Of a stretch of 64,000 nt of DNA, positions 1-64,000 are shown in pieces. The DNA is from Candidatus Aminicenantes bacterium (GTDB taxonomy: Bacteria > Acidobacteriota > Aminicenantia > S016-38). How positions within the stretch are numbered: position 1 is the first letter of the stretch; every line of letters starts with the position of its first letter. The notes under the pieces are model-generated. The model ran no database searches, was not told the origin of the DNA, and saw only the letters and a program-made list of their open reading frames with translations. Where the stretch lies: NCBI GenBank assembly GCA_026991555.1, contig JALXBI010000050.1, positions 245-64,244 of the forward strand, written 5' to 3'. The position numbers and the translations under genes were made by a program.

Positions 1-27
1 GAAGCCAGAAAAAAGATAAGATACTAC

Positions 28-630
28 ATGGGGAAAGAGGAATTCAGGTGGGGTGAATGGACACTTCATGGAAATCCTCTTGATACAAAACCAAAAACAG
101 CTCTCAGAATTGATGATACAGAGTGGTTTTTAACAGGCGGTTTAGGAAGCGTTACATTATTAAGAGATATAGACGGAACCATCTACAAGATCGGTCATGC
201 TGCATTTGGACCCTACACTGTTTTAAGAGGTTTAAGAGATAATAAGTTTGATTTGTATGTGTTTGGAAAGCACATTCAAGACTTTGGAGGTTATAATTTG
301 AACTTTGCAGTTCTAAGACTCAGAGATGCTTACAAATACGGTTTTACCGGTTCTCAGGAAAGATACGATATTTACATGTTGGGGCTAGGCGGTGGCTCTA
401 TCCATGTATGGTTTGAAGTGCCGAAAGGTTATGAAGTTGTTGGTTTGATGCCTAGTATATCAAAAATTGTCCAAAAGGATAAAGATGGGGAAATCGTAAA
501 TGTATATGTTAGGGGAATGTATGTGGCATTGAAGAATAAAGAAACTGGGGAAGCATCTATCATTGGAGTTGGTGTTGGGGAGGATAAATATGGCATTTCC
601 GTGACTTTTCTCTTAGCCACGTCTAGGTGA
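28..630 (+). CDS. hypothetical protein, first gene of the low-GC accessory island; may extend 5' beyond the window edge
   Basis: ATG at 28 with an open frame back to position 1. No family recognised. The Gly-rich segment GVGVGEDKYGIS near the C-terminus loosely resembles a RAMP/Cas6 G-rich loop. Local GC is lower than the rest of the window by eye. Confidence 0.4.
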   Translation: MGKEEFRWGEWTLHGNPLDTKPKTALRIDDTEWFLTGGLGSVTLLRDIDGTIYKIGHAAFGPYTVLRGLRDNKFDLYVFGKHIQDFGGYNLNFAVLRLRDAYKYGFTGSQERYDIYMLGLGGGSIHVWFEVPKGYEVVGLMPSISKIVQKDKDGEIVNVYVRGMYVALKNKETGEASIIGVGVGEDKYGISVTFLLATSR

Positions 631-2228
631 AAAGGATGGTAATAGTTTTCCAAATTGATCTAGTGGGTGGTGAAACAGGAAAGAATCGACACTTGACACG
701 AGAAACAACAAAAACCCAACTCTCTCAACTCGAACAAGAACTTCGAGGATATGGCTTCACTAACGAAGAAATTAAATTCATAATAAGCAGTCCGGAATTC
801 GTTAGAGATATTTTAGTGGCTTATCTTAACCTGAAAAAACGAGGAGTAGATAAGAAAACTTTACCTAAGCAGGTTCTTGATCAGCTTAATCTTCCAGCTA
901 ATCCACCAGCTTTTATTCCAATGGGATATGTAAATATAGCAAATCCTCTGGTTCTTTATTCTCAGTTGGTAAACCGTTTTGTTGATAAATTTCAAAAAAT
1001 GGAGAGCGAAGGAAAAAATTTAGCATCTCTCCAAAACCTCATAGAACAAAGATTTTCATTCAAACTGGATGGTGAAAGGGTTTGGATTTATCTAAGTAAA
1101 GGAGAGGAAGGAAAGGCAATGGAGCAGGAGAAATGGAAATTCCGCATACCACCAGGATTACGCAAGAGCAACCCGGATTTGGCTCGGTTTTTTGATTTAA
1201 GCAATAAATTCAATATTGATGCGAGATCATGGATTGAGAATCCAGAAGAAGCGGCTAAGCAGTTTAATGATGAGGTTAGAAAGAGATTATTTAAAAAGAC
1301 TGAAAAGAAACCCGATTTAGTATTACACTTCGCAGAAATGTTCAAAGATATTAAATCAGATAAATTCCAACCTAAAAATTATGAAAGAGAACTAACATTC
1401 ATACGCGTGTTCTCCGAGTTTGATAATGCTGGAAAGTCAAAGCATAAGGACTATGTTAGAACCTATGTTTTAATACCTCTTGCAACAGGAGAAGCAACTG
1501 GAACTCAATTACTGAAAAGGGCAAAAGGTGATTTAAAGACTCTATTAGGACTTAAGGACGAAGATATTAACAAAATGGGTAAAACCGAACTTCTTATAAT
1601 GTGGGGAATTGTGAAAGGAGAGTATAACTGGTACTCATCTGTTCTTGGAGAGAGATTAGCAAAACTTGCACTCCGCTATCTTTACAGAGCAGATAAACGC
1701 CTAAATAAACGCTTTTTATCTTCTCTGAATTATCCTCCTGAAGAATATGGAAAAGAATATGAAATAGCAGTTGAGTTAGTTAAGTTTGATGTTAAGAATA
1801 GAAAGTTAAGTAAAAAAGATGGTAAACTTTTAGTAGTAGCACTAGCTAAGAAACTTACAGAAGATGCTTCCTTCTTTGTTAAAAATAAAACACTAACTCC
1901 AGATGAAGCGGCTTCCATGTTAAATGGATATATCTCCACAGTAGGAAAACTCTTTGGAAAGGATGTTGGGGATTTAGTCAAAGGAGCAATTCTAAGAACA
2001 TTGATACAGCTTGGAATGGAAGAAGTAACAGGTAAAATGCTTGATTTATCGTTGTCCAGATTCTTCAATAAAGACGGTTCTATAAAGAAAATCTCTGAGC
2101 AAGATGCAAAGGAAATTTTAGAAGAGTTAAATTTTGTCTTAGAAATGCCTCTCCCAGTAGGTCCAAACCGTCAAAACCAAATTTTCCCTCTGTTTCAGAA
2201 TTCAGCGTGGAACATTCTTTATTTGTAA
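627..2228 (+). CDS. hypothetical 533-aa protein, translationally coupled to the upstream ORF; no recognisable catalytic motif
   Basis: The start overlaps the stop of the previous gene (GTGA; GTG at 627 or ATG at 636). The ORF is long, AT-rich and uninterrupted, and predicted soluble. Confidence 0.4.
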   Translation: MKRMVIVFQIDLVGGETGKNRHLTRETTKTQLSQLEQELRGYGFTNEEIKFIISSPEFVRDILVAYLNLKKRGVDKKTLPKQVLDQLNLPANPPAFIPMGYVNIANPLVLYSQLVNRFVDKFQKMESEGKNLASLQNLIEQRFSFKLDGERVWIYLSKGEEGKAMEQEKWKFRIPPGLRKSNPDLARFFDLSNKFNIDARSWIENPEEAAKQFNDEVRKRLFKKTEKKPDLVLHFAEMFKDIKSDKFQPKNYERELTFIRVFSEFDNAGKSKHKDYVRTYVLIPLATGEATGTQLLKRAKGDLKTLLGLKDEDINKMGKTELLIMWGIVKGEYNWYSSVLGERLAKLALRYLYRADKRLNKRFLSSLNYPPEEYGKEYEIAVELVKFDVKNRKLSKKDGKLLVVALAKKLTEDASFFVKNKTLTPDEAASMLNGYISTVGKLFGKDVGDLVKGAILRTLIQLGMEEVTGKMLDLSLSRFFNKDGSIKKISEQDAKEILEELNFVLEMPLPVGPNRQNQIFPLFQNSAWNILYL

Positions 2229-2471
2229 ATATCTCCCCTGGCGCCTATGTAATCCACATAGATGGAGTTTTCCTCCTCTTCCATCCAGAAAATTACCCTG
2301 TATTTCCCAACTCTGAACCTCATATACCCTTCCCATTCTCCAACCATCTTTTTCACCCTAAGAGTTTTAAAATCACCCTCAGCAAGGAGCAGGAGTCGTT
2401 GTTTGATTTTTTATCTCTGTGATGGGGCAAGTCTCTTCAGAAAACTGGCTGCTCGTGGGTGAACTTTTACT

Positions 2472-2663
2472 TTATATTTCTGCAAGGTTCACATAAGCGT
2501 TGGGGTCCTTTCTTTCCTTTTTGGCCTTTTTCAGGTGCTCTTTTACTTCCTCTTCAAGGTCCAGGCCCAGAAGTTCCTCTATTTTCTTGTATTCTTTCCA
2601 GGGAATGATTATCTCCGCAGGTTTTCCCTTTTCGTCGTAAATTATTTTCTTGTGAATCTTCAT
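2472..2663 (-). CDS. small antitoxin-like protein (Phd/YefM- or AbrB-like, uncertain), orphan
   Basis: An internal start MKIHKK is preceded by GGAGG. The KIIYDEKGKPAEIIIPWKEYKKIEELLG pattern resembles the DNA-binding antitoxin families. Confidence 0.3.
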   Translation of the reverse strand: MKIHKKIIYDEKGKPAEIIIPWKEYKKIEELLGLDLEEEVKEHLKKAKKERKDPNAYVNLAEI

Positions 2664-2827
2664 TCCTCTTCCTCCAGATACATTATACCATCTTCCCACC
2701 ATGCACGAAAAGGCACTGAGCCTCTCTTCCCTAAAAAGCGAAAAGGGAACAGACCATGAACCAAAGGTTCGGGCAAATTTTATTTGATTTTTTCATACAT
2801 TATCATATAATATATGAGGAAGTAATC

Positions 2828-3055
2828 ATGGTGAGAAAAACTGTTAACATTAGCGAAGATTTAATAAAAGAACTCAAGGTATATGCCAGGAAGGAATCCA
2901 GGGATTTTTCCAGCGCATTGAGGCACATCTTAAGGATAGGTCTTCTTGCCCTTCAGAACCCGGAACTTACAGCCAGGGAAATAATGGATATTCTGGAAGC
3001 AAAAGCGGAACTGGAAGAAGGTCTGATAGAGGAATTTACCCTTGAAGATATTTGA
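2828..3055 (+). CDS. ribbon-helix-helix (CopG-like) antitoxin
   Basis: ATG at 2828 (MVRKTVNISEDLIKELKVYARKE...). Short and basic, and it overlaps the following RelE-like gene by 14 nt. Confidence 0.55.
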   Translation: MVRKTVNISEDLIKELKVYARKESRDFSSALRHILRIGLLALQNPELTAREIMDILEAKAELEEGLIEEFTLEDI

Positions 3056-3269
3056 AACGAGAAAATTTCGGCAGTTGAGGAAAAAAATCAGGGATGATAG
3101 GGAGAAGCAAGCCCTTAAGAGGGCAATATTGGAGATCGTCCAGAACCCCCTGGCTGGCAAGAAGTTGAAGGGGGAATTCAAGGAATTTCGCAGTTTCCGA
3201 TATTTTTCCAGGGGCCAAGAAAGGAGACTTATCTATAAATACGAAAATCAGGCGCTTTACCTTATCTAA
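3042..3269 (+). CDS. relE: RelE/ParE-family toxin, C-terminus apparently truncated
   Basis: MKIFETRKF...LEIVQNPLAGKKLKGEFKEFRSFRY...RLIYKYENQALYLI matches the RelE/ParE pattern, but it stops before the usual C-terminal ighRkdvY segment. The last codons lie inside repeat block A1. Confidence 0.55.
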   Translation: MKIFETRKFRQLRKKIRDDREKQALKRAILEIVQNPLAGKKLKGEFKEFRSFRYFSRGQERRLIYKYENQALYLI

Positions 3270-3329
3270 AATTTTCTCTACTGGAGTTCTACATTCTATC
3301 AGTCCATTTTGCCCTGGAAGTAAAGTTCT
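3230..3329. repeat. split direct repeat copy A (38-nt block 3230-3267 and 31-nt block 3299-3329)
   Basis: Block 1 is tatctataaatacgaaaatcaggcgctttaccttatct. Block 2 is tcagtccattttgccctggaagtaaagttct. Both recur at 4284-4387. Confidence 0.7.
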
Positions 3330-3342
3330 GTGTCCCCAATCA

Positions 3343-3360
3343 GGGACAGGTCCGATTTTG
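3343..3360 (-). repeat. single inverted copy of the GGAC-CT-GTCC short-repeat family
   Basis: gggacaggtccgattttg is the near reverse complement of aaaattcggacctgtccc, which is repeated at 53251-53327 and 57560-57776. Confidence 0.5.
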
Positions 3361-3400
3361 ACCTTCCAATAAATCGGGTGACTCATGATAAAATAGTCTT

Positions 3401-3679
3401 ATGAAGGAAAAGAGATTAAAGGAGCTTATAGAAAAAAATAAGCCTCTTTTCTGGTGGATTAAGGAACCGGATAAAATAAGCGAAGAACTGGTGGTTGAGA
3501 CTATTCTAAACTACGGAACCAGAGAGAGCGTAAAGGAGCTTTTTGAAATTCTTGGAACGGAAAGGGTGGCGGAGATATTCTTTTCTCAGATAAAAAGAAA
3601 GAGGAAGAATTACCATCCGAGAACCATAAATTTTTTCACCCTTTATTTCAGCCATGCACGAAGAGATTCTAACACCTGA
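3401..3679 (+). CDS. small partner protein of the AbiEii-like toxin (putative antitoxin)
   Basis: ATG at 3401. Overlaps the downstream nucleotidyltransferase gene by 26 nt. Basic C-terminus. Confidence 0.3.
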   Translation: MKEKRLKELIEKNKPLFWWIKEPDKISEELVVETILNYGTRESVKELFEILGTERVAEIFFSQIKRKRKNYHPRTINFFTLYFSHARRDSNT

Positions 3680-4268
3680 ACAGAGCGAACTCCTCCCCTT
3701 GCTGAAGATGTTTTCCGAAGAATTTTATCTTGCTGGAGGAACTGCAATAGCTCTTTACCTCGGCCATAGAAGGTCCATTGATTTTGACCTTTTCACGAAA
3801 AAACTTCATCCCATGAGGGTAAAGAACAGGATAAAAAAATCAGGGTTCAATGTGGATAGCATAATATTTGAAAGCAGCGAGGAGCTCCACTTGGTGGTAA
3901 ACTCTGTCAAAATAAGTTTTGTGGAGTTTCCCTTTGATATTCCTCCTCCTGTGCTTTTCAAAGACATCATTACCCTTCCCTCCCTTTTAGATCTTGCAGC
4001 GATGAAGGCTTACGCTCTGGGAAGCAGGGCTAAATGGAAGGACTATGTGGATTTTTATTTTCTTTTAAAATACAAATTCACGGTGGAAGAAATCATAAAA
4101 AGGGCAAAGGAGATATTCTCAGGCTATTTCAACAGTAAGCTTTTCCTTGAACAATTGGCTTATTTTGAGGATATAGATTACAGCGAAAATGTGGATTTTA
4201 TAAAAGAGGCTCCTTCTGATGAGGAGATAAAGGAATTTTTAAGGGAGGTTTCCCTGCAGGATTTTTAG
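3654..4268 (+). CDS. AbiEii/AbiGii-family nucleotidyltransferase toxin (type IV TA / abortive-infection family)
   Basis: The N-terminal YLAGGTAIALYLGHRRSIDFDLF motif is typical of this nucleotidyltransferase family. Confidence 0.6.
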   Translation: MHEEILTPEQSELLPLLKMFSEEFYLAGGTAIALYLGHRRSIDFDLFTKKLHPMRVKNRIKKSGFNVDSIIFESSEELHLVVNSVKISFVEFPFDIPPPVLFKDIITLPSLLDLAAMKAYALGSRAKWKDYVDFYFLLKYKFTVEEIIKRAKEIFSGYFNSKLFLEQLAYFEDIDYSENVDFIKEAPSDEEIKEFLREVSLQDF

Positions 4269-4283
4269 CCCCCTTGCAAAGCC

Positions 4284-4387
4284 TATCTATAAATACGAAA
4301 ATCAGGCACTATACCTTATCTCCTTTGGTCCCAGGGAGAAGATTCTTTTTATAATCTCAGTCCATTTTGCCCTGGAAGTAAAGTTCT
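4284..4387. repeat. split direct repeat copy B (block 4284-4321, 36/38 identical to A1; block 4357-4387, 31/31 identical to A2)
   Basis: Direct comparison with 3230-3329. The internal spacers differ (31 vs 35 nt). Block B2 overlaps the stop of the minus-strand gene 4357..6132. Confidence 0.7.
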
Positions 4388-6132
4388 ATGCCCTTTACCG
4401 CCCGTAGGCCGTCGGCTATGGCTGATATGGCATCCGCCACCCTGTTGGCCACATCTCCTCCTGCGAATATCCCTTCCACCGAGGTCATCTGCCGGTGGTT
4501 TACCTTTATTCTTCCCCTTTCCACTTCCATTTTCTCGGCTATTTCCGGGGGAAGGAAACTCAGGTCAGCCTGCTGGCCTATGGCAACTATTATCCTGTCC
4601 ACCACAAGCTCGTATTCCTCCCCTTCTATAAGAACAGGTTTGGGCCTCTTTCCTGGCCCCTGGTCCACCATTTTCGCCTTTCCGTAAACCAGTTTGACTT
4701 TACCTTCAGGGGCATCCTCTACCCTTATGGGGATAATCTTTTCCCATATCCTCACCCCTTCTTCCTCTGCCCCTTCAATTTCCTCGTGGTCTGCGGGCAT
4801 ATCCACCTTGCGGCGGCGATAGGCTATGGTAACTTCGGCTCCCAGTCTGCGGGAAACCCTGGCAGCATCCATGGCCACATCCCCTCCACCTATGACCACC
4901 ACCTCTTTCCCAACCTCCACAGGTTCTTTGAAGTTAATCTTTCTGAGAAAATCTATGGCATAGATTACATTAGGATGGTCTTCTCCGGGAACCCCTAAGG
5001 TCCAGGGTTTCATAAGTCCAACCCCTATGTATATGGCATGGTGTTTTTTCATGAGTTCCCTGAACCTCTCCTGGTCCACGAAATAGTTAAGCTTAAGTTC
5101 CACACCCTGGCTAAGTATGAAATCCACTTGTTTTTTAAGGGATGGGAAGGGGAAGCGGTATTTGGGAATTCCCGCCATGGTCATGCCGCCCGCCTCAGGC
5201 ATGGCCTCGTAAACGGTTACCTTGTATCCCCGAAGGGCAAGGTAGTAGGCGGCGGTGAGCCCCCCAGGGCCTGCCCCTATTATTCCCACGGATTTGTCCT
5301 TGGGCTCTGCCTTCTTAACCTTTATTACCTGCTTCAGGTCAGAGAACCTTTCAGTGGCAAACCTCTTGAGCCATCTTATGGCAACGGGGTCGCCCTCGTG
5401 GCCTAAGGAACAATAGGATTCGCACCTTCTGGTGCAGACCTTTCCGCAGAGCTCCGCAAAGGGGTTGTTCTCATACATGATGTTCACGGACCTGGCGTAT
5501 TCCCCAGAGGCTATGGCCCTTATGTAATCGGGTATGTGCATGCGGTCAGGACATCCGGCTATACAGAGGCCACATCCCACGCAGCGGTCCGCCTCCCTGC
5601 GGGCCTCCTCCTCGGCATACCCCAGGACCACCTCGGCAAAGGTCTCCACCCTTTCTTCCGGAGGAAGTTCCCTCATGGGAACCCTGTGGTAATCGGTGAA
5701 ACTGTGCTCCTTGTCCTTCCTGTATCCCTTTTCCTTTTTCTCAAATCCCTTTATGTGATAACCGGGTATGTAAACGAAGTCGTCGGGGGTTTCCCTTACC
5801 CAAATGTATTCGTTGGTCATTCTCAAGGAGGTGGTGGGACACGAGTCCACGCAAAGGCCGCACCAGCAACACCTTCCGTAATCAATTCTGGGACGGAAGC
5901 CTGAATCCCCCTTCTTGGGCTCTATTCCCTCCACAGGGACCATATCTATGGCTTCATTGGGACAGACTGCGGCGCATGTTCCGCACCCTATGCATTTTTC
6001 AAGGTCATTTACATGGAATCCCCTGTATCTTTCGGCAGCCTCCCTGGAAACCTTGGGAACGAGGATGGTATGGGGCCTTTTGGCTATCTGCCTCCAGGCA
6101 CCTAAGGGTTTTAAAACTTCTTTGAGTCCCAT
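4357..6132 (-). CDS. fusion protein: NuoI/MbxN-like 2x[4Fe-4S] ferredoxin plus GltD/NfnB/SudA-like NAD(P)H-dependent FAD oxidoreductase
   Basis: N-terminus has CIGCGTCAAVCP and CCWCGLCVDSCP (a NuoI-type dicluster). Next come CVGCGLCIAGCP and CGKVCTRRCESYC (GltD N-terminal Fe-S region). Then GIIGAGPGGLTAAYYL (FAD Rossmann fold) and VVVIGGGDVAMDAA (NAD(P)H Rossmann fold). RBS AGGGAGG lies upstream. Confidence 0.7.
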   Translation of the reverse strand: MGLKEVLKPLGAWRQIAKRPHTILVPKVSREAAERYRGFHVNDLEKCIGCGTCAAVCPNEAIDMVPVEGIEPKKGDSGFRPRIDYGRCCWCGLCVDSCPTTSLRMTNEYIWVRETPDDFVYIPGYHIKGFEKKEKGYRKDKEHSFTDYHRVPMRELPPEERVETFAEVVLGYAEEEARREADRCVGCGLCIAGCPDRMHIPDYIRAIASGEYARSVNIMYENNPFAELCGKVCTRRCESYCSLGHEGDPVAIRWLKRFATERFSDLKQVIKVKKAEPKDKSVGIIGAGPGGLTAAYYLALRGYKVTVYEAMPEAGGMTMAGIPKYRFPFPSLKKQVDFILSQGVELKLNYFVDQERFRELMKKHHAIYIGVGLMKPWTLGVPGEDHPNVIYAIDFLRKINFKEPVEVGKEVVVIGGGDVAMDAARVSRRLGAEVTIAYRRRKVDMPADHEEIEGAEEEGVRIWEKIIPIRVEDAPEGKVKLVYGKAKMVDQGPGKRPKPVLIEGEEYELVVDRIIVAIGQQADLSFLPPEIAEKMEVERGRIKVNHRQMTSVEGIFAGGDVANRVADAISAIADGLRAVKGIELYFQGKMD

Positions 6133-6142
6133 TTTTTCCTCC

Positions 6143-7258
6143 CTATCTTTCCATTTCAGGCGGACAGGTCTGAAGGGAAACCATTATGGGCGCAACATCC
6201 GCTATGTTCTGCCCAACCAGCAACCTTTCAAGAAGGGTTATGCCGTGGACGAAGGAGGGTCCGTTGACATGAACCCTTCTGGGCTTGTCAGAGCCGTCGC
6301 TCACCATGTAGTAGCCGAATTCCCCCCTGGTGGCCTCGGATTTAACATAGGTTTCCCCAGGTGGAATTTTCCAGTAAAGGACATTGGGGAGCCGGGCAAG
6401 GAATTCTCCCTTGGGCATTTTCTCTATAATTTGCCTTATAAGGTTTATGCTCAGGTCTATTTCCCTTCGCCTTACAAGGAGCATGGCCCAGGCATCGCAG
6501 CCATCCTCTGTTATCACATCAAAATCAAGGTATGGATAAGCCTCGTAAGGATGGTCCTTCCTCACATCGTAGGGGAAACCACATGCCCTGGCCACAGGAC
6601 CGGTTATCCCCATCTCGTCCACCCAGTCCCTGGGAATTTTCGCAAGCCCCTTCAGCCTCTTCTGCACCACGGCATTTTCCATTATTATCTCGTCGTATTC
6701 AGGAAGCCTCTGCTCTATAATGTCCATTAACTTAAGAACCCTCTCCTCAAAGCCCTCGGGAAGGTCCTTCCTTACCCCTCCTGGCATTATGTAAATGTGA
6801 TAAATTCTTCCTCCTGTGAGTTCCTCAAAGAGGTCAAGGATGTAATCCCTGTCCCCAATTCCCCACTGCACAGGGGTGGAAAGTCCCATGGAGCCTGCTA
6901 TCCCTCCATACCACATGATGAACATCTGGAGGCGGGAAAGTTCAAGGACTAAGGTCCTTATCCACTTTGCCCTTTCAGGAATCTCTATGCCGGCCAGTTC
7001 CTCAAGGCCCCTGGCAAAGTTTTCCTCGTTGGTGTCAGGCTCTGGAACGCAAATTCTGCAGACTAAGGGGAAGCTTTTTATGTAAATACGCCTTTCCATT
7101 AATTTCTCAAATCCCCGGTGGAGGTATCCTATGTGGGTTTTTGCCCAGGTTATAGTATCCCCTTTAAGGAGAACCTCCACGCTCATGTTTCCGGTTACCC
7201 CTGGATGCTGGGGACCTATGAAGAGTCTTACTTCTTCCTTGCTCATTTTCTTCTCCAT
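6143..7258 (-). CDS. NuoD/[NiFe]-hydrogenase large-subunit homologue (MbxL/MbsL-like), incomplete NiFe ligand motifs
   Basis: FIGPQHPG...HIGYLHRGFEKL is the NuoD/EchE signature. The N-terminal motif is CRIC, followed by VPEP rather than the usual xxxH. The C-terminus ends QTCPPEMER instead of DPCxxCxxH/R. Confidence 0.75.
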   Translation of the reverse strand: MEKKMSKEEVRLFIGPQHPGVTGNMSVEVLLKGDTITWAKTHIGYLHRGFEKLMERRIYIKSFPLVCRICVPEPDTNEENFARGLEELAGIEIPERAKWIRTLVLELSRLQMFIMWYGGIAGSMGLSTPVQWGIGDRDYILDLFEELTGGRIYHIYIMPGGVRKDLPEGFEERVLKLMDIIEQRLPEYDEIIMENAVVQKRLKGLAKIPRDWVDEMGITGPVARACGFPYDVRKDHPYEAYPYLDFDVITEDGCDAWAMLLVRRREIDLSINLIRQIIEKMPKGEFLARLPNVLYWKIPPGETYVKSEATRGEFGYYMVSDGSDKPRRVHVNGPSFVHGITLLERLLVGQNIADVAPIMVSLQTCPPEMER

Positions 7259-7785
7259 TCGTCGTATTGCTCGGAAATCTGCTTTCTTATGATTATCCCG
7301 CTCTTGGGCTCCCTTTCCCCGAACTTCTCCATGGAATACTTCAGGGTATCAAAATCCCTTCTCATGGGTGGAATATCGTCCCAGTCCTCAAGGATGAGTT
7401 CCTCATGCTGGGTGGGATTCCCCTCAAAATCCACCCCGAACATCTCGTGAATCTCCCTTTCGTAGGCCTCTGCCTGGGGCCAGATTTTGTATATGGTCTG
7501 AAACTTAGGAGCCTCCCGGGGAATTTTCGTCTTAACCAATATGTTGTGCTTCTTTGAGGGATTCCACAGGTTATAGACCAGTTCAAATTTCCCCTCCTCT
7601 ATCCAGTCCACGCAGGAAATCATCACCAGGGTTTTATACCCCTCGTATTCTTTAAGGTAAACAAGGAGAGGAATGAGGTCCTTTTCTGTGGTCCCGACCA
7701 GGGCCAGATCCTCTCTTTTTTCCTGGCTCTGGAGAATCTCAAATTTTTCCTTCAATTTATCCAAAATCTCCATTTTCCACCTCAC
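7243..7785 (-). CDS. NuoC/MbxK-like subunit
   Basis: 180 aa, NADH dehydrogenase 30-kDa subunit-like. Sits between the small- and large-subunit genes. Confidence 0.7.
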   Translation of the reverse strand: MRWKMEILDKLKEKFEILQSQEKREDLALVGTTEKDLIPLLVYLKEYEGYKTLVMISCVDWIEEGKFELVYNLWNPSKKHNILVKTKIPREAPKFQTIYKIWPQAEAYEREIHEMFGVDFEGNPTQHEELILEDWDDIPPMRRDFDTLKYSMEKFGEREPKSGIIIRKQISEQYDEWRRK

Positions 7786-8360
7786 CAGTTATAATTGGGC
7801 ATTCGCCAGTTCTTTATTATTTTCCTCTGGTTCTCCCTATACCAATCCAGGTTTTCAATGTATTTTTTCCACCCATCTGCCTTTCCGCTGTCTATAAGCT
7901 CCTGAAGCCTCTTAAACCCGGCTAAGATGGCCTCGGGTCTGGGCATACATCCCGTAATCCAGACATCCACCGGAAGGTAAAGGTCCAGTCTGTTTATGGC
8001 ATTGTAGGAGTCGTAATACATTCCCCCGTTTATGGGACAGGCCCCTAAGGCCACCACATATTTGGGGGATTGCATCTGCTCGTAAACCCTTATGACCCTC
8101 TTAAGGGTTTTCACCGTGAGGTATCCGCTTATTATAAGAACATCTGCCTGACGGGGGGTCCCCACCATCCTCATGCCCAGCCTTTCGGCATCAAACCTGG
8201 AGGTGAAGGTGGGACGAAGTTCTATGGAACCGCAACCTGTCCCGTAGGCCACCACCCACAGGGACCTCGCCCTTGCCCAGTCGTTTATTTTTCTGAAAAC
8301 CCCACCGTAGGTCATTTTTTCTGGCTTTTCGTTCAGGAAATAATTTTTATCCTTTCCCAT
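7782..8360 (-). CDS. NuoB/hydrogenase small-subunit homologue (MbxJ-like), [4Fe-4S]
   Basis: GCGSIE...GTPRQADVLIISG...ALGACPINGG is the NuoB/group-4 small-subunit pattern. Confidence 0.8.
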   Translation of the reverse strand: MGKDKNYFLNEKPEKMTYGGVFRKINDWARARSLWVVAYGTGCGSIELRPTFTSRFDAERLGMRMVGTPRQADVLIISGYLTVKTLKRVIRVYEQMQSPKYVVALGACPINGGMYYDSYNAINRLDLYLPVDVWITGCMPRPEAILAGFKRLQELIDSGKADGWKKYIENLDWYRENQRKIIKNWRMPNYNW

Positions 8361-8363
8361 CTC

Positions 8364-9275
8364 TCACCTCACCAAATAAATCCTTACAAGGTCAATGAGC
8401 CCAAGCAGGCTTGGCCAGGTCCAGAAGAAAAGCACAGATTGCTCCAAGCGAAACCTGGGGAAAACATTGGTTATGAAAAGGGGCCACAGGAAAATCACGA
8501 AGGTTTTAACGAAAGCCCAGAGCAAATTGCTGGCCCCTCCTAAGAAAAGGTTCATGAAAAGGAGGTATTTGGCCACAGCGAAAACACTCCTTCCGGAAAA
8601 CATGTAGGAAAGGAAGGTGGAGCTATATTCTGTAGGAGGTCCTATGGCTATTTCCTGGGGAGCGAGAACCACCTGAAAGGGATAGGAACCCATCATTCCC
8701 AGGAGGCTTATGAAGGCCGCGGCTGCGGCAAAGGGATGGGTAAAGAGGTGCCAGTGGAGAATTCCTCCCTGCTGTGCCCTTACTATTCCTTCAATGGAGG
8801 TGGTCTTGTCCGCCACCATTAGGACCACCACAGAGATGACGAAGGGAAGTTCGTATCCCGCCATCTGGGAAAGTCCCCTGGTAACCCCTATGGGGGCGTG
8901 GGGATGACCGCTCTCTGCAGCCCCAAGGGCCATTCCTAAGCATCCCAGAACCATGAAATACATGAGGACTATCAGGTCACCGCCGAAGGAGAAATTGCTA
9001 AGATAGGGACTTCCCACCACAATGGGAACCAGAAGGAAGGTTCCGGCGCCTCCTACCAAGCGAAACATTGGGGCTAAGTAAAACATAACCCCGTGGGAAA
9101 TGGCAGTTTTCTTTCGGAATAGCTTCCAAAGGTCAATGAAATTCTGCCATATGGTCGGTCCCCTTCTGTTCTGCATCCTGGCGGTTATTTTCCTTGAAAC
9201 TCCGCCTAAGAAAAGCCCATAGGCAATCCCGCCCAGAAGGGCTAAAAATGCGTAAAATATCTTTGCCCACATCAT
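8364..9275 (-). CDS. NuoH/HyfC/MbxM-like membrane subunit
   Basis: RKITARMQNRRGPTIWQNFIDLWKLFRKK is the NuoH signature. Multiple TM segments. Confidence 0.75.
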   Translation of the reverse strand: MMWAKIFYAFLALLGGIAYGLFLGGVSRKITARMQNRRGPTIWQNFIDLWKLFRKKTAISHGVMFYLAPMFRLVGGAGTFLLVPIVVGSPYLSNFSFGGDLIVLMYFMVLGCLGMALGAAESGHPHAPIGVTRGLSQMAGYELPFVISVVVLMVADKTTSIEGIVRAQQGGILHWHLFTHPFAAAAAFISLLGMMGSYPFQVVLAPQEIAIGPPTEYSSTFLSYMFSGRSVFAVAKYLLFMNLFLGGASNLLWAFVKTFVIFLWPLFITNVFPRFRLEQSVLFFWTWPSLLGLIDLVRIYLVR

Positions 9276-12200
9276 TTCACCCCTGTAAAGGCATAAAGGA
9301 TAATGATTGAAATGAGAATCACATAGGCGGCGTAGGTGTTAACATCCCCTGTGTAAATTCTCCTTCCCATCTCAGCAAAGGCCCCAATCCATTCGTAAAT
9401 TCCCCTCCATATTTTGCTCACTAAAGGATAAATCAGCCATTTCACCGCCCTGCGGAAGTGGTCGTAAAGACCATAACCGAAGTGAAGGTCCTGCGGGGTG
9501 CGGGGAACCTCCCCTGAATAGCCCACATCCAGCTGACCTACCTTTCTTATTCTGGCCGAGGTGAGGGCGAAGAATACCAGGGCAAGGAGGAAGGAGCCCA
9601 CAAAGAAAACCATGAGGAAGAAGGCATTCCAGTGGCCGAGTTTAGAAACAATCCCCAGGGCCTTATGATAATGGAAACCTGGGTTTTCCATACCCGGAAT
9701 ACCGGAAAGAACTTTGTTTATCGGATTGAGAAGAAGATTGGGGAAAGCACCCAGAACTCCAAGAGGAATTAAAAGGATTACCTCCACCAAGGCTATTGGC
9801 CAGGGGGCTTCCTTTACATTCTCGTTTTCCTCCTGGAGCTGGCCCAAGAAAACCGCATGGAGAATCTTAAAGCAGTAAAGGAAGGCTAAGGTGGAGGCGA
9901 GAAAAGCCACCACGGTTATAAAAATCCATCCCTTCTCAATGAGGGCCGAATAAAGGAGCCATTTTGCTGCGAATCCCGAAAGGGGAGGAATCCCGGCTAA
10001 GGCTATTATGGCAAGAAGGGTGGCAAAGAAGGTAAGGGGCATTCTCCTTATAAGCCCTCCCATGTGGGGCAGGTAGGAGGTTCCTACCCTGTAAATTATC
10101 CCTGCTGCTGCCACGAATAGAAGTCCCTTGAAAATGAAATGGTTTACCGTATGGTAAAGGGCAGCGTTCCATCCTAAGGGAGTAAAAAGGGAAAGCCCTA
10201 TAAGGATATAGCCCACCTGTCCCACGGAGGAATAGGCAAGGAGTTTTTTAAGATCGTCCTGAAACACTGCAAGGAGGGTCATGAAAAAGGCGGTCAGTGC
10301 TCCAGCCCATCCAAGAAGGTAACGAAAACCTGCCCCGGAAAGAGCAGTAAGCACATAGAGGAAAACCAGGCCAGAGCCGAAAACCCCCATTTTGGACATT
10401 ATCCCGGAAAGCAGGGGCGTAAATTCGTCGGGACTTTCCCCGTAGGCATCCCTGGCCCATATGTGGAGCGGGGAGGTGGCCATTTTAACCAGGAAGGCTA
10501 AGGAAATAAGGACCGCTGGAAGAAGGCCGTAAAATTTACCCGGAGCCAAACTCAGGGAAGGAAGGAGGTAAATTCCCCCGAGCATGGCATAAGCCCCTGC
10601 TGCGGAAAATACCGCATAAATCCAGGCAGCCTTTTTCCCTTTTCCCATGTTTATAAGGAGGAAGGAAGCCCAGCTCATTATCTCCCAGAAAACGAATACC
10701 GAAAGCCAGGTGGTGGAAAGGACAAGCCCGGCCATGGAAAAGAGAACAACCAGGTAGGCAGGATAAAAGGATGAGGAAAGTTTTTTAGAGCCGGGATAGG
10801 TGGCCAAAAGAAGGACCGCACCTCCGAAAAGAACAAGGGCAAGGAAAAACCCGTGAAGGTCGGGTTTTATGTGCGGATAGAGGGAATATATCCCGTAGAC
10901 CAAAACCCCCAAGGAGGCTATCCACTGAAGCAGCCTTGAGGCTCCAAGGAAGTAAACCAGAAGGGAAATTCCAAGAAGGAGCAAAATTTCTGGTTTTACC
11001 GGAATGTGAATTTTATCGGTGAACATTCCCCAGACCACTGGCACAGAAGCAATAAGAATCAGGGAAGATATTAATGGAGAGGCCAGATTTCTTCCCACCT
11101 TCTTTCCTTCCCCCTCGGAGGCTATCCTGTAAAACCGGAAGTAATAAACCACCTCGGCCAGGGCCCCGAGAAGAACCAGCCCCACAACCCAGGAATAATT
11201 TCTGGGAATAGCGAAGATGAGAAGTATCTTGGCCCAGAATCCCGGGAAGGGAGGAACCCCTGCAATGGAGAAAACCGATGTGGAAAAGGAAAACTTGAAT
11301 ACGGGATTGGAGGCAAGAACACCCCTCCAGCCATCAATTTCCCTTTCCTTCACATTGTCCGCAAGGAGAAAGAGGGAGGACTTGGCGAAGGAGTGATTAA
11401 AGACCAGAAGGACCATGGCAAGGCCCATCATGAGCCTTGAGGACGAAGAGAACGAAGGATTCAGGAAAAATCCGGCTGCCAGAATCAGAAGTCCCAGCTG
11501 GGCCACCGAGGAATAACCGAGGAGCCTTCGGACATCCCTCTGCCTCCAGGCGAAAAACTGGCTTACTAAATAGGTCATCCCTCCAAAGAGAAGGGCCAAG
11601 TGGAAAAAGGAAAACAGGGGAAGATAATGGGCCGTTTTTACGAAAACCAGATAAAAGGCCTTTACCGCCGCCCCTGCCAGAAGGGCCACCACCACAGGGT
11701 CTGCCCCCTGATAAACATCTAAGGCCCAGCCGTTTACAGGGAAAACCTCCAGTTCAATAAGAAGCCCGGCAAGAATCATAAGGGTAATCAGGGCCAGAAC
11801 TGCGGAGGAAATTCCCCCGGCCAGCTTGCCGGCTATATCCAGCATGTTCAGGCTTCCGGTGGCCTTGTAAAGAAAAACCACTCCTAAAAGTATGAAGGTG
11901 GAACTTATGGAACCTATAACCATGTATTTAAAGGCAGCCTCAAGGGCCCTCTCATCCTTAGAAGAAGCCACAAGCCCGTAGGCTGCTATGGAAGTAATTT
12001 CCACGAAAACGAACAGGTTGAAAAAGTCTCCGGTGAAGCTTATCCCCGTGGCACCTAAGGAGAGAAGGAGAAACAGGATGAGAGCCTTCCCTTCGGGCTG
12101 GGGAAGCCCCCTTACGAACCAGTGTATAGCACCTAAAAGGGCAATGGTGAAAATTAGAAATCCTAAGGCAGCCTCCGCTTTTCCTACCAGCAGGTTAATT

Positions 12201-12415
12201 CCTATGGGAGGAGGGAAACCGCCAATCTTTACCAGGATGGGTTTTGCGATTTTGCCTGTGATAAAGCCATAGAAATTAAGCCCTGAGACTAAAAAGTCAA
12301 AGGCAAGGGTGAGGAAGAAGAAAACCCTTGCCCATATTCTGTTGTAAACCTGAAGTATGCCTATGAAGAAGGCCGAAGCTAACGTGACTCCGATTATAAT
12401 TATGGGATTTACCAT
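9272..12415 (-). CDS. fused tandem antiporter-like subunits (MrpD/NuoN-like plus MrpA/NuoL-like, equivalent to MbxH-MbxH')
   Basis: 1047 aa. There are two successive proton-pumping-subunit cores: LLGYSSVAQLGLLILA around residue 300 and LLAYSSVGQVGYILIG around residue 730. Each has about 14 TM segments. Confidence 0.75.
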   Translation of the reverse strand: MVNPIIIIGVTLASAFFIGILQVYNRIWARVFFFLTLAFDFLVSGLNFYGFITGKIAKPILVKIGGFPPPIGINLLVGKAEAALGFLIFTIALLGAIHWFVRGLPQPEGKALILFLLLSLGATGISFTGDFFNLFVFVEITSIAAYGLVASSKDERALEAAFKYMVIGSISSTFILLGVVFLYKATGSLNMLDIAGKLAGGISSAVLALITLMILAGLLIELEVFPVNGWALDVYQGADPVVVALLAGAAVKAFYLVFVKTAHYLPLFSFFHLALLFGGMTYLVSQFFAWRQRDVRRLLGYSSVAQLGLLILAAGFFLNPSFSSSSRLMMGLAMVLLVFNHSFAKSSLFLLADNVKEREIDGWRGVLASNPVFKFSFSTSVFSIAGVPPFPGFWAKILLIFAIPRNYSWVVGLVLLGALAEVVYYFRFYRIASEGEGKKVGRNLASPLISSLILIASVPVVWGMFTDKIHIPVKPEILLLLGISLLVYFLGASRLLQWIASLGVLVYGIYSLYPHIKPDLHGFFLALVLFGGAVLLLATYPGSKKLSSSFYPAYLVVLFSMAGLVLSTTWLSVFVFWEIMSWASFLLINMGKGKKAAWIYAVFSAAGAYAMLGGIYLLPSLSLAPGKFYGLLPAVLISLAFLVKMATSPLHIWARDAYGESPDEFTPLLSGIMSKMGVFGSGLVFLYVLTALSGAGFRYLLGWAGALTAFFMTLLAVFQDDLKKLLAYSSVGQVGYILIGLSLFTPLGWNAALYHTVNHFIFKGLLFVAAAGIIYRVGTSYLPHMGGLIRRMPLTFFATLLAIIALAGIPPLSGFAAKWLLYSALIEKGWIFITVVAFLASTLAFLYCFKILHAVFLGQLQEENENVKEAPWPIALVEVILLIPLGVLGAFPNLLLNPINKVLSGIPGMENPGFHYHKALGIVSKLGHWNAFFLMVFFVGSFLLALVFFALTSARIRKVGQLDVGYSGEVPRTPQDLHFGYGLYDHFRRAVKWLIYPLVSKIWRGIYEWIGAFAEMGRRIYTGDVNTYAAYVILISIIILYAFTGVK

Positions 12416-12762
12416 TTCAACTCCTTGTATTCTTCAATTTCAAGGGTTTTCTTTTTGGAATACATGAGCATTACAATGGAAAGGGCCACTGCAGTCACCG
12501 CCACCCCTATGACTATAGCCGTAAGGACCAGAGCCTGGGGAAGGGGATCCACCACCTTGGAGGATGTGTTAACCAGAAGGTCCTTGATGTTGACGATGGG
12601 AGCGGTCCTTCCGCGGATGAAACCTAATGAAATGATGAGCACATTAACTCCCGTGTCCATAAGGGAAAGCCCTATAACTATCTTCATTATGTTCCTTTTA
12701 ACCAAAACCGCATAAAGCCCTATGAGTATCAAGAGTATTGAAGCGACGAAGAAAGCCATCAT
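12409..12762 (-). CDS. MrpC/NuoK-like small membrane subunit
   Basis: 117 aa with three TM segments and the MnhC-like sequence pattern. Confidence 0.65.
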   Translation of the reverse strand: MMAFFVASILLILIGLYAVLVKRNIMKIVIGLSLMDTGVNVLIISLGFIRGRTAPIVNIKDLLVNTSSKVVDPLPQALVLTAIVIGVAVTAVALSIVMLMYSKKKTLEIEEYKELKW

Positions 12763-13451
12763 TCCTCCTTGGTGGTATTTATCATATCGGTTATAAGGCC
12801 CGAAAGTTCGGAGCCCACTTTAAACCCCACCGCCACATATATGAGTGGAATTACACCGGCAGAAAAAAGGCGGTTCCACTGACCCAGGGGAATTATGTTG
12901 TTGGCCAGAAAACTCCCACCCCAGATGAGGCCTGCAAAACCTATAAGAACGAAGGTAATTCCTGCAAGTCCCTCCACCGTGGAAAGGGCCCTGTGGTTGG
13001 GATGGAAGGTAAAGTGGGCAAGGAGCATCAGCATTACTGCAGAGGCAATGACCGTTCCTCCCTGGAACCCTCCCCCTGGGGTCAGGTGCCCGTGAATGAA
13101 TATGTAGGCACCGAAAAGAATAAGGAGAGGATAAAGGGTCTCGGAGGCAGTTTTGACGATGAGACTGGCCTCCCTTCTTTCGTATCTTCTCCTGCAACGG
13201 CATGTGGAAAGGAGGAAAGCCAGGGCAGTAGCCGCTAAGAAAAGCACGGTTACCTCGCCAAGGGTATCAAATCCCCTGTAGTTTACCACTATGGAGGTTA
13301 CCAGGTTGGAGCCACGGTTCTCCTCAATTCCCCTGTCCACATAATGCTTGGATACCCCCCACTTCTCCTTTCCGAAGGGAAAGGAGGAGGTTATTTTGGC
13401 CATAAAGAACCCGAGAAGGATGAGGAAAATTACCGCCAGCCATTTTCTCAT
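12759..13451 (-). CDS. MrpB/MnhB-domain membrane subunit
   Basis: LVTSIVVNYRGFDTLGEVTVLFLAA is the MnhB signature. Confidence 0.65.
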   Translation of the reverse strand: MRKWLAVIFLILLGFFMAKITSSFPFGKEKWGVSKHYVDRGIEENRGSNLVTSIVVNYRGFDTLGEVTVLFLAATALAFLLSTCRCRRRYERREASLIVKTASETLYPLLILFGAYIFIHGHLTPGGGFQGGTVIASAVMLMLLAHFTFHPNHRALSTVEGLAGITFVLIGFAGLIWGGSFLANNIIPLGQWNRLFSAGVIPLIYVAVGFKVGSELSGLITDMINTTKEE

Positions 13452-13693
13452 TTCTCATACCTCTCAGTTTTTCTTATGGCGATTATGAAAATAAGGGTGG
13501 TAAGTCCTGCACCTATGGCAGCTTCGGTCATGGCCACATCAGGAGCCTGAAGGTAAAGGTAAACTATGGAAGCCACCAAGGAAACGAAACCCGCTGCCAC
13601 CACCGCTGCCAGAAGGTCCTTGGTCTCCACAGCATATATGGCCAGACCCAGCATGAGGAAAAGAAGGAAAAGCATGAAATATTCAAGAATCAT
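13448..13693 (-). CDS. MbhD/MbxD-like small membrane subunit (MrpB N-terminal-like); start chosen at the internal Met
   Basis: The ORF track extends to 13798 but overlaps mrpG out of frame. MILEYFMLFLLFLMLGLAIY...AIGAGLTTLIF resembles a hydrogenase subunit-D/DUF4040 protein. Confidence 0.45.
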   Translation of the reverse strand: MILEYFMLFLLFLMLGLAIYAVETKDLLAAVVAAGFVSLVASIVYLYLQAPDVAMTEAAIGAGLTTLIFIIAIRKTERYEK

Positions 13694-14039
13694 TTTCCGC
13701 CTCCTTGAGTCCCCTTTCCTTATCCTCGGCATACCTGTCAAGAACAGAACCCTTGGCAAGGGGAATGCCTTTATTGTGGGAGGCCCTGGCCAGGGCATGG
13801 GAAGAGACAGGATTGGTAAGAAGGATGAAAAGGGAAATTATGGCCGTTTTAAAGAACCACTGGGGGTGGTAAATGCCAACCCCCATTATAAGGGAAAGGG
13901 CTCCTAAGGTTGTGGCCTTTGTTCCTGTCTGCATCCTGTTGTAAACATCAGGCATTCTGAGGAGCCCTATGCCTGCAAGAAACAGGAATAGGGACCCCAC
14001 CAGTATAAGAAACTCACCCAGGGCACGGTAAACCATCAA
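13683..14039 (-). CDS. MrpG/MnhG-like subunit
   Basis: RMPDVYNRMQTGTKATTLGA is the MnhG signature. Confidence 0.65.
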   Translation of the reverse strand: MMVYRALGEFLILVGSLFLFLAGIGLLRMPDVYNRMQTGTKATTLGALSLIMGVGIYHPQWFFKTAIISLFILLTNPVSSHALARASHNKGIPLAKGSVLDRYAEDKERGLKEAENDS

Positions 14040-14293
14040 ACACCTCCTTCTAAATACCGGGCAAGGGCTATAACCCCCAGGAAGGCAAGAACCGCATAAA
14101 CCAGGGCCACATCAAGGTAAATTGCCCTGTGGAAGATCTGGGAGAAAAGAACTATCATGGCCGTGGTTATGGTGGTGGCTGTATCCAGTCCCACTGCCCT
14201 GTCGGAAATGGTAGGCCCCTTCACAATCCTGTAAACCGCCAGCAAAGTGGCCAAACTAACAAGGGCGAAAACTATTATAAGGAGATTACTCAA
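14036..14293 (-). CDS. MrpF/MnhF-like subunit
   Basis: 85 aa, VYRIVKGPTISDRAVGLDT pattern. Confidence 0.65.
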   Translation of the reverse strand: MSNLLIIVFALVSLATLLAVYRIVKGPTISDRAVGLDTATTITTAMIVLFSQIFHRAIYLDVALVYAVLAFLGVIALARYLEGGV

Positions 14294-14771
14294 AGATCAC
14301 CTCCAGAAACCTCTCAAATCCCTTTACTATTTCCTGGGTGGCCGCTTCTATGTCCGGGCTTTTAACATCTATCCAGTGAATGTAAAGATACTGACCAACA
14401 ATATCAACGGAAAGGGTGCCCGGGGTCAGGGTTATGGAGTTGGCCAAAGCGAGTTTTCCTGCATTGGTTTTGAGCTTGGTTTTCACCTTCACTATACCCG
14501 GATTTATGGGAAGCCGGGGATTTACGACCCTGCTTGCCACATCCAGGTTTGCCTTTACCATGGCATAGAGGAAGTAGAAAAGGTAGATGAAGGCAAAAAC
14601 ATACCTTTTTGGCTGAAGCCATTTTTTAGGCTCAGGACCAGCCACCCCCGGGGCTATCATGCTAATGACCGCAGCGGTTATAAGGCCTACGGAAAGCTCC
14701 TGAGGGTCAAAGCTTCCGGTCATGGCCACCCAGAGGACGAAAAGCACAACTGTTGAAACGGCAACCTTCAT
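14286..14771 (-). CDS. MrpE/MnhE-like subunit
   Basis: 161 aa with two N-terminal TM segments and an MnhE-like C-terminal domain. Confidence 0.6.
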   Translation of the reverse strand: MKVAVSTVVLFVLWVAMTGSFDPQELSVGLITAAVISMIAPGVAGPEPKKWLQPKRYVFAFIYLFYFLYAMVKANLDVASRVVNPRLPINPGIVKVKTKLKTNAGKLALANSITLTPGTLSVDIVGQYLYIHWIDVKSPDIEAATQEIVKGFERFLEVIFE

Positions 14772-15397
14772 GCCACACTCCCTTTTTTAATCTTGTAGGC
14801 TAAATACTCTATTTCCGATGCTATTTCCACATAATTTATGACGACCCCTGGCGGGGTTTCTATTCCCTGAAGGGCAAAACTGAGAATTCCCCTTATCCCT
14901 GCCTTGGAGAGTAGGTTTACCGTCTCCTGAAGCCCCTCTGGGGGGATGGCAAGGACAGCAATTTGTGGTGCCTTTTCCCTGTAAAAGTTCTCAATTTCCC
15001 CTATATGTAAAACCTCCACCCCGTTTATCCTCTTTCCGATCTTTTTAGGGTTTCTGTCAAAGGCGGCCAGAACCTTAAAATAAGGTATCTCCCTCAGGTG
15101 GTGGATGAGGGCCCTGCCCAGGTTTCCGGCTCCCACAATTACAACTTTTATGGGTTCGTTTATTCCTATTATCTCCTCTATGGCCTTAGCGAGCTCCCCT
15201 ACCCTGTAGCCCTTCCCCCTGATGCCAAATTCACCAAAATAGGAAAGGTCCTTTCTCACCAAGGAGCCTGAGATACCGCAGCTTCGGGCAAGATCGGAAG
15301 ACTGGATCCATTCCTGGCCCTCAGCCTTAGCCTGGCGGAGACACCTGAGATAGGTGCTTAATCTCCTTATGCTAACTTCAGGTATGGTTATAGCCAT
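14768..15397 (-). CDS. rex: redox-sensing transcriptional repressor Rex (NADH/NAD+ sensor), first gene of the operon
   Basis: N-terminal wHTH IRRLSTYLRCL. Rossmann fold VVIVGAGNLGRAL plus a Rex C-terminal domain. Overlaps mrpE by 4 nt. Confidence 0.85.
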   Translation of the reverse strand: MAITIPEVSIRRLSTYLRCLRQAKAEGQEWIQSSDLARSCGISGSLVRKDLSYFGEFGIRGKGYRVGELAKAIEEIIGINEPIKVVIVGAGNLGRALIHHLREIPYFKVLAAFDRNPKKIGKRINGVEVLHIGEIENFYREKAPQIAVLAIPPEGLQETVNLLSKAGIRGILSFALQGIETPPGVVINYVEIASEIEYLAYKIKKGSVA

Positions 15398-15473
15398 TTT
15401 TCTTGTGAAAGTTCTAACTTAAACAAGGTGACTATGATACCACAAGATGAAAAAAAATCAAGGGTTTTTGTTT

Positions 15474-15501
15474 TTGACAATATCTATTAAAATATTATAA
15501 T
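15474..15501 (+). promoter_or_regulatory. sigma-70-like promoter (TTGACA, 16-nt spacer, TATAAT) for the histidine-kinase operon
   Basis: Exact consensus hexamers at 15474-15479 and 15496-15501, about 20 nt upstream of the HK start. Confidence 0.45.
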
Positions 15502-15518
15502 TTCTGCCCATAAAGGAA

Positions 15519-16499
15519 ATGCCAATGATTGAGCGCGATGGTCATAGCTGCCAGCTCATAATGGAAGTGCTGAATTCCTTACCGATAGGTATAGGAATAT
15601 TTGACAACAACAGGAAACTTCTCCTTTCAAACCAGGAATTCAGAAAGCTTCTCAAAAGCATTGAAAACCTGGAAATATTCTTCAAGGAGCCCCCAGCGGT
15701 TAACGAACTGTTCATATCCTCTATGAGCAAGATAACTGGTTTCTCCTCCTACAGAACACCCCATGGATGGTTCGTAATAACCAAGGACATAACCAGCAAA
15801 CATACAGATGAAAGCGAAGACAGAAAAATCCTTGAACTATTGGACCACCTATTCTCCATGGTGAGGCACGAGGTAGGGAATCCCATAAACACCATCAAAT
15901 TCTCCCTATCTGTCATGAAGGAAGATATAGACAGTTTTTCCAAGGAGAAGCTTCTGGAATACATAGATCGTCTCCTTGAGGAAATAGAACAGCTTGAAGA
16001 AATTCTCCGGGCAATGAAACGCTACAGCAATTACGGCTATGTAGTGATCAAAAAAGTTAATCTGAATGAAACTTTAAGAAAGGTCCTGAGAATTATGGAA
16101 AACGAGATACTGATGAAGGACATAAGCCTGAAAAGCAATCTTCCCTCCCGGGAAATCTTTGTAAAGGCTGACCCTACAGCACTAAATCAGGTGCTTACGA
16201 ACCTGTTGAGAAACTCCATAGAAGCTCTCGAAAACCACCAAGGTTACAAAAAACTCATAGAAGTCTTCGTTAAAACTGACGAGGAGTTTGCCCGCATATA
16301 CATAAAGGACACAGGTCCTGGGATTCCAGAGGAAATAAGGGAGAAGATTTTCTTTCCATTTTTCTCAACCAAAAGGAACGGTTCAGGGATGGGTTTAACC
16401 ATATCCAAGGGACTTATAACAGCCATGGACGGAAAGCTGGACATAAGAAATCATCCCGATGGAGCAATTGCCGAGGTATCTCTCAAATTGTGGAAATGA
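15519..16499 (+). CDS. soluble sensor histidine kinase (N-terminal PAS-like domain); true start probably the ATG at 15525
   Basis: H-box HEVGNPINTIKFS, N-box NLLRNSIEA, G-boxes DTGPGIP and GSGMGL. No TM segments. Confidence 0.8.
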   Translation: MPMIERDGHSCQLIMEVLNSLPIGIGIFDNNRKLLLSNQEFRKLLKSIENLEIFFKEPPAVNELFISSMSKITGFSSYRTPHGWFVITKDITSKHTDESEDRKILELLDHLFSMVRHEVGNPINTIKFSLSVMKEDIDSFSKEKLLEYIDRLLEEIEQLEEILRAMKRYSNYGYVVIKKVNLNETLRKVLRIMENEILMKDISLKSNLPSREIFVKADPTALNQVLTNLLRNSIEALENHQGYKKLIEVFVKTDEEFARIYIKDTGPGIPEEIREKIFFPFFSTKRNGSGMGLTISKGLITAMDGKLDIRNHPDGAIAEVSLKLWK

Positions 16500-17857
16500 A
16501 GGTGAAACACAGGGCAAAAATATTGCTTATAGAGGATGATAGGAACTTCCTCATGCCCCTGAAGGAGTTCTTAGAATCCAGGGGATTTGAAGCTCACATA
16601 TCATCTAAGGCGAGGGACGCCATTGAATTATCCAGACACGAGCTATACGATATGTTCATTATAGACCAGAATTTACCGGATATGGAAGGTATAGAACTGG
16701 CTAAGGAATTGCTTTACTTTCAACCTGGAGCCGCCACACTGATAATGACCGCCTATCCCGACGTAAAGAAGGCAGTGAGAGCTATGAGATTAGGGGTGAT
16801 AAACTACATGATAAAACCCTTTGCCCCTGAAGAGCTTCTCGATGAAATCATCAAGACCCTTGAACTCAGAGAATATAAAAACCTGCGGGAACTCCATAAT
16901 TTTTCCCTAAGAAAGGAAAGGGAAAAAATTTGCATTATAGGCAAATCCAGATGGGCTCAGGAGATTCGGGAATTCATTGAAATGGCAGCTAACTCCCTTG
17001 ATACCCCTGTCCTTTTAACCGGCGAAACTGGCACGGGAAAATCCTTAGTGGCAAGGGCTATCCACTACAATAGCCCTATCAGGGAAAAACCGTTTTTAGT
17101 AGTGAACTGCGCCGCAATTCCAGAATCCCTTCTTGAAGCGGAACTTTTCGGTTTTGAGAAGGGGGCATTCACCGGAGCTGAAAAAAGCCGAAAGGGGGTA
17201 TTTGAGCTGGCCAATGGGGGCACTCTATTCCTGGACGAGATCGGTGACATGCCTATTCCAATGCAAGCTAAAATTCTCCATGTGCTGGATTCAGGAAGGA
17301 TAAGGAGAATAGGAGGGGAGAGGGAGATAAAGGTTAAGGTGAGAATTATTGCTGCCACCAACAAAAACATAGAAGAACTGGTCAAAAAGAAGGAGTTCAG
17401 AAGTGATCTTTACTATCGCCTGGCGGTATTGAGCTTTGAACTCCCTCCCCTCAGAAACCGAAGAGAGGATATAATCCCTCTTGCCGAACACTTCCTGAGA
17501 CAATTGTCCAGGGGAAACCATTATGAACTATCTCCCGAGGACAAAGAGGCGCTGGTCAATTACGATTTTCCAGGCAATGTAAGGGAACTGAGAAATATAA
17601 TAGAAAGAGCCTTAATTCTGTCACGCAGAAAAGGGGTTCTCAGTATAAAGGAACTAATCAATAGATCACCTTTCCGGGAAAACATCAGGAAAGATGAATC
17701 CGGGACTTCTGAGAGATTTCCTCCGCTTGAGGAAGTCATAAAAGAACACGTTCATAGGGCCCTTAAGATCACCCGGGGCAACAAGACCGAGGCGGCAAAA
17801 TTACTGGGTATTTCCATCTCCACATTAAAAAGATGGTTAAAAAAATGGTCAAATTGA
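16490..17857 (+). CDS. sigma-54-dependent response regulator (NtrC family: REC, AAA+, Fis-type HTH)
   Basis: REC domain with D at ILLIEDD...DQNLPDMEG. Walker A GETGTGKS. GAFTGA motif (FEKGAFTGA). C-terminal HTH. Confidence 0.85.
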   Translation: MEMKVKHRAKILLIEDDRNFLMPLKEFLESRGFEAHISSKARDAIELSRHELYDMFIIDQNLPDMEGIELAKELLYFQPGAATLIMTAYPDVKKAVRAMRLGVINYMIKPFAPEELLDEIIKTLELREYKNLRELHNFSLRKEREKICIIGKSRWAQEIREFIEMAANSLDTPVLLTGETGTGKSLVARAIHYNSPIREKPFLVVNCAAIPESLLEAELFGFEKGAFTGAEKSRKGVFELANGGTLFLDEIGDMPIPMQAKILHVLDSGRIRRIGGEREIKVKVRIIAATNKNIEELVKKKEFRSDLYYRLAVLSFELPPLRNRREDIIPLAEHFLRQLSRGNHYELSPEDKEALVNYDFPGNVRELRNIIERALILSRRKGVLSIKELINRSPFRENIRKDESGTSERFPPLEEVIKEHVHRALKITRGNKTEAAKLLGISISTLKRWLKKWSN

Positions 17858-17932
17858 TCCGAAGAAGTCATATTTGAGCGGCTCAATTTGACCTATGGTT
17901 ACTTATCGCCGCTTCTCATAAGACTCCAGGTT

Positions 17933-17948
17933 TGGCATGTTTCTTGCT
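17933..17948 (+). promoter_or_regulatory. sigma-54 (-24/-12) promoter TGGCATGTTTCTTGCT upstream of the REC-DUF4388 regulator gene
   Basis: GG and GC elements are separated by exactly 10 nt, matching TGGCAC-N5-TTGCW. It lies very close to the ATG at 17961. Confidence 0.45.
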
Positions 17949-17960
17949 TAATAAGAAACG

Positions 17961-19022
17961 ATGAAAAGGATATTAATAGTGGATGATGATAAAAACTTTC
18001 TTGTTAGCCTGAAGGATGCCCTGGAGAAATACGAAGGCTTTGAAGTCCTGACAGCAACCACCGGATCGGAAGCAGAAAAAATCCTCCGGGAGGAGCCAGC
18101 GGTGGATTTGATCATATCCGATCTGAAAATGGGGGAAATAGATGGCCTCCAGCTACTAACTTACGTTTCAAGGGAATTTCCCTCCCTGCCTTTTATTCTC
18201 ATGACAGCCTATGGATCCCCTGCCATAAAAAAGAAAGTTCAGGAATTGGGGGCAGGATATCTTGAGAAACCCCTCACCTTAAAAACTCTTACAAACGCTA
18301 TAAACACCGTTCTGAAGAAGGAAGAATCCCCAGAAGGGATAATCAAAAATTTCTCGGCTATTTCCCTAGCCCAGCTCATCCGTCTTGAGGGAAAATCCTG
18401 CGATGTGTTGATAATTTCGGAAAGAGGAGAAGAAGGTATTCTGGGCTTTTTATCCGGTGAGTTAACGTATGCAAGGGCTGGAACCCTGGAAGGGGATGAG
18501 GCGGCCAAGGAAATTTTTAAATGGAAAGGAACAAAATTATTCATTAAGGAGTTTCAGCCCCATCCCAAAAACATCCATAGGTCCCTTGAAAGCCTCATTC
18601 TTGAGGCCGCCAGGGAAAAGGACGAAGGGAAAAATTCAGGATTAAATCACAAAGAAAAAAACAAAAAGGAGGTAACTATGCCTTTACCCTATGAGGAAAT
18701 CGTGGAAAGTTTCAAGGAAATTCCCGGCTACGTTGGGTCAGCGATTTTCAATGTCAACGGAGAACAGCTGGTATTTCATGCGCTAAAGGATGCAGATAGG
18801 CTGAAAAAATACTTCCTTCAGATGACCAGCCTGTTCGTAGCAGGCCAAAAGGCAGCGGAGAAAACAGGAGCAGGAGGTCTGGATTTTATCCAGACTGACT
18901 CGGATCTTGGGAAATTCCTGGCAAGACGAGGGGAAAAATTCATCGCCATGCTTATGCTGGAAGAAGACGGCAACATAGCTCTGGCCAAGGAGGCTCTGGA
19001 AGAAGCAGCCAAGAAAATTTAA
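17961..19022 (+). CDS. response regulator: REC plus DUF4388 plus a C-terminal Roadblock/LC7-like domain
   Basis: REC domain (ILIVDDDKNF...DLKMGEIDG). Middle DUF4388-like segment (FSAISLAQLIRLEGKSCDVLI...GEEAAKEIFKWKGTKLFIKEF). C-terminal ~100-aa domain with an MglB/Roadblock-like pattern. Confidence 0.65.
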   Translation: MKRILIVDDDKNFLVSLKDALEKYEGFEVLTATTGSEAEKILREEPAVDLIISDLKMGEIDGLQLLTYVSREFPSLPFILMTAYGSPAIKKKVQELGAGYLEKPLTLKTLTNAINTVLKKEESPEGIIKNFSAISLAQLIRLEGKSCDVLIISERGEEGILGFLSGELTYARAGTLEGDEAAKEIFKWKGTKLFIKEFQPHPKNIHRSLESLILEAAREKDEGKNSGLNHKEKNKKEVTMPLPYEEIVESFKEIPGYVGSAIFNVNGEQLVFHALKDADRLKKYFLQMTSLFVAGQKAAEKTGAGGLDFIQTDSDLGKFLARRGEKFIAMLMLEEDGNIALAKEALEEAAKKI

Positions 19023-19134
19023 CGGGACATAACGGAATTTCCTTAAAAGGGGAGAACAGTATTATAGTTCTCCCCCTTGACATCTCATTTATAATTCTTC
19101 TTAATTACAATTTAATTTAAATAAGGGGTGTAAT

Positions 19135-19707
19135 ATGTCGCTTAGAATTAAGTTTGCGGATTTGTTGACCTTTCTTTCCTTCAAGTCCTCACCAAACAAA
19201 CTTATAAGGGTGCTTTTCTCTTACGGCTCACAAAATGGGGAAATGGCCTTTAAGAACGGAGAAATGTGGGAATTAAGATTCCCCGACATGGAAACGGACT
19301 CTGCCATAAACTTTCTCCATGACAGAAAAATAGTAATAAAAGAAATAAAGGAGCTGCTCCCGGGCAATACAATAGAAACCCTGTCACACCTCATTTCCGG
19401 ATTTTCAAAGGAATTTCTTATATACCACGCCCGGGAAGGAGAATTAACGTGGGAAATATCATCTGAAGAATTGAAGGATTTCTATTTAAAATCTAAAAAG
19501 AAAATCCTCGAAAATCTCAAGCACAGAACGGACATTGTATGGCTTGAGAACGACGAAAATCCGGGGATCTATGCTCTTAAGCTAAAGAAGGAGCTCGTGG
19601 TATTCACCTTCTTCAATACGTCCCCCTCTGCCAGGGAAGAATTCTTCAATTCAACTCCGCCTTTCCTCAGAGAACTGTCAAAGATTACATCAGAATGCGT
19701 TCCCTAA
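19135..19707 (+). CDS. stand-alone DUF4388-domain protein
   Basis: IKFADLLTFLSFKSSPNKLIRVLFSYGSQNGEMAFKNGEMWELRF matches the DUF4388 pattern. Paralogue of 60115..60714. Confidence 0.5.
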   Translation: MSLRIKFADLLTFLSFKSSPNKLIRVLFSYGSQNGEMAFKNGEMWELRFPDMETDSAINFLHDRKIVIKEIKELLPGNTIETLSHLISGFSKEFLIYHAREGELTWEISSEELKDFYLKSKKKILENLKHRTDIVWLENDENPGIYALKLKKELVVFTFFNTSPSAREEFFNSTPPFLRELSKITSECVP

Positions 19708-19767
19708 TTAAAAAGCGGGCCAGTATCACTTGTTTCTTTTTCCGTTTTCAGGAAGGAGGCTCACTTC

Positions 19768-20112
19768 TCAACAGGTCAGGTGAAAGGCTCCGCAAACCTT
19801 TTTCCCTTCTTCCACCAGCTGGTTGAAAATCTCCGCTGCCCTTGATGTCTTCTCCGCTACAAGGTGAATACCCAGCTCCTTCAGTTTTTCCTCCACCTCC
19901 CTTTGCACCTTCATAAAACCATAGGCACCGGTTCCCACCACCAGAACCTCGGGCCTATAGGAAATTATGTCCTGGATGTCATCCAGGTAAAGTTTGTGCC
20001 CCTCCTTTCTCCACCAGTTCTTAACTATGCGCTCGGGAAAAATCTTGAGGTCCGCGGTAAACTCCTCTCCATCAACGACCATAAGCCCAAATTTGTATTT
20101 CTCTATTTTCAT
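19768..20112 (-). CDS. Mth938-like domain protein
   Basis: RPEVLVVGTGAYGFMKV...LGIHLVAEKTSRAAEIFNQLVEEGKKVCGAFHLTC pattern. Confidence 0.5.
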   Translation of the reverse strand: MKIEKYKFGLMVVDGEEFTADLKIFPERIVKNWWRKEGHKLYLDDIQDIISYRPEVLVVGTGAYGFMKVQREVEEKLKELGIHLVAEKTSRAAEIFNQLVEEGKKVCGAFHLTC

Positions 20113-22157
20113 TCTGCTTTTTTCAAAAGCTCCTTCACCGAAGGCTGGTCGGGATTGATTTTAAGGGAAGCCTCAAGGACCTTCCTTGCCTCCCCCTTCT
20201 TACCCAGTTTCAGGTAACAAGCACCTAAGGAATTCAAAACCCTGACATCGCTGTCGTAAATCAAAAGAGATCGCCTATAATAGGATATGGCAGTTTGGCA
20301 ATCCCCCTGAAGCTCGTAGGCCTTTCCCTTGTAAAATAGAATTTCCGGTTCCCCCTTTTCCTCAAATCCTGAAAGAATCCTCAGGGCATCCTTAGGCCTT
20401 TTTTCCACCAGGTATGCTTTTGCAAGGTAAACCGCTGCCTCCTTGAAATCCGGTTTTCCTTCCAGGGCCTTTTCAAGATAAGGGATGGATTTTCTGTATT
20501 CACCCGCATTCTGATACTGAAGGGCCAGGGCGTAGTAAACTATATATTTCCTCTCAAGGGGAAGGTTTTTCGTCACCACCGAGGGTCTGGGGAGAGCGGA
20601 AATCGGACTGACCATGAAGTCCGCAGGGGGGGATTTCTTTTCCCCGATTCTCGCAAAAAGCACATATTCATCCGAAGGAAGTTTCTCCGCTATGGCTCCG
20701 GAATAAACAAAATCCCTTTTGTAGGGAAGGGTGGAAAGCTTTACTGAGGCCAGAACCTTTTCCTCCTCCTCGGTTTGCAGCACCAACTCCAGTTTTTCCT
20801 TCTGCCAAATCTCCTTTGGAAGAGACCAAATTTCCACGGCATATACAATTTTGTCCTTAGGAGTAAAGGCCTTTTTGGCATCCATGTAGTAATAGACATT
20901 GGCTAAGGTAAAGGGTTTCAGGGCGTAAAGGGAAAATTGAGAGGTTTTATATGCCAGAATTGGCTTTCCTATATTGAATTCCCCGGAGGAAGGCACTGCT
21001 ATTCTTTTGTCCCAGTAGGAAAATTCCTTGGATACGGTGTTTTTTACAAGGAGCACCACATCATATGTCCCTTCTATAATGGGGACCTCACCCTGAAGCG
21101 CAAGTCCCCCGCTCTTTACTGCGGAAAGCTCTGAACTTTTGACCTCCACGGTGTAGGTATTCTTAAATTTGGCAAGGACCTTTTCCTCGGATTGTTTTAA
21201 TATAACATCAACCTCAAAGGCAGCCAGGTATTTTCCACCTCCCTCCTTCTGGAAGGTAACCGAGGAGGGCTGGATGGAATAGTGGAGAAAATTTACCCCC
21301 AGGTTCAGGTCCTTTAAGATGTAGGTAATGAAGTCAGCCTTTATGTAATTGAGGCTGTAGTCCACATCAACCATCCCTTTGTATTTAAGAAAATCCTCTG
21401 CGTAGGAAGTATCAAATTCCTTTTCTGGAAGGGAAAGAACATTGGCTATTATAGATGCAGCCTGGGGAGAAGGCTGATAATTGTAAGGTATAGTGCCCGG
21501 TATAAGAGAAAGGGCCACATCGGCAATGGCCGGCGCGTGCTCTCTTAAATATTCGTAGAGCTGCTCGTAATCGGTGGGATTAAGGTCCATGGTATTGGTA
21601 GTTTTAAGAAGCAGGGCATAGGGACCGTCGGAAAGGGGATCGTAAAGCTTGAATTCCCCCATCCCATTCCTCTTGAAGAAAATTATGGCAAAATGGGGAG
21701 GGAGTCCGGGTTTTCCCTGCCCGTAATAATACCAGACCTCTATGGGAACCAATACCTGGCTCATGTAATATCTTTCAATGCTGACGGGCTTTCCCAGAAG
21801 GATGTAAATCCTGCCCCTGTCCGTCTTCCATCCTGGCTTTGGGGAATCTATTCCTAAATATTTATTGGCATAATTAAACCTTTTTATCAGCTCCTGCTTG
21901 AATTCGTTCTGAGGGGTGGCTGGATTGGGGTCCCTGACCCTCCAGAAGGCCTTTATAAAAATGTCCCTTTCCCGGTTGTTCTTCAGTTTAAGGAAAACCT
22001 CCTTCTCCTTGGGGGTTATGACCCACCAGACCAGCTCCAGCCATTTCTGATACTTCAGAGGAAGCTCCTTGATTATCTTCTCTTCCTTAGAAGGAAAGAG
22101 AAAAAAGGCCACAAGGAAAAGAAGAAGTAGTTTCTTTGCCAATCCTGTTTTTCTCAT
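20109..22157 (-). CDS. secreted GWxTD-domain protein with C-terminal TPR repeats
   Basis: Signal peptide. GWKTDRGRIYILLGKP motif. C-terminal TPR-like repeats (YYALALQYQNAGEY..., AVYLAKAY..., LNSLGACYLKLGK). Confidence 0.55.
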   Translation of the reverse strand: MRKTGLAKKLLLLFLVAFFLFPSKEEKIIKELPLKYQKWLELVWWVITPKEKEVFLKLKNNRERDIFIKAFWRVRDPNPATPQNEFKQELIKRFNYANKYLGIDSPKPGWKTDRGRIYILLGKPVSIERYYMSQVLVPIEVWYYYGQGKPGLPPHFAIIFFKRNGMGEFKLYDPLSDGPYALLLKTTNTMDLNPTDYEQLYEYLREHAPAIADVALSLIPGTIPYNYQPSPQAASIIANVLSLPEKEFDTSYAEDFLKYKGMVDVDYSLNYIKADFITYILKDLNLGVNFLHYSIQPSSVTFQKEGGGKYLAAFEVDVILKQSEEKVLAKFKNTYTVEVKSSELSAVKSGGLALQGEVPIIEGTYDVVLLVKNTVSKEFSYWDKRIAVPSSGEFNIGKPILAYKTSQFSLYALKPFTLANVYYYMDAKKAFTPKDKIVYAVEIWSLPKEIWQKEKLELVLQTEEEEKVLASVKLSTLPYKRDFVYSGAIAEKLPSDEYVLFARIGEKKSPPADFMVSPISALPRPSVVTKNLPLERKYIVYYALALQYQNAGEYRKSIPYLEKALEGKPDFKEAAVYLAKAYLVEKRPKDALRILSGFEEKGEPEILFYKGKAYELQGDCQTAISYYRRSLLIYDSDVRVLNSLGACYLKLGKKGEARKVLEASLKINPDQPSVKELLKKAE

Positions 22158-22192
22158 GATAATATTTTATCAGAAAAATAAGGAGGAATATC

Positions 22193-22750
22193 ATGAGGAA
22201 AGTTTTACTGGTTTTTATTTTCCCCTTCGTTGTTCTCGCAACCTCCTTTGATATAATGCCCGGGGTGGGAATAGTTAAGGGCTCAGAGGTTCTCGATACT
22301 CACCTTTTCAACATTAAGCTATCCTCAGGGGCCGATTACGGGATAAGGGCTCAGCTCTCCACTACCCTGTTGGGCCTGGAGGCTTATTACGTTGTAAATT
22401 CCCTGGAAACCAATGCCATTGATAAAATCCGCCACCTTGACCTGGACTTTTCGGACAAGTTCGTAAATTACGGGGTAGGCGTATTCCTTCACGGAAGCGG
22501 TCTTATCGCTCCCTATCTTTCCTTAACCTACGGTAAGACGAAATTTACCGGCACCCATCGTTACGCTCCCGACGGCAAGCACTTCACGGTGGGACTGGGT
22601 GCAAAGGTCATGCTTTCCTCCATAGGAGTATGGGGAGAGGCAAGGGTTCTCAGGGTTATGGATATTCTGGAAGAATACGAGGAATTTGCTGATCCGGGGA
22701 AATTCACCACCTTCTCCGTGAATGTAGGCGCGGTGCTCAGGTTTAAGTGA
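22193..22750 (+). CDS. small outer-membrane beta-barrel protein (porin/OmpW-like)
   Basis: Signal peptide, alternating amphipathic beta strands, C-terminal aromatic residue (LRFK). Confidence 0.4.
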   Translation: MRKVLLVFIFPFVVLATSFDIMPGVGIVKGSEVLDTHLFNIKLSSGADYGIRAQLSTTLLGLEAYYVVNSLETNAIDKIRHLDLDFSDKFVNYGVGVFLHGSGLIAPYLSLTYGKTKFTGTHRYAPDGKHFTVGLGAKVMLSSIGVWGEARVLRVMDILEEYEEFADPGKFTTFSVNVGAVLRFK

Positions 22751-23448
22751 AGAAAGTAAAGGAGGCCAGGGAACTTTTAAAAAACAGGGAAGCTGTTCCC
22801 TTAGAGGGAAAACATCTGGTGGCCGATGGCCTCCGTTGGGGATTGAAGCCCCTTTATCTCTTCCTTTCCAAGGAGGATCCGCAAGTCATCGCCCTTGCCG
22901 AGAAAAGGGGAATCTCTCCCATTTTCATCGGCGAAAGGGCCATGCGTTCCCTTTCTTCCCTGAAGACCCCACCGGGGGAACTCCTTTTAGTTGCTCCTCC
23001 CCAGTGGAAGGAGGAAGATTTTTCAAAAATCGTGGTCCTGGAGGAAGTTCAGGACCCCACCAATGTAGGAAGCATACTGAGAACGGCCTATTGTTTGGGA
23101 TATGATGCTGTATATATCGATGCTCATTCCGCCCACCCCTTCTCCCCAAAAACCGTAAGGGCCAGTGCCGGATATTCCCTGAGAATGCCGGTCTTCCGGG
23201 TAGCTCTTCCCGAAAAACTACGGGAATGGAAGGGCAGAAAAAGGATTCTCGGCACCTTTCCTAAGGGAGGAGAGGCCCCGAAGCCATTAAAGGAAGATTT
23301 CGTTCTGATCTTTGGAAACGAATCCAGGGGAATAAGCCCTCAGCTGAGTCAGCTTGTGGAGCGCAAGCTCACCATACCCATGGAAAGGGGGGAGTCCTTG
23401 GGGGTGGCGGCCTCTGCTGCCATACTCCTCTATCTTCTCAGGGGCTGA
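22747..23448 (+). CDS. TrmH/SpoU-family RNA 2'-O-methyltransferase
   Basis: VVLEEVQDPTNVGSILRTAYCLG, FGNESRGI and GVAASAAILLY are the SPOUT motifs. Confidence 0.75.
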   Translation: MKKVKEARELLKNREAVPLEGKHLVADGLRWGLKPLYLFLSKEDPQVIALAEKRGISPIFIGERAMRSLSSLKTPPGELLLVAPPQWKEEDFSKIVVLEEVQDPTNVGSILRTAYCLGYDAVYIDAHSAHPFSPKTVRASAGYSLRMPVFRVALPEKLREWKGRKRILGTFPKGGEAPKPLKEDFVLIFGNESRGISPQLSQLVERKLTIPMERGESLGVAASAAILLYLLRG

Positions 23449-24418
23449 AGAAGGTGGCCAGGTTAACCCCTTTTTCGAAAAACCAGCCCAAGGGAGGATA
23501 GTGGGCCCTGGAGGGAGGAAGGGAGAGGGAGGCTGAGGTTCTCTGGAGGAGGAGCCTTTCCTCAGAAGGGGAAATCACAGCCTGAATATACTCCTTCCTT
23601 TCCCCGAGGAAATTTAAAACCTCCTCGGGACCCGGGACCTCCTTTAGAAGCACCGTTCTCGCCGGGATTAGAGGGGGAAATTCCTTTACCAGAAAAAGGG
23701 CTTCATGGGAAAGAAGGCAAAAATCCTCAGCATAATAGGTGAGATATTTTGTGTAATACTCAAAGGAAAACCTGTTGAAACTTCCCTGGGGGGGTCTTTC
23801 CCAGGCGGCTTCCTTAAAAATCTCACAAGCCCTTTTAAGTTCCCATTTTTCAGCGAACAAAACCACCGGCGAAAGACAACCCTCCCCATCAAAGCTCAGG
23901 GCGTCCAGGAAAAAGGGATAGGGGTCATCCTTCACTATACCTATGGAAAAGCGAGGGCCAAAGAACCTGAAGGGAACCCCGAGCTTGGAAAGGGCCTGCC
24001 CCAGACCCTTCGCTCCGAAACCCACCACAAAGTCAAATTCCCGGGCATAACTATTTAAATGGCTGTGGGGAAAAAACACGAATTTCAAACCGGAAAACTC
24101 CCCAAGGAGCCGGTAAAAAAGTTCTTCAGCCAGGGGTCTTTTAAAAACTGCCTCCAGACCGTAGGCATCAAGGAGTGGCCCCATCTGGAAAGGTATGAGG
24201 GGGACATTGGCCGGCAGAAGCACCAGGACCCTGCGGGGGCCTGAAAGGTGAGGGGGCTCAAATTCCAGAAGCTGGCGGGAAAGGTAAAGGAGAATGTCCT
24301 TTAAAACATTCTCCTGATAACCCTTAGAGGATACAGGCCTTCCCTTTTCAATTTCCCGGACAATCTTAAGGGCAGCCTCGGCCAGCCTTTCTGTCCACTT
24401 ATCTGAAGACATATCCAC
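23438..24418 (-). CDS. LuxC-like acyl-CoA reductase candidate (assignment mostly by context)
   Basis: 326 aa, overlaps the upstream LuxE-like gene by 20 nt. No strong motif recognised by eye. Confidence 0.35.
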   Translation of the reverse strand: MDMSSDKWTERLAEAALKIVREIEKGRPVSSKGYQENVLKDILLYLSRQLLEFEPPHLSGPRRVLVLLPANVPLIPFQMGPLLDAYGLEAVFKRPLAEELFYRLLGEFSGLKFVFFPHSHLNSYAREFDFVVGFGAKGLGQALSKLGVPFRFFGPRFSIGIVKDDPYPFFLDALSFDGEGCLSPVVLFAEKWELKRACEIFKEAAWERPPQGSFNRFSFEYYTKYLTYYAEDFCLLSHEALFLVKEFPPLIPARTVLLKEVPGPEEVLNFLGERKEYIQAVISPSEERLLLQRTSASLSLPPSRAHYPPLGWFFEKGVNLATFFSP

Positions 24419-25316
24419 AGCCCCTTTCTTCTTCGGTGGCCCTTCCTAAGACGAAAAATCCATCCTCGGTTGCCTCCACGAGGTCAGGAACTAAAAGGGC
24501 AGAAACCGTGCACAGATTGGCAAAATCAAAAACCCTGAGGAGCCCCCTCCCCTCGGTTAAAACCCCTGCCCAGGGATGTGGGGTATAGGGTCTTAGCGAT
24601 GGGGCGTAAAACTGGGAAAAAAGCTCCGCCATTCCGTATTCGCTCCAGAACTCCGCCCAAGGAAAGAATCGCTTAGCGTAATTATGAAGCTGATTTCTAT
24701 CGTATTTAAGACCCAGGCCCTTGTATCCTCCTGTTTCTATAACCACCTCTATTTCCGGAAGGAGGCTTCCCTCATCCTCAAGCCACCGGCAAAGGCGAAG
24801 TAGCTGAGTGGAGGTGAGGAACAAAACCCCTTTTTTGCCCTTTAGTTTTTCGTAAGCCTCCTTGGGTTCCAGCTCATAGGACCAATTTAGGTATTCAACG
24901 GCGGGAAAAAGACTTATCATGAAGGAAAGGGAGGAGCGAGGAAAAAGGGAAAAGGGAGGAATAAGGGATAAAACCCTTCTTCCCTTAAAGGGAAAAGAGC
25001 GAAGGGCTGATATTTTGTAGAGCTGGAGGGAGTGGACGCTGTAAAAAACCCTGCTTTTTTCTCCGGTGGTTCCGCTGGAGAGAAAAAAAACCTCTGCCTT
25101 CCCGCAGGAGAACACCCTTTCCCTTTTGAAAAATTCCACGGGAAGGAAGGGAATATCCTCCAGTCTTTTTACCCTCCCCTTACCCAATTTCTCTGCAAAT
25201 TTCCTGTAGACAGGATTATTTTTCAGTTGAAAATTCACCACCTCTAAGGCAAGCTCAGGGGAAAAACTTTCCCCTTCCTTTATAAATTCCTGAACCCTCT
25301 TAAAAAGCTCCTTCAT
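24399..25316 (-). CDS. LuxE/PaaK-like acyl-adenylate-forming enzyme (acyl-protein synthetase family)
   Basis: SSGTTGEKSRVFYS is the adenylate-forming P-loop-like motif. Its size fits the LuxE clade. Confidence 0.5.
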   Translation of the reverse strand: MKELFKRVQEFIKEGESFSPELALEVVNFQLKNNPVYRKFAEKLGKGRVKRLEDIPFLPVEFFKRERVFSCGKAEVFFLSSGTTGEKSRVFYSVHSLQLYKISALRSFPFKGRRVLSLIPPFSLFPRSSLSFMISLFPAVEYLNWSYELEPKEAYEKLKGKKGVLFLTSTQLLRLCRWLEDEGSLLPEIEVVIETGGYKGLGLKYDRNQLHNYAKRFFPWAEFWSEYGMAELFSQFYAPSLRPYTPHPWAGVLTEGRGLLRVFDFANLCTVSALLVPDLVEATEDGFFVLGRATEEERGCGYVFR

Positions 25317-25810
25317 AGATAACCCATGTTTTTCAGGGCCTGAGTATAAGTTTTTCCTTCCCTATTCCCCGTGGAAGGAGCACACCCCACATATTTTTTC
25401 CCTTCAAGATAAAGGGAGCAGAAGGGAAGACCGTTTTCCTTTATGGCCTTCCATATCTCAAAATCGCTCAGCCCTTTGAGGGGAAAGATTTCCTTTACAG
25501 GGCCGGAAAGAGGTTTGGGTTTTCTTAGGGGTTCGTAGACTTCGGAAAAGCCCTGCGAGGAAAGATAGGGAAGGAGGAATTCCTCCCTCAGGTAATTGCA
25601 CCATTCATCCCTTCCCCCTTCAAAATCCCCTGCCTCCACATCCAGCCTGATGGCTTTGAACCCGAAGTGCCTCTCCGCTTCCATTAAATAATCGTAAACC
25701 TGAGGGAGATAAAATCCTGGGTCAATGAATAGCACGGCATCAACCTCTCTGGCATAGAGATGCAAAAGAAGGGTGGTTTCCTTATCTCCCACAAACCAAA
25801 GCGCCTTCAT
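25313..25810 (-). CDS. PAPS-reductase-family (adenine-nucleotide alpha-hydrolase fold) protein with a degenerate PP-loop
   Basis: FVGDKETTLLLHL sits where SGGKDS is expected. The C-terminal LPFCSLYLEGKKYVGCAPST resembles the conserved LY..Gy.siGC..CT region. Confidence 0.5.
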   Translation of the reverse strand: MKALWFVGDKETTLLLHLYAREVDAVLFIDPGFYLPQVYDYLMEAERHFGFKAIRLDVEAGDFEGGRDEWCNYLREEFLLPYLSSQGFSEVYEPLRKPKPLSGPVKEIFPLKGLSDFEIWKAIKENGLPFCSLYLEGKKYVGCAPSTGNREGKTYTQALKNMGYL

Positions 25811-27180
25811 CCTAACCCCAGCTTTTTCCAGTAATACCTGAAGGAACGATAGGAAATGCCAAGAAGCTCTGCCGCCTTTTTCTTATCACCCTTGGCCTTG
25901 ACTACCGCGGTTTTTAGGAATTTCCTCATCTCCTCGTTCAGGTAATCCTCCAGGTTAAATTTTCCCTTCATTTCAAGGAATTCTTCTATGTTAATTCCGC
26001 TATCAATCTTCTTTTTCTGAAATAGTTTTTCCGGAAGGTCCTGAACGGTTATATAGGAGCCCGTTTCCATAACCACAGCTCTTTCCACCACATTCTGAAG
26101 CTCCCGTATATTTCCAGGCCAATGATATGTTTCCATGGCCACGAGGGCATCCTTTTCTATCCCGAGAATCCCTTTATCGTGCTTTTTGTTAAACTGGTCA
26201 ATGAAATGCTGGACCAGAAGGGGTATGTCCTGCCTCCTTTTTCTGAGGGGCGGAAGTTCTATTCTTACCACATCCAGTCTGTAGAAAAGGTCCTCCCTGA
26301 ACTCCCCCCTTCTGACAATCTCATCTATGTCCTGATTGGTGGCGGTTATTATTCTCACATCAACTTCTATTTCCTCCTCCCCCCCAACCCTTCTTATTTT
26401 TTTATCCTGGATAGCGGTAAGGAGTTTTGCCTGCATGTTTAAACTCATCCCCGAGATCTCATCAAGAAATAGCGTCCCTCCCTTTGCCACCTCAAACAAT
26501 CCCCTTTTCCTGGAGACCGCTCCGGTGAAAGCTCCCTTTTCGTGGCCGAAGAGTTCGCTTTCCAGAAGGTGTTCCGGGATAGCCGCACAGTTTATAGAGA
26601 CAAATTTCTGCCTCCTTCTGGGACTCAACTCGTGAATAACCCTGGCAAGGAGGGTTTTGCCGGTGCCGCTCTCTCCGGTAATAAGAACATTCACATCGCT
26701 GGGGGCTATCCTCCTTACCAGATCCATGATTTTCTCCATGGCAGGACTTTTGGCCACCAGCTTTTTTTCCTGGTAAATAGCTTGAAGCTCACGTCTGAGT
26801 TCCTCCACCTCCCTGCGGAGGGAACTGGACTCTAAGGCCTTCCTCACCACAATTTCAAGGGTTTCAAGGTCAAAGGGCTTCAGTATGTAATCCTCTGCCC
26901 CCATTTTAAGAGCCTTTACGGCATCCTCCACTGACGCATAAGCCGTTATTAAAATGACGGGGACTTCCGGAGAAGATTTCTTTATTCTTTCCAGAAGGTC
27001 AATTCCATTAAGTTCTCCGGGAAGTTTTATATCGCTTAAAACGATATCAAAATCCTCGTAAATTGAAAGGGCTTCTTCTGCGGTTACCACTCCCTTGGTA
27101 AAATAACCCTTTCCCTGGAAAAAGAGGACCAGTATCTCCAGGAGCTGTTCGTCGTCTTCCACAACTAAGATTTTTTCCAT
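25807..27180 (-). CDS. pilR: sigma-54-dependent response regulator, PilR-like
   Basis: REC, AAA+ (GESGTGKT; FEVAKGGTLFLDEI) and C-terminal HTH domains. Adjacent to the pilS-like kinase and pilBTC. Confidence 0.75.
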   Translation of the reverse strand: MEKILVVEDDEQLLEILVLFFQGKGYFTKGVVTAEEALSIYEDFDIVLSDIKLPGELNGIDLLERIKKSSPEVPVILITAYASVEDAVKALKMGAEDYILKPFDLETLEIVVRKALESSSLRREVEELRRELQAIYQEKKLVAKSPAMEKIMDLVRRIAPSDVNVLITGESGTGKTLLARVIHELSPRRRQKFVSINCAAIPEHLLESELFGHEKGAFTGAVSRKRGLFEVAKGGTLFLDEISGMSLNMQAKLLTAIQDKKIRRVGGEEEIEVDVRIITATNQDIDEIVRRGEFREDLFYRLDVVRIELPPLRKRRQDIPLLVQHFIDQFNKKHDKGILGIEKDALVAMETYHWPGNIRELQNVVERAVVMETGSYITVQDLPEKLFQKKKIDSGINIEEFLEMKGKFNLEDYLNEEMRKFLKTAVVKAKGDKKKAAELLGISYRSFRYYWKKLGLG

Positions 27181-28424
27181 CTTATCCTGACCTCCCCTGA
27201 AGTGGCGGTGAGTATACCGTTTATGCTGGCTATAACATAGGCCAGCTCCAGGGCAGAGAAGCCTTTACCGGTGGGAAGTTTCTTCAGATTCGGACTGAGA
27301 ATCATTGAGATTTCCTCCTCCCTCAGAGGGGGCTCCCTTCTGAGGATAATCTCCCCCTCTTTCACCTCCTCCTCAAATCTTGCCCCATCCAAGTATAAAA
27401 TTTCCTTGAGAATAGCCAGAGCTCTTGTTGGAGATGGATTGGCCCCTAAGGAAGTCCAGCGAAGAAGAATCTCGTTAATTTTCTCTGCCCTTTCCCTGAT
27501 TTTCCACATAAGTTCGTTTTTTCTTTCCTCCTCAAGGCTGGGAAGAAGCTGAAGCAGACCGAGAATGGATGCCAGGGGATTTCTGAGTTCGTGGGCAATG
27601 ATGGATATGGTTTCTCTCACCCCTTCCCTCCTCAGCATAAACCATCTCTGAGTATTGTCGCTTATGACGAAAATTTGCCCGTAGGAAAGGGGAAATCTCT
27701 TTACTGTGTAAACCCTCCCCGAACTTCTTACAGTCCCCTCCTTGCCTATAAGTTCTTGGAGGGGCATCTCCTCGCACCCGCGGCCTTTAAGGACCACCTT
27801 CCCGTCCTGCATTAAAACCACGCATTCGTGGGTATGGCTCAGTATTTCGTCCAGTTTTGAGGCAAAAACCTTCTCCTCCTCCCTCAACATGATTTTTTTC
27901 GTTAACTTGTTTAGTTCATCTCTGGAAATTATCAGTATATAAGCCAGGGCAGGGAATCCCAGGGAGTAAACTAAAAGCCCTGTGGTAAACTCCTTATAGT
28001 TGAAATTAATGTTGGGTATTTTAAAATAAAAGGTAGTGAAGGAAAAGAGAAGGTAGGAAAGCAGTGGGGTCAGAGAGGCTATAAAGAGCCTCTTCCGGTC
28101 CGAAAGGAAGTAGAAGGCCTCCAGTAGCAGGAAAACGAAAAGAAAATAAAGAAGGCTTTCGTATCCCCCGGTATTCAATATTAGATAGGATATGAGAAAC
28201 CAATCTCCTATAAGTTGGGCCACTATAAGCCGGTCTTCTCTTACCCCTATACGAAGAAGGAACAGGTAAAGAACCGACAGGGTAAAAAGAAGACCGAGAA
28301 ACGAGAAGAAAAATCTCACCGGAAATAAGTTCAGGAAGGCAAGATGGATAATTATGAGGGATAGTAGAAGAAAGAAACCTATAAATATGCGAAGTTCTAT
28401 AAGCTTAAGAATCTTGCGGGGCAT
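27165..28424 (-). CDS. pilS: membrane sensor histidine kinase, PilS-like
   Basis: N-terminal polytopic membrane domain of about 6 TM segments. H-box HELRNPLASILG. Degenerate C-terminal ATPase domain. Confidence 0.65.
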   Translation of the reverse strand: MPRKILKLIELRIFIGFFLLLSLIIIHLAFLNLFPVRFFFSFLGLLFTLSVLYLFLLRIGVREDRLIVAQLIGDWFLISYLILNTGGYESLLYFLFVFLLLEAFYFLSDRKRLFIASLTPLLSYLLFSFTTFYFKIPNINFNYKEFTTGLLVYSLGFPALAYILIISRDELNKLTKKIMLREEEKVFASKLDEILSHTHECVVLMQDGKVVLKGRGCEEMPLQELIGKEGTVRSSGRVYTVKRFPLSYGQIFVISDNTQRWFMLRREGVRETISIIAHELRNPLASILGLLQLLPSLEEERKNELMWKIRERAEKINEILLRWTSLGANPSPTRALAILKEILYLDGARFEEEVKEGEIILRREPPLREEEISMILSPNLKKLPTGKGFSALELAYVIASINGILTATSGEVRIRWKKS

Positions 28425-29623
28425 TAAAATCTGCCCAGAAGGTTGAATATGGGAAGGTACATGGAAAGAACTATACCTCCCACCAGACCTCCCAGGAACA
28501 GAACCATTATGGGCTCCATTACGGAGATCAATGCGCTTACTGCAGAATCCACCTCTTCTTCGTAGAAATCCGCTATTTTATTTAACATTGTATCCAGAGC
28601 ACCTGTGGCCTCCCCGGCTTCCACCATCTGACTTATCATAACAGGTATATAGGGACTTTTCCGCAGGGGTTCGCTTAGGCTCTTTCCTGCTGCTACCTCC
28701 TCCCTGGCATCCAGGATCAATTTTTCTATTATGGTATTTCCAGCCGTTTTTGCAGAAATGTCCAGGGCAAGGAGTATGTCCACTCCTGATGTGACAAGGG
28801 TCGCCAGGGTCCTCATCACCTTGGCCAGTGCTCCCTTTAAAATTAGAGGCCCTATTACCCAGAGCTTCAGTTTAAGCTTATCTACAGTCCTCCTCCCACC
28901 TGGAGTGGAAACATAAAATTTATACAGGAGAAAGAGCCCTATCAGACCTCCCATCCAGAGGTAAAATTGGTGGATAAGGAAATTGCTCGTGCTGATAACT
29001 ATTTGGGTAGGAAGAGGCAGTTCAGCACCCAGATCGTGGTAAAGTTTTGCAAAGGCAGGAATAACCTTCCAGAGGATAAAGGCCGTAATAAGAATAGCTA
29101 TGGTTAAAACGGCTATAGGATAGGCCAGAGCTGATTTTATTTTGCTCACCAGGGCCTTTATTTTTTCCAGGTAATCCGCAAGTCTCTGCAGGATTATATC
29201 AAGGGTTCCACCAGTCTCTCCGGCAGCTACCATATTTACATATAGGGAATCAAAGACCTCCGGATGTTTGGCAAAGGCGTTGGAAAGGGAACTTCCGCCC
29301 CTTACATCTTCGGTCACCTTTTCCAGCACTGCTTTAAACCTTTTGTTGCTCTGTTGCTCTGCTAAGGCAGCAAGCGCCTGGTCTATAGCAAGACCTGCGT
29401 TTACCATAACAGAGAGTTGTCTGGTAAATATAGCGAGTTCCTTAAGGCTTGCGGCTTTTTTAAGCCTCGGAAGCTTGAGTTCAAAACCCTTCTTTTTAAG
29501 GTAGGATATCTGAATACCTTCTCTTAATAGAGCTCTCCTTACGTCTTCTTCCGAGGGGGCAGCCCTCTCGCCGGTTACCATCTGCCCCATCCTGTTGATG
29601 CCTTTAAAAACAAAAACAGGCAT
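28424..29623 (-). CDS. pilC: type IV pilus inner-membrane platform protein PilC (GspF family)
   Basis: Two GspF repeats, 399 aa, typical PilC architecture. Confidence 0.85.
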   Translation of the reverse strand: MPVFVFKGINRMGQMVTGERAAPSEEDVRRALLREGIQISYLKKKGFELKLPRLKKAASLKELAIFTRQLSVMVNAGLAIDQALAALAEQQSNKRFKAVLEKVTEDVRGGSSLSNAFAKHPEVFDSLYVNMVAAGETGGTLDIILQRLADYLEKIKALVSKIKSALAYPIAVLTIAILITAFILWKVIPAFAKLYHDLGAELPLPTQIVISTSNFLIHQFYLWMGGLIGLFLLYKFYVSTPGGRRTVDKLKLKLWVIGPLILKGALAKVMRTLATLVTSGVDILLALDISAKTAGNTIIEKLILDAREEVAAGKSLSEPLRKSPYIPVMISQMVEAGEATGALDTMLNKIADFYEEEVDSAVSALISVMEPIMVLFLGGLVGGIVLSMYLPIFNLLGRF

Positions 29624-29632
29624 TACTACCTC

Positions 29633-30775
29633 CTACATGGATTTTCTTAACTTGGTTTCTATTACACCCGCCATGGCCGGAGGGGTGTAAATATGCCTCA
29701 CCGCTGCAGGCCCTCTTCTTATAAGATCATGAAGCTCCTCAGGATAGGAACTGGCCCCCATGGCGGTCTCTAAGGTGATAAGCCGCTTAAAATAAAGGGC
29801 TGCAAGGGACTGATTAAAGGTGTGCATCCCAGTGGCTTCCTGACCTGTTTGCATTGATGAATAGATCTGATGAATCTTGTCCTCCCTGATGAGGTTCCTT
29901 ATGGCTGGAGTGGGGACTAACACTTCGGTGGCGAGAATCCTTCCCCTGCCATCAGCCCTGGGAAGAAGGGATTGGGTTACTATACCTTCAAGTATCATGG
30001 AAAGCTGGGTTCTAACCTGGGACTGCTGATGGGGAGGGAATATGTCTATTATCCTGGTTATGGTTTGAGCCGCAGAATTGGTATGGAGGGTGGCCAGGGT
30101 AAGGTGCCCGGTTTCGGCAATCCTCAGGGCCGCCTCCACAGTTTCCAGATCCCTCATCTCACCGATGAGAACCACATCCGGGTCCTCCCTGAGCACAGAC
30201 CTCAGGGCATTGTGAAAGGACTTGGTGTCGGTATGAATTTCCCTCTGGTTTATAAGCGCCCTCTTGTGAGAATGAAGATATTCAATGGGGTCTTCTATGG
30301 TTACTATGTGGACTGGCCTTTCCTTATTAATCTTGTCAATCATAGTGGCCAGAGTGGTGGATTTTCCTGAGCCTGTGGGCCCTGTGACCAGAATGAGTCC
30401 CCTGGGTTTCTCACAGAACTTCTTAACCACCGGAGGAATTCCCAGCTCCTCAAAGGACCTTATTTCATAGGGAATCTTTCTGAAGGCCCCTGCCACTGCA
30501 CCTCTCTGCATAAAAACATTGGCCCTGAATCTGGCAAGCCCCTTTATGCCGAAGGAGAAATCAATTTCCCAGTTTTCCTCAAAACGGTGCTTCTGGGTAT
30601 CGGTTAATATGGAATATATGAGGCTCTTGGTCTCTGGAGGGGATAGAGGGGGAAAGTTGAGCCTTTCCAGCGCCCCGTTTACCCTTATAACAGGAGGAGA
30701 GCCTGTGGTTACATGCAGGTCTGTTCCTCCCCTTTCTATCATGATCCTCAAAAGTTCCACCAGAGTAAGAGCCAT
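29633..30775 (-). CDS. pilT: twitching-motility retraction ATPase PilT
   Basis: Walker A GPTGSGKST, then DIHV...IEDPIEY and the PilT C-terminal region. Confidence 0.85.
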   Translation of the reverse strand: MALTLVELLRIMIERGGTDLHVTTGSPPVIRVNGALERLNFPPLSPPETKSLIYSILTDTQKHRFEENWEIDFSFGIKGLARFRANVFMQRGAVAGAFRKIPYEIRSFEELGIPPVVKKFCEKPRGLILVTGPTGSGKSTTLATMIDKINKERPVHIVTIEDPIEYLHSHKRALINQREIHTDTKSFHNALRSVLREDPDVVLIGEMRDLETVEAALRIAETGHLTLATLHTNSAAQTITRIIDIFPPHQQSQVRTQLSMILEGIVTQSLLPRADGRGRILATEVLVPTPAIRNLIREDKIHQIYSSMQTGQEATGMHTFNQSLAALYFKRLITLETAMGASSYPEELHDLIRRGPAAVRHIYTPPAMAGVIETKLRKSM

Positions 30776-30785
30776 TTTTCCTCCT

Positions 30786-32537
30786 TTAATACTTCACTGT
30801 TTCCCTCACCACTTCCTCTATGGAAGTAATACCCTGTTTTATTTTCTCAAGGCCGCTTCTTCTGAGGGTAATCATACCCTGTTCTATGGCCTTTCTCCTT
30901 ATTTCCGCAGATGAGGCTCCGGAAAGTATGAGTTCCTGAATTTCCTCCGTCACCTCAAGGACCTCAAAAAGACCTATCCTGCCCTTGTAACCCGTGTTAT
31001 TGCAGTGCTTGCAGCCAACGGGTTTGTAAACGGTGACATTTTTCGCCTCCTCCGGGGTAAATCCGAGCTCTATTAGAACCTGAGGAGGCACATCTGCAGG
31101 CTCCTTACATTTATTGCACAGCCTTCTTACGAGCCTCTGAGCCACTATAGCCACCACGGAGGTTGCCACTAAGAAGGGCTCTATTCCCATGTTTATGAGC
31201 CTGGTAACAGCGCTGGCAGCATCATTGGTATGGAGGGTGGAAAGAACCAAGTGACCCGTAAGGGCTGCTTTAATGGCTATCTCAGCGGTTTCGAAATCCC
31301 TTATTTCTCCCACCAGTATTATGTTGGGGTCCTGCCTTAGAAAAGCCCTGAGGGCTGATGCAAAGGTTAACCCTATGTCCTCCCTTATGTGGACTTGGTT
31401 TATTCCATAAAGATTAAATTCCACAGGGTCCTCGGCAGTCATTATATTAACTTCCGGGGTATTGAGGGTGGAAAGGGCAGAGTAAAGGGTATTGGTTTTT
31501 CCGGAGCCTGTGGGGCCGGTCACCAGTATCATTCCCCAGGGCCTTTTTATGGCCTTCTGGAATTTTTCAAGACTTTCCGGTTCAAAACCCAGCTGGGTAA
31601 GGTCAAGTCGGAGCTGATCCCTATCCAGAATCCTTATAACCACCTTCTCCCCGAAAATAGTGGGAAGAATGGAAACCCTCATGTCCACTTCCTTTTTCCT
31701 TCCCTCGTCTGTTTTCACCTTCATCTTTATTCTGCCATCCTGGGGAAGCCTTTTCTCGGCTATGTTAAGATGGGACAGAATCTTGATTCTTGAAACTATA
31801 CCGTCCTTCATTCTGAGGGGAGGTGTCATAACGGGATGAAGCACACCGTCTATTCTGTATCTAACCCTTAATTCCTTCTCGTAAGGTTCTATATGTATGT
31901 CTGAAGCTCCCCGGTTTATGGCTTCCCTTAAAATAAGATTAACCAGCCTTACTACGGGTTTTTCCTCCGCCTCCTTGCTCAGTGTCCTCACATCCGCCTC
32001 TTCCTCCTCCTCCACCATTTCCAGATCCTCTGCCTCCAGATCAAGGTCAGCAAATTCATCCATGCTTTCTCCCATTATGTCTTCCATCTCCTCTTTAACC
32101 TCTATTTCGTGCTCAGAACCGTAAAGTTTCTCTATGGCTTCTATTATAGAAGACTCCGAGGCCACCGCCGGCTGTATGTTAAGGCCGGTAAGGAATTTTA
32201 GCTCCTCTATGGCGTAAAGATTGGTTGGGTCGGCCATAGCTACAGTTAAAGTAGCCCCTGCCCTGTCAACGGGAACAAGCATGTATTTTCTGGCGATCTC
32301 CGCGGGAACCCATTCTTTTACCTTCGGGGAAAGTTCAAACTTCGAAAGGTTTATATAGGGATAACCGTATTGCCTGGAAAGAACAGAAGTAACTTGCTCT
32401 TCAGTGGCAAAGCCCAATTTAATTAATATGGAACCGAGCCTGCCCCCATGGAGTCTCTGATATTCCAGAGCTTCTTCAAGTTGTGAGGGTGTGATTATCC
32501 CCTCTTTGACCAGGAGCTCACCCAATTTGCTCGCCAT
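30786..32537 (-). CDS. pilB: type IV pilus assembly ATPase PilB (GspE family with N-terminal T2SSE_N domain)
   Basis: Walker A GPTGSGKT. Tetracysteine CNKC...CKHC. N-terminal MshEN-like domain. Confidence 0.85.
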   Translation of the reverse strand: MASKLGELLVKEGIITPSQLEEALEYQRLHGGRLGSILIKLGFATEEQVTSVLSRQYGYPYINLSKFELSPKVKEWVPAEIARKYMLVPVDRAGATLTVAMADPTNLYAIEELKFLTGLNIQPAVASESSIIEAIEKLYGSEHEIEVKEEMEDIMGESMDEFADLDLEAEDLEMVEEEEEADVRTLSKEAEEKPVVRLVNLILREAINRGASDIHIEPYEKELRVRYRIDGVLHPVMTPPLRMKDGIVSRIKILSHLNIAEKRLPQDGRIKMKVKTDEGRKKEVDMRVSILPTIFGEKVVIRILDRDQLRLDLTQLGFEPESLEKFQKAIKRPWGMILVTGPTGSGKTNTLYSALSTLNTPEVNIMTAEDPVEFNLYGINQVHIREDIGLTFASALRAFLRQDPNIILVGEIRDFETAEIAIKAALTGHLVLSTLHTNDAASAVTRLINMGIEPFLVATSVVAIVAQRLVRRLCNKCKEPADVPPQVLIELGFTPEEAKNVTVYKPVGCKHCNNTGYKGRIGLFEVLEVTEEIQELILSGASSAEIRRKAIEQGMITLRRSGLEKIKQGITSIEEVVRETVKY

Positions 32538-32576
32538 TTCTATCTCCTTAAAAAATCTTCCTTTCTAAAAATTATA

Positions 32577-33584
32577 TTAAAACGCATTGGTAATAGCAAG
32601 GGAAATCATAAATCCGGCTTTCTCCCCGTCTCTCAAGTTCATCCCAGCCCTTAAGCTTAATCTTCTGTAACGAAGGGCGCCGTAAAGGGAATAGAATTTT
32701 TCCCCTTCCCACTGGCGAAGCCCAACTCCCAGGTTAATTACCCTGGCATCAAATAACAAGGAGAGAAAATACCTGTTTTTGTAGGAGGAGGCATCCGCCC
32801 CGGCCGATAGGTAAAGGGCAGAGGAAATTTTGTAGGAACCTGCCACAAGGATGTATTCAGGCGTAAGCTTTTCGCCCCTGGATATGGGAATGTCAAGCAT
32901 GGATACCGCAAACATTAATTTTCCGGTGAGAAAACCCGCAAAGCCCACATCCAGGGCCATCCTCTTTCCTGCCTCTTCCTCCCCTTCCTCAAGGGAAAGG
33001 AGTTCTCCCGGAGAAGCGAAATTCCTCCCGTCGGATATGGGCAAACTGAAACTCCAATTTTTGTAAAAAACATATTTTGTGGTTATCCCCATGAAAATTC
33101 TGTTTTTTCTCAAAAAATATGCCTTGGAAAAGAAAACCTCCTTTCTTTGTCTTATCTTATAATTCACCAGGAAATCTTCAGGATTTTCAGGGGAAAATTT
33201 CTCGCCCTCTGTGCCGAAAGCCGCAAGTTCCCTGTGATAAATGTATCCAAAGGCCCCTCCCCTCCCGCTAACATATACCGTCCTGGAAAAACTGGTGTAG
33301 GAGCTTCCCTCTTCCGCCCTTTTGAGCTCATCGTAAGAAGGGGGGGATTTTTCCCCAAGCACTGAGAAAAGCCCGGAACAATCCATGGCGAAGTTTCCCT
33401 GGGAATACTGAAGGGAAGGGAAGTTAAAGGCTGCTAAGGCCGGATTGTAAAAAGCTCCAGACTCCTGAGCCAGTGCTGTAAGGGCAGCCGAGGGCATTAC
33501 TCCAATGGGATCAAGAACCGGAGGCTGGAAATCCGAAGCCAGAATTGAAGAAGAAAGAATTAGAATAAACAGAATTTTTCTCAT
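32577..33584 (-). CDS. outer-membrane protein, unknown family
   Basis: Signal peptide, beta-rich, C-terminal Phe (ITNAF). Confidence 0.35.
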   Translation of the reverse strand: MRKILFILILSSSILASDFQPPVLDPIGVMPSAALTALAQESGAFYNPALAAFNFPSLQYSQGNFAMDCSGLFSVLGEKSPPSYDELKRAEEGSSYTSFSRTVYVSGRGGAFGYIYHRELAAFGTEGEKFSPENPEDFLVNYKIRQRKEVFFSKAYFLRKNRIFMGITTKYVFYKNWSFSLPISDGRNFASPGELLSLEEGEEEAGKRMALDVGFAGFLTGKLMFAVSMLDIPISRGEKLTPEYILVAGSYKISSALYLSAGADASSYKNRYFLSLLFDARVINLGVGLRQWEGEKFYSLYGALRYRRLSLRAGMNLRDGEKAGFMISLAITNAF

Positions 33585-34294
33585 AGTCCGAGAATGCTCT
33601 TCTCCAGTTTGATTATTTCACCGATTTTTTCAAGACCTATATCCATAAGTTCAATGAGAACTTTTTTAGAAAAGCTCCCTCCTTCTCCTGTTCCCTGAAT
33701 TTCCACGAGTTCTCCTTTCTCCGTGGCGATGATGTTAAGGTCCAAGGAAGCCTTGGAATCCTCCTCGTAGTCCAGGTCCACCAGAATTTTTCCATCCACA
33801 ATCCCAAGGCTTACCCCTGCGATAAGTTCCTTCATGGGGTTGTCGAATAATTGATTTTCGTAAACCATTTTTTTGAAGGCAGAGTAAACCGCAATTACCC
33901 CCCCAAGAAGACTTGCCATTCTGGTGCCCCCATCCGCCTGAATAACATCACAATCTACGGTTACCGTTCTTTCTCCCAGCATTTCAAGGTCCACCACCGC
34001 CCTCAGGGCTCTGCCTATGAGCCTCTGAATCTCGTGGCTTCTGCCGGAGACCTTGGTTTCCCTGCCCTCCCGGAGTTTCCTTCTGTCGGTGGAACGGGGA
34101 AGCATATTGTATTCGGCGGTTATCCAGCCCTTTCCGCTTCCCTTGAGCCATGCAGGAACCTTCTCCTCCACCGAAGCGGCCACGATTATTATGTTATCCC
34201 CCCAGCGGACCAGGGCAGAACCCTCTGCGTATTTAAGATAATCGGGAATTACCTCAATCTTGCGGAGTTCGTTCCAGTCCCTATTCTTTCTCAT
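33581..34294 (-). CDS. rph: ribonuclease PH
   Basis: Start taken at the internal MRKNRDW; the upstream part of the ORF is probably not coding. GSALVRWGDNIIIVAASVEE and TAEYNMLPRSTDRR are RNase PH motifs. Confidence 0.85.
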   Translation of the reverse strand: MRKNRDWNELRKIEVIPDYLKYAEGSALVRWGDNIIIVAASVEEKVPAWLKGSGKGWITAEYNMLPRSTDRRKLREGRETKVSGRSHEIQRLIGRALRAVVDLEMLGERTVTVDCDVIQADGGTRMASLLGGVIAVYSAFKKMVYENQLFDNPMKELIAGVSLGIVDGKILVDLDYEEDSKASLDLNIIATEKGELVEIQGTGEGGSFSKKVLIELMDIGLEKIGEIIKLEKSILGL

Positions 34295-34919
34295 ATCCTG
34301 CTTTCTTAATAAGAGCCTTCTCAAAGTTTTTGGCAAAAAGCTCTGCATCCCTGCTGGAACCCACGATCTTCCCCCAATGCATGGGTATGGCAACTCCCAC
34401 ATCCATTTTCTTTGCTGCCTCCACCGCCTGAGCCCAATCCATGGTATATGTCCCGCCCACGGGCAAAAGGGCCACATCCACCTTTATACCCTCCATTTCA
34501 GGAATGAGGTCGGTATCTCCTGCATGATAAACGCTGCCTATAGGGGTCTCCACAATGTAACCTACCCAGCCCTTTTCCTTCGGGTGAAAACTCTTCTCCA
34601 GGTTATAGGCTGGAATTGCCCTTATGAGAAATTCCCCTAAGGTAATATCCTGTCCAGGCATCACATAGACCGCGTTGGTATGAGTAAATTTTTCCCTGGC
34701 CTCCTGCGGTAGCACCACCACGGTCCCCTTTCTTTCCACCTTTTCAATGTCCTGGGGAGAGAGGTGGTCAAAATGGGAGTGGGTTATCAATATTATGTCC
34801 GCTTTAGGTAAACCCTCTGGAATAGAATAGGGATCAATATAAATGTTTTTATTCCCCACCTTTAAAAGAAAACTGGCATGTCCGAGCCAGTAGACATTAT
34901 CCACTAAGTCCTGCCTCAT
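34281..34919 (-). CDS. MBL-fold metallo-hydrolase
   Basis: ILITHSHFDH (HxHxDH) motif. Confidence 0.7.
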   Translation of the reverse strand: MRQDLVDNVYWLGHASFLLKVGNKNIYIDPYSIPEGLPKADIILITHSHFDHLSPQDIEKVERKGTVVVLPQEAREKFTHTNAVYVMPGQDITLGEFLIRAIPAYNLEKSFHPKEKGWVGYIVETPIGSVYHAGDTDLIPEMEGIKVDVALLPVGGTYTMDWAQAVEAAKKMDVGVAIPMHWGKIVGSSRDAELFAKNFEKALIKKAGYEKE

Positions 34920-34924
34920 AATTC

Positions 34925-35824
34925 TTATTTTAGGACAAGGGGCCAGGATTTCAAGAGTTCGTCAAGTCTCAGAAGGGCTTCTTGAGAAACCTTTGCCCTC
35001 CAATTGATCACGAAAATCCCTCCCCTGAAATTTTCGAGTCTTTTTATTTTAACGAAGTCCTTTTCCGTGGTATAAACTGGCAATCCGCGGCTCCTGCGAT
35101 AAACCTCATCCAGGTCCTGCGGGGTATATCTATGGTGGTCCGGGAAAATAAGGGAATTTTCCAGTTTAGGGAAAAGAGACAGAAATTTCTCTGGTCTTGC
35201 AATGCCACAGAAGGCAAAAACCCTTTCCTCAGGGACTCCCTCGGGGTAAAGGAAGTATGTATAGGGAGTGTTCGAGGCCTCCTTGAGGGGTTGAAGAATC
35301 AGGTGAGCCCGGCGCAGGGCCCTTTTACTTTCCCTTAGATAAAAATCAGGAACTTCCAGAGAATGCAGAACCACTTCTATCTTCTTCAACTTCAGATACT
35401 GGAAGGCATCGTCAAGAATGAGGAGGTTAATTCCCCTGCTTTTAGCCATTTCTGCAAGGACTTCCCTCCTTTTTCCCACAAAGATCCAGGCATTAGGAAG
35501 GGCTTCCCTCAAAACCGCTGCTTCGTCTCCGGCTTCAAAGGGATTTATCTCCTCCTGTGGAGGAAAGGCCCTTTCCCTTTTAATTTTGCCCCGGTAACCA
35601 CGAATTCCCACCCCCACGGAGAAATCCTTTTTACTATAGTGCTGGGAAAGAAATATAGTAACCGGGGTTTTACCCGTTCCCCCGAAGGCTATGTTGCCCA
35701 CGGAAATAACCGGAATCGCAGGAATTTCCCCCCTAATTAAATACCTTCTTAAAAATACAAGTTCCCTGTAGGGGAAAAGCAGGGGCGCGAACAGTCTAAA
35801 TATTCTGGAGGATAATTTCCGCAT
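34925..35824 (-). CDS. lpxK: tetraacyldisaccharide 4'-kinase
   Basis: VISVGNIAFGGTGKTPV is the P-loop signature. Confidence 0.8.
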   Translation of the reverse strand: MRKLSSRIFRLFAPLLFPYRELVFLRRYLIRGEIPAIPVISVGNIAFGGTGKTPVTIFLSQHYSKKDFSVGVGIRGYRGKIKRERAFPPQEEINPFEAGDEAAVLREALPNAWIFVGKRREVLAEMAKSRGINLLILDDAFQYLKLKKIEVVLHSLEVPDFYLRESKRALRRAHLILQPLKEASNTPYTYFLYPEGVPEERVFAFCGIARPEKFLSLFPKLENSLIFPDHHRYTPQDLDEVYRRSRGLPVYTTEKDFVKIKRLENFRGGIFVINWRAKVSQEALLRLDELLKSWPLVLK

Positions 35825-36995
35825 TTCTTCTCGTGGCCCCCTTCAGCCTCTCAAGTATTTCCCTTCCCTTTTCCCCGGCCCAGGCCAATTTACCATCCAG
35901 GGCCTGGCTCATTATACTGGAAAGTTCATCCCTGGTTCGGAAAAGGAGGGCGCCTCCTTCCCTCAAAAATTCCTCGGCAAGGTCCCGGAAGTTTTCCATG
36001 TGGGGTCCAAAGGCAACAGGCGAAGAAAAGAAGGCAGGTTCCAGCAGGTTATGCCCGCCGTAGGGTCTAATACTGCCCCCTATGATAGAAAGGAGGGAAT
36101 TTCGGTAAAGGAGGGCAAGCTCTCCCATGGTATCAAGAATCATCACCTGCCAATTTCCTTCCTGGCCCTGGCTTCTTTTTATCGTAGAAAATCCCATGGA
36201 AACCGCCTCTGCGAAACTCTCCCCTGCCCTTTCGGGATGCCTCGGTGCTAAAACCAACCTTGCCCTTTCCCTAAACTTCCAGAAGGCACGCAGGACGAAT
36301 TTGTCCTCCTCCCTGTCCATGGTGCTTCCAGCTACCATATAAGGTCCGGGGATTTTAAAGGGAAGTTCTCCTTTAATCTCAAAATCCGCCTTCATATTTC
36401 CGGTTATGAATATTCTCTCTGCAGGGGCACCCAGTTCAAGAAACCTCTGATAATACTCCCTGTTTTGAACGCATATGGCGTCAAAACTGGAGATTACCCT
36501 TTTCATAAGGCTCCTTAATCTTCGATACCAGCGGAAACTCGCCGGAGAAATTCTGCCGTTTACAAGAAAAAGTTTCACCCCTTTCCTGTGAGCTCTCAGG
36601 ATGAAGTTGGGCCAGAGCTCCGTCTCGGCTATAACCACCCCATCGGGCTCCACCTCCTCCAGAAACCGCTCAACCACATGGGGAAAATCTAAGGGAAAAT
36701 AAAAAACAGGGTGGTTAGGAAATTTTCCCTTGGCCACCCTCATCCCGGTGGAAGTGGTGGTGGAGATGGCGAGTTCCAGATTCTTATCCTCCAGGGCTTT
36801 TACTAAGGGAGCTAAAGATAAAACCTCCCCCACGGAAACCCCGTGAAGCCATATTCTTTTCTGTTTCTTAGGCGGAAGTTCTGGAGGCCGGAATTTATCT
36901 TTTAAAACGAAGTCCTTTCCCTTAATCCTGCTTTTGAGATAAAAATAGGAAAGGGGGAAGGGAGAAAGCAGGTAGGTTGCTATTTCCAAAATCAC
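35796..36995 (-). CDS. waaA: 3-deoxy-D-manno-octulosonic acid (Kdo) transferase
   Basis: 399 aa. The N-terminal pattern and the WLHGVSVGE motif are typical of KdtA/WaaA. Confidence 0.85.
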   Translation of the reverse strand: MILEIATYLLSPFPLSYFYLKSRIKGKDFVLKDKFRPPELPPKKQKRIWLHGVSVGEVLSLAPLVKALEDKNLELAISTTTSTGMRVAKGKFPNHPVFYFPLDFPHVVERFLEEVEPDGVVIAETELWPNFILRAHRKGVKLFLVNGRISPASFRWYRRLRSLMKRVISSFDAICVQNREYYQRFLELGAPAERIFITGNMKADFEIKGELPFKIPGPYMVAGSTMDREEDKFVLRAFWKFRERARLVLAPRHPERAGESFAEAVSMGFSTIKRSQGQEGNWQVMILDTMGELALLYRNSLLSIIGGSIRPYGGHNLLEPAFFSSPVAFGPHMENFRDLAEEFLREGGALLFRTRDELSSIMSQALDGKLAWAGEKGREILERLKGATRRNAEIILQNI

Positions 36996-37017
36996 GGAAA
37001 AATTTTAACATATTAAC

Positions 37018-37857
37018 ATGATGGAAAAATTACTTGTGCGGATGCCCAACTGGCTGGGAGATTCGGTAATGTCCGTGGCTGCCCTGAGGCCCCTTTCCCG
37101 CAAATACGAACTTTACCTTCTGGGAAAACCATGGTTGGGGGAATTGTTCTACGGCGAGGAGTTTTTCAAAGGAATTTACCCCTACAGGTTTCTCCTCACC
37201 TGCACCCCCATTAAAAACCTGGGTCTTCTCCTCACCAATTCCTTCTCCTCAGCCCTGAACTTCCTCCTTTGTGGAGTCAAGGAAAGGATAGGTTATCAGA
37301 AGGATGGCAGGGGCTTTCTTCTGACCAAAAAAATAAAATGGACTGAGGAGCACCAGGTTCTGAGATACACCAGGCTGGCGGAATTTCTTCTGAAGGAAAG
37401 GATAAACCCTGAGGTGAAACTCAAACCACCGGTTCAGGAAAAGGAAATAGACGTGGTGCTGGTTCCAGGGGGCTCAAAATCATCCAGGAGATGGCCTGCT
37501 TCCCATTTCAGAAGACTTGGCAAAATGCTCCGGGAGAAAAGGCTTTCGGTCCTTTATGTTGGCTCTGAAAAGGAAAAGGAATTGCTTCAACAGGCCTCTG
37601 ATAATCTCCCCTTCTCCACCCCCGACATGCTGGGCCTGAAGGAAATCCTGGCCAGGGCAAGGCTGGTTCTGGGAAATGATACAGGTCCCATGCATTTAGC
37701 AGATGCCATGGGAACAAGGGTTCTGGTGATTTTCGGACCGGCCACTGATCCTGAAATAAATGCTCCCTGGAACCAGAGGGAAAACTATATAAGGACTGGA
37801 AAACTCGCCGGCCTTGAGCCCCAACAGGTGCTTGAAAAAGCCCTTGAGCTCTTGTGA
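37018..37857 (+). CDS. glycosyltransferase family 9 (LPS heptosyltransferase-like)
   Basis: LLVRMPNWLGDSVMSVAALRPL is the GT9 N-terminal signature. Confidence 0.75.
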   Translation: MMEKLLVRMPNWLGDSVMSVAALRPLSRKYELYLLGKPWLGELFYGEEFFKGIYPYRFLLTCTPIKNLGLLLTNSFSSALNFLLCGVKERIGYQKDGRGFLLTKKIKWTEEHQVLRYTRLAEFLLKERINPEVKLKPPVQEKEIDVVLVPGGSKSSRRWPASHFRRLGKMLREKRLSVLYVGSEKEKELLQQASDNLPFSTPDMLGLKEILARARLVLGNDTGPMHLADAMGTRVLVIFGPATDPEINAPWNQRENYIRTGKLAGLEPQQVLEKALELL

Positions 37858-37930
37858 CAAAATTTGTCAAATTTCGGTGCCATATTTTGTTAGCCCGAAA
37901 CCAGGGGGTATTTTATAGGCTCATCCAATT

Positions 37931-37946
37931 TGGCATGGTTTTTGCT
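37931..37946 (+). promoter_or_regulatory. sigma-54 promoter TGGCATGGTTTTTGCT upstream of pilA
   Basis: GG-N10-GC spacing with TGGCAT and TTGCT elements. Followed by RBS AAGGAGG and the ATG at 37983. Consistent with PilR-dependent pilin expression. Confidence 0.5.
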
Positions 37947-37982
37947 TTATAAAAAATGAAAAAAATTTAAAAGGAGGTTACG

Positions 37983-38438
37983 ATGAAAAGACAAAAGGGA
38001 TTCACCCTTATCGAGCTTTTGATCGTGGTGGCCATAATCGGAATTCTGGCTGCCATTCTAATACCCAATCTGCTGGTAGCTATCCAGAAATCCAAACAGA
38101 AATCCACCATGGCGGACCTGAGGAACATCGCCACCGCCGTGGAGGAATACAGGCTGGACAACAATGTTCCCCCGTCCTCTCTGGAACTGCTCACCCAGAA
38201 CAGCGGCTTCTACATCAAGGCGATAAAGACCATTGACGCCTGGGGACACACCTTTGATTATCAGGTTAACCAGGATGATTACTGGGTTGGTTCTCCTGGA
38301 AGGGACTCCGGATATACCGCCGGTCTTACTGGATGCTCTACCCTTTATGACCCTCCGTCTCAGCTTAGCGATTTTGACAACGATATAATCTTCTCTGACG
38401 GCCAGCTTATCTGCGGACCCAGGTCCAAGCAGCAGTAA
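37983..38438 (+). CDS. pilA: type IV pilin (prepilin with N-terminal methylation motif)
   Basis: MKRQKGFTLIELLIVVAIIGILAAI is the class-III signal peptide, with G|F cleavage and Glu at +5. Confidence 0.8.
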   Translation: MKRQKGFTLIELLIVVAIIGILAAILIPNLLVAIQKSKQKSTMADLRNIATAVEEYRLDNNVPPSSLELLTQNSGFYIKAIKTIDAWGHTFDYQVNQDDYWVGSPGRDSGYTAGLTGCSTLYDPPSQLSDFDNDIIFSDGQLICGPRSKQQ

Positions 38439-38462
38439 AGCTTAACTAACCGCAATTACCCT

Positions 38463-38492
38463 CCCCGCCCTGAAAAGGGCGGGGTTTTTTTA
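38463..38492 (+). terminator. rho-independent terminator after pilA
   Basis: Stem CCCCGCCC and GGGCGGGG around the loop tgaaaa, followed by a T7 tract. Confidence 0.7.
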
Positions 38493-38554
38493 TTTTTAAC
38501 CTTTCCCCTCCGAAATCGTAAAATTCTTTTAGAAAATACCGTAAGGAGGGTATT

Positions 38555-40714
38555 ATGAAAAAAATTCTGGTCTTTACCCTGGCTTTGGTGATGACAGTTT
38601 TCTCCTTGTTCGCTGATGAAGGAATGTTTCTCCCACAACGGATTTCCCCGGCCCTTTATTCCAGGATGAAAGCCATGGGCCTTGAGCTTTCTCCGGAACA
38701 AATATGGAAACAGGGAGGCCCTTCCCTCTCCCAGGCGGTGGTAAACCTTATGGGGGGAACCGGCTCCTTCGTCTCACCCAACGGCCTTATAGTTACAAAC
38801 CATCATGTGGCCTTTGGGGCTATTCAGCGCCAGAGCGCCAAAAGGGGAATTGACCTCATAAGGAAGGGTTTCCTGGCAAAAAACATGGCAGAGGAAATTC
38901 CGGCCCCGGGCTATAAGGCTTTAGTTCTTTTGAGAATGGACGATGTGACCCACAAGGTGCTAAAGGGCGTTATGAAGATAAAGGATCCCTACAAGAGATA
39001 TCTTCGCTTAGAGAAAAACAGGAAGAAAATCATTAAAAAATTCGAAAAACCTGGCTACCGCTGCGTTATCAGGAGTTTTTATGGAGGGGAAAAATATTAC
39101 CTTTTTACCTACTTAGAACTTAAGGACATAAGAATAGTGTATGTTCCTCCCTCCAGTATAGGAAACTATGGAGGGGAAATAGACAACTGGATGTGGCCAC
39201 GCCATACAGGGGATTTTTCCTTCCTCAGGGCCTATGTGGGACCTGACGGAAAACCCGCAGAGTATTCCCCCAAAAATGTTCCATACCACCCCATGGTTTA
39301 CCTTAAATTCTCGGCCAGGAACATAAATCCCGGGGATTTCATGTTCATCCTCGGATATCCTGGCTCCACTGAAAGATACATGCCCAGCTTCTATGCGGAG
39401 TTCATGGAAAAGGAGTTTTATCCCCAAAGGATAAAATTTCTCGAGGGATGGATAAAAATTCTGGAACAGGGCTCCCGCAGGAGCAAAATTGCTGAACTTA
39501 AAAATGCCGGCATACTCAAGGGATTAAACAATGCCATAAAAAACTGGAGAGGACAGCTTCAGGGATTCAAAAAATTGCATGTGGTGGAGAAGAAAAGGGC
39601 CCTGGAGGCGAAGATTCAAAGGGCTTTAGAGAAGAACCCGGAACTTCGGGCAAAATACGGGGATGTCTTTCCCCGTTACAAACGATACTTCGAGAAGGCC
39701 AAAAACCTATCCATGAAGTCCTTCTATTCCGGATGGTTTCCCTATGGCTCCCGCCTCCTTGCCTCTGCCATAGAAATAGTCTACTGGACCAGGGAAAGGC
39801 TCAAGAAGGACATAGACAGAAAGCCCGGATACATGGACAGGGACAGGGAAAACCATATTATCAGGCTAAAAATGGTGGATATGGCCTACGAACCCTGGAC
39901 AGATAGGCAGGTGCTTAAATACTTTATCCTCCAGCAAGGAAAGGTCCCACCTAAATACAGGCTTAAAGCCCTGGAAAGGCTGCTCAATGGAGATTACTCC
40001 GAAAAAAATGTTGACGCTTTCCTGGACAAGCTTTACAAAAACACCAGGCTGGGGGATCTCAAGTTCCGTTTGAAACTCTTCAATTCCCCATACAAAAAAA
40101 TCGTAAAATGCAGGGACCCCTTCATTAAATTGGCCCTGGAGCTGGTTCCTGAAATGGACAGGATGGAAAGGCAGGCCAAGGCCCTTGCCGGTGAGGCTCT
40201 GGAGTTTCTCCCTAAATATTACGCCCTGTGGAGAGCGGTTTTCGGAAGCGAATTTATGTATCCCGATGCCAATGGGACCCTCAGGCTCACCTACGGCACA
40301 GTAAAGGGGTATTCCCCAAGGGATGCGGTATTCTACCTGCCCCAGACCACCCTTACCGGGGTTATGGAAAAGGAAACTGGAAAGGAACCCTTTATAGTGC
40401 CGAAAAAACTAAAGGAACTCTGGCAGAGGAAGGACTTCGGTTCATACGAAGACCCGGAACTGAAAGATGTGCCCGTGGACTTTCTAACCACCCATGACAC
40501 TACCGGGGGAAATTCAGGTTCGCCGGTGCTTAACGGAAAGGGAGAACTGGTGGGTCTTCTCTTTGACGGAAATCTTGAAAGCGTTGTGAGCGATTATTAT
40601 TTCTGGTCCCCCATTACCCGTTCCATTTCCGTAGATAGCAGATATGTTCTCTTTATAACAGATAAATTCCAGGGAGCCGAAAGGATTCTTAAGGAGCTTA
40701 AAATAGTCAGGTGA
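38555..40714 (+). CDS. S46-family serine peptidase (dipeptidyl-peptidase 7/11-like), secreted
   Basis: Signal peptide. Catalytic His in VTNHHVAFG. Ser in GGNSGSPVLN. Confidence 0.75.
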   Translation: MKKILVFTLALVMTVFSLFADEGMFLPQRISPALYSRMKAMGLELSPEQIWKQGGPSLSQAVVNLMGGTGSFVSPNGLIVTNHHVAFGAIQRQSAKRGIDLIRKGFLAKNMAEEIPAPGYKALVLLRMDDVTHKVLKGVMKIKDPYKRYLRLEKNRKKIIKKFEKPGYRCVIRSFYGGEKYYLFTYLELKDIRIVYVPPSSIGNYGGEIDNWMWPRHTGDFSFLRAYVGPDGKPAEYSPKNVPYHPMVYLKFSARNINPGDFMFILGYPGSTERYMPSFYAEFMEKEFYPQRIKFLEGWIKILEQGSRRSKIAELKNAGILKGLNNAIKNWRGQLQGFKKLHVVEKKRALEAKIQRALEKNPELRAKYGDVFPRYKRYFEKAKNLSMKSFYSGWFPYGSRLLASAIEIVYWTRERLKKDIDRKPGYMDRDRENHIIRLKMVDMAYEPWTDRQVLKYFILQQGKVPPKYRLKALERLLNGDYSEKNVDAFLDKLYKNTRLGDLKFRLKLFNSPYKKIVKCRDPFIKLALELVPEMDRMERQAKALAGEALEFLPKYYALWRAVFGSEFMYPDANGTLRLTYGTVKGYSPRDAVFYLPQTTLTGVMEKETGKEPFIVPKKLKELWQRKDFGSYEDPELKDVPVDFLTTHDTTGGNSGSPVLNGKGELVGLLFDGNLESVVSDYYFWSPITRSISVDSRYVLFITDKFQGAERILKELKIVR

Positions 40715-41560
40715 TTACTTCACGCAGAAAAACACCTGATAAAAGGCAGCAGCCAGTTCTCGCTTGTCCGGGCTACCCTTGCTGACCTGGGCGGGGACGA
40801 AGCTTTTGTCCGCTTCAAAACGGATTATAAACTCGTCCCCGCTCCCCATAAGGTCAGGGGTTATGGTAAAAAGCCTCTGAAACTGAGGGCGGGTTATTTC
40901 ACCTATAAGGTGGTCGTTTATAAATACTCTTATTTTCTGGTGGGGTAAGTATTTTTCGGGGAAAAAGCCCTTAACATAGAGCAGGGAAGTTTTTCTCGGA
41001 TTTTCCACCCTGCAAATTGCGGTCTTGGCCATCCATCTCCAGGTTCTGCCGGAGCTATCGGCTTCCTCGTTATACCATCCCTTAGCATATATTTTCTGAG
41101 GCAGCATTTCAGGGTTTATCTTTATGCTTATAGGCTTTTTTAAAACCTCTATCTTGTCACCGGTCTTAGGATTGAAGAACCCAACGGAAAAATCAACCTT
41201 AAAACTATCCCCGCTTATTTCCTCCACATATTCCGGGAAAACAAGAAGTCTCTCGTAGGATATTTCCTCTCCGGGCTTCCACTGGGAGAAAGCCACCGGG
41301 GGTTTATGGTCATCAATGAGATACATAGTCTTGGCTTTCCCATCCCAGAAATGCACATAAACCCAGTAATCATTTTTAAGGGAAAAACCCTTCTGGGGCA
41401 TCCAGGTGTATTTCATCCTGACCACATACGCATCCCTGAGCTGCGGAGGGTCAAAGCTTATATTAAGATTCACAGGAACTCTCTTGCCTCTTTTACTGCC
41501 ACAGAACGGAAGTAAAAACATAACCAAAAGTATTAACGCCAGAACAGTTATTTTCCTCAA
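40715..41560 (-). CDS. hypothetical lipoprotein
   Basis: Signal peptide with a lipobox-like LPFCGS. Confidence 0.35.
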   Translation of the reverse strand: MRKITVLALILLVMFLLPFCGSKRGKRVPVNLNISFDPPQLRDAYVVRMKYTWMPQKGFSLKNDYWVYVHFWDGKAKTMYLIDDHKPPVAFSQWKPGEEISYERLLVFPEYVEEISGDSFKVDFSVGFFNPKTGDKIEVLKKPISIKINPEMLPQKIYAKGWYNEEADSSGRTWRWMAKTAICRVENPRKTSLLYVKGFFPEKYLPHQKIRVFINDHLIGEITRPQFQRLFTITPDLMGSGDEFIIRFEADKSFVPAQVSKGSPDKRELAAAFYQVFFCVK

Positions 41561-41572
41561 TTTTCTCCTCCT

Positions 41573-42289
41573 TTAAAGGGTTATCTCAAGGGATGTTATA
41601 AGAATTATATCATTTTTCTTAAGGGTAGCTAAGGGAGGCTGGTTATTATACCTCTCCGTAAGGGAAAAATTTAACCATAAGGGTTTTTTCATGAGAAATT
41701 TCATGGAGGCCTCTCCCTCAAATCTGAAATCCCCGGGATCAAGAAGCGAGGGGGTGTAAAGGGCAGCTAAGGAAAATTGCGCCCCCGAATCCATTTTTCT
41801 CCTGAGATTCATGGCAAGGGCCAGTCTCCTGGTTTTCTTTACCGAAGTTTTAGTAAAATAAGCCTCGTATTCCTCGGAATAGGATGCAGAGAAGGAGACT
41901 TTCTTTATGGATTTCACTTCCATGGAGTAATTAAGCCCAAGGCTGAAATCCACCCTTCCCTGTATGTCCGCCATTTTGTCAAAGAAATAGGAAGCGGAGG
42001 AAATAAGTTTCCACCTCCCGAACACCGGTTTTTCTGTAGAGAAAGTCAGATTTCCCTGGTTGGTATCAACCTCCTTCTCACCTCTACCGTAAATGTAGTT
42101 GCTGGATATTATGAATCCGGCATCCTTCCTCAGGAATTTTATGATTCCTTTTCCGTAAAACCTGGTATAGTTAGAATTACCCCGGCTAAGGGAAAGCCCT
42201 GCGGAGAAATCAAAGGTATTGTCCTGGGGAAATAAGGAATAAAGGAGAAGGGACAGGACAAGTAATCTTACCGTTGCTCCTTTCATCAT
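41573..42289 (-). CDS. hypothetical outer-membrane beta-barrel protein (DUF481-like?)
   Basis: Signal peptide, beta-strand periodicity. Confidence 0.3.
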   Translation of the reverse strand: MMKGATVRLLVLSLLLYSLFPQDNTFDFSAGLSLSRGNSNYTRFYGKGIIKFLRKDAGFIISSNYIYGRGEKEVDTNQGNLTFSTEKPVFGRWKLISSASYFFDKMADIQGRVDFSLGLNYSMEVKSIKKVSFSASYSEEYEAYFTKTSVKKTRRLALAMNLRRKMDSGAQFSLAALYTPSLLDPGDFRFEGEASMKFLMKKPLWLNFSLTERYNNQPPLATLKKNDIILITSLEITL

Positions 42290-42323
42290 TAGAAATTATA
42301 ATTAACCCCAGGAGAAAAACAAA

Positions 42324-43361
42324 ATGGGTTTTTTAGAAGAGCTAAAAGCCGGAAGAGTAAGTGAAGACATCAAGGAGCTTGCGGCTGAGGGTGCTATACC
42401 CCTCTCCCCCAAGGAACAATTTGAGGTTCTTGCCCTCCTTCTGAAGGACCCATCCGGCAAAATCTCCGACAGAGCATTTAACACATTGATTTCCCTTCCC
42501 CCATCCACCATAAAATCCTATTTAAGCAGCAGGGAAGCTTCCTGGGAGCTCCTCCATTTCTACGCTGAATGGGCCCTGGAGGAGAAGGATTATCAACTTA
42601 TAGAGACCATCGTCAGGAATCCCTCAGTAAAGGATGAAACCCTACTTTTCCTTGCGGAAAACGGCGACGAAAGGATAACCGAATTGGTAGCTTCAAACCA
42701 GGTCAGAGTTATGTCCAATCCCAACCTGATAAAAGCTCTCCTCAACAATTCACATTCCCCTGTGAGAGTCAAAGCCTTAATGGAAGAGTGGAGAAGGCTT
42801 TACTACAGCACCGGAGAGGAAAAGGCTGTTGAGCAGGTGGAAACTATGCTTGAAGAGCTGGAGGAGATTGAGGAGCTGGAAGAAATTGACGAATTGGAAG
42901 AGGTTTTAGAAGGAAGAGAGCCTGCCGAAAAAAACATATATACCCTGACATGGAACGAGATAAAAAACCTGCCCATTCCTGCCAAGGTTAAACTGGCTCT
43001 GATGGGTTCAAAAATGCATAGGGCCATTCTCATAAGGGATAACAACAAAATAGTTGTTGATGCGGTGCTGGAAAGTCCCAAACTCACTGAAAACGAAATA
43101 GCCATATATGCCAAGATGAAGTCCCTTTCCCAGGATGTGATAAGGAAGATCGCCTCCTCCCGGGAATGGACAAAGCACTATTCGGTAGTTCTTAACCTGG
43201 TCAGGAACCCCAAAACTCCCCTTCCCATAGCAATAGGTTTTCTCTCAAGGCTCAGGGAAAAGGACCTGAGGGAAATAGCCCGGAGCCGGGAGGTTCCCGA
43301 CCCGGTAAGGAGAGAAGCCCAGAAAATACTGACGCGAAAGGAAAAACAGAAGAAGATATAA
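42324..43361 (+). CDS. hypothetical helical-repeat protein with an acidic EELEEIEELEEIDELEE tract
   Basis: Predicted alpha-helical repeats. No known family recognised. Confidence 0.35.
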   Translation: MGFLEELKAGRVSEDIKELAAEGAIPLSPKEQFEVLALLLKDPSGKISDRAFNTLISLPPSTIKSYLSSREASWELLHFYAEWALEEKDYQLIETIVRNPSVKDETLLFLAENGDERITELVASNQVRVMSNPNLIKALLNNSHSPVRVKALMEEWRRLYYSTGEEKAVEQVETMLEELEEIEELEEIDELEEVLEGREPAEKNIYTLTWNEIKNLPIPAKVKLALMGSKMHRAILIRDNNKIVVDAVLESPKLTENEIAIYAKMKSLSQDVIRKIASSREWTKHYSVVLNLVRNPKTPLPIAIGFLSRLREKDLREIARSREVPDPVRREAQKILTRKEKQKKI

Positions 43362-43855
43362 TGCTTGTTTTTTTGCTAATCCTGAACATACTTTACAATA
43401 CCCACTCTGCGGTTTGCCAGTTTGCTGAAACCGTAAAGGTCCAGGGGGATGTGTTAAAGGAGCATGGTTATTTTTACTTCAAAAGGGGCGAGGGGATAAG
43501 GTGGGATTATATTGGGCAAGAGAAAAAAATCTTTCTCCTGGCCAGGGGGAAAATGTGGGAATACCATCCTAAGGAAGGCTTTTTCAGAACTTACGAGATA
43601 AGAAGGAGTTTCTGGGAGCTCCTGCAGGACCCAGGGAAATGGAAGGAGATAGTTAAGGAAGTGCAGGGGAAAAACGGAAAATTTTTCGTAAAACTTAAAG
43701 GAGGAGAGGAGATTTTGATGGAAGTAAAAAAGAACAGGATCAGAAAAATTTCCTTTGAGGATACAAGTTTTGAATTTCATAATTGCCGATATAACATTTC
43801 CCTGCCCTCTTCCCTTTTTAATCCAACCTTTCTCTCCCGGGTTCGTAAAAAATAA
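43361..43855 (+). CDS. LolA-like periplasmic lipoprotein-carrier-fold protein
   Basis: FKRGEGIRWDYIGQEKKIFLLARGKMWEYHPKE matches the LolA FRW.Y...G..W.Y core. Confidence 0.45.
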   Translation: MLVFLLILNILYNTHSAVCQFAETVKVQGDVLKEHGYFYFKRGEGIRWDYIGQEKKIFLLARGKMWEYHPKEGFFRTYEIRRSFWELLQDPGKWKEIVKEVQGKNGKFFVKLKGGEEILMEVKKNRIRKISFEDTSFEFHNCRYNISLPSSLFNPTFLSRVRKK

Positions 43856-44418
43856 TGGATGAAAAGGAACTGGCTTTAAGGGCAAAAAATGGAGACAAGG
43901 AGGCTTTTGAGATGCTGGTAAGAAGATATCAAAAAGGACTTTACAACTATATATACAGGCTCACCGGAGAGAGGGAGTTAGCGGTGGACTTCACCCAGGA
44001 AGCTTTCCTGAGGGCCTACACTTCCATGAAAAAATATAACCCTTCCTATCATTTTTCCACCTGGCTCTGGAGGATAGCCCACAACTTAGTGGTGGACCAT
44101 TTCAGAAAGGGAAAACTGAATACCGTTTCCCTTCAAATGGGAGAAGAGGGGGAGGAAGTAGAATATGATGTGGAAAGCAATGAGCGCGGACCCTTTGAAA
44201 ATCAGCTTAATCGGGAGAGAAAGAGGATAATCATGCAGGCCCTGGAAAAATTACCTCCCACCCTGAAGGAACTCATTATTTTACGGCATTTCAACGAGCT
44301 TTCCTATCAGGAAATTTCAGAGGTTACCGGTATGCCCTTTCATGAGGTAAAGAGCAAATTATATAGGGCAAGGGAAAAATTAAGAGCACTTCTGGAGGCT
44401 TATCGTGAAGCATTATAA
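43855..44418 (+). CDS. ECF-subfamily RNA polymerase sigma factor
   Basis: Sigma-70 regions 2 and 4 (FLRAY, HFNELSYQEISEVTGMP). Confidence 0.85.
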   Translation: MDEKELALRAKNGDKEAFEMLVRRYQKGLYNYIYRLTGERELAVDFTQEAFLRAYTSMKKYNPSYHFSTWLWRIAHNLVVDHFRKGKLNTVSLQMGEEGEEVEYDVESNERGPFENQLNRERKRIIMQALEKLPPTLKELIILRHFNELSYQEISEVTGMPFHEVKSKLYRAREKLRALLEAYREAL

Positions 44419-44875
44419 CTACGAAGAAATCTATCTCTACCTGGATGGCGAAATGTCTCCCATGGAAAGGAGTCTTTTTGAGGACCACATTTTAGTATGT
44501 GAGGAATGCGCAGAAAAACTGCAAAGGGCTAAAGCCCTCTTTCAGGGGATAAAACTGGAGGAAGAGAACCCTCCCGTGGATATAGCCTCTCTGGTTATGG
44601 CGAAAATAGATAAGAAAAGGAAGCTTCTGCCGGTAATCTACGGGATTTTCATATTATTGATTGCCCTCCTGACCGTTCCAGTATTCTTCGGTCTGGACAG
44701 AGCCATATTTTTCTATTACATAATCTTTGATTCTTTAAACAGAGTTTACCTTGTATCTAAGGCTGGACTTTCATATTTGTTTTCCCTTAAAATTCCAGCC
44801 TGGGTGTTTGTGGGGGCAGGGTTGATGCTATTTCCTGTATACTTTGCCCTTCGCAAAATATGGAGGAATACATGA
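44405..44875 (+). CDS. anti-sigma factor (zf-HC2 type) with TM segments
   Basis: HILVCEECAEKL zinc-finger motif directly downstream of the ECF sigma gene, overlapping it by 14 nt. Confidence 0.6.
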   Translation: MKHYNYEEIYLYLDGEMSPMERSLFEDHILVCEECAEKLQRAKALFQGIKLEEENPPVDIASLVMAKIDKKRKLLPVIYGIFILLIALLTVPVFFGLDRAIFFYYIIFDSLNRVYLVSKAGLSYLFSLKIPAWVFVGAGLMLFPVYFALRKIWRNT

Positions 44876-45720
44876 GGAAAACACTGATTTTTCTCCTCTT
44901 AGTTTTTTCTCTGGCCGCTTCCATAAAGGTGGAAAAGGGGGAGGTAAAAAACGGAGATGTGGTTTGCATAGGCGATACCGCTGTGGTGGAGGGTAAAATA
45001 AACGGGGATTTAGTTGCCATAAAATGCGACCTCACCTTTTCCGGTAAGGTGAACGGAGACCTCATAGCTATATTCTCAAAGGTTAAAGCAGAAGAAGGGA
45101 CAAGGGTTAATGGGGATCTGGTGGAGATTTTCTCCAGCGGAAATACTTCTGCGATAAAGGTGAACGGTTCCAGGGTAGGCATGACAGGGGGACCCGGAAG
45201 AAGCTTCCTGCACAAGCCAAAATTCATTCACATAACAGGGACAGGGAATTTCTTTGACAGCTACAAATTCGTGTCCTACCTGATCCTGTGGGGAATTCTT
45301 TCCCTACTTATTTTTCTCCTCTTTCAGAAAAACGTAATGTTAGCAGCTTCATCCCTTCTTAACCGGCCCTTTAATCACTGGCTCAGGGGGCTGCTCATCT
45401 TCATTGTTCTTATTATCCTCCTGATAATATTCGCCATCCTCAGTGCCATAATTATAGGGATTCCCTTTCTTATAATTGTGGTCTTCCTGATTATTGGAGC
45501 CATACTCTTCGGCTACACTTCCATCTTTTACGCCGTAGGCAATCTCATACTCAACAGCGAAGTTCACCCGGTGTATTCCGTCCTTCTGGGGATGGTTATG
45601 TTTTCCTTCGTAAAATCCCTCTACTTAGTGGGTTCCATTCTGAGCCTGATCATGATTCCCTTAGCCTTCGGCATCACCCACTCCACCTCCTTTGGCAGAA
45701 AACTCCCTCCCTCAGAATGA
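44860..45720 (+). CDS. membrane protein with bactofilin-like V-x-GD repeats
   Basis: Repeated VNGDLVAI, VNGDLIAI and VNGDLVEI units. C-terminal polytopic region. Confidence 0.45.
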   Translation: MEEYMRKTLIFLLLVFSLAASIKVEKGEVKNGDVVCIGDTAVVEGKINGDLVAIKCDLTFSGKVNGDLIAIFSKVKAEEGTRVNGDLVEIFSSGNTSAIKVNGSRVGMTGGPGRSFLHKPKFIHITGTGNFFDSYKFVSYLILWGILSLLIFLLFQKNVMLAASSLLNRPFNHWLRGLLIFIVLIILLIIFAILSAIIIGIPFLIIVVFLIIGAILFGYTSIFYAVGNLILNSEVHPVYSVLLGMVMFSFVKSLYLVGSILSLIMIPLAFGITHSTSFGRKLPPSE

Positions 45721-47202
45721 GCTGAGGAAGGAAAGGAATATCCTCTTATCCTCCCTATCCATAAGGGACGAGACGAGGGCTACAGAGCCAATGGGAAAGA
45801 AAATAACGGGAAGCCAGGGATTTAAACTCTTCAAAAATAGGGAAAGGATGAGGAGCCCCAGGAAGAGCATTGTTCCCTTTAAAACCGAATAGGAAAAAAC
45901 CCACATATTTAATCTTTTCCTTACATATAAAAGCTCAAGTATTTTGGAAAAAACCAAAGAAAAACCCGTAGCCACTGCAGCCCCCTTAATTCCCCATAGG
46001 GGAATTAATAAAACATCCCCAGCGAAGTTCAATATTACTGAAAGCAGCGTCGCCCTGAAAAAGAAGCCCTGGTGTTCGGTCATAGAAAGAACATATCCCA
46101 CAGAACCTATAGCCACACTGAGAATCTGGGCTGAGGTTAAAATCAAAAGCGGTTCTCTGCCCGCGGAAAATCCCCTGCCGAACACACCGAGAATTTTCAG
46201 GGGATAAACGGCATAAACCAGGGCGAGAACCAGGGCATAGGTAAAAGCCCATCGGGCGCTCCTTCTTCCTAAAGCCTCTATTTCAGCCATTTTTCCCTGG
46301 GAAAAAAGGTAGGAAATTATGGGGGGAAAAATATAGTTGATTATGTTGAGCCCGAAGCCAACGAAAAGGGCAGCTTTTGAAGCGGCTGAGTATATGCCTA
46401 CCTCTTCAGCGGGTCTGAAATATCCCACCATCAGGGTGTCCACCTGAGTGAGGAAAAGGTAAAAAAGCCCCGAGGCCATAAGCAGGAGAGAAACCTTAGC
46501 AAAGGGAGAAAAATTTATACGGGTGGCTTTTACCCCGGAGAAGAACCTCCGGTAAACCAGAATAGCGAGAATCAGCATAAGGGTAGCAGAGAGAAAAAAG
46601 GAAAGGGCCGGAGAAGAAATTCCGAAATTCACCTTCCACAAAAAAGAAAAAAACAAACAGCTCAGGGAGAAAAGACCGATGCTTTGAATCAGAACCAACA
46701 GGTCAGTTCTTCTCAGGGCTTTAAAACTTTCCGTAAGAAAATAAAAAAGGGCCAGAACAGGCAGGAAAAACCCGAAAAGTTTAACGTAGGAAACGAAGTG
46801 AGGTTTGGAAAAGAACCTGGCCACATGATGGGAAGCAAGAAAGAAAACTACACCTGTTGGAATAGAAACACGTAGTATTACACGAATTCCCATCAGAAGA
46901 AATCCCTTCACAAAGGCAAAATCCCCCTTACCGTAAGCTTCCCCTGCATATTTCAGGATAGAGGCATGGAGCCCCAGAGGCAACAACCTGACCATTATCA
47001 TGTAGAAGGTGAGAATCATGGAAAAATAGCCAAGGATTTTGGCTCCGGCCATGCGGGATATGAGCACCATAAACACCAGGGAAAGGACCATTCCCGTAAC
47101 TTTACCCACAAAGGCAACCACCCCTCCCTTAGCTACCTCCAGGGCATGGGCTCTTACTTCTTCTTCACCTTTATTCTTATGGGAACTCCCTTGAATTGCC
47201 AT
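45712..47202 (-). CDS. polysaccharide/oligosaccharide flippase (MOP superfamily, Wzx/MurJ-like)
   Basis: About 14 TM helices with the typical MOP length and pattern. The start is uncertain (49-nt overlap with der). Confidence 0.65.
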   Translation of the reverse strand: MAIQGSSHKNKGEEEVRAHALEVAKGGVVAFVGKVTGMVLSLVFMVLISRMAGAKILGYFSMILTFYMIMVRLLPLGLHASILKYAGEAYGKGDFAFVKGFLLMGIRVILRVSIPTGVVFFLASHHVARFFSKPHFVSYVKLFGFFLPVLALFYFLTESFKALRRTDLLVLIQSIGLFSLSCLFFSFLWKVNFGISSPALSFFLSATLMLILAILVYRRFFSGVKATRINFSPFAKVSLLLMASGLFYLFLTQVDTLMVGYFRPAEEVGIYSAASKAALFVGFGLNIINYIFPPIISYLFSQGKMAEIEALGRRSARWAFTYALVLALVYAVYPLKILGVFGRGFSAGREPLLILTSAQILSVAIGSVGYVLSMTEHQGFFFRATLLSVILNFAGDVLLIPLWGIKGAAVATGFSLVFSKILELLYVRKRLNMWVFSYSVLKGTMLFLGLLILSLFLKSLNPWLPVIFFPIGSVALVSSLMDREDKRIFLSFLSSF

Positions 47203-48455
47203 TTTTCCCTTATTTTCCTCTCAAGAAATTTCCTGTAAGAATCATCCAGTTTTATTCTCCTGTTGGCAAAGAAAACAAAAAGCGGAGGGTTGACCCCGCT
47301 CTGGACCACATAGAAGAACTTTACCTCCCTGGTATCGGGGACCTTTGGAGGGCTTTCCCTGAGTATGGGAAGGAGATACCGGTTAAGATCTGCGGTTTTA
47401 ATTCTTTTTCCTGCCTCCTTAAGAACCTCCTCCACCTCCTCCATTATATTTGTGATTCTTCTCCCGGTAAGGGCTGAGACGAAAAGAAGGGGGGCAAAGG
47501 AGGCGAAATGGAGCTTATCCATAAATTCTTCCCTTATTTTGAAATACTTTACAGTATCCGCCTTTACTAAGTCCCATTTATTGGCAACGAGAACCAGGGG
47601 TTTCCCCTCCTCCACCACCTTTCCGGCTATGGCCCCATCATAATGGGTGGGTCCCTGGGAGGCATCCATTACCAGGACGCAAACATCAGCCCCCCTTATG
47701 GCTTTGGTAGCCTTGATAATTCCGGCAGCCTCAAGGGAATCCGAGGCTCGGGAAAGCCTCCTCATTCCAGCGGTATCTAAAAGCCTGTATTTTTTACCCC
47801 TGAATTTGACCTCCACATCTATTACATCCCTGGTGGTTCCTGGCCTCTCGTCCACTATAACCCTCTCCTTTCCAGCCAAGCGGTTCACTATGGAGCTCTT
47901 TCCCACATTGGGCCTCCCCAAAACGAGCACCTTGACGGCCTCCTCCTTAGGACATTCCCTCCGGGGAATCTTGCTCACTACAAGGTCAAGAAGCTCAGCC
48001 AAGCCTTGATTGTGCTCTGCTGAGACAGGCACCATTTCCTCAATGGCTAAGGAATGGAAGGGAAGGGGGTCAAAGGAGCGTTTTACATCCATTTTATTCA
48101 CAACAACAACCACATCCTTTCCCATCTTCCTGAGCCTTTTCGCCACCTCTTCTTCCCATGGAAGAGGGCTTCTGGTCCCGTCCACAACAAGAAGAACTAA
48201 TGCCGCATCCTCCGCGTATTCTAAAGCTTTCCTGGTTATTTTCTCGTTAAGAGGCTGGGAAGGGTTTTCAAAAAGCCCTCCGGTATCCAGGAGCTCAAAG
48301 CAATATCCTTGCCATTCTGCCACGGAGGAAAGAACATCCCTGGTCATTCCTGGCTTCCGGTGAACTAAGGCCTTTTTTCTCCTTACTATTTTGTTGAAGA
48401 GGGTGGATTTTCCCACATTGGGAAGGCCTAATATAACTACCCTGGGTAAGGACAT
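47154..48455 (-). CDS. der: ribosome-biogenesis GTPase Der (EngA)
   Basis: Two G domains (GLPNVGKSTLFN and GRPNVGKSSIVN) plus a KH-like C-terminus. Confidence 0.9.
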   Translation of the reverse strand: MSLPRVVILGLPNVGKSTLFNKIVRRKKALVHRKPGMTRDVLSSVAEWQGYCFELLDTGGLFENPSQPLNEKITRKALEYAEDAALVLLVVDGTRSPLPWEEEVAKRLRKMGKDVVVVVNKMDVKRSFDPLPFHSLAIEEMVPVSAEHNQGLAELLDLVVSKIPRRECPKEEAVKVLVLGRPNVGKSSIVNRLAGKERVIVDERPGTTRDVIDVEVKFRGKKYRLLDTAGMRRLSRASDSLEAAGIIKATKAIRGADVCVLVMDASQGPTHYDGAIAGKVVEEGKPLVLVANKWDLVKADTVKYFKIREEFMDKLHFASFAPLLFVSALTGRRITNIMEEVEEVLKEAGKRIKTADLNRYLLPILRESPPKVPDTREVKFFYVVQSGVNPPLFVFFANRRIKLDDSYRKFLERKIREKWQFKGVPIRIKVKKK

Positions 48456-48456
48456 T

Positions 48457-49338
48457 TTAAAGGGCCAGTTCCCCGGTTCCGTCTATGTTCTTGAGGAGTT
48501 TTCCCGGTGCAATTCTTTTTATAAGGCCGGTAAGCACCCTCCCAGGACCTATCTCCACGAATTCCTCCACCCCATCCTCCACCATCTTCAGAACTGACTG
48601 GGTCCAGAGCACCGGAGATGAAATCTGGACCTTCAGGGCCTCCATGGCCTCAGAGGCGGTTTTCACCGGCCTTGCCCAGGCGTTTACATAAACAGGAAAG
48701 GCCGGATTTAAAAACTCCCTTTTTTTCATCTCTTCCCACAACCTTTCCTCCACCTCCTTCATGAATTCGGAATGGAAGGGAGCGGAAACTTTAAGGTAAA
48801 CCTTCCTTTTTGCCTTTATTCTCTCCTCTGCCAGCTTAAGGGCCTCTGTTCTTCCCGAAAGGACTATCTGTCCTGGATTGTTATAGTTTGCCACCTGAAC
48901 CCCATCAATTTCCGAAACTACCTTTTCTATTTCCTTCTGGTCCCCGCCCAGGATTGCCAGCATCCCACCGAATCCCGGTGGGGCCGCCTCGCTCATAAAT
49001 TCTCCCCTTTTTCTCACCAGATAAACCCCATCTTCAAAACTCAGGGTTCCAGCGGCCACGAAGGCGGTCCACTCCCCGAGGCTGTGCCCCGCAGCACAAT
49101 CGGGCCTTTGCCCCAGCACCCTGTAAATGGCATAACTCACGGTAAGAAGGGCAGGCTGGGCATTCTGGGTAAGGGTGAGGCTCTCCTCAGGTCCCTCAAA
49201 AATTATCTTAGTAAGGTCAAAGCCCAGAACCTCGTTGGCCTTTTCAAAAATTCCCCGGGCAGCGGGATAATTCTCGTAAACCTCCCTCCCCATTCCCACC
49301 CTCTGGCTTCCCTGTCCCGGAAAAACAAAGCACCTCAT
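48457..49338 (-). CDS. fabD: malonyl-CoA:ACP transacylase
   Basis: GQGSQ and GHSLGE active-site motifs. Confidence 0.85.
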   Translation of the reverse strand: MRCFVFPGQGSQRVGMGREVYENYPAARGIFEKANEVLGFDLTKIIFEGPEESLTLTQNAQPALLTVSYAIYRVLGQRPDCAAGHSLGEWTAFVAAGTLSFEDGVYLVRKRGEFMSEAAPPGFGGMLAILGGDQKEIEKVVSEIDGVQVANYNNPGQIVLSGRTEALKLAEERIKAKRKVYLKVSAPFHSEFMKEVEERLWEEMKKREFLNPAFPVYVNAWARPVKTASEAMEALKVQISSPVLWTQSVLKMVEDGVEEFVEIGPGRVLTGLIKRIAPGKLLKNIDGTGELAL

Positions 49339-50702
49339 TTTCCCTCCAGAACCGGATATTTTCCTGTAAAACAGGCATAACAGAAGTCCTCAGGATAATC
49401 CAGAACCCCCCTGAGCTCCTCCACGGTCAAATAAAGAAGGGAATCCGCCTCTATGAACTCCCTTATCTTTTCAATGCTCATTTTATTGGCTATGAGCTCC
49501 TCATAGGTTGGGGTGTCTATCCCGTAGCGGCAAGGAAACCTCACCGGGGGAGAGGCAATCCTTACATGAACCTCCTTTGCCCCTGCTCCCCTCACCATCC
49601 TGACAATCTTCCTTATGGTGGTTCCCCTTACTATGGAGTCGTCCACCAAGATTACCCTTTTTCCTGAGAAAAATTTATAAAGGGGATTGAACTTCTGCCT
49701 TACCGATTCGTCCCTTATGCTCTGGGTTGGCTTTATGAAGGTCCTTCCCACATAATGGCTTCTTATAAGCCCAAAACAAAGGGGAATTCCCCTCTTCCTT
49801 GAATAACCTAAGGCCATGAAATTGGACGAGTCGGGAACAGGAACCACGGCATCTGCCTCCACATGGTCCTTTTCCGCCAGTTTTTCCCCGAGAAGGATTC
49901 TCTTATCGTGAATAAACTGGCGGTATTGGAAACTGTCTGGTCTTGCGAAGTAAATTATCTCAAAGGAGCAATGGGCTCTCCTGCCTCCCCCCCTCAATTC
50001 TTCCTCGTTAAATTTAACCCCCTCAACCCCTTCCTTGCTTATTATAAGAAGCTCGGCAGGTTCCACCTCCCTCCATTCCTGAGCTCTTATTATGTCCATG
50101 GCAACGCTTTCAGAGGCCACTGCATAGCCCTTTTCTGTCCTTCCGAAAACCATGGGCCGGAATCCCCAGGGGTCCCTGAAGGCGTAAATCTTAGTTGGGG
50201 TAAGGAAAAGTGCTGAATACGCTCCCTTAACCTCTTCCATAAGTTCAAGAACTGCCTGGATGGGCTCTTTCCCCTCCTTTTCTATTTTGTAAACCAACAT
50301 CCTTCCCAGCAGTTCACCGTCGTTGTCGGAAAGGAAGAAAACTCCTCTTTTTTCGTATTTATCCCTTAGTGTCCGATAATTCACCACATCCCCGTTGCTG
50401 GCAGAGGCGTAAAGGGGACCCTGAAGGGTGGTTATGAGATGGGGCTGGGCGTTTTCCACCGTAGGGGTTCCCCGGGTGGGGTATCTCACATGACCGATGG
50501 CAGCGAAACCGTCAAGCTCCTTAAGCCGCTCCTGATAGAAAACTTCCTTCACATATCCCAATTCCTTAATAAGCTTAAGCCTCCTTCCGTCACTTACCGC
50601 TATTCCACAGGCTTCCTGTCCCCTGTGCTGAAGCATGAAAAGCCCTAAGGCGGTCATCTCTGCCGCTGGCTCTTCGCCTATATAACCAAAAATCCCACAC
50701 AT
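49335..50702 (-). CDS. purF: amidophosphoribosyltransferase
   Basis: N-terminal MCGIFG nucleophile plus a PRTase domain. Confidence 0.9.
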   Translation of the reverse strand: MCGIFGYIGEEPAAEMTALGLFMLQHRGQEACGIAVSDGRRLKLIKELGYVKEVFYQERLKELDGFAAIGHVRYPTRGTPTVENAQPHLITTLQGPLYASASNGDVVNYRTLRDKYEKRGVFFLSDNDGELLGRMLVYKIEKEGKEPIQAVLELMEEVKGAYSALFLTPTKIYAFRDPWGFRPMVFGRTEKGYAVASESVAMDIIRAQEWREVEPAELLIISKEGVEGVKFNEEELRGGGRRAHCSFEIIYFARPDSFQYRQFIHDKRILLGEKLAEKDHVEADAVVPVPDSSNFMALGYSRKRGIPLCFGLIRSHYVGRTFIKPTQSIRDESVRQKFNPLYKFFSGKRVILVDDSIVRGTTIRKIVRMVRGAGAKEVHVRIASPPVRFPCRYGIDTPTYEELIANKMSIEKIREFIEADSLLYLTVEELRGVLDYPEDFCYACFTGKYPVLEGK

Positions 50703-51113
50703 TTAAAGCACCTTCTCCATTATTATTAGATTACCCCTTTGAAATTCATATCTTACAACATCCATAACCTGTTTCACAATGCAAAGACCCCTCCCCCTTT
50801 CCCTCATTATGTCCTGCTCTCCCCTTTTCAGGATGCCTTCAAAATCAAAGGCCTCCCCCTGGTCCTTCACCTCAAACCTAATTTTCTTCCCATAAAATAC
50901 CCTGATTCTAACCTCCTTTTTAGGGTCATTCCTGTTACCGTGCACGATCCCATTACTCACCACTTCCCTCAGGGCGAGAAAAACCTTCCAGTGCTTCTCC
51001 ACATCCATACCCATACCTGCCAGCATCTCCTCAAGAGTTTCCAGAACTATGTTCATGATTTTAATGGAGGATGAAAAAGAAATCTCTATTATTTTTCCTT
51101 TACCCATGACCAA
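50703..51113 (-). CDS. anti-sigma regulatory factor (RsbW/SpoIIAB-like HATPase)
   Basis: 136 aa with GHKL ATPase motifs (ERGRGL). Confidence 0.6.
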   Translation of the reverse strand: MVMGKGKIIEISFSSSIKIMNIVLETLEEMLAGMGMDVEKHWKVFLALREVVSNGIVHGNRNDPKKEVRIRVFYGKKIRFEVKDQGEAFDFEGILKRGEQDIMRERGRGLCIVKQVMDVVRYEFQRGNLIIMEKVL

Positions 51114-52306
51114 AGCTGACTCAAAGTGGGTTTTGCCCCGGTATGAAGCATCCCCACCCGGAATATTTTAGCGGAGACCCACACAGAGGCTAAGGAAGTT
51201 AAAAACACGAGGAGCAGGGAGAGGACGATTTCTAAAATCGAAGGTGAGGAAAGAATGGCCCTCATCATCATGAAAAAGGGAGCGGTGTAGGGAAAATAGG
51301 CCAGAGCAACTTTTATCCAGTTATCAGGGGTCATAAAAAGCACGAAACTCAGGGCAAAGGGAAAGCTGATTATCATCATAATGGGTCCCAGAAGGTGCTG
51401 GGCATCCTCTTCGGTCTCCACAATAGAGCCTACGGTTAGGAAGATCGTTGAATAAAGGAAAAATCCAGCAAAGAAAAACAGGAGGAAAATTATAAATTTA
51501 GGAAAGAAACCCGAAAGCTGAAACTGGGGAAAATAGGAAATGGCGTAAAGATAAGCCCCAACACCCAGCATTAACCAAAAAAGAAGCTGGAATATACCTG
51601 CCAGGCCTACTCCAAGGAGTTTTCCAGCAAAGATCTGTGTGGGGGTTGCAGAAGAATAAAGAATCTCCACCACACGGAACCTCTTATCCTCAAGAACCCT
51701 GCGAAGGAGTATCTGACCGTATCCGATGAGGCCCATAAATAGGAGGATGGCGAAAATCATATACAGGGTAAAGGAGGACTCCATGGTTTCCTTTTTCACT
51801 TTACCTTTCTCCACCTTGAGGGTCTCCACCTTAACCCCGGCCAGAATTTCCTTCAAAACTTCCTCTTTAATCCCCAACTTGCGGAGTTTATCCCTTTGAA
51901 TTACCCTGTTTATCCTCGTTTTTACCGTGGAGACCAAGGTAATATCCCCAACATTCCTCATGTAAAGGGTAACCTTCCTGGAAGTAAAAACATCCGCAGG
52001 AACCACCAAAAGGGCATCCAGTTTTTTCTTCGCTAAAAGGGAAAAGCCTTCCTGCCTGGAACCTATTTTCTTCACCTTCAGGGGTATTTCCATTTTTTCC
52101 CTGCTGGGGGCCCTCATGAATTCAATAATCCTTCCGGTGGGATCAATTATCCCCAGGTTTCTCTGGCGATTGGAAAGCTTTCCCACCAGAGCAGGAAAAG
52201 CAGCATAGAGGAGAACGAAAACCGGGGTAAGAACCGTGGAGATTATAAACCATTTTTTCTTTACCACCCTTTTCAGTTCAAATTTAGTTATTATCCAGGT
52301 TTTCAC
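51089..52306 (-). CDS. ABC-2 family transporter permease
   Basis: N-terminal TM segment, large periplasmic loop, C-terminal 5-TM bundle. Confidence 0.6.
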   Translation of the reverse strand: MKTWIITKFELKRVVKKKWFIISTVLTPVFVLLYAAFPALVGKLSNRQRNLGIIDPTGRIIEFMRAPSREKMEIPLKVKKIGSRQEGFSLLAKKKLDALLVVPADVFTSRKVTLYMRNVGDITLVSTVKTRINRVIQRDKLRKLGIKEEVLKEILAGVKVETLKVEKGKVKKETMESSFTLYMIFAILLFMGLIGYGQILLRRVLEDKRFRVVEILYSSATPTQIFAGKLLGVGLAGIFQLLFWLMLGVGAYLYAISYFPQFQLSGFFPKFIIFLLFFFAGFFLYSTIFLTVGSIVETEEDAQHLLGPIMMIISFPFALSFVLFMTPDNWIKVALAYFPYTAPFFMMMRAILSSPSILEIVLSLLLVFLTSLASVWVSAKIFRVGMLHTGAKPTLSQLWSWVKEK

Positions 52307-53189
52307 CTTCTCCTCCTACCAGGCTTATGTAAATCTGATTCAGGGAAGGTTCAGTCCTCTCCACCTTCTGAACCTTCACCTTATCAATTATGAGGCGGAG
52401 AACATCGTTAACTTCAAGTTCTGTCTCCAGTTCAGCGAACCTTTCGTAGAGCCTGAGGGAAGAGTGGGGAATCTGCTTTATTGCTTCCCCGTCCCCCTCA
52501 AATTCTATTTTTATGGTTCTCTTCCCGTATTTTGCCTTTATCTCCGAGAGTTTTCCGTCCACCACCTTCTTTCCCTTGGAAATAAGGGCCACATAATCGC
52601 ACATTTTTTCCGCCTGCTCAAGGATGTGGGTGGAAAAGAGGACGGTCTTTCCCTTAGCCCTTTCGTCCATTATCCTTTCCCTCAAAATCTCAGAATTTAT
52701 AGGGTCAAGGCCGGAAAAGGGCTCATCAAGGATGAGAATGTCCGGCCCGTGGAGGAGAACTGAAATAAACTGAAGTTTCTGCTGCATCCCCTTGGAAAGC
52801 TCCTCTATTGCAGAAAAGGCCCTGGAGGAAAGGCCGAATTCCTCAAGATACTTAAGGGCCTTAGCTTTAGCCTCTCCCTTAGGAAGGCCTTTGAGCTCGC
52901 CTAAATAAACAAGAACATCAAGCACCTTTTCCTTGGGATAAAGCCCCCTCTCCTCAGGAAGGTAACCAATCCTGGAAAGAACACTTACATCCACAGGCCT
53001 TCCCATAATGCTGACCTTCCCTTCATCGGGCTTTAAAATACCCAGAATCATCCTTAAAGTCGTGGTTTTACCTGCCCCGTTGGGACCCAATATTCCGTAG
53101 ACCACTCCCCGGGGTATGCTCAGGGAAAGGGAGTCCACTGCCTTAACCTCACCGAAACTCTTGCTTATCCCTTGGACCTCAATGACCAT
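52284..53189 (-). CDS. ABC transporter ATP-binding protein
   Basis: Walker A GPNGAGKTT. Signature LSKGMQQKL. Walker B ILILDEP. Confidence 0.85.
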   Translation of the reverse strand: MVIEVQGISKSFGEVKAVDSLSLSIPRGVVYGILGPNGAGKTTTLRMILGILKPDEGKVSIMGRPVDVSVLSRIGYLPEERGLYPKEKVLDVLVYLGELKGLPKGEAKAKALKYLEEFGLSSRAFSAIEELSKGMQQKLQFISVLLHGPDILILDEPFSGLDPINSEILRERIMDERAKGKTVLFSTHILEQAEKMCDYVALISKGKKVVDGKLSEIKAKYGKRTIKIEFEGDGEAIKQIPHSSLRLYERFAELETELEVNDVLRLIIDKVKVQKVERTEPSLNQIYISLVGGEGENLDNN

Positions 53190-53250
53190 GGCCCTATTTT
53201 ACCATCTTTGCCCTTCCTCTTTAAATCCTGGGAATTGCCTCATTAAAAAT

Positions 53251-53327
53251 CTGTCCCCTTTGGTGAATTCGGACCTGTCCCGTTTTTCAGGAGAATTGGA
53301 AATTCGGACCTGTCCCTAAAATTTCGG
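53251..53327. repeat. two tandem copies of the GGAC-CT-GTCC short repeat in a divergent intergenic region
   Basis: gaattcggacctgtcccgttttt at about 53265-53287 and gaaattcggacctgtccctaaaatttcgg at about 53298-53327. Confidence 0.7.
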
Positions 53328-53401
53328 CCTAAAGAAGGGAAAGCTGGAGGATTCGGAAAAAAGAACTTCCCAAACCTGAGAGAAGGGTATAAACTTGTTT
53401 T

Positions 53402-54793
53402 ATGAGAACAAAAATAGTGGCAACCACGGGACCCTCCCTTGGCACCCTCCAGGAGCTGGAGGAAGCCATAAAAATAGGGGCAAGGGTATTCAGGCTCAAT
53501 TTTTCCCACGGAGAATACTCCTCCCACAGGAAGATTGCAGAGGCTATAAGGCAGGCAGAGAAAAGCACGGGCATTCCCGTGGCCATCCTCCAGGACCTTT
53601 CCGGTCCCAAAATCCGGGTGGGAAAGCTTCCTTCCCCTATTACATTAAAGAAGGGTCAGAAAGTCCGGGTGAGGAGGGAAGGGAAAGCAGGACCAGGGGA
53701 GATCCCCGTTAACTATCCTTACATAGTGGAAGACCTTTCTCCCGGCGAGAGGATTTTTATTGAGGACGGGAAAATAGCCCTTAAGGTTATAGGAAAGGGC
53801 AGGGATTTCGTGGAGGCCGAGGTAATTTCACCGGGGACGGTGAAGGCCGAGAAGGGGGTAAATCTCCCGGACTCCTCTCTCAGGATTCCCCCCTTCACCG
53901 AAAAGGACCGCAGGGACTTAGAATTCGGACTTTCCTTAGGAATTGACCTTATTGCCCTCTCCTTCACCAGGTCCGGGGAAGATGTAAAGCCGGTAAGGGA
54001 AATGGCCGGGGAAATTCCGGTAATCGCCAAGGTTGAAAGGAAGGAGGCGGTGAAAAATCTCCCCTCCATAGTGGAAGCCTTTGACGGCATAATGGTGGCC
54101 AGGGGGGATTTGGGGGTGGAGGTTCCCCTGGAGGAGGTCCCTATTCTTCAAAAGAGGATGATTTCCATGGCCAACTCCGCAAGGAAAATGGTAATAACCG
54201 CCACCCAGATGCTCAGCACCATGATAGAAAATCCCTTCCCTACCAGGGCCGAGGTGAGCGATGTGGCCAACGCAGTTTTTGATGGCTCCGATGCCCTGAT
54301 GCTCTCCGGGGAGACTGCCATAGGTGCTTATCCCTTAGAGGCCATTTCCACCATGGCAAGGGTAATTGAGGAGGTGGAAAAAAGTCCTGAATTCTGGGCC
54401 ATGCGAAACCTGCTGGATAGCAACCCCTCTGACCCCACCGAGGCCTTAGCGGAAAGTGCGGTTATAACGGCAGAGAAAATAGGCGCCGAGGCTATAATAG
54501 TCTTTACCACCTCAGGCGCCACCGCTATAAAGGTTTCCAAGTTCAGGCCAAAAACTAAAATATTCGCCATAACCCCAGACCAGGGCGTAAGAAGGCGGCT
54601 TGCCCTGGTTTGGGGAGTTGATTCCTTCCTCCTTCCCTTCATGGAAAACACAGACCTCATGATGGAAAAGGGGGTGGATCTCCTCCTCTCCTCTGGAAAT
54701 TTAAGCCCTGGTAGCACCGTGGTGGTAACCGCAGGTAAAACCCCCATGAGGGGAGCCACAGACATGGTTAAGGTCTTAAAGGTGGGAGGTTGA
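53402..54793 (+). CDS. pyk: pyruvate kinase
   Basis: MRTKIVATTGPS start and the canonical PK domain pattern. Confidence 0.9.
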   Translation: MRTKIVATTGPSLGTLQELEEAIKIGARVFRLNFSHGEYSSHRKIAEAIRQAEKSTGIPVAILQDLSGPKIRVGKLPSPITLKKGQKVRVRREGKAGPGEIPVNYPYIVEDLSPGERIFIEDGKIALKVIGKGRDFVEAEVISPGTVKAEKGVNLPDSSLRIPPFTEKDRRDLEFGLSLGIDLIALSFTRSGEDVKPVREMAGEIPVIAKVERKEAVKNLPSIVEAFDGIMVARGDLGVEVPLEEVPILQKRMISMANSARKMVITATQMLSTMIENPFPTRAEVSDVANAVFDGSDALMLSGETAIGAYPLEAISTMARVIEEVEKSPEFWAMRNLLDSNPSDPTEALAESAVITAEKIGAEAIIVFTTSGATAIKVSKFRPKTKIFAITPDQGVRRRLALVWGVDSFLLPFMENTDLMMEKGVDLLLSSGNLSPGSTVVVTAGKTPMRGATDMVKVLKVGG

Positions 54794-54794
54794 A

Positions 54795-55769
54795 ATGGGA
54801 CTTTTTGACCTGGAGGAAAAGCCTACGGTTAGCAGGATAAAAAGGGAAAAGGAAGAGAGGACCTTCAAGGGAACCTTCCTGATAAGGGAGATTTCCCTTA
54901 GACAGGGACAGGGCGGTCCCTATCTCTCCTTCATCCTCATGGACAGAACCGGGGCTATTTCCGCTTCCTTCTTCGGTGGGAAACTGCAGGACCGGTTAAT
55001 TGCCAGGGACGAGATAACCGCAGACCTCCTCCAGGAAGGGGTTTATGAGGTATCCCTCAGAAGGCAGAAAGAAAGGAACAATGTGGTGGTGGATTCCCTG
55101 AGGAGGGTTGAAGCAGATCCCGGGGATTACACAATAATTCCCAGGGCAGTTTACCCCGATGCCAAGGACATTCGCCAGGAGCTGGACCGGATGGCGGAAG
55201 AACACATAAAAACCCCTGAGGGAAGAACACTTTATAAGCTCTTCTGGAAGAAATACGGGGAAAGGTTTCTAAAGGCAAAGGGGGGTGTCAGAAAGCACCA
55301 TCATCAGGAAGGAGGCCTTGCCCTTCACACCTACATGGTTCTTAAAATAGCCCTTTTTCTGGGAGAACTCTATTCCTTGGACAGGGAGGTTATCTTTCTG
55401 GCAGGGCTTCTTCACGATGTGGGAAAAATGGAGGAAATAGGCGAAGACGGATTCACCAGGGAGGGGGACCTTCTGGGACACACGGTTCTTTCCCTCCTTG
55501 AGGCGAGGCATCTTTGCGAGGAGGCGGGATACACGGGAAAAAGGGAGGCAAATCTCCTCCACTGCATAGCCTCCCACCACGGTCAGTTGGAGTTTGGGGC
55601 TCCTGTTTCTCCGAAAACCCTTGAGGCCTTCGTCCTTCACATAGCTGACTTGGCGGACTCAAAAATATACCAGTTTTTTAAGGCCATTTCAGAAATAGGC
55701 CAGGGTGAGGAAAGCTCTGGGTACTTTAAGGACCTGGCCCGCAAAATTTACCTCCTTGACGGGGATTGA
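54795..55769 (+). CDS. YhaM-like OB-fold/HD-domain 3'-5' exonuclease
   Basis: N-terminal OB fold. HD motif LHDVGK and downstream His cluster. Confidence 0.65.
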   Translation: MGLFDLEEKPTVSRIKREKEERTFKGTFLIREISLRQGQGGPYLSFILMDRTGAISASFFGGKLQDRLIARDEITADLLQEGVYEVSLRRQKERNNVVVDSLRRVEADPGDYTIIPRAVYPDAKDIRQELDRMAEEHIKTPEGRTLYKLFWKKYGERFLKAKGGVRKHHHQEGGLALHTYMVLKIALFLGELYSLDREVIFLAGLLHDVGKMEEIGEDGFTREGDLLGHTVLSLLEARHLCEEAGYTGKREANLLHCIASHHGQLEFGAPVSPKTLEAFVLHIADLADSKIYQFFKAISEIGQGEESSGYFKDLARKIYLLDGD

Positions 55770-55861
55770 GCCGTTTAGCACCCAACCTAAGTAAATTTTT
55801 TCTGAAAGATTTGCGGTGAGGTGATATTATATTTTAGTAAATCCTAAAAAGGAGGTCTGAA

Positions 55862-57508
55862 TTGAAAAGAAAAATTTTAGTTTCAGTGCTTTTCCTTTCT
55901 ATCTTGGGATTTGCGGCATCAAAGGACATCTATGTAAGGGCAGGGGCCAGCGGAAACGGAACTAAAGAGGCTCCTTACGGTTATCTTTGGAAGGCCCTAC
56001 GAAAGGCAGAAAGGGGGGATGTGATACATGTGGCCCAGGGAATTTATTACGGAAAGGGCGGAAGCGGACATTTCGTAATCTCTGTTCCAGACCTGAAATT
56101 GGTGGGAGGATACAGCAAGGATTTTTCTCAGAGAGATCCCTTTAAATACCTGACCATACTTGAAAGGGAGAAAAATTATCGGGGAAAATTCACGGGATTG
56201 GGAGAGGGAATAATTGAAGGAGATTATCAGAAGGACCACAGCGGGCTGGTGGTGGACGGTTTTGTCCTCAATGGGGAAACGAGGAACGGTTACGCTCCGG
56301 ATAAAAGCAAAATCGTCCCCAGAAAATCCTGGAGGGGAGCCCTTTTTAAGGCCTACAGCCCAAACATAAAAATAAGAAACTGCATTCTCATAAATCCCTA
56401 CGGCAAGGGAATTTATGTGAAATGGCAGGGGAAAGAAAACGAAATTTCCAATAATTTCATAATAAATACCTTTTACGCAGCCATAAGCACCAGGAGCGCC
56501 CAGGCCGATGCCAGGATTCTCATAAAGAACAACACCATAGCCTTCGGATGGTTCCAGCCGGGAAACGGCGGGTCCTATGGCGTATTCGTGGGAAGACAGG
56601 GAGAGGCGATAATTGAGGACAATATTTTTGCCTATTTGCTCACCGAGGGGGGAGAGGCAGGATACGGGGTAAGCAATACCTTCGGAAACGACCTCACAGT
56701 GCTTAAGGGTAATATTTTCTATCAGAATCAGGGCGGATACTATGTTTACACCGATGAGGACGGAAGCACATTGGTGGTATGGAAAAAACAGGACCTTCAG
56801 GACCTGAACTCAGATCCGGAATCCTACATGCTGGCAGAGGCAGGGGGAAACTCTGACCAGGACCCCGGACTGAGGCCCGACAAATGGTTCTTCCGCAAGT
56901 TCTCAAATTTCGTGGCATCAAAACCTGGAAAACTCAGGATGGACGATATAAACCGTCTTAGAAGAATGCTGGGGCTTCCCCTGCAGGCAGAGAAGGCAAG
57001 CGCCCGCTCCAATTGGGGCATGCCCTATCCCCTGGAAAAGGTGGTTCCCAACCTGGTTTCCCCCACGGGAAAGGGGGTTCAGGTAAACAAAACCTTTGAG
57101 ACTTATACTTCTGCGGCAAAGATTCAGGCTCCTTCCTCCTACCAGGCAGTGGAATTTGACCAGTTCTTCGTGGATGCGAAGGGAAAGGAATTCAAAGGCG
57201 AAGCAGTGGAGTTTAAAGCCGGCATAGGCTCCTCCTGTTATAATTACTTCCTCAAGGATGCTCCCGAGAAGGATTACGCATGTATAAAACTGCTAAAACC
57301 CGGCGAATCCGATTTTACCAGAAAATACATCTTCGGATATTTCCTGAAAGGCTCAAAGGCCCACCAGAAACTCCTTAAATATTTAAAAAGAAGGAGGACC
57401 TACAACCAGCGGGGAGGAATAAGGATAAGGGGAAAAGCCTATTACATAGGAAACCCCACTTACCGTTATCCCGTGGCGGTTATAGTTTACGAGGTAAGGA
57501 AAAGATAA
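55862..57508 (+). CDS. secreted protein with parallel beta-helix-like repeats
   Basis: TTG start after the AAGGAGG RBS, signal peptide, repeated N-x-I beta-helix-like units. Confidence 0.4.
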   Translation: MKRKILVSVLFLSILGFAASKDIYVRAGASGNGTKEAPYGYLWKALRKAERGDVIHVAQGIYYGKGGSGHFVISVPDLKLVGGYSKDFSQRDPFKYLTILEREKNYRGKFTGLGEGIIEGDYQKDHSGLVVDGFVLNGETRNGYAPDKSKIVPRKSWRGALFKAYSPNIKIRNCILINPYGKGIYVKWQGKENEISNNFIINTFYAAISTRSAQADARILIKNNTIAFGWFQPGNGGSYGVFVGRQGEAIIEDNIFAYLLTEGGEAGYGVSNTFGNDLTVLKGNIFYQNQGGYYVYTDEDGSTLVVWKKQDLQDLNSDPESYMLAEAGGNSDQDPGLRPDKWFFRKFSNFVASKPGKLRMDDINRLRRMLGLPLQAEKASARSNWGMPYPLEKVVPNLVSPTGKGVQVNKTFETYTSAAKIQAPSSYQAVEFDQFFVDAKGKEFKGEAVEFKAGIGSSCYNYFLKDAPEKDYACIKLLKPGESDFTRKYIFGYFLKGSKAHQKLLKYLKRRRTYNQRGGIRIRGKAYYIGNPTYRYPVAVIVYEVRKR

Positions 57509-57559
57509 CCTGATTTCGTAGGAAAGGTTCGGAGTGGTAAATTTGAAATAAAAAGAATC

Positions 57560-57776
57560 AAAATTCGGACCTGTCCCGTTTTTGGAATCAAAATTCGGAC
57601 CTGTCCCGTTTTCAAAATTCGGACCTGTCCCGTTTTTGCAAAATTCGGACCTGTCCCGTTTTTGGGCTCGTTTTTGGAATCAAAATTCGGACATGTCCCG
57701 TTTTTGGGCTGGAAGAAGGGAGAATTTTACCGCCCGGCCCCTGACACCTAACACAGCATTCTGTCCCTAAAATTCG
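57560..57776. repeat. tandem array of five ~24-bp direct repeats AAAATTCGGACCTGTCCCGTTTTT plus a partial terminal copy
   Basis: Copies start near 57560, 57590, 57614, 57640 and 57682, with spacers of 1-18 nt. The fifth copy has one substitution (ACATGTCC). The partial copy ctgtccctaaaattcg is at 57761-57776. Confidence 0.85.
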
Positions 57777-57867
57777 ATTAGATAAAAGGGACCCATCCAG
57801 TTATTCGATTTGTTTACGGTATTTACGATATACGATAGGAGGTGGGAACTTGGGGAAAGAGGAAGAG

Positions 57868-59097
57868 TTAAATTCTTTTCAGAATATTAACAGTCCTTTC
57901 AAGATTGTATTTGGCAAGGCACACATCTCCTTCCTGCCCTAGCAGAAGCATAATTAGGTTTTTCCCATGACGGTGAACCAGGAAATTGCCTTCAGAAGCT
58001 TCGGTCAGGAAACTCCTAAGTTCCTGAGCAGTGGCCTTTTTGTAAACATTGAATGCCAGGGCAAACAACCCGGTCATCCTTGAGAAAAACTCCTCCATTT
58101 TCTCCTTCTCTCTTTCGTTTATAACATCAATGGCCATTATTCTTTCATCTTCCCCTATAATGGCCGATGCGAGGTAACCCGGAACCGTTCTCAGGCTGGC
58201 CAGCACTTCTTCCTGAGAAAGCAGAGGTTCGTGGGCCTCTATTTCCTCCTCTTCCATTTCATGACGTCCCAGGGGTTCTTCATCCATGGGGGGTAATTCC
58301 GAGGTATCCGCCTCTCTGGGTTCTTTCTGCTCCCGGGGAGGTTCCTCCTGGGCAGAACTCATTTTTGCAGTGTCCACTTCTTTTGCTGTTTTTCCCTTTG
58401 TCTCACCCATGCCCTTCCTTTCGTCCTTTATCTTTATGGACTCCATTATGAGCTCTTCCAGGGGCTTTTCTACGGTTATTAATTTCCTCTTTCCCAGCCT
58501 TTTCATGACGACGATGTTCACGTTTTCCCAGGTTAGTATTTCAAGGGCTGCTTCTTCTCCCTCCTCCTTTTCTGTCTTAGCGTGCACGAGAACCCCTTCG
58601 TCAAAGTGGAGGGCCCCCCTTCTTCCGTCCTTGGTGGTTACTATCATGGTGCATGTTTTCTCCTCATACTGGATGAGCTGGGCCAGGTGCGCCGCAGAGA
58701 GAAAGGTAAATTCTTCCTTCATGAGGAGGTCCTGGTCAAAGACTTCAAGGATGGCCTTGGCCAGCTGGTCCAGGGATATGGGCTTTTCCAGATACCTTAT
58801 GGCTCCTATACTTTCGGCTTTTAATTTTATCGGTAAAGAGCCGTAGGCTGTTATAAGCACGAAGGGAATGTAAGGAAATTCCTGCACCACAAAGGATAAA
58901 AGGTCCAGCCCGTCAACTTCCGGCATCTTAAGGTCCGAAACCACCAGGTCTATTTTCTCCTTCCGGAGTATTTCCATGGCCTTTTTTCCTGATGAGGCGA
59001 AGATGGGCTCTATCCGATCCCTGTATTTTTTCAGACCATCTTTAAGGGTTAAAAGAAGGTTTTCATCGTCATCTACTATGAGAACTTTTTTGGTCAT
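57868..59097 (-). CDS. response regulator: REC plus DUF4388 plus acidic linker plus Roadblock/LC7-like domain (paralogue of 17961..19022)
   Basis: Aligns by eye along its whole length with the regulator at 17961. REC: VLIVDDDENL...DLKMPEVDG. DUF4388: FTFLSAAHLAQLIQYEEKTCTMIV. Confidence 0.65.
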   Translation of the reverse strand: MTKKVLIVDDDENLLLTLKDGLKKYRDRIEPIFASSGKKAMEILRKEKIDLVVSDLKMPEVDGLDLLSFVVQEFPYIPFVLITAYGSLPIKLKAESIGAIRYLEKPISLDQLAKAILEVFDQDLLMKEEFTFLSAAHLAQLIQYEEKTCTMIVTTKDGRRGALHFDEGVLVHAKTEKEEGEEAALEILTWENVNIVVMKRLGKRKLITVEKPLEELIMESIKIKDERKGMGETKGKTAKEVDTAKMSSAQEEPPREQKEPREADTSELPPMDEEPLGRHEMEEEEIEAHEPLLSQEEVLASLRTVPGYLASAIIGEDERIMAIDVINEREKEKMEEFFSRMTGLFALAFNVYKKATAQELRSFLTEASEGNFLVHRHGKNLIMLLLGQEGDVCLAKYNLERTVNILKRI

Positions 59098-59109
59098 ATT
59101 AAACCTCCC

Positions 59110-60111
59110 TTATTTCTCGTCATTTTTTTCCTTCCAAAGGGGAAGGTAAACCATAGCCAGGGCCCCTCCTGAGGCATTTACGATTTCCAGATGCCCTCCC
59201 ATGGCAGTTACGAGTCTTTTAGAAATCGCAAGCCCCATGCCGGTTCCGTTCTTTTTGGTAGTGAAGAAAGGAACAAAAATTTTCTTGAGAACCTCCGGAG
59301 GAATGCCGGGGCCGCTATCGTATATGGATATTCTTGCGAAACCCTTCATGGTATGGACTCTTACCTGGATTATTTTTTCTCCCCGGGTTTTTTCCATGGC
59401 TTCTACGGAGTTCTTTATCAGGTTTACTAAAACCTGCCGGAGGGCCATGGGATCTGCTTTAACAAAGACATCGGGGATTTCGTCCAGGAATATGCTTATA
59501 TTAGAGGACTTTTTGAGTTCATCACCGAACAAAACCGTTTTGGGGATAAACTCCCGGAGATTAACTTTTGTCAGGGACAATCTGCCAACTGCCAGGAAGT
59601 TTTTCATGGTTGCCAGAACCTTTTCTATGGATTCCGCCTCCTGCATTATTCTGTTCAGGTATTCCTCAATTTTCTCAGGGGCAAATTCTTTGTACTGTTC
59701 CCTTAAAACCCCCAAGGAGAGCTTTATTATGTTAAGGGGATTGCCTATCTCATGTCTCAGTATTGAAAAGAGCTGGTTGAATCTTTCAACGGCCCCCCTT
59801 TCCCTTTGCAAACCCAGAAGAAAAAGGGCTTCGGAAATGTTTTTTATGAAAAAAATCAGGTATTTTCCGTACTCCTCGAAAACATAGCCGTAGGTTTCCT
59901 GACCTATGGAAATTTCGGACATTTTAATGTCTTTTTTTATGGCGTCTTCAAGGAGATTCGGCAGGATTACTTTTAATCCTTTTTCCATAAGTTGGTTGAG
60001 AAATCTGTTGGAATAAAGAATGGAATATTTTTCCGGGTTTATTATTCCAAAGCCCACGGAAACGCTATTGATGATTTCCTCAAGGGCAAATTCTACTCCG
60101 TTTACCTGCAT
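59110..60111 (-). CDS. soluble sensor histidine kinase (paralogue of 15519..16499)
   Basis: H-box HEIGNPLNIIKLS. G-boxes DSGPGIP and GTGMGL. Confidence 0.8.
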   Translation of the reverse strand: MQVNGVEFALEEIINSVSVGFGIINPEKYSILYSNRFLNQLMEKGLKVILPNLLEDAIKKDIKMSEISIGQETYGYVFEEYGKYLIFFIKNISEALFLLGLQRERGAVERFNQLFSILRHEIGNPLNIIKLSLGVLREQYKEFAPEKIEEYLNRIMQEAESIEKVLATMKNFLAVGRLSLTKVNLREFIPKTVLFGDELKKSSNISIFLDEIPDVFVKADPMALRQVLVNLIKNSVEAMEKTRGEKIIQVRVHTMKGFARISIYDSGPGIPPEVLKKIFVPFFTTKKNGTGMGLAISKRLVTAMGGHLEIVNASGGALAMVYLPLWKEKNDEK

Positions 60112-60114
60112 AGT

Positions 60115-60714
60115 TTACCCGGTAATTTTGGCGATGTTATTGAACAGGATTTTTATTTTGCTGATGGAGCTTCTGGAGCCCACGGCCACCACGGCGTTGA
60201 GCTCCGGTTTTAATTTCACCCCTACAAATATGAGCCCGTTCTTCATCTCCCTTTCAATCATTCTGGCTGTAAGGGATGCCCCCCTCGTAAGATGGGGAAG
60301 AATCTCTGTTCGCACAAGCTTTAGGTTCTCCTCCTCAGGTTCGGGAAGGCTCTCTATGTAAGGCTCACCGTGGTCGTCCAGTATAACAAATCCCTTTACA
60401 TCGTCTATGTTTTGAAGATGCTGGGTCATGAAGCTGGAGAGAAGGTTCATAGCAGGAGCGGATATAACCTCCCTCATGTCCATCAGTTCAATTTCCCGCT
60501 CCTGTAGAAGGGCATCCAGGGCCTCATCCCCTTCAGAATGCCCATACTTGATCCACCTGACCTCACCGTCCCTGTAAAGAAGATGTCCCAGCCCCCTTTT
60601 TCCCTTAAAGGTAAGCCTGAGAACTTCCTCCGGGCTTTTCAGCGACAGGAGGGTAAGGACATCGTCAAATTTCATCCTGATTCCCATAACAAACCAACCC
60701 TCAAAACCGTTCAA
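60115..60714 (-). CDS. stand-alone DUF4388-domain protein (paralogue of 19135..19707)
   Basis: KFDDVLTLLSLKSPEEVLRLTF pattern. The annotated start is a TTG; an ATG start 27 nt downstream with a GAGGG RBS is also possible. Confidence 0.45.
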   Translation of the reverse strand: MNGFEGWFVMGIRMKFDDVLTLLSLKSPEEVLRLTFKGKRGLGHLLYRDGEVRWIKYGHSEGDEALDALLQEREIELMDMREVISAPAMNLLSSFMTQHLQNIDDVKGFVILDDHGEPYIESLPEPEEENLKLVRTEILPHLTRGASLTARMIEREMKNGLIFVGVKLKPELNAVVAVGSRSSISKIKILFNNIAKITG

Positions 60715-60730
60715 AATTTAGAGAGCTTAA

Positions 60731-60759
60731 AAAATATCAAAAATCTCCTATTGTGTCAA
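60731..60759 (-). promoter_or_regulatory. sigma-70-like promoter (TTGACA, 17-nt spacer, TATTTT) for the minus-strand DUF4388-HK-RR operon
   Basis: The reverse complement of 60731-60759 reads TTGACAcaataggagatttttgaTATTTT. Confidence 0.35.
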
Positions 60760-60815
60760 TAATAGCATAGCATAAACAAATGCATCTTCAAGTGGCAAAA
60801 GTAAGGAAAAATATG

Positions 60816-61196
60816 TCATTGATGCTTTCTATCCTCCTTTTTATCGCACTCGCCGGATTTTTCTATGGGTGATATTTTTCCCTTTAAGATCAAGGTAATG
60901 ACCTCTTCTACTCTCCCGGAGACCCCAACGAAGGGTTTTACCCCGAGATCCAAAAACCACTGCTGTGCCCTGGGACCCATTCCTCCTGAGACTATAATGC
61001 CGGCTCCCTGCTCTGCTATGAACTGGGGGATTTGCCCTGGAGAATGCTCGTTGGCCGCAGGATTTTCTACCACCAGATAATCCCTTATCTCCCCATTTTC
61101 CACATCAACGAAGGTATAATAAGGACATCGTCCGAAGTGCTGGGCTATTTTTCCCTTAAGCCCCTCAGGGGTTTCAGTTGCAAATGCTATTCTCAT
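60816..61196 (-). CDS. NifB/NifX-family (dinitrogenase FeMo-cofactor-binding fold) small protein
   Basis: RIAFATE...GKIAQHFGRCPYYTFVDVENGE...GAGIIVSGGMGPRA matches the PF02579-like pattern. Confidence 0.6.
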   Translation of the reverse strand: MRIAFATETPEGLKGKIAQHFGRCPYYTFVDVENGEIRDYLVVENPAANEHSPGQIPQFIAEQGAGIIVSGGMGPRAQQWFLDLGVKPFVGVSGRVEEVITLILKGKISPIEKSGECDKKEDRKHQ

Positions 61197-61254
61197 ATCC
61201 TAATTATAGCAGAGATTGACAGGGGTGAAGGCCTTGATATATAATTTTTTACCT

Positions 61255-61328
61255 GGCGGCGTAGCTCAGTTGGTTAGAGCATGCGGCTCATATCCGCAGC
61301 GTCGGGGGTTCAAATCCCTCCGCCGCCA
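61255..61328 (+). tRNA. tRNA with anticodon CAU (elongator Met, or Ile2 after lysidine modification)
   Basis: Cloverleaf: acceptor GGCGGCG/CGCCGCC, D-arm AGCTCAGTTGGTTAGAGC, anticodon stem TGCGG/CCGCA with loop CTCATAT, T-arm GGTTCAAATCC. CCA is not encoded. Confidence 0.85.
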
Positions 61329-61337
61329 TTTTTTTTT

Positions 61338-62693
61338 ATGCCCTACAGAAAGTTCAAGGAAACGGTCAGAAAAAATTCTCTTATTTCCCCGGGGGATAGA
61401 ATTCTGGTGGCTTTTTCCGGAGGACCGGATTCCACGGTTCTTCTCCATTTTCTTTTTCTTTTTACCGAAGAGATAAATTATTCTTTGGCAGTGGCCCATT
61501 TTAACCACGGCTTGAGGGAGGAAGCGGACCATGAGGAGGAATTCTGCAGGCAAAGGGCCAGGGAATACGACCTTCCCTTTTTCTCGGCTAAAGAGGATGT
61601 GAGAAGATTTGCCAGAGAAAGGGGATTAAACCTTGAGGAGGCAGGCCGGATTCTGAGGTATGAATTTCTGGACCAATTGGCCAGGAAAGAGGGCTACAAT
61701 AAAATTGCCACAGGCCATACCCTTTCCGACCAGGCTGAAACCCTCCTTTACAGAATGCTCAGGGGAGCTGGGACCAGCGGTCTTTCCGGAATACCTCTGC
61801 TGCGGGAGGGAAAATACATAAGGCCCCTGCTTAATATTTCCCGCAGGGAAATAATGGACTTTATTAAAAGGGTGGGAATACCCTTCCTTGAGGACCCGTC
61901 CAATCTGGACCTTTCCTTTGACCGAAACTGGTTAAGGCACAAACTGATCCCTATTTTAAAGGAAAGGTTCTCCGGGATTGAGGAAACTCTGGCCCGGGAA
62001 GCGGACATCCTCTATCACGAAAACCTGTGGATTGATTCCTTGGTGGAGGGGGAACTGGAGAAAAGACTTAGGGGAAGAAGACTGAAGGTTGAGGACTGGG
62101 ATTTGCTGCCTCTGGGTTTTAAAAGGAGACTTTTAAGGGGCTTTTTGAGAAAAATGAGGGGGAACCTCAGGAGAATAAATTTTGACCACATTGATCACCT
62201 GGTTAACCTGAAGCCTGGAGAAGAATACTACATACCCGGAGGGGAAAGGGTTTTAAGGCAGAGCAGGCATTTCTTTTACCTTGGAAAAATTCCCGAATAC
62301 AGGGAGCTTTACCTTGAGATTCCCCGCCCTGGTGAATACGAGGCGGAGGGGTTGTGGAGGATAAAACTCAGGGAATGGGAAGGAGAGGGGGATTTTTCCA
62401 GGAGGGCCGTTGCCTACATCTCCGGGGTGGAACTTCCCATCGTGGTAAGAAACTGGAGGCCCGGCGATAAATACACTCCCTTAGGCTCTGACAGTCCCAG
62501 GAAGCTTTCCAACATGTTCAACGCCGGGGGGATTCCCGGGCCTTTAAGGAGGTTCATTCCGGTTTTTGAAAAGGACGGGGAGATAATCTGGGTTTATTCC
62601 CTTCCAGTGGCTGAGCGGTTTAAGTTTACAGGTAAGGGCTTTGTGGTAAAGGTAATCCCGCTGCTTCCGGTTTTTCAGGCCCTGGTGGATTGA
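61338..62693 (+). CDS. tilS: tRNA(Ile)-lysidine synthetase
   Basis: PP-loop SGGPDSTVLL plus TilS downstream domains. Start taken at the ATG at 61338, because the track ORF start at 61281 lies inside the tRNA. Confidence 0.85.
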   Translation: MPYRKFKETVRKNSLISPGDRILVAFSGGPDSTVLLHFLFLFTEEINYSLAVAHFNHGLREEADHEEEFCRQRAREYDLPFFSAKEDVRRFARERGLNLEEAGRILRYEFLDQLARKEGYNKIATGHTLSDQAETLLYRMLRGAGTSGLSGIPLLREGKYIRPLLNISRREIMDFIKRVGIPFLEDPSNLDLSFDRNWLRHKLIPILKERFSGIEETLAREADILYHENLWIDSLVEGELEKRLRGRRLKVEDWDLLPLGFKRRLLRGFLRKMRGNLRRINFDHIDHLVNLKPGEEYYIPGGERVLRQSRHFFYLGKIPEYRELYLEIPRPGEYEAEGLWRIKLREWEGEGDFSRRAVAYISGVELPIVVRNWRPGDKYTPLGSDSPRKLSNMFNAGGIPGPLRRFIPVFEKDGEIIWVYSLPVAERFKFTGKGFVVKVIPLLPVFQALVD

Positions 62694-62745
62694 ACTGGCG
62701 TTCCGTTTTCTGAAAAACAGGGATTTTCAAGTAAAATATCATGGC

Positions 62746-63900
62746 ATGCAGGTGGTAAGTGTAATATATCTTTCCAGGATTTCCCTGATAGTCCAGATGG
62801 GAGTGGTTTTGGTTCTTCTCCTGTTTTTCTTCACTGGATGGTTGACAGTGAAAAGGTTCCTCATGAAGATATGGGCCCTTGCCTGGCTTCTTGATTTTCT
62901 CGCCTTAGCAAGCGTCGCTGCCTCAACTTTTTTCCTTTACGGTGGATTTATAAATAGACTTTTGTATTTCCTTTATTCAATCCTTAAAACATCCTTTCTT
63001 TCCCTATTAATTCTGGGCGTGCTTCTGGTGCTGGGATACCAGGAATTTGATAGATTTAAAAAATACTATTTAGGCTTATCCCTGGTTTTTACCGGGATTT
63101 ACCTGTGGGTAATTTTTGCCTTTTCTCCAGCACATCTTCAGGGAGTGGTGGATATTGCGATAGGATTGATGTCGCTGGTTACCGGTTTGAAGGTTTTAGG
63201 GAAGAGAATAGAGCTCTATCCTATAAAATTGCTTTCCTCCGGCCTGATTTTCTATGGAGCTATTTTTCTCCACCACGGTTTCCTTATCCTTCCCCTTTTC
63301 TGGGGGAGGAAACCCCCGAGATACATGGGACATATTTCTTTTGTAGATGCCATAGTGGAGCTGGTGCTGGGTGTTTTCATATTTCTTAGCTATCAAATTT
63401 ATTCTCTAAGGAAGGTAAAACTCATGAACCTGCAGCTGGAGGAGAACCAGCGGAAGCTCCGAAGTCTGGTGGATGTGGATCCTTTAACAGGGCTTTACAA
63501 CAGGAGAAAATTGAGGGAATATGCTCTGGGACTGCAGTGGGGAATCCTGGCCTTTATTGACATTGACGATTTTAAGCAGATAAATGACCGGTGGGGCCAC
63601 GAGGTGGGCGACGAATATCTGAAGGCCATGGCGGAAGTCCTGAAAAGCTCCTTTCGCTCTGAAGGGCTTTTTAGAATAGGGGGGGACGAGTTTTTAATAG
63701 TTAGTTTCCAGGAGGATAAGGAAAGTTTCCAGGGGAGAATAGAGGAAATGCGATCCAGACTGAGGAGGATTCGTGCACTTCCCTCTCCCCTAAGGATTTC
63801 CGTGGGAATTTCAGAATTTGGAAAGGACAAGAGCTTTTCCCAGGCCCTCCATGAGGCCGACCTTTCCATGTATTCAGAAAAGAGGGAAAAGAAAGCATAG
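62746..63900 (+). CDS. membrane-anchored GGDEF-domain diguanylate cyclase
   Basis: N-terminal polytopic domain of about 6 TM segments. GGDEF motif RIGGDEF. Upstream DxLTGLYNRR. Confidence 0.8.
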   Translation: MQVVSVIYLSRISLIVQMGVVLVLLLFFFTGWLTVKRFLMKIWALAWLLDFLALASVAASTFFLYGGFINRLLYFLYSILKTSFLSLLILGVLLVLGYQEFDRFKKYYLGLSLVFTGIYLWVIFAFSPAHLQGVVDIAIGLMSLVTGLKVLGKRIELYPIKLLSSGLIFYGAIFLHHGFLILPLFWGRKPPRYMGHISFVDAIVELVLGVFIFLSYQIYSLRKVKLMNLQLEENQRKLRSLVDVDPLTGLYNRRKLREYALGLQWGILAFIDIDDFKQINDRWGHEVGDEYLKAMAEVLKSSFRSEGLFRIGGDEFLIVSFQEDKESFQGRIEEMRSRLRRIRALPSPLRISVGISEFGKDKSFSQALHEADLSMYSEKREKKA

Positions 63901-64000
63901 TTTAAAGTGAGGGCTCAGCTATGTATAATATTAAAGTGAGGAAATTGATATTTCTCGTTTTCCCCCTTTACCTTCTGGGAGCCACGGTCTTCCTTTGCAG

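Follow-up and report, generated by a model that had tools for sequence, protein, structure and literature searches.

We analyzed the window, a 64,000-nucleotide stretch of DNA from a Candidatus Aminicenantes bacterium, and identified on its minus strand a Mrp-type 13-gene operon like that of the P. furiosus MBS, with a gene order (E-F-G-D-B-C-H-H'-M-J-K-L-N) that is conserved across phyla. The first gene of the operon, rex (14768..15397), shares 4 nt with the E gene and encodes a Rex redox-sensing repressor that scores 218 bits with NCBIfam NF003995, whose cut-off is 126. Species loci L060, L005 and L057 likewise have a Rex gene upstream of the operon. A promoter-like site lies upstream of rex (15461-15434, minus strand), and between its -10 element and the start codon of rex we detected an imperfect palindrome, TTGTTTAAG-N6-CTTTCACAA (15403..15426, minus strand), which is possibly a non-canonical Rex operator. 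A search allowing up to 3 mismatches to the canonical Rex box of 20 bp (TTGTGAA-N6-TTCACAA) gave no match upstream of rex; its sole match in the window lay elsewhere and was at chance level.

Downstream of rex, all on the minus strand, are the genes for the membrane arm. These encode MrpE-like (14286..14771; NCBIfam TIGR00942 and PRK08383), MrpF-like (14036..14293; NCBIfam PRK12604, above cut-off) and MrpG-like (13683..14039; Pfam PF03334) subunits, a MbhD-like subunit (13448..13798; PF13244 on residues 48-113), a MnhB/MbhE-like subunit (12759..13451; PF04039 and PF20501) and a MrpC/NuoK-like subunit (12409..12762; PF00420). Since the listed ORF of the MbhD-like gene overlaps the G gene, its true start is probably internal. 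The H and H' antiporter-like subunits are fused into a single protein of 1047 aa (9272..12415) with two Proton_antipo_M modules (PF00361 twice), matched by NCBIfam PRK08377 at residues 4-469 and by PRK08668 at residues 523-1041. Most relatives encode H and H' by separate genes, and the fusion recurs in species locus L012. The operon continues with the NuoH-like membrane anchor M (8364..9275; PF00146), the NuoB/MbsJ-like subunit J (7782..8360), the NuoC-like subunit K (7243..7785; PF00329), subunit L (6143..7258) and subunit N (4357..6132).

Subunit J had 6u8y_J as its best PDB match (E 8.8e-67) and contains three Cys in all (C43, C108 and C138), aligned with MbsJ C28, C93 and C123. Neither a tandem CC nor a CxxCxxC motif was present; the motif reads GTGCGS in the window, CTGCGG in MbsJ, TACC (GTACCF) in NdhK and CGGCNGC in HycG, and a Gly occupies the place of the non-ligating MbsJ C25. 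With only three Cys ligands, the proximal cluster of J would have one open Fe. Subunit N is fused to a NfnB/GltD-like flavoprotein, giving a protein of 591 aa (Pfam Fer4, Fer4_20 and Pyr_redox_2) in which residues ~6-118 are MbsN/NuoI-like with two [4Fe-4S] clusters and residues ~150-591 comprise two more [4Fe-4S] clusters and a FAD/NAD(P)H domain. All 16 cluster Cys (16/16) are present. Its PDB matches included 6u8y_N (E 2.7e-23), NfnB 4ylf_B (E 4.7e-83), NfnI 5jca_L and GltD 6s6s_G, and NCBIfam PRK13984 covers the fusion at full length. Of the 80 species loci, most carry a fused ORF of ~600 aa next to L.

The L gene encodes a 371-aa protein matching Pfam PF00346 (Complex1_49kDa, E 1e-71). 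The best PDB sequence match was 6U8Y_L, the MbsL of P. furiosus MBS (E 3.7e-102), and the bit scores fell from MbsL (345) through Nqo4 (240) to MbhL (155), with identities of 42.9% to MbsL, 35.0% to Nqo4, 28.6% to MbhL and 25.9% to HycE. Foldseek also ranked 6u8y_L first (TM 0.91) for an AlphaFold model of L; we limited the use of this model to the fold search, and its pLDDT was low at both motifs (~54 for residues 61-70 and 40-59 for residues 361-371). L also scored 410 bits against the NCBIfam NuoD model, whose cut-off is 360. Among the matches listed, the closest species-representative L was 75% identical and came from a MAG of Ca. Aminicenantes. A 5.6-kb ENA metagenome contig encodes an identical L protein. 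On sequence grounds, L is thus a hydrogenase descendant that serves as the L subunit in a bacterial membrane respiratory complex of the Mbx/MBS type, with its Ni-Fe site predicted to be lost. As such it is a further member of a protein type that is already known, and the locus brings no new principle.

Two motifs of L correspond to the ligand regions of [NiFe] hydrogenases: VCRICVPEPD near the N-terminus (7034..7063, minus strand) and CPPEMER at the C-terminus (6146..6166, minus strand), where R371 is the final residue, followed by the stop codon at 6143-6145. An earlier note on this DNA had given the ORF with the strings VCRICVPEP and QTCPPEMER, and translation reproduced all three exactly. 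We set the ligand register with a MAFFT alignment of HycE, MbhL, MbsL and Nqo4 and with BLASTP against E. coli HycE, in which Cys531 is a terminal Ni ligand (PMC9474812). C70 aligned with the first Cys of RxCGxC (HycE C241) and E73 with the second (HycE C244); in the C-terminal motif, aligned with DPCxxCxxR, C365 occupied ligand position 3 and E368 position 4. Cys was therefore present at two of the four ligand positions (1 and 3) and Glu at positions 2 and 4, and not, as the earlier note had allowed, at up to three of four. Its placing of a Glu at the fourth Cys was confirmed by the alignment. In the L1 motif (RxCGxCxxxH), L reads R68-I-C70-V-P-E73-P-D, with the second Cys replaced by Glu and the His missing; in the L2 motif (DPCxxCxx[HR]) it reads Q-T-C365-P-P-E368-M-E-R371, with Asp replaced by Gln (Q363) and the second Cys by Glu. 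The note was also right that the N-terminal CxxC lacks the RxCGxCxxxH context, but the pair itself is out of register, since C67 does not fall at a ligand position: it aligned with HycE D238, a Glu of MbhL and Leu82 of MbsL. By these alignments C67 is a lineage-specific extra Cys, and the CRIC pair is not homologous to the hydrogenase CxxC. We rejected the alternative that the ligands are shifted and all four Cys present, because the whole protein has only five Cys (67, 70, 226, 254 and 365), and C226 and C254 are variable among close homologues; the alignment with hydrogenase and NuoD-type large subunits, of the kind that the note had proposed, left its claim of an incomplete set standing.

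Other hydrogenase features of L were partly kept. The canopy Arg is retained (R311, HycE R478). The acidic proton-relay residues of the beta1-beta2 loop, E21 in MbhL and D192/E193 in HycE (PMC9474812, PMC7684303), are absent, T22 and G23 of L aligning with HycE D192/E193. T22 and V71 of L also occupy the columns of His38 and Tyr87 of Nqo4, the quinone head-group ligands in T. thermophilus numbering (PMC7684303). L ends at the Arg at which hydrogenase precursors undergo cleavage, and the N gene starts after a gap of 10 nt, which leaves L without a C-terminal extension. Such an extension, which the earlier note had regarded as incompatible with its claim, was absent from L, from all 80 species loci and from each of the 120 database homologues nearest to L. 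A frameshift masking an extension was considered and rejected, since the N gene begins 10 nt on and the same Arg is the last residue in 200 of 200 homologues examined. By tblastn on the 64-kb window, E. coli HypA-F and HycI gave nothing below E 0.3, and Pfam and NCBIfam scans found no Hyp or endopeptidase genes among the neighbouring genes of the window.

We then compared L with its relatives. In a set of 121 sequences reaching down to 59% identity, C70, E73, C365, P366, P367, E368 and the terminal R371 were invariant (121/121) and C67 was kept in 119. This invariance means that the C70/E73/C365/E368 pattern is not a chance product. It is nevertheless weak evidence of function, because 26% of all columns were invariant at that depth. 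Among the 80 species loci, CCECER was the commonest motif pattern (32/80), and other lineages with the same operon and fusion had the patterns CCEYER, CAEYER and VAEYER, in which one, two and all three Cys are gone. Ala or Tyr thus stands at the retained-Cys positions in other bacterial lineages of the family; Tyr replaces C365 in members of the Proteobacteria, Spirochaetes and Cloacimonadota. At least 592 species-representative genomes carried a Mbx fused to a NAD(P)H flavoprotein. The family is also present in Bacteroidales, Gallionellaceae, Methylococcales, Lysobacterales and Sinisalibacter, taxa not known for sulfur reduction.

Of the solved systems, the locus most resembles the MBS of P. 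furiosus. Both share the signatures RICVPEPD and, at the C-terminus, CPP[DE]x[DE]R; Cys only at [NiFe] positions 1 and 3; a J subunit whose cluster motif is shortened, with three Cys for the proximal cluster; and a full Mrp-type membrane arm (MrpE, F, G, MbhD, MnhB and MrpC) with two antiporter-like units in the same operon order. C70 and C365 aligned, in the PDB search, with C85 and C385 of MbsL, the two [NiFe]-ligand Cys that MbsL keeps (PMC7684303). The MbsL top matches, these two Cys, the 3-Cys J and the Mrp-linked operon bear out the view of the earlier note that the complex is not a standard H2-evolving Mbh and is like Mbx, Mbs or Ehr. The two systems differ in that L has the extra C67 where MbsL has Leu82, lacks any acidic residue in the beta1-beta2 loop, which in MbsL contains one Glu, and has a Gln (SLQTC) in place of the canopy Asp of MbsL (SLDNC). 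In addition, even the non-ligating Cys25 is missing from J of the window, the H and H' subunits form one protein, and N carries a ~440-residue NfnB/GltD-like domain; MbsN of archaea, by contrast, stands alone and accepts electrons from ferredoxin. Because N is not a stand-alone MbsN, we assigned the complex to the "mbx-like" variant known from bacteria (PMC4758237). In the mbx-like operons of Thermotoga and proteobacteria, a gltD-type flavoprotein is found at the NuoI position and NuoD has vestigial first and third Cys (Degli Esposti 2015, PMC4758237). This fused-N layout, described before in bacteria (PMC4758237; T. maritima MBX, PMC9431562), is exactly what the window and most of the 80 species loci show. 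The window differs in coming from an uncultured lineage and in having rex as the first operon gene; it also has no rubrerythrin gene at the operon end, where mbx-like operons often carry one (PMC4758237).

L was also compared with more distant hydrogenase and complex I subunits. With the group 4 hydrogenases (MbhL 6CFW_L and HycE 7Z0S_E; 26-29% identity) L shares the fold, the canopy Arg, the GPxH beta1-beta2 region and the Arg that ends the mature protein. Missing from it are two Cys ligands, the DPC Asp, the L1 His and the proton-relay Glu, as well as the extension, and no protease gene is nearby. With NuoD/Nqo4 of complex I, L has in common an acidic residue at the fourth ligand position and an Arg as the last residue (GDVDR against PPEMER), but it keeps two hydrogenase Cys that are lost there, and its partners are of the Mrp/MBS type.

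Our preferred reading, with a probability of roughly 0.6, is that L forms part of a Mrp-linked, complex-I-like ion-translocating oxidoreductase without a Ni-Fe site, in which NAD(P)H-linked chemistry would take place at the J cluster, probably with sulfane sulfur as acceptor. L, J and the NuoH-like anchor M would form a substrate chamber, and by analogy with P. furiosus MBS the chemistry in it would occur at the proximal [4Fe-4S] cluster of J. Electrons would be exchanged with NAD(P)H and not with ferredoxin alone, passing by way of the NfnB/GltD-like domain, with its FAD and two [4Fe-4S] clusters, and then the two N clusters to the J cluster, and turnover would be coupled to H+ or Na+ movement via the H-H' and Mrp modules. 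The co-transcribed Rex would set expression by the NADH/NAD+ ratio. The acceptor is the least certain step; as in MBS, it may most likely be a hydrophobic sulfane-sulfur compound such as polysulfide. In MBS, the 3-Cys proximal cluster of MbsJ has been named as the site of catalysis, and a C85A/C385A mutant of MbsL kept full DMTS reductase activity (PMC7684303). In T. maritima, mbxA was induced 4.4-fold by S0 (PMC9431562). In the literature searched, we found no GltD-fused bacterial Mbx that had been purified, solved or assayed for activity. Two observations were counted against the reading, namely that the family occurs in lineages of non-sulfur-reducers and that profile scans detected no sulfur-metabolism genes within the 64-kb window. 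From standard potentials, the step from NAD(P)H to polysulfide yields only ~50-60 mV; this is a small driving force for a membrane arm of the full MBS type with its two antiporters and was likewise counted against the reading.

The energetics bear on a different proposal, that the complex is a Rnf-like ion-translocating ferredoxin:NAD(P)+ oxidoreductase that reduces NAD(P)+ at the GltD/NfnB-like domain and has no sulfur substrate. The span from ferredoxin to NAD(P)+ is ~160 mV, which suits a two-pump membrane arm better than that from NAD(P)H to S0. The NAD(P)(H) site of the fused NfnB-like domain, the many non-sulfur-reducing taxa that carry the family and the control by Rex, which suits NAD(H) balancing, all fit this role, which was the original proposal for Mbx and is the function assumed in PMC4758237 and in a Mesotoga preprint (10.1101/322537). 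We nonetheless consider it unlikely, as P. furiosus Mbx has since been re-assigned to sulfane reduction (PMC7684303), coupling in all solved relatives is powered by reactions in the chamber and at the proximal cluster (PMC7684303, PMC8165549), and J, L and M would be bypassed despite the strong conservation of the 3-Cys open-Fe proximal cluster and of the chamber-forming L. The complex could also be an alternative NAD(P)H:quinone oxidoreductase, a complex-I-like pump with a GltD-type flavoprotein in place of the NuoEFG input module. The score of L above the NuoD cut-off, the entrance of the MBS chamber, which equals that of complex I in width (PMC7684303), quinone respiration in many host lineages and the change of C365 to Tyr in some of them would agree with this; it is made improbable by the replacement of Nqo4 H38 and Y87, by the lack in J of the tandem CC of NuoB/NdhK, and by a membrane arm that is of the Mrp/MBS and not the Nuo type.

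Two further readings give L an active site of its own. In one, the high conservation of C67, C70, E73, C365 and E368 down to 59% identity, together with CCECER as the commonest pattern, would reflect a new functional site, either a mononuclear metal or a Cys-persulfide relay, on which catalysis in the clade would depend. The invariant fraction of the same alignment, the lineages that keep operon and fusion though their Cys are lost, and the full activity of MbsL C85A/C385A in DMTS reduction (PMC7684303) make this very improbable. The activity of this mutant, the placing of catalysis at the MbsJ cluster and the Cys replacements in other lineages also mean that the altered active site in L that the earlier note had suggested is not favoured. 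A broader version, in which the GltD/NfnB-fused bacterial Mbx are a distinct class of NAD(P)H-linked ion pumps whose acceptor is neither protons nor quinone nor necessarily sulfur, and in which the C67-x-x-C70/C365 triad and the two Glu form a functional substrate or metal site in the subclade of the window and are not a relic, we regard as distinctly improbable. In the other reading, L would be a working H2-evolving hydrogenase with an odd Cys/Glu-ligated metal centre. Its descent from the large subunit of group-4 [NiFe] hydrogenases is clear from sequence comparison (BLASTP with HycE, E 4e-37; MbhL match), and the canopy Arg is kept. This reading is already contradicted by the sequence tests and has next to no probability: two of four ligands are gone, as are the L1 His, the acidic beta1-beta2 residues (PMC9474812) and the canopy Asp, and both the C-terminal extension and any Hyp/HycI homologue within the window are missing.

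The preferred reading of L as a subunit that has lost its Ni-Fe site has consequences for annotation. Standard models would call L a NuoD despite its missing quinone ligands, and hydrogenase screens based on homology alone would miscall it too. The acceptor and ion stoichiometry of the very widespread flavoprotein-fused Mbx family pose a bioenergetic question. L itself illustrates the stepwise decay of a [NiFe] hydrogenase subunit toward complex I, with two ligand positions gone here and three or all four gone in sister lineages with the same operon.

The large-subunit gene, here L, lies at 6143..7258 on the minus strand and encodes 371 aa (Pfam Complex1_49kDa, E 1e-71). These coordinates and both strings quoted in the earlier note were exact: VCRICVPEPD is encoded at 7034-7063 and the stop codon (6143-6145) directly follows LQTCPPEMER (both minus strand, translations exact), with the next gene starting 10 nt downstream of the stop. 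Cysteine occurs five times in L (67, 70, 226, 254 and 365). We set the register of the four [NiFe] ligand positions by a MAFFT alignment plus BLASTP of L against HycE from E. coli MG1655; MbhL of P. furiosus and the complex I subunit Nqo4 were recovered from printed PDB alignments. The N-terminal motif is LVCRICVPEPD in L, LSDRVCGICGF in HycE, LAERMCGICSF in MbhL, YTPRMDYLHSF in Nqo4 and LLLRICVPEPD in MbsL, the large subunit of the P. furiosus sulfane sulfur reductase MBS. The corresponding C-terminal motifs are QTCPPEMER, DPCYSCTDR (followed by a 32-residue extension), DPCLSCTDR, DPVMGDVDR and DNCPPDIDR. Positions 1 and 2 are thereby C70 and E73 of L, and positions 3 and 4 are C365, aligned with the terminal Ni ligand Cys531 of HycE (PMC9474812), and E368. 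Thus, Cys is kept at positions 1 and 3 (C70 and C365), two of the four rather than up to three as had been proposed, while the Glu noted in place of the fourth Cys is indeed there and is accompanied by another at position 2. The CxxC pair noted earlier is real as a string but is not the hydrogenase CxxC, since C67 aligned with Asp/Glu in hydrogenases and with Leu82 in MbsL. In addition, the acidic residues of the beta1-beta2 loop (HycE D192/E193, MbhL E21) are T22/G23 in L, and the DPC-motif Asp (HycE D529), described as strictly conserved in hydrogenases as well as complex I (PMC9474812) and kept by MbsL, is Gln (Q363). L, a degenerate hydrogenase subunit, is unable to bind a canonical Ni-Fe centre. 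The Q363 column (window 6166-6172, minus strand) is G/T/Q among the 120 nearest homologues.

A PDB sequence search returned MbsL (6U8Y chain L) as the closest solved relative of L (E 3.7e-102, 345 bits), whereas Nqo4 of T. thermophilus (240 bits), MbhL of P. furiosus (155) and HycE of E. coli (114) scored far lower; the pairwise identities were 42.9%, 35.0%, 28.6% and 25.9%, respectively. The first fold match of the AlphaFold model (mean pLDDT 82.9) was also 6u8y_L (TM 0.91). L and MbsL have RICVPEPD in common, as well as a C-terminal CPP-[DE]-x-[DE]-R, and C70 and C365, counted along the PDB-search alignment, correspond to C85 and C385 of MbsL; of the four [NiFe] cysteines, MBS keeps just these two (Yu et al. 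2020, PMC7684303). L scored 410 bits against the NCBIfam model 'NADH-quinone oxidoreductase subunit D' (curated cut-off 360), yet the quinone ligands His38 and Tyr87 of Nqo4 are T22 and V71 in L and the operon is of the Mrp type, so automatic annotation will miscall it as NuoD.

ORF listing with Pfam and NCBIfam scans placed L in a 13-gene minus-strand operon in the order rex, MrpE, MrpF, MrpG, MbhD-like, MnhB-like, MrpC/NuoK-like, H+H' fusion, M (NuoH-like), J (NuoB-like), K (NuoC-like), L and N, encoding a complete Mrp/MBS membrane arm; the order E-F-G-D-B-C-H-H'-M-J-K-L-N is repeated across phyla. The top match of J was MbsJ (E 8.8e-67). J has only three cysteines (C43, C108 and C138), which aligned with the MbsJ ligands C28, C93 and C123; the non-ligating C25 of MbsJ is Gly, and the motif has neither the tandem CC of NuoB/NdhK nor HycG's longer CxxCxxC. 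Yu et al. ascribed MBS catalysis to a proximal [4Fe-4S] cluster in which one Fe has no Cys ligand (PMC7684303), and J, as judged from its sequence, has this feature in a three-Cys proximal cluster. The earlier proposal that the complex is Mbx/Mbs-like and not an Mbh is therefore supported by the sequence and fold matches to MbsL, the MBS-type J and the Mrp-type operon. The MbsH-like and MbsH'-like antiporter-like subunits form one 1047-aa ORF (9272-12415, minus strand); most relatives encode the two separately, and the fusion occurs again in a Thermoanaerobaculia MAG. Since the MbhD-like ORF (13448-13798) overlaps the MrpG-like gene (13683-14039, both minus strand) by 116 nt as listed and its Pfam match begins at residue 48, its translation probably begins at an internal Met around MILEYF.... 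The first gene (14768-15397, minus strand) encodes the redox-sensing repressor Rex and has a 4-nt overlap with the MrpE-like gene. Upstream of it is an imperfect palindrome, TTGTTTAAG-N6-CTTTCACAA (15403-15426), with a perfect TTCACAA half-site; a promoter-like -10 element lies just ahead of the palindrome and the rex start codon follows it. Rex also precedes the operon in a Hydrothermota locus, a Fermentibacteraceae locus and locus L057.

We compared L with its 120 nearest database homologues (59-100% identity). C70, E73, C365, P366, P367, E368 and the terminal R371 were invariant in all, and C67 occurred in 119 of the 121 sequences. A C-terminal extension, named in the earlier note as a refuting feature, was found neither in L nor in any of the 120. 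Relatives of L occur in at least 592 genomes (scan of one genome per species); among the matches listed, the best was a Ca. Aminicenantes MAG (75% identity), and further hosts were Thermoanaerobaculia, Ignavibacteria/Melioribacter, Bacteroidales, Spirochaetes, Cloacimonadota, Gammaproteobacteria, Sulfurovum and a DHVE2 archaeon. In a MAFFT alignment of the best 80 of these at least 592 loci, positions 67/70/73/365/368/371 read CCECER in 32, CCEYER in 17, CAEYER in nine, ICECER in six and VAEYER in four, with minor variants in 12; throughout, the residues at 73 and 368 stayed acidic and unchanged, as did the terminal Arg. Members from Proteobacteria, Spirochaetes and Cloacimonadota that share the operon (within loci L013-L080) had a recurrent Tyr in place of the position-3 Cys (CCEYER), and in these position 1 was often Ala (CAEYER) or all three cysteines were lost (VAEYER). 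The homologues show the Ni-Fe site decaying step by step inside one family. Cysteine loss from the same operon indicates that these residues are dispensable in sister lineages; together with the MBS C85A/C385A mutant, which kept activity (PMC7684303), this argues for reading the cysteines of L as relic or accessory and not as part of a new catalytic metal site, and so against the altered active site suggested earlier.

The main difference from archaeal MBS is in N (4357-6132, minus strand; 591 aa), where an MbsN/NuoI-like 2x[4Fe-4S] domain (residues 6-118) is joined in one chain to an NfnB/NfnI-L/GltD-like module that carries two more [4Fe-4S] motifs together with an FAD/NAD(P)H domain. This module matched T. 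maritima NfnB (4ylf_B) at E 4.7e-83, and NCBIfam PRK13984 ('putative oxidoreductase') is a full-length model for this architecture. The fusion implies NAD(P)H, and not ferredoxin alone, as the redox partner. Its second Rossmann region contains ...AYRRRKVDMPA, which in alignment resembles the YRR of the NADPH-dependent T. maritima NfnB; no NfnA/SudB-like partner gene was found downstream of N. A fused ORF of ~600 aa adjoins L in most of the best 80 of at least 592 loci, with N-only forms in Sulfurovum, a Synergistota MAG, a Chromatiaceae MAG and the DHVE2 archaeon. An 'mbx-like' operon with a gltD-related flavoprotein is known from Thermotoga and proteobacteria, and vestigial first and third cysteines were noted there as well (PMC4758237); T. 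maritima mbxA was induced 4.4-fold by S0 (PMC9431562). The L complex belongs to these bacterial GltD-fused Mbx/MBS-like complexes, a layout already described.

HypA-F and HycI (E. coli queries) gave no tblastn match within the 64-kb window, which is weak evidence as it covers this part of the genome only. Domain scans of the other genes in the window found only two-component regulators and type IV pilus, LPS, housekeeping and transporter genes. Immediately downstream of the operon (window 1-4300), G+C falls from ~0.50 to 0.37-0.40 and several small ORFs lie on both strands; two larger ones (28-630 and 627-2228) had no NCBIfam match. This segment may be foreign or mobile.

The cofactor motifs are complete for one FAD and five [4Fe-4S] clusters. 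Electrons would be exchanged with NAD(P)H through the FAD, the GltD-domain clusters, the N clusters and the J cluster, and the J cluster, through its open Fe, would be the site of substrate reduction inside an L/J/M chamber; this reduction would drive ion translocation. By homology with MBS, the acceptor is most likely sulfane sulfur. This assignment is made less certain by the small potential span from NAD(P)H to polysulfide, the many non-sulfur-reducing taxa in which the family is found and the lack of sulfur genes in domain scans of the 64-kb window. Less likely rival readings are a ferredoxin:NAD(P)+ role and a quinone-reducing role.

Follow-up and report, generated by a model that had tools for sequence, protein, structure and literature searches.

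A conserved kinase-activator cassette with a REC-PATAN-Roadblock regulator that probably acts on pili or cell polarity

Introduction

What does a two-component cassette control when it ends in a response regulator with no DNA-binding domain? Four genes at 15519-19707 of a 64,000-nt stretch of DNA (the window) from a Candidatus Aminicenantes MAG raise this question. A first-pass annotation had read them as a two-step cascade, in which a kinase and an NtrC-type activator act through a sigma-54 promoter on a REC-DUF4388 regulator, and which is followed by a stand-alone DUF4388 protein. An ORF check confirmed all four genes:

15519..16499, + strand: histidine kinase (Pfam, NCBIfam)
16496..17857 (GTG alternative 16490), + strand: NtrC-type bacterial enhancer-binding protein, the activator (Pfam, NCBIfam, start-codon inspection)
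17961..19022, + strand: ORF3, response regulator REC-PATAN-Roadblock (Pfam, profile comparison, AF2)
19135..19707, + strand: ORF4, REC-less PATAN-like protein (profile comparison)

The cassette probably steers pili or cell polarity, not genes. That its one kinase and two response regulators form a feed-forward circuit with such an end point is a proposition that we hold to be evenly balanced.

Results

The kinase, activator and regulator genes are kept together, along with the promoter and two dyads upstream of it, in 17 cassettes from MAGs of Aminicenantes, Acidobacteriota, Syntrophales, 'Deltaproteobacteria' and 'Clostridia', whose genomic surroundings are unrelated to one another. Judged by sequence, the cassette is conserved across several uncultured lineages, and the co-conservation of gene order, promoter and dyads supports the two-step layout. 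The divergent Rex gene noted beside it is present (14768-15397), but adjacency to rex-mbx is confined to the closest relatives, and is incidental and without functional weight.

A candidate promoter identical to the consensus at 12/12 positions precedes the kinase gene and would be expected to drive it:

15474..15501, + strand: sigma-70-type promoter TTGACA-16-TATAAT, 5' of the kinase gene

The kinase consists of a PAS-like N-terminus (approximately aa 1-100), HisKA (aa 110-170; Pfam E=4e-9) and HATPase_c (aa 218-323; E=2.8e-20), and its H-box is HEVGNP. A PAS_7 match at residues 18-46 is sub-threshold in Pfam (E=1e-3), and the NCBIfam matches, which are AtoS/NifL/ZraS-like, are all under the equivalog cut-offs. 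No transmembrane segment was detected (Kyte-Doolittle, 19-residue window, maximum 1.38), and the kinase is, on its predicted sequence, soluble, as had been proposed. Orthologues at the same position of the cassette in relatives are 33-57% identical.

The activator has the architecture REC, AAA+ and HTH_8 (Pfam: Response_reg, Sigma54_activat at E=2e-68, AAA_lid_14, HTH_8), with the GAFTGA loop visible in its translation. Its gene does overlap that of the kinase, but the 10 nt reported for this overlap apply only to the GTG start at 16490. With the ATG at 16496, which a gene caller also annotates at this locus, the start codon overlaps the kinase stop codon TGA by 4 nt, as ATGA, and the same 4-nt overlap is found in most relatives. 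This arrangement suggests that kinase and activator are translationally coupled.

Across the end of the activator gene and the gap before ORF3 we found the following elements:

17847..17859, strand not applicable: upstream dyad 1, GGTCAAATTGATC, candidate site for activator binding, 87 nt upstream of the promoter
17881..17893, strand not applicable: upstream dyad 2, GCTCAATTTGACC, candidate site for activator binding, 53 nt upstream of the promoter
17933..17948, + strand: predicted sigma-54 (-24/-12) promoter, TGGCATGTTTCTTGCT, 5' of ORF3

Sigma-54-type matches are at chance level in the window (16 found, 20 expected), and the promoter call therefore rests on comparative evidence: a -24/-12 element precedes the REC-PATAN gene in 17/17 cassettes, 13 with the exact TGGCA-N6-TTGC and four with one mismatch. 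The promoter claimed earlier is, thus, predicted from conservation and not from window statistics. The dyad pattern, GNTCAWWWTGANC, is confined to these two sites in 64 kb (0.11 matches expected). Dyad 1 overlaps the final codons and the stop codon of the activator gene, and together the two dyads make a 15-nt inverted repeat (folded as RNA, -20 kcal/mol, z=-4.7). Comparable dyads occupy the same positions in L004, L007, L009a and L011, and most of the wider cassettes L020-L027 carry similar tandem dyads. If the genes were merely adjacent, with read-through transcription of ORF3 and a different kinase acting on it, the chance-level promoter match would be unsurprising; but 17 cassettes from several phyla keep the promoter, the dyads and the gene order, and the dyad pattern is found nowhere else in the window, which makes such an absence of any cascade very improbable.

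From promoter geometry only, transcription is predicted to start at about 17959, 2 nt 5' of the ORF3 ATG. Since this ATG lies 12 nt beyond TTGCT and no Shine-Dalgarno sequence is present before it, the ORF3 mRNA is probably leaderless or near-leaderless. The start codon is at +26 to +31 from TGG in 10/17 cassettes. In contrast, pilA, which also lies in this window, combines its sigma-54 promoter with AAGGAGG and a leader of some 26 nt. The probable lack of a leader before ORF3, and the missing Shine-Dalgarno sequence, had been overlooked before.

The output of ORF3 was predicted to involve no DNA-binding domain, and this is borne out, as its receiver is followed by PATAN and a divergent Roadblock domain. 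The receiver (aa 4-115; Pfam Response_reg, E=3.7e-23) contains D9, D10, D54, T82 and K103, all invariant in the regulator family. Comparison of the alpha-1 helices of the activator and ORF3 receivers gave no clear sign of a shared kinase specificity. The DUF4388/PATAN assignment is upheld by Pfam (E=1.1e-9; 38.8 bits, cut-off 25). This domain (aa 125-223, then a helix to 228) is short, with 99 residues for a profile of 122 positions, and has no helical insertion (Pfam and AF2 model). It is followed by a disordered linker (226-241).

The C-terminal domain of ORF3 (aa 243-352) is a divergent Roadblock/LC7. As a Pfam call the earlier assignment does not stand (Robl_LC7 E=0.036, 14.3 against 23 bits, sub-threshold), but it is sustained by profile comparison and by predicted topology. 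Robl_LC7 is matched by 7/13 family members (best 1.1e-5); the family profile matches the solved Robl_LC7 proteins 7f8m/7f8f over the full length (E=5.5e-4 and 7.3e-4), and an hhalign comparison with these proteins scores 94% (E=1.1e-7). In the AF2 model (pLDDT 85.5) the order alpha-beta-beta-alpha-beta-beta-beta-alpha is that of Roadblock. No other part of the protein family is as well conserved as this domain.

Membership in the Roadblock superfamily is what recommended an MglB-like switch, in which the Roadblock of ORF3, with or without ORF4, would be a GAP/GEF platform for an MglA-like GTPase encoded elsewhere, and REC phosphorylation would gate this activity and so set cell polarity. According to PMC4316618, which cites Makarova 2006, MglB homologues are reported near PATAN genes. 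L012 has a Robl_LC7 gene and an Arf/Gtr1-like GTPase gene at a distance of 8 kb from the related module, and in L018 and L019 the genes for MglA-like proteins of 345 aa are 4-5 kb away from REC-PATAN genes. The MglA-like genes of these three relatives are, however, only loosely nearby (4-8 kb), split from the module by unrelated genes. Neither this cassette nor any of the 17 contains a small Ras-like or MglA-like GTPase gene, and none turned up among the ORFs scanned in the window; the domain scores far from canonical Robl_LC7, and a PDB search with the family profile returned no MglB chain at E up to 10. The GTPase-regulating reading of the first-pass annotation is, thus, not supported, and we regard it as doubtful.

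Downstream of ORF3 lies a G+C-rich hairpin:

19049..19075, + strand: G+C-rich hairpin 3' of ORF3 (9-bp stem in the fold, 12-nt inverted repeat)

It has a folding energy of -16 kcal/mol (z=-3.3), lacks a clear U-tract and is absent from the terminator-scan output; it is possibly a terminator or an RNA-stabilising element. ORF4, which has its own Shine-Dalgarno sequence, has no match in Pfam or NCBIfam. Its N-terminal half (aa 5-87) is PATAN-like: profile-profile comparisons with the ORF3 family place it on the PATAN region (86-94%, E=1.5e-7 to 4.6e-6), and 2/11 ORF4 family members match DUF4388 directly. Its C-terminal half (aa 88-190) may, from its sequence, be a degenerate Roadblock. Rather than a plain stand-alone DUF4388 protein, ORF4 is thus a two-domain, REC-less paralogue-like protein. 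Proteins of this type accompany the regulator in the genomes examined, and adjoin kinase or regulator in the second module of the window (W2, below), L007, L009a, L012 and L016. In the L011 genome the only such protein seen is a PATAN+Roadblock protein, P0012, at another locus.

The same window holds a second paralogous module, W2, which had also been overlooked (custom HMMs, Pfam, pairwise identities, sequence):

57868..60714, - strand: second module, W2
60115-60714, - strand: ORF4-like gene
59110-60111, - strand: kinase
57868-59097, - strand: regulator REC-PATAN-acidic linker-Roadblock-like

Pairwise identities are 29-41%. W2 has a sigma-70-like promoter, a strong Shine-Dalgarno sequence before the regulator and no activator gene, and its kinase adjoins the regulator; in L012, too, a homologous kinase lies directly beside a REC-PATAN-Roadblock regulator without an activator. 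These adjacencies speak for a direct pairing of the kinase family with the regulator family.

They also bear on a feedback explanation, in which the induced ORF3 receiver and the activator compete for phosphoryl groups from the kinase. The sigma-54 response would thereby adapt or come under negative feedback, and PATAN and Roadblock would do no more than localise or oligomerise the protein. CheY-type sinks have one kinase serving two REC proteins. This classic layout is present here, with ORF3 phospho-acceptor residues intact and ORF3 predicted to be induced by an activator whose kinase it probably shares. The Roadblock as the most conserved part of the family argues, however, for a specific output, and W2 and L012 keep the regulator with no activator to damp, so it has a role there that needs none. 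We therefore rate a phosphate sink as improbable.

The type IVa pilus cluster of the window (pilB/T/C, pilSR and pilA) is 6-19 kb from the cassette and includes candidate targets:

28424..32537, - strand: type IVa pilus motor genes pilB-pilT-pilC (Pfam)
30786-32537, - strand: pilB, MshEN+T2SSE (Pfam), passing the NCBIfam cut-off TIGR02538
29633-30775, - strand: pilT, passing the NCBIfam cut-off TIGR01420
28424-29623, - strand: pilC (Pfam)

These genes, too, had gone unnoticed. In Synechocystis, PATAN binds PilB and PilC and suffices as an output domain, and a helical insertion is described for cyanobacterial PATAN (bioRxiv 10.1101/2021.06.11.447907). By this analogy the pilus genes offer the only experimentally grounded lead for the PATAN output. 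Transfer of PilB binding to ORF3 is an extrapolation, as its order is REC-PATAN and not PATAN-REC and the helical insertion is missing. In the relatives examined, which are L007, L009, L011 and L012, the cassette has no pilus genes beside it, and their nearness in this window may therefore be a coincidence.

The rarity of pilus genes beside the cassette would suit a redox- or gas-responsive developmental or biofilm circuit, docking cell division, c-di-GMP or secretion proteins instead of pili, for which PatA in heterocyst patterning offers a parallel. In the paralogous cassettes L009b, L013b and L016b of relatives, REC-PATAN-Roadblock shares a sigma-54-driven operon with an H-NOX gas-sensor gene and with several small genes of Roadblock-like type. 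Neither the module nor the window has an H-NOX gene, however, and PilB and PilC are the only experimentally defined PATAN partners; we judge such a circuit to be unlikely.

Discussion

The mechanism that we favour builds on what is observed: the genes and domains present, a promoter, dyads and a gene order that are conserved, and a kinase-regulator pair that recurs as a paralogue. Kinase and activator would be co-made from the sigma-70 promoter, and an intracellular signal would lead the cytoplasmic kinase to phosphorylate the activator. Bound to the two dyads (GNTCA-N3-TGANC) that span its own stop codon and the intergenic region, the activator would open the sigma-54 promoter 53-87 nt downstream. 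The transcript, starting about 2 nt before the ATG, would yield ORF3 from a leaderless or near-leaderless mRNA. ORF3, with all its phospho-acceptor residues intact, would most likely be phosphorylated by the same kinase, so that the signal would be needed both to make and to activate it. Its output would be protein docking and not DNA binding: as in cyanobacterial PatA-type regulators, PATAN may bind PilC and the N-terminal part of PilB, the pilus extension ATPase, and Roadblock would be a dimerisation or platform surface, for which the Roadblock-like half of ORF4 is a possible partner. The circuit likely ends in post-translational control, either of cell polarity or of the type IVa pilus machinery.

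Cyanobacterial PatA-type regulators (PixG, PixE, PilG, TaxP2, LsiR, PatA) similarly join PATAN/DUF4388 to a CheY-like receiver, have no DNA-binding domain and act by protein-protein contact (PilB N-terminal part, PilC N-terminal domain). ORF3, however, reverses the order (REC-PATAN instead of PATAN-REC), adds Roadblock, has the short PATAN, is predicted to depend on sigma-54 for expression and is partnered with a classical HisKA kinase, not CheA or a photoreceptor. The Roadblock fold is common to MglB/MglC and other Roadblock/LC7 proteins of the MglA polarity module (Myxococcus, Thermus), which the literature links with PATAN genes and pilus polarity; that module also has a REC-containing partner, RomR, a receiver association as in ORF3. 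Unlike MglB, the ORF3 Roadblock is fused to REC and PATAN, falls below the Pfam threshold and has no MglA-like GTPase in its cassette.

With NtrB/NtrC, AtoS/AtoC and PilS/PilR, of which the window's own pilSR-pilA is a textbook example, the cassette shares the kinase, the REC-AAA+-HTH activator, upstream dyads and the -24/-12 promoter. It differs in what is regulated, a further response regulator that probably belongs to the same kinase; in a promoter so near the ATG that a leaderless mRNA is to be expected; and in having one dyad inside the coding end of the activator. Streptomyces conservons (CvnA kinase, CvnB Roadblock, CvnC DUF742, CvnD GTPase) likewise encode a histidine kinase and a Roadblock family protein as a signalling unit; the cassette has no DUF742 and no GTPase, its kinase appears soluble, and PATAN, REC and a predicted sigma-54 step are added.

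Kinase, activator and predicted sigma-54 promoter

The four open reading frames of the signalling module (module 1), as read from the sequence, all lie on the + strand within 15519-19707. The genes and the sequence elements predicted around them are listed here.

Ahead of ORF1: consensus sigma-70 promoter by sequence match, TTGACA-16-TATAAT
15519-16499, + strand: ORF1, histidine kinase
From 16496 (ATG) or 16490 (GTG), + strand: ORF2, sigma-54 activator
From 17847: candidate activator dyad 1, GGTCAAATTGATC, 5′ of the sigma-54 promoter
From 17881: candidate activator dyad 2, GCTCAATTTGACC, 5′ of the sigma-54 promoter
17933-17948: putative sigma-54 promoter, TGGCATGTTTCTTGCT, with one mismatch to the consensus TGGCAC-N5-TTGCW
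17961-19022, + strand: ORF3, regulator
19135-19707, + strand: ORF4

ORF1 (326 aa) is a HisKA-type sensor histidine kinase; it matches HisKA (PF00512; 36.8 bits, cut-off 26.9, E=4e-9) and HATPase_c (PF02518; 73.2 bits, cut-off 26.4, E=2.8e-20) in Pfam, and its translation shows an H-box, HEVGNP, together with the N, G1 and G2 boxes (NLLRNS, DTGPGI and GSGMGL are legible). No transmembrane segment was found in ORF1, and its first 100 residues are PAS-like below threshold only (PAS_7, E=1e-3). The nearest NCBIfam models, AtoS, NifL and ZraS, all fell far under their equivalog cut-offs. ORF2 is an NtrC-family bacterial enhancer-binding protein, with Response_reg (PF00072), Sigma54_activat (PF00158; 229.8 bits, E=2e-68), AAA_lid_14 (PF25601) and HTH_8 (PF02954) domains in Pfam and a complete GAFTGA loop in its translation. 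It is not AtoC, NtrC or ZraR itself, since no NCBIfam equivalog cut-off was reached. The 10-nt overlap of the kinase and activator genes described in the first-pass annotation holds if GTG 16490 is the start of ORF2, but not for the likelier start, ATG 16496, where start codon and kinase stop share the sequence ATGA.

The sigma-54 promoter that had been placed in front of ORF3 is not significant by window statistics alone, as 16 matches with at most two mismatches were found against 20 expected. The case for it comes instead from conservation across cassettes (kinase, sigma-54 activator, -24/-12 promoter and REC-PATAN gene). We gathered 17 related cassettes, annotating their genes with custom HMMs, from contigs of related MAGs (L handles below; the suffixes a and b mark two cassettes on one contig). 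A -24/-12 element precedes the REC-PATAN gene in all 17, as an exact TGGCA-N6-TTGC in 13 and with one mismatch in 4. By sequence, the site has the GG at -24, the GC at -12, the fixed spacing and the upstream sites of a sigma-54 promoter. The dyad pattern GNTCAWWWTGANC has exactly two matches in 64 kb, dyads 1 and 2, against 0.11 expected. Like dyads occur at equal distances in L004, L007, L009a and L011, and tandem GTTCA-N3-TGAAC-type dyads are found at the activator 3′ end in most Syntrophales, Acidobacteriota, 'Deltaproteobacteria' and 'Clostridia' MAG cassettes. Taken as a whole, these matches leave the predicted control of this promoter by the activator as the best-supported step of the model proposed below.

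Dyad 1 (17847-17859) spans the final codons and the stop of the activator gene (AAA TGG TCA AAT TGA). Protein and candidate operator thus put constraints on one and the same stretch, which is conserved in orthologues. Rfam detected no RNA family within 14500-20500.

Predicted leaderless transcript

The C of the -12 GC lies at 17947, so that transcription should start near 17959, and the ORF3 ATG is at 17961. As the REC domain starts at residue 4 of ORF3, a start codon further downstream is impossible. No Shine-Dalgarno sequence precedes this ATG. Such sequences are present in the same window before the kinase gene, before ORF4, before the regulator gene of a paralogous set, module 2 (AAGGGAGG), and before pilA (AAGGAGG), which has a sigma-54 promoter and a leader of about 26 nt.

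Counted from the T of TGG, the start codon is at +26 to +31 in 10 of the 17 cassettes, including all those from Aminicenantes and the paralogous H-NOX type; a start codon 10-15 nt past the -12 element and without a Shine-Dalgarno sequence is found in the window (17948-17961) and in L004, L007, L009, L011, L013, L016, L023 and L026. In four cassettes a GGAAG-like Shine-Dalgarno sequence is present and the start codon stands at +37 to +42; in three it stands at about +90. Given how near the start codon is to the sigma-54 promoter, the mRNA of the REC-PATAN gene should be leaderless in those 10 cassettes. Our search of the literature found no description of leaderless mRNA from sigma-54 promoters; PMC12754779, which that search returned, concerns a sigma-A promoter.

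Domains of the regulator ORF3

In Pfam, ORF3 (353 aa) consists of REC (aa 4-115, E=3.7e-23) followed by PATAN (aa 125-223). The earlier assignment of DUF4388 to ORF3 was confirmed, PF14332 scoring 38.8 bits against a gathering threshold of 25 (E=1.1e-9) over profile positions 1-121 of 122. DUF4388 and PATAN are the same domain (bioRxiv 10.1101/2021.06.11.447907; PMC12448109), widespread in >8000 proteins according to the cyanobacterial study (bioRxiv 10.1101/2021.06.11.447907).

The Roadblock domain also claimed for ORF3 stood at the level of superfamily and fold, but not as Pfam membership: the C-terminal domain scores 14.3 bits with Robl_LC7 (PF03259), where gathering is 23 (E=0.036), and 7 of 13 relatives of this domain match the model, weakly (best 1.1e-5). 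The best PDB matches of its family profile in hmmsearch are 7f8m and 7f8f ('Robl_LC7 domain-containing'; E=5.5e-4 and 7.3e-4, full length), and comparison with the same two by hhalign gave 94% probability (E=1.1e-7, 98 columns). As controls, the PATAN regions of ORF3 and ORF4 gave E about 0.4 with the same Roadblock profile. In the AF2 model of ORF3 (mean pLDDT 85.5), REC is followed by PATAN as a beta-alpha-beta-beta-beta-alpha-beta unit with a long helix, a disordered linker (226-241) and a last domain in Roadblock order, alpha-beta-beta-alpha-beta-beta-beta-alpha (H243-251, E257-264, E269-274, H278-302, E309-314, E317-323, E327-333, H339-352; pLDDT about 90). Because the profile matches to solved proteins and the AF2 element order together provide detectable homology and fold order, we accept the C-terminus of ORF3 as a predicted divergent domain of the Roadblock/LC7 superfamily, outside PF03259 by Pfam's own score.

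This domain is the most conserved part of the ORF3 protein family, and also exists free-standing as a 114-aa protein (P0123-P0125; L007 4493-4837). A Foldseek search of the PDB with the full ORF3 model matched receiver domains alone and was uninformative for PATAN and the C-terminal domain. The Roadblock profile did not match P0063, a REC-Robl_LC7 protein.

ORF4 and its family

ORF4 (190 aa), annotated at first as a stand-alone DUF4388 protein, had no Pfam match even at E up to 1 and no NCBIfam match, and did not reach the PF14332 gathering score. Profile-profile comparison, however, matched its N-half to the PATAN region of the ORF3 family (86-94%, E=1.5e-7 to 4.6e-6), leaving out P0012, a relative whose N-half is ORF4-like and whose Roadblock domain is genuine, and which inflated the ORF4/ORF3 comparison to 99.6%. 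In addition, 2 of 11 ORF4 relatives match DUF4388 directly (best 5.2e-5), and the N-half, the better part of a poor AF2 model (two-sequence alignment, pLDDT 54), repeats the PATAN element order. As far as profile comparison goes, we regard the predicted PATAN-like domain in the N-half as firm.

The C-half is co-linear with the ORF3 Roadblock domain over its whole length (43%, E=2.4e-4; controls about 0.4) and compares with solved Roadblock proteins at 15% (E=1.8e-3). Its elements in the low-confidence model are alpha-beta-beta-alpha-beta-beta-alpha, and Foldseek with this model (pLDDT 54) returned nothing at E<=0.001. Tentatively, the C-half may be a decayed Roadblock domain, and our reading of ORF4 is that of a probable relative of ORF3 without REC. 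Its family is tiny: HMMER, run over all 1.84 billion representatives, gave eight proteins at E<=0.001. Its members lie directly 5′ of the kinase gene in L007, L009, L012 and module 2, and directly 5′ of the regulator gene in L016.

Paralogous modules

Module 2 lies in the same window on the opposite strand.

57868-59097, − strand: REC-DUF4388 (E=2e-9)-acidic linker-Roadblock-like regulator
59110-60111, − strand: kinase, soluble
60115-60714, − strand: ORF4-like

Module 2 lacks an activator; its promoter is sigma-70-like, and a strong Shine-Dalgarno sequence stands in front of the regulator gene. The three identities to module 1 proteins are 41%, 35% and 29%, and the same layout is found in L012. 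These activator-less pairs are the main argument from which we infer that the kinase family phosphorylates the regulator family directly, and the module-1 kinase would therefore serve two receivers. Comparison of helix alpha-1 between the two receivers, aimed at shared kinase specificity, gave no clear sign of it: a common DDxNF...L is seen in Aminicenantes cassettes, but is absent from the wider set. A main rival is that the regulator acts as a phosphate sink for the kinase.

In a third variant (L009b, L013b, L016b), the kinase and activator genes diverge from a sigma-54-dependent operon, which comprises genes for REC-PATAN-Roadblock and H-NOX (PF07700) and, in addition, two or three small genes of Roadblock-like type. 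Paralogous cassettes of this variant occupy the following positions.

L009: 11811-16447
L013: 11794-16436
L016: 8624-13496
L007: 1318-2996

The small Roadblock-like proteins match the ORF3 domain at 91% (E=1e-6) in profile comparison. The H-NOX genes are doubled in tandem in L016, and the window has no H-NOX gene.

The order kinase, activator, REC-PATAN-X is kept in differing genomic surroundings. We rejected a functional tie of Rex/Mbx to the module, that neighbourhood being kept in the closest relatives only.

Possible targets

The window carries a type IVa pilus set.

25807-28424, − strand: PilS/PilR-like pair (kinase and sigma-54 activator)
28424-29623, − strand: PilC
29633-30775, − strand: PilT, passing TIGR01420
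30786-32537, − strand: PilB (MshEN+T2SSE), passing TIGR02538
37931-38438, + strand: pilin gene, with its own sigma-54 promoter TGGCATGGTTTTTGCT

In Synechocystis, PATAN alone binds the N-terminal half of PilB1 and suffices to reverse phototaxis, and for full-length PatA-type regulators the N-terminal domain of PilC is a further binding partner. Fusions of DUF4388 to a PilB-type GspE_N domain also occur (bioRxiv 10.1101/2021.06.11.447907; also PMC10519157). These observations would suit a pilus target. No pilus genes were found beside the cassette in the relatives examined, which would suit a second main rival, a non-pilus target.

The third main rival, anticipated in the first-pass annotation, is an MglB-like GTPase regulator. 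According to a passage in PMC4316618 that cites Makarova 2006, MglB homologues occur near PATAN genes. Three relatives have small MglA-type (Arf/Gtr1-like) GTPase genes at a distance of 4-8 kb from a REC-PATAN module, with unrelated genes between.

L012, 1-2042: region with an Arf/Gtr1-like GTPase gene
L018, 4221-5258: Arf/Gtr1-like GTPase gene
L019, 5251-6294: Arf/Gtr1-like GTPase gene

The L012 gene has a Robl_LC7 gene and a sigma-54 activator lacking REC as its companions; the GTPase of L018 and L019 is a 345-aa protein with an unassigned C-terminal extension. The small Ras-like (MglA-like) GTPase that such a regulator calls for was, however, absent from the cassette, the related cassettes and the window ORFs scanned. 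MglB is encoded with, and acts on, an MglA-type GTPase, whereas the ORF3 cassette has no GTPase gene, and without that partner ORF3 is not MglB. As neither gene set adjoins the cassette in the relatives examined, we put forward the pilus and GTPase links as hypotheses.

Proposed mechanism and known systems

From domain content, gene order and the literature, we propose that the kinase would sense a cytoplasmic cue and phosphorylate the activator. The conserved sequence elements suggest that the activator would then occupy the two dyads and fire the sigma-54 promoter, a leaderless mRNA giving the REC-PATAN-Roadblock regulator. The same kinase would phosphorylate this regulator, forming a coherent feed-forward loop, and the regulator might use PATAN to dock on PilB or PilC, and Roadblock to dock on itself, ORF4 or another Roadblock/GTPase partner; these last steps are again suggested by domains, gene order and the literature.

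A wider reading, which we consider rather unlikely as a whole, is that of a so far undescribed signalling device spanning phyla. Here one kinase would induce, through the sigma-54 activator and a leaderless transcript, and also directly phosphorylate a second regulator whose fused PATAN and Roadblock domains couple the PilB/PilC pilus motor to a Roadblock-based polarity platform; REC-less PATAN-Roadblock proteins of the ORF4 type would be constitutive partners or antagonists. If true, the fusion would be a Rosetta-stone link between two systems otherwise joined by gene neighbourhood only.

Each part of the cassette is of a known kind. PatA-type regulators have an N-terminal PATAN and a C-terminal REC; in ORF3 this order is reversed, so ORF3 is not PatA-type. 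The conservon CvnABCD comprises a kinase, a Roadblock protein, DUF742 and a Ras-like GTPase, whereas only the kinase and Roadblock-like domains are present here, which does not make a conservon. In the literature searched we found neither a REC-PATAN-Roadblock fusion, nor a conserved kinase/activator/sigma-54/REC-PATAN cassette with operator, nor the REC-less ORF4 family, nor, among the papers listed, any work combining PATAN with sigma-54.

To our knowledge, the function of PATAN is known only from a few cyanobacterial regulators, and its neighbourhood with MglB-like Roadblock proteins, though long noted, has had no mechanistic explanation. A natural REC-PATAN-Roadblock fusion whose kinase and sigma-54 activator are both defined, and which comes with a predicted operator as well as paralogues without REC, offers a concrete, testable handle on the joint working of the two domains. 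The layout also stands out clearly as a candidate two-component feed-forward loop, with the activator inducing another protein that its own kinase would phosphorylate. The activator-less paralogue in the same genome could serve as a built-in comparison. The system offers a good experimental handle on this two-receiver design, although the hosts are uncultured organisms.

Other features of the window

Just 5′ of the rex start codon, TTGTGAA...TTAAACAA at 15402-15425 looks like a degenerate Rex operator, which would autoregulate the rex-mrp/mbx-like operon (4357-15397, − strand). Window positions 1-4300 have a G+C of 0.37-0.40, against about 0.47 elsewhere, and contain a toxin gene of AbiEii type (3654-4268) and several ORFs that match no family; this region may be a mobile or defence islet. 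Convergent with ORF4, 19768-22157 (− strand) encodes a DUF498 protein and a 682-aa protein with GWxTD domain and TPR. Only the closest relatives keep this arrangement; between ORF4 and DUF498, L004 has an inserted EamA transporter gene. At 23438-25810 (− strand), 3′ of the PilR-like gene and in the same orientation, lie genes for two proteins without Pfam match (326 and 305 aa) and for a short protein resembling PAPS_reduct; the set is kept in L001 and L004. Positions 43855-44875 (+ strand) encode a sigma factor of ECF type (Sigma70_r2/r4) and, after it, a zf-HC2 anti-sigma-like protein.

Follow-up and report, generated by a model that had tools for sequence, protein, structure and literature searches.

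The only characterised members of both the LuxE and the LuxC families are the subunits LuxE and LuxC of the Lux-type fatty-acid reductase (PMC6279958). Homologues of luxE and luxC also occur, alongside ACP and further fatty-acid genes, in the group II polar-flagellin glycosylation islands of Aeromonas (PMC7874193). For another carboxylic acid considered below, 7-carboxy-7-deazaguanine (CDG), the known fates are QueC, QueC* and DpdL (PMC10516641). Here, a pair of LuxE- and LuxC-like genes located behind pilS-pilR is described from a 64-kb stretch of DNA, referred to as the window, and compared with these systems.

Organization of the locus

The minus strand carries the genes pilB-pilT-pilC-pilS-pilR followed by three small overlapping genes encoding proteins of 165, 305 and 326 aa. 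The products of pilB (30786-32537; NCBIfam type_IV_pilB, 789 bits, above cut-off), pilT (29633-30775; NCBIfam pilT_fam, 504 bits, above cut-off) and pilC (28424-29623; NCBIfam PilC, 415 bits) are the ATPases and platform protein of a type IVa pilus. Then come, on the same strand, genes for a PilS-like kinase (27165-28424) and a PilR-like sigma-54-dependent response regulator (25807-27180; Pfam and NCBIfam), and the PAPS-reductase-like (25313-25810), LuxE-like (24399-25316) and LuxC-like (23438-24418) ORFs. The run extends upstream of pilB through the genes of a 335-aa secreted protein, to which no family was assigned, and RNase PH (32577-34477, minus strand), and it ends at the convergent SpoU-family RNA methyltransferase gene (22747-23448, plus strand), whose 3′ end shares 11 nt with that of the LuxC-like gene.

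The ORF coordinates bear out the layout given in the initial annotation, with one strand used from pilB (32537) down to 23438; the run in fact begins earlier than given there, at RNase PH. The overlaps of 4-20 nt that it described hold for the last four junctions, which are pilS/pilR (16 nt), pilR/165-aa gene (4 nt), 165-aa/305-aa gene (4 nt) and 305-aa/326-aa gene (20 nt, or 14 nt if counted from an ATG at 24412), but not for the first three, which are a 10-nt gap (pilB/pilT), a 9-nt gap (pilT/pilC) and a 1-nt overlap (pilC/pilS). This tight packing of the trio behind pilSR is no more than the local background: among the 47 same-strand neighbour pairs in the window, 27 overlap and 35 are separated by 10 nt or less, the median being −4 nt. 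The presence of RNase PH in the run shows that unrelated genes are packed together here. Because intergenic space is nearly absent throughout the genome, the trio is probably co-transcribed with pilSR, and it would be so without serving the pilus. The dN/dS values were 0.16 (165-aa gene), 0.13 (LuxE-like gene, against locus L001 of a related genome) and 0.15 (LuxC-like gene), compared to 0.01-0.06 for the pil genes; all three genes are therefore functional and under purifying selection.

The PilR-like protein displayed REC, AAA+ and HTH_8 domains (Pfam Response_reg, Sigma54_activat, AAA_lid_14 and HTH_8) and NtrC/AtoC-type matches in NCBIfam. In the PilS-like kinase, a six-helix membrane domain (Pfam 6TM_PilS, 26.4 bits versus a gathering threshold, GA, of 27) is combined with a HisKA domain (35.8 bits) with the H-box HELRNPL; no HATPase_c domain was detected by Pfam at E<0.1 in the approximately 90 residues after HisKA. 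A sigma-54-type promoter, TGGCATGGTTTTTGCT (37931-37946, plus strand), one mismatch from TGGCAC-N5-TTGCW, precedes the type IV pilin gene pilA (37983-38438, plus strand; N_methyl and T2SSG domains) and is the expected target of PilR. Such a promoter was found at pilA only, and no canonical sigma-54 site was found near the trio.

Family assignment of the three proteins

The 305-aa protein scored 17.4 bits against Pfam LuxE, below the GA of 24.9, and 3e-7 against NCBIfam LuxE. The solved LuxE 7xc6_E was matched at 9e-6 by the single protein and at E=1.8e-18 by the subfamily profile. Over its full length it is about 35% identical to Bacteroidota proteins assigned to PF04443. The nucleotide motif SSGTTGEKS (80-88) and TGGYK (195-199) are present, and S80-G85, T195-K199 and C300 are invariant. 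Cys300 is located six residues from the C-terminus (RGCGYVFR), and the C-terminal GC of the subfamily aligns with the LuxE acylation site KGCS. These features support a LuxE-like, putatively acyl-adenylate-forming and self-acylating synthetase.

The 326-aa protein alone reached only E=0.06 against the LuxC profile. Its AlphaFold model (pLDDT 82.7) retrieved aldehyde dehydrogenases (ALDH) in a Foldseek search of the PDB, with the best TM-score, 0.70, for LuxC 7xc6_A. Ten relatives were all above the Pfam LuxC threshold, and hhalign against Pfam-LuxC-positive relatives gave 99.9% (E=3.4e-31), with the NVP (Asn), Lys and GC(L/M)SP (Cys) motifs in register. The corresponding invariant residues are Asn71 (LPANVP), Lys93 (FKRP) and Cys181 (DGEGCLSP). 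The ATG at 24412, where relatives begin, is likely the true start and gives 324 aa. The family is tiny: a search of 1.84 billion representatives gave 9 clusters at E<=1e-10. Fold model and motifs together support a shortened ALDH fold and a predicted function as LuxC-like thioester (acyl-enzyme) reductase.

The 165-aa protein matched Pfam PAPS_reduct in two stretches (44.7 bits versus a GA of 22.5), with weak matches to CysH, APS reductase and CysD. Its C-terminal MGYL is invariant. Only four clusters of this family were found in 5.8 billion proteins, each adjoining pilR and LuxE, and among 80 loci the family HMM matched in L001-L003 only. The structure model was too poor to use (pLDDT 49.5). 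Judged from its motifs, the protein is a truncated, clade-specific member of the PAPS-reductase/CysD family and probably a nucleotide-binding accessory.

The three family guesses of the initial annotation thus hold in profile or structural tests (PAPS_reduct, 7xc6_E, and the LuxC fold with hhalign). For LuxE and LuxC the single proteins stayed below the HMM thresholds, and the assignment was carried by the subfamily profile, the ten LuxC-positive relatives and hhalign. The LuxE- and LuxC-like assignments also support its proposal that the locus brings together what is needed to activate a carboxylate and to reduce this to an aldehyde.

Distribution and neighbourhoods of the gene pair

Throughout the subfamily the LuxE- and LuxC-like genes were adjacent and overlapping, in all 14 loci from genomes and all 14 from metagenomes. 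The lineages bearing the pair are uncultured and mostly from hot environments, and are labelled Aminicenantes, WOR-3 or Hydrothermota by NCBI. Linkage to pil genes was restricted to five genomes, those of the window, L001-L003 and GCA_054038595 (L081/L083), which have an entire 15-kb block (RNase PH to a GWxTD/TPR gene) in common, all flanks included. Since these genomes form one clade with complete block synteny, they represent one evolutionary event. Outside the window clade, no pil genes were found beside the pair in about 25 loci; the conservation test across genomes proposed in the initial annotation fails beyond one narrow clade. Within that clade, the 4-nt ATGA-type overlaps from pilR onward are kept down to 50-66% identity of the trio proteins, and co-expression of the trio with pilR may carry some selective advantage.

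A PF00202 class-III aminotransferase gene was located directly upstream of the pair in 23 of 24 loci with an upstream flank, all from outside the window clade. The queuosine-precursor genes QueD and QueE followed the pair in 18 loci, immediately downstream and throughout a large branch, in the order aminotransferase, LuxE-like, LuxC-like, QueD, QueE and in three different flanking contexts, with PBP4, TauE or a histidine kinase upstream and a TonB receptor, MatE, GNAT or DUF192 downstream. The signature CxxxHGH is present in the QueD homologue, and SIQGEG and CxxxCxxC in that of QueE. None of the three genes was found within the 64-kb window, and QueD and QueE did not adjoin the pair in the window clade or its sister clade. 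A neighbour-joining tree places the window clade in a nested position, its sister clade being linked to the aminotransferase, and the pil arrangement is therefore derived.

Function and history of the gene pair

Gene order, families, conserved catalytic residues, purifying selection and neighbourhood distribution are the direct basis for the explanation that we favour with some confidence, namely that the pair is a LuxE/LuxC-type carboxylic-acid reductase, a conserved carboxylate-to-aldehyde module secondarily juxtaposed to pilSR. By analogy with LuxE and LuxC of Vibrio and Photobacterium (PMC6279958), the LuxE-like enzyme would adenylate a carboxylate with ATP and move the acyl group onto its own Cys300, from where it would be handed to Cys181 of the ALDH-fold partner and be reduced by NAD(P)H to the aldehyde. 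The substrate is probably not a long-chain fatty acid.

The evolutionary history of the pair may be depicted as follows: An old module was vertically inherited in a small group of lineages, with the aminotransferase directly upstream as its ancestral partner. The usual end product of the pair would therefore be a primary amine, and where the aminotransferase is present the module becomes a carboxylate-to-amine one. In the window clade, a rearrangement would have put the pair behind pilS-pilR and taken the aminotransferase from its upstream position, which the truncated PAPS-reductase-like protein now occupies. The pair would then be without pilus function, and its pil link would be a chance local effect of the tight packing of the genome.

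A more specific substrate is suggested by the five-gene order, which recurs in 18 loci with three unrelated contexts and includes QueD and QueE homologues with their signature motifs. CDG is a carboxylic acid whose aminomethyl counterpart is preQ1, so that the three enzymes fit a carboxylate-aldehyde-amine series, in which the pair would act as a CDG reductase and, with the aminotransferase, lead through 7-formyl-7-deazaguanine to preQ1. If true, this route would need neither QueC nor QueF, and the pair of the window would be an orthologue whose partner genes lie in other parts of the genome. We consider this reading rather unlikely, given that the window clade and the sister clade lack QueD and QueE at the pair, that the window also lacks the aminotransferase, and that a literature search returned no biochemical precedent and no paper for the term 7-formyl-7-deazaguanine.

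The characterised subunits, and the LuxC-LuxE complex 7xc6 as the best structural match, could point to a classical fatty-acid reductase that would act on long-chain fatty acids, the fatty aldehydes then feeding the synthesis of lipids, waxes, alkanes or fatty amines. This is improbable: neither a gene for a LuxD-type acyl transferase nor one for luciferase adjoined the pair in any locus examined, the proteins are much shorter (305 versus 373 aa and 326 versus 477 aa) and singly below the curated family thresholds, and the constant aminotransferase partner (ArgD/LysJ/GABA-AT type), often with QueD and QueE, indicates a small polar substrate. That the trio forms a pilus-dedicated pathway co-regulated with PilS-PilR, for pilin acylation or modification or a surface-associated small molecule, as the initial annotation proposed from the shared strand and overlaps with pilSR, is quite improbable, even with the arrangement kept in five genomes and the Aeromonas islands as a surface-appendage precedent (PMC7874193), given the single event behind the pil linkage, the other loci of the pair without pil genes, the genome-wide packing with RNase PH in the same run, the sigma-54 promoter at pilA only, and the absence of glycosyltransferase, ACP and acyltransferase genes from the locus.

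Comparison with known systems

The preferred carboxylic-acid reductase resembles Photobacterium phosphoreum LuxC-LuxE (PDB 7xc6; PMC6279958) in consisting of two proteins from adjacent genes, an adenylating subunit that combines an ANL-type nucleotide motif with a short C-terminal tail bearing the acyl-accepting Cys (Cys300), and an ALDH-fold subunit with catalytic Cys (Cys181), Asn and Lys, and in its predicted chemistry from carboxylate through acyl-AMP and thioester to aldehyde. It differs in that its proteins are about 20-30% shorter and below curated Pfam and NCBIfam thresholds, in the lack of LuxD, LuxAB or a fatty-acid context, and in the class-III aminotransferase, with or without QueD/QueE, as the constant partner in other loci.

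The Bacteroidota 'acyl transferase'/LuxE-family proteins (PF04443, about 330 aa) are related to the 305-aa protein over the full length (about 31-37% identity), but are encoded by stand-alone genes: in 66 loci no LuxC-like gene of this subfamily was found at a distance of 10 kb or less, and the most frequent neighbour, a divergent gene, encodes about 180 aa. The Aeromonas islands (PMC7874193) likewise have LuxE- and LuxC-family genes, of putative role, adjoining surface-appendage genes, whereas their pse genes, glycosyltransferases, ACP, ketoacyl-ACP reductase and AMP-dependent synthetase have no counterpart here.

With CysH and CysD (PF01507) the 165-aa protein shares an N-terminal strand-loop-helix at the PP-loop position, where the loop is degenerate (VGDKET within WFVGDKET), a D-x-G...(F/L)P(E/Q)xY motif (DPG..LPQVY) and a C-terminal FPL..W....LP...LY..G..s.GC motif (FPL..W....LP..SLYL..GCAPS). 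It differs in being short, with the central third gone, in lacking CxxC and the CC...CxxC iron-sulfur ligands, as well as ECGLH with its catalytic Cys, and in scoring far below the cut-off of every NCBIfam equivalog.

Finally, the regulatory genes agree with PilS-PilR control of type IVa pilin in the pairing of a PilS-type six-helix membrane kinase with a sigma-54 activator, in adjoining pilBTC and in the −24/−12 promoter before the pilin gene. They differ in that a HATPase_c domain is not recognisable in the kinase and that the 3′ end of the operon carries, in this clade, three metabolic genes.

Gene organisation downstream of pilR

The three genes behind pilR, encoding a 165-aa PAPS-reductase-like, a 305-aa LuxE-like and a 326-aa LuxC-like protein (the trio; the last two are referred to as the pair), belong to a continuous run of minus-strand genes. 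The run contains pilB (30786-32537), pilT (29633-30775), pilC (28424-29623), a PilS-like histidine kinase gene (27165-28424), a PilR-like sigma-54 activator gene (25807-27180) and the PAPS-reductase-like (25313-25810), LuxE-like (24399-25316) and LuxC-like (23438-24418) ORFs. The initial annotation had described this layout, and it stands with minor corrections. The junctions from pilB to the 326-aa gene are +10, +9, −1, −16, −4, −4 and −20 nt, the last being −14 nt if the ATG at 24412, the start in relatives of the 326-aa protein, is taken as the start. Upstream of pilB the run goes on to 34477, taking in the genes for a protein of unknown family (335 aa) and for RNase PH. At its other end a convergent SpoU methyltransferase gene overlaps the 326-aa gene by 11 nt.

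The layout is statistically ordinary for this genome. The window has 47 pairs of neighbouring genes on the same strand; overlaps occur in 27 of these and spacings of at most 10 nt in 35 (median −4 nt), and plainly unrelated ORFs are also joined in other gap-free runs of the window. Between positions 22000 and 36000 a sigma-70 promoter scan gave 17 sites compared to 12.4±4.1 in shuffled sequence, and a terminator scan 24 compared to 23.5±5.8. Since neither count was in excess of shuffled sequence, we claim no promoter or terminator inside the run. RNA elements were not found by Rfam in this region, the sole match in the window being a tRNA at 61255. As the trio genes abut pilSR, they are probably transcribed with them.

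A near-consensus sigma-54 promoter, TGGCATGGTTTTTGCT, precedes the pilA start (37983) by 37 nt, and no comparable site was found near the trio. The PilR-like protein has the REC, AAA+ and HTH domains of a sigma-54 activator. The PilS-like kinase has an intact H-box (HisKA, 35.8 bits) and scored 26.4 for 6TM_PilS against a gathering threshold (GA) of 27. No HATPase_c was detected at E<0.1, and the tail of about 90 residues after HisKA holds only a G2-like ‘TGKGFS’. This kinase may lack the usual mode of ATP binding; three other loci of the same clade (L001-L003) have conserved its gene, with identities of 70-90%.

Two near-consensus sigma-54 promoters (TGGCAT-N5-TTGCT) are present in the window in all. 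The one at 37931-37946 (+) precedes pilA, and the one at 17933-17948 (+) precedes a response-regulator gene (17961-19022) adjoining a second sigma-54 activator gene (16490-17857), whose product is 41% identical to the PilR-like protein. The latter region is part of a duplicated signalling module, found at 15519-19707 (+) and 57868-60714 (−), in which 15519-16499 pairs with 59110-60111 (41% identity), 17961-19022 with 57868-59097 (35%) and 19135-19707 with 60115-60714 (29%). Between the pil operon and pilA, at 34925-37857, are the lipid A/LPS core genes for LpxK, Kdo transferase and heptosyltransferase, from which it follows that the organism has an outer membrane. Positions 1-4000 have a G+C content of only 0.37-0.40, compared to 0.44-0.50 in the remainder. 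This stretch, in which both strands bear a number of very short ORFs, may have a foreign or mobile origin.

Family assignment of the three proteins

The initial annotation had guessed at the LuxE, LuxC and PAPS-reductase families for the trio, and all three guesses were borne out. Taken alone, the 305-aa protein is below the curated thresholds of both LuxE models (Pfam PF04443, 17.4 bits against 24.9; NCBIfam NF052244, 29.8 bits against 550). Nevertheless, it is clearly homologous to LuxE, as judged by profile matches and motifs. The solved Photobacterium LuxE (7xc6_E) matched the single protein with E=9e-6 and a subfamily profile of 30 members with E=1.8e-18 over positions 13-243, and full-length identity to PF04443-positive Bacteroidota proteins is about 35%. 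The adenylate-forming motifs SSGTTGxxS (80-88) and TGGYK (195-199) are invariant in the 30 sequences, as is G299-C300, six residues from the C-terminus. G299-C300 aligns with the LuxE ‘KGCS’ (residues 362-365); taken alone, the alignment of this short segment lacks significance.

The single-protein match of the 326-aa protein to Pfam LuxC (PF05893) is marginal, with 12.7 bits and E=0.06 against a GA of 21. That threshold was passed by all ten relatives retrieved with the subfamily profile, and over 296 columns hhalign of the subfamily against the LuxC-positive relatives gave E=3.4e-31 at a probability of 99.9%. Searching PDB sequences with this protein or its profile returned nothing useful; the sole match was a designed repeat protein, judged spurious. 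Here the fold proved decisive. The AlphaFold model (pLDDT 82.7) has an aldehyde-dehydrogenase fold, and a fold search against the PDB gave 313 matches at E≤0.001. Those listed, 50 in number, are aldehyde dehydrogenases or LuxC, and the highest TM-score among them was 0.70 (rmsd 4.7 Å), to the LuxC chain 7xc6_A of the same Photobacterium complex. The residues corresponding to the catalytic Cys and to the Asn and Lys of the ALDH active site, C181 (in DGEGCLSP), N71 and K93, do not vary among 10-14 subfamily members and align with the G-C-M-S-P, N-V and L-K of the LuxC-positive relatives.

With 44.7 bits the 165-aa protein exceeds the gathering threshold (22.5) of Pfam PAPS reductase (PF01507). 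The match falls into two stretches, and the best one extends only over positions 131-174 of the 175 in the profile. About one third of the domain is absent from the middle of the protein, and the NCBIfam models for CysH, APS reductase and CysD scored 13-24 bits against cut-offs of 154-254. The PP-loop position, in an N-terminal strand-loop-helix, reads WFVGDKET; a D-x-G...LPQVY motif is present, as is the C-terminal FPL..W..I....LP..SLYL..G....GC motif common to APS reductase and CysD. The protein contains neither the catalytic ECGLH Cys nor the CxxC of the iron-sulfur enzymes, the cluster ligands CC...CxxC of APS reductase included, and ends in ...ALKNMGYL. Its ‘GCAPST’ aligns with ‘GCEPCT’ of APS reductase 2goy, differing by Ser in place of the second Cys. 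The structure model was too poor for interpretation (pLDDT 49.5).

Distribution of the pair and of the pil linkage

A word-indexed protein search retrieved only 6 proteins for the LuxC-like and 4 for the PAPS-like sequence, and the family became visible only by exhaustive profile search and locus scans. With the LuxE-like alignment as query, 185,579 species genomes yielded 14 close-subfamily loci and 66 Bacteroidota loci; a scan of metagenomes with the LuxC-like alignment added 14 loci, some of them duplicating genome loci. What emerges from this comparison is a small subfamily of carboxylate reductases of the LuxE/LuxC type, as yet uncharacterised. Within a set of 1.84 billion representative proteins it accounts for only about nine clusters at 50% identity.

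In all subfamily loci the LuxE-like gene adjoins and overlaps the LuxC-like gene. The pil and PAPS-like genes are found beside them in only five genomes, namely the window, L001, L002, L003 and GCA_054038595 (L081-L083), all of one clade, to which the PAPS-like protein is confined. These five genomes have the whole block in common, from RNase PH to a downstream GWxTD/TPR gene, and the linkage therefore amounts to a single evolutionary event. In L004, the next relative, the pair is located beside divergent O-antigen-ligase-like and heparinase-like genes. Elsewhere a class-III aminotransferase gene lies directly upstream, on the same strand and overlapping, in 23 of the 24 other loci with an upstream flank. 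The coupling to pilSR pointed out in the initial annotation is thus conserved within a single clade only.

In a neighbour-joining tree of the LuxE-like proteins, the window's clade together with L004 is sister to an aminotransferase-linked clade, and a second aminotransferase-linked branch is placed outside these two. The position of the window's clade and L004 indicates that the pil-adjacent arrangement is derived. Compaction of the genome within one clade is the best explanation of the apparent coupling, which has little consequence for the pilus field.

The trio genes are under purifying selection. Relative to the closest relative, their dN/dS was 0.13-0.16, and that of the pil genes 0.01-0.06. 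Values of dN/dS of 0.13-0.22 led us to reject decay or pseudogenisation of the trio, and the presence of the arrangement in five independent assemblies to reject misassembly of a metagenome-assembled genome as the cause.

The Bacteroidota LuxE-family ‘acyl transferase’ genes (L015-L080) stand alone: within 10 kb, none of the 66 loci has a LuxC-like gene belonging to the present subfamily. They are consequently uninformative as to the partner of the pair. A divergent gene of about 180 aa is located upstream in approximately 40 of the 66.

Neighbourhood with QueD and QueE

In addition to its fixed position beside the class-III aminotransferase gene, the subfamily is in many lineages located beside QueD and QueE genes. 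The order aminotransferase, LuxE-like, LuxC-like, QueD, QueE was found in 18 related loci (L007-L011, L013, L014 and L087-L097; for example L013:8721-13034) from WOR-3/Hydrothermota-type genomes. This five-gene unit is retained in three unrelated flanking contexts, with PBP4, RfaE and PurD, a TauE-family exporter, or a histidine kinase upstream, and a TonB-type receptor, MatE, GNAT or DUF192 downstream. The QueD homologue displays the CxxxHGH signature of QueD (PMC10516641), and the QueE homologue has SIQGEG and the radical SAM CxxxCxxC motifs. In PADLOC, neither the trio nor the aminotransferase nor QueD matched a defence system, and the only models hit by the QueE homologue were generic radical-SAM viperin ones. 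QueD and QueE are not beside the pair in the window's clade or in its sister clade, and tblastn with QueD, QueE and the aminotransferase gave no match in the window or in L001-L004.

QueD and QueE together produce 7-carboxy-7-deazaguanine (CDG), and preQ1 is 7-aminomethyl-7-deazaguanine. Reduction of the CDG carboxylate to the aldehyde followed by transamination would thus yield preQ1 without QueC or QueF. From gene clustering and chemical logic only, a route may be hypothesised in which the pair is a CDG reductase and, with the class-III aminotransferase, converts CDG via 7-formyl-7-deazaguanine to preQ1 in place of QueC and QueF. The pair of the window would then be an orthologue with its partner genes scattered, and the truncated PAPS-like protein, which is distantly related to the PP-loop enzyme QueC, a clade-specific accessory of that chemistry. 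We consider this reading unlikely. A 2023 survey names only QueC, QueC* and the DpdL decarboxylase as fates of CDG (PMC10516641). Our literature search found no paper with the term 7-formyl-7-deazaguanine, and no title on such a route when CDG, preQ1, aminotransferase and aldehyde were combined.

If the clustering reflects function, the pair and the aminotransferase would form a natural carboxylate-to-amine cascade and might provide an alternative, ATP-cheaper synthesis of preQ1. Such a synthesis would close what may be a gap in the pathway of these uncultured lineages of thermophiles. The QueD/QueE neighbourhood is a more interesting lead than the pilSR juxtaposition.

Proposed reaction and relation to known systems

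The initial annotation had also seen in the coupling a hint at acylation of pilin or at the surface, or at a small-molecule pathway. The presence of luxE and luxC homologues in the flagellin glycosylation islands of Aeromonas (PMC7874193) is a precedent for this idea, but nothing indicates that the trio acts on the pilus, and we consider its probability low.

The scheme known for LuxE and LuxC is most likely the mechanism of the pair, the residues and folds being observed and the steps inferred by homology. In LuxE, the C-terminal Cys takes the acyl group from acyl-AMP and then hands it to LuxC (PMC6279958). Correspondingly, the 305-aa protein would adenylate a carboxylate at the expense of ATP and bind it as a thioester on Cys300; the acyl group would move to Cys181 of the 326-aa protein and there be reduced by NAD(P)H to the aldehyde, which in most lineages would be transaminated to the amine. 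LuxD and luciferase genes adjoin the pair neither in the window, where the neighbours are the pilR, PAPS-reductase-like and SpoU methyltransferase genes, nor in any relative locus examined. The juxtaposition of pilSR and the trio is real but ordinary, and the LuxE-like and LuxC-like proteins are a variant, as yet uncharacterised, of a known pair of enzymes.
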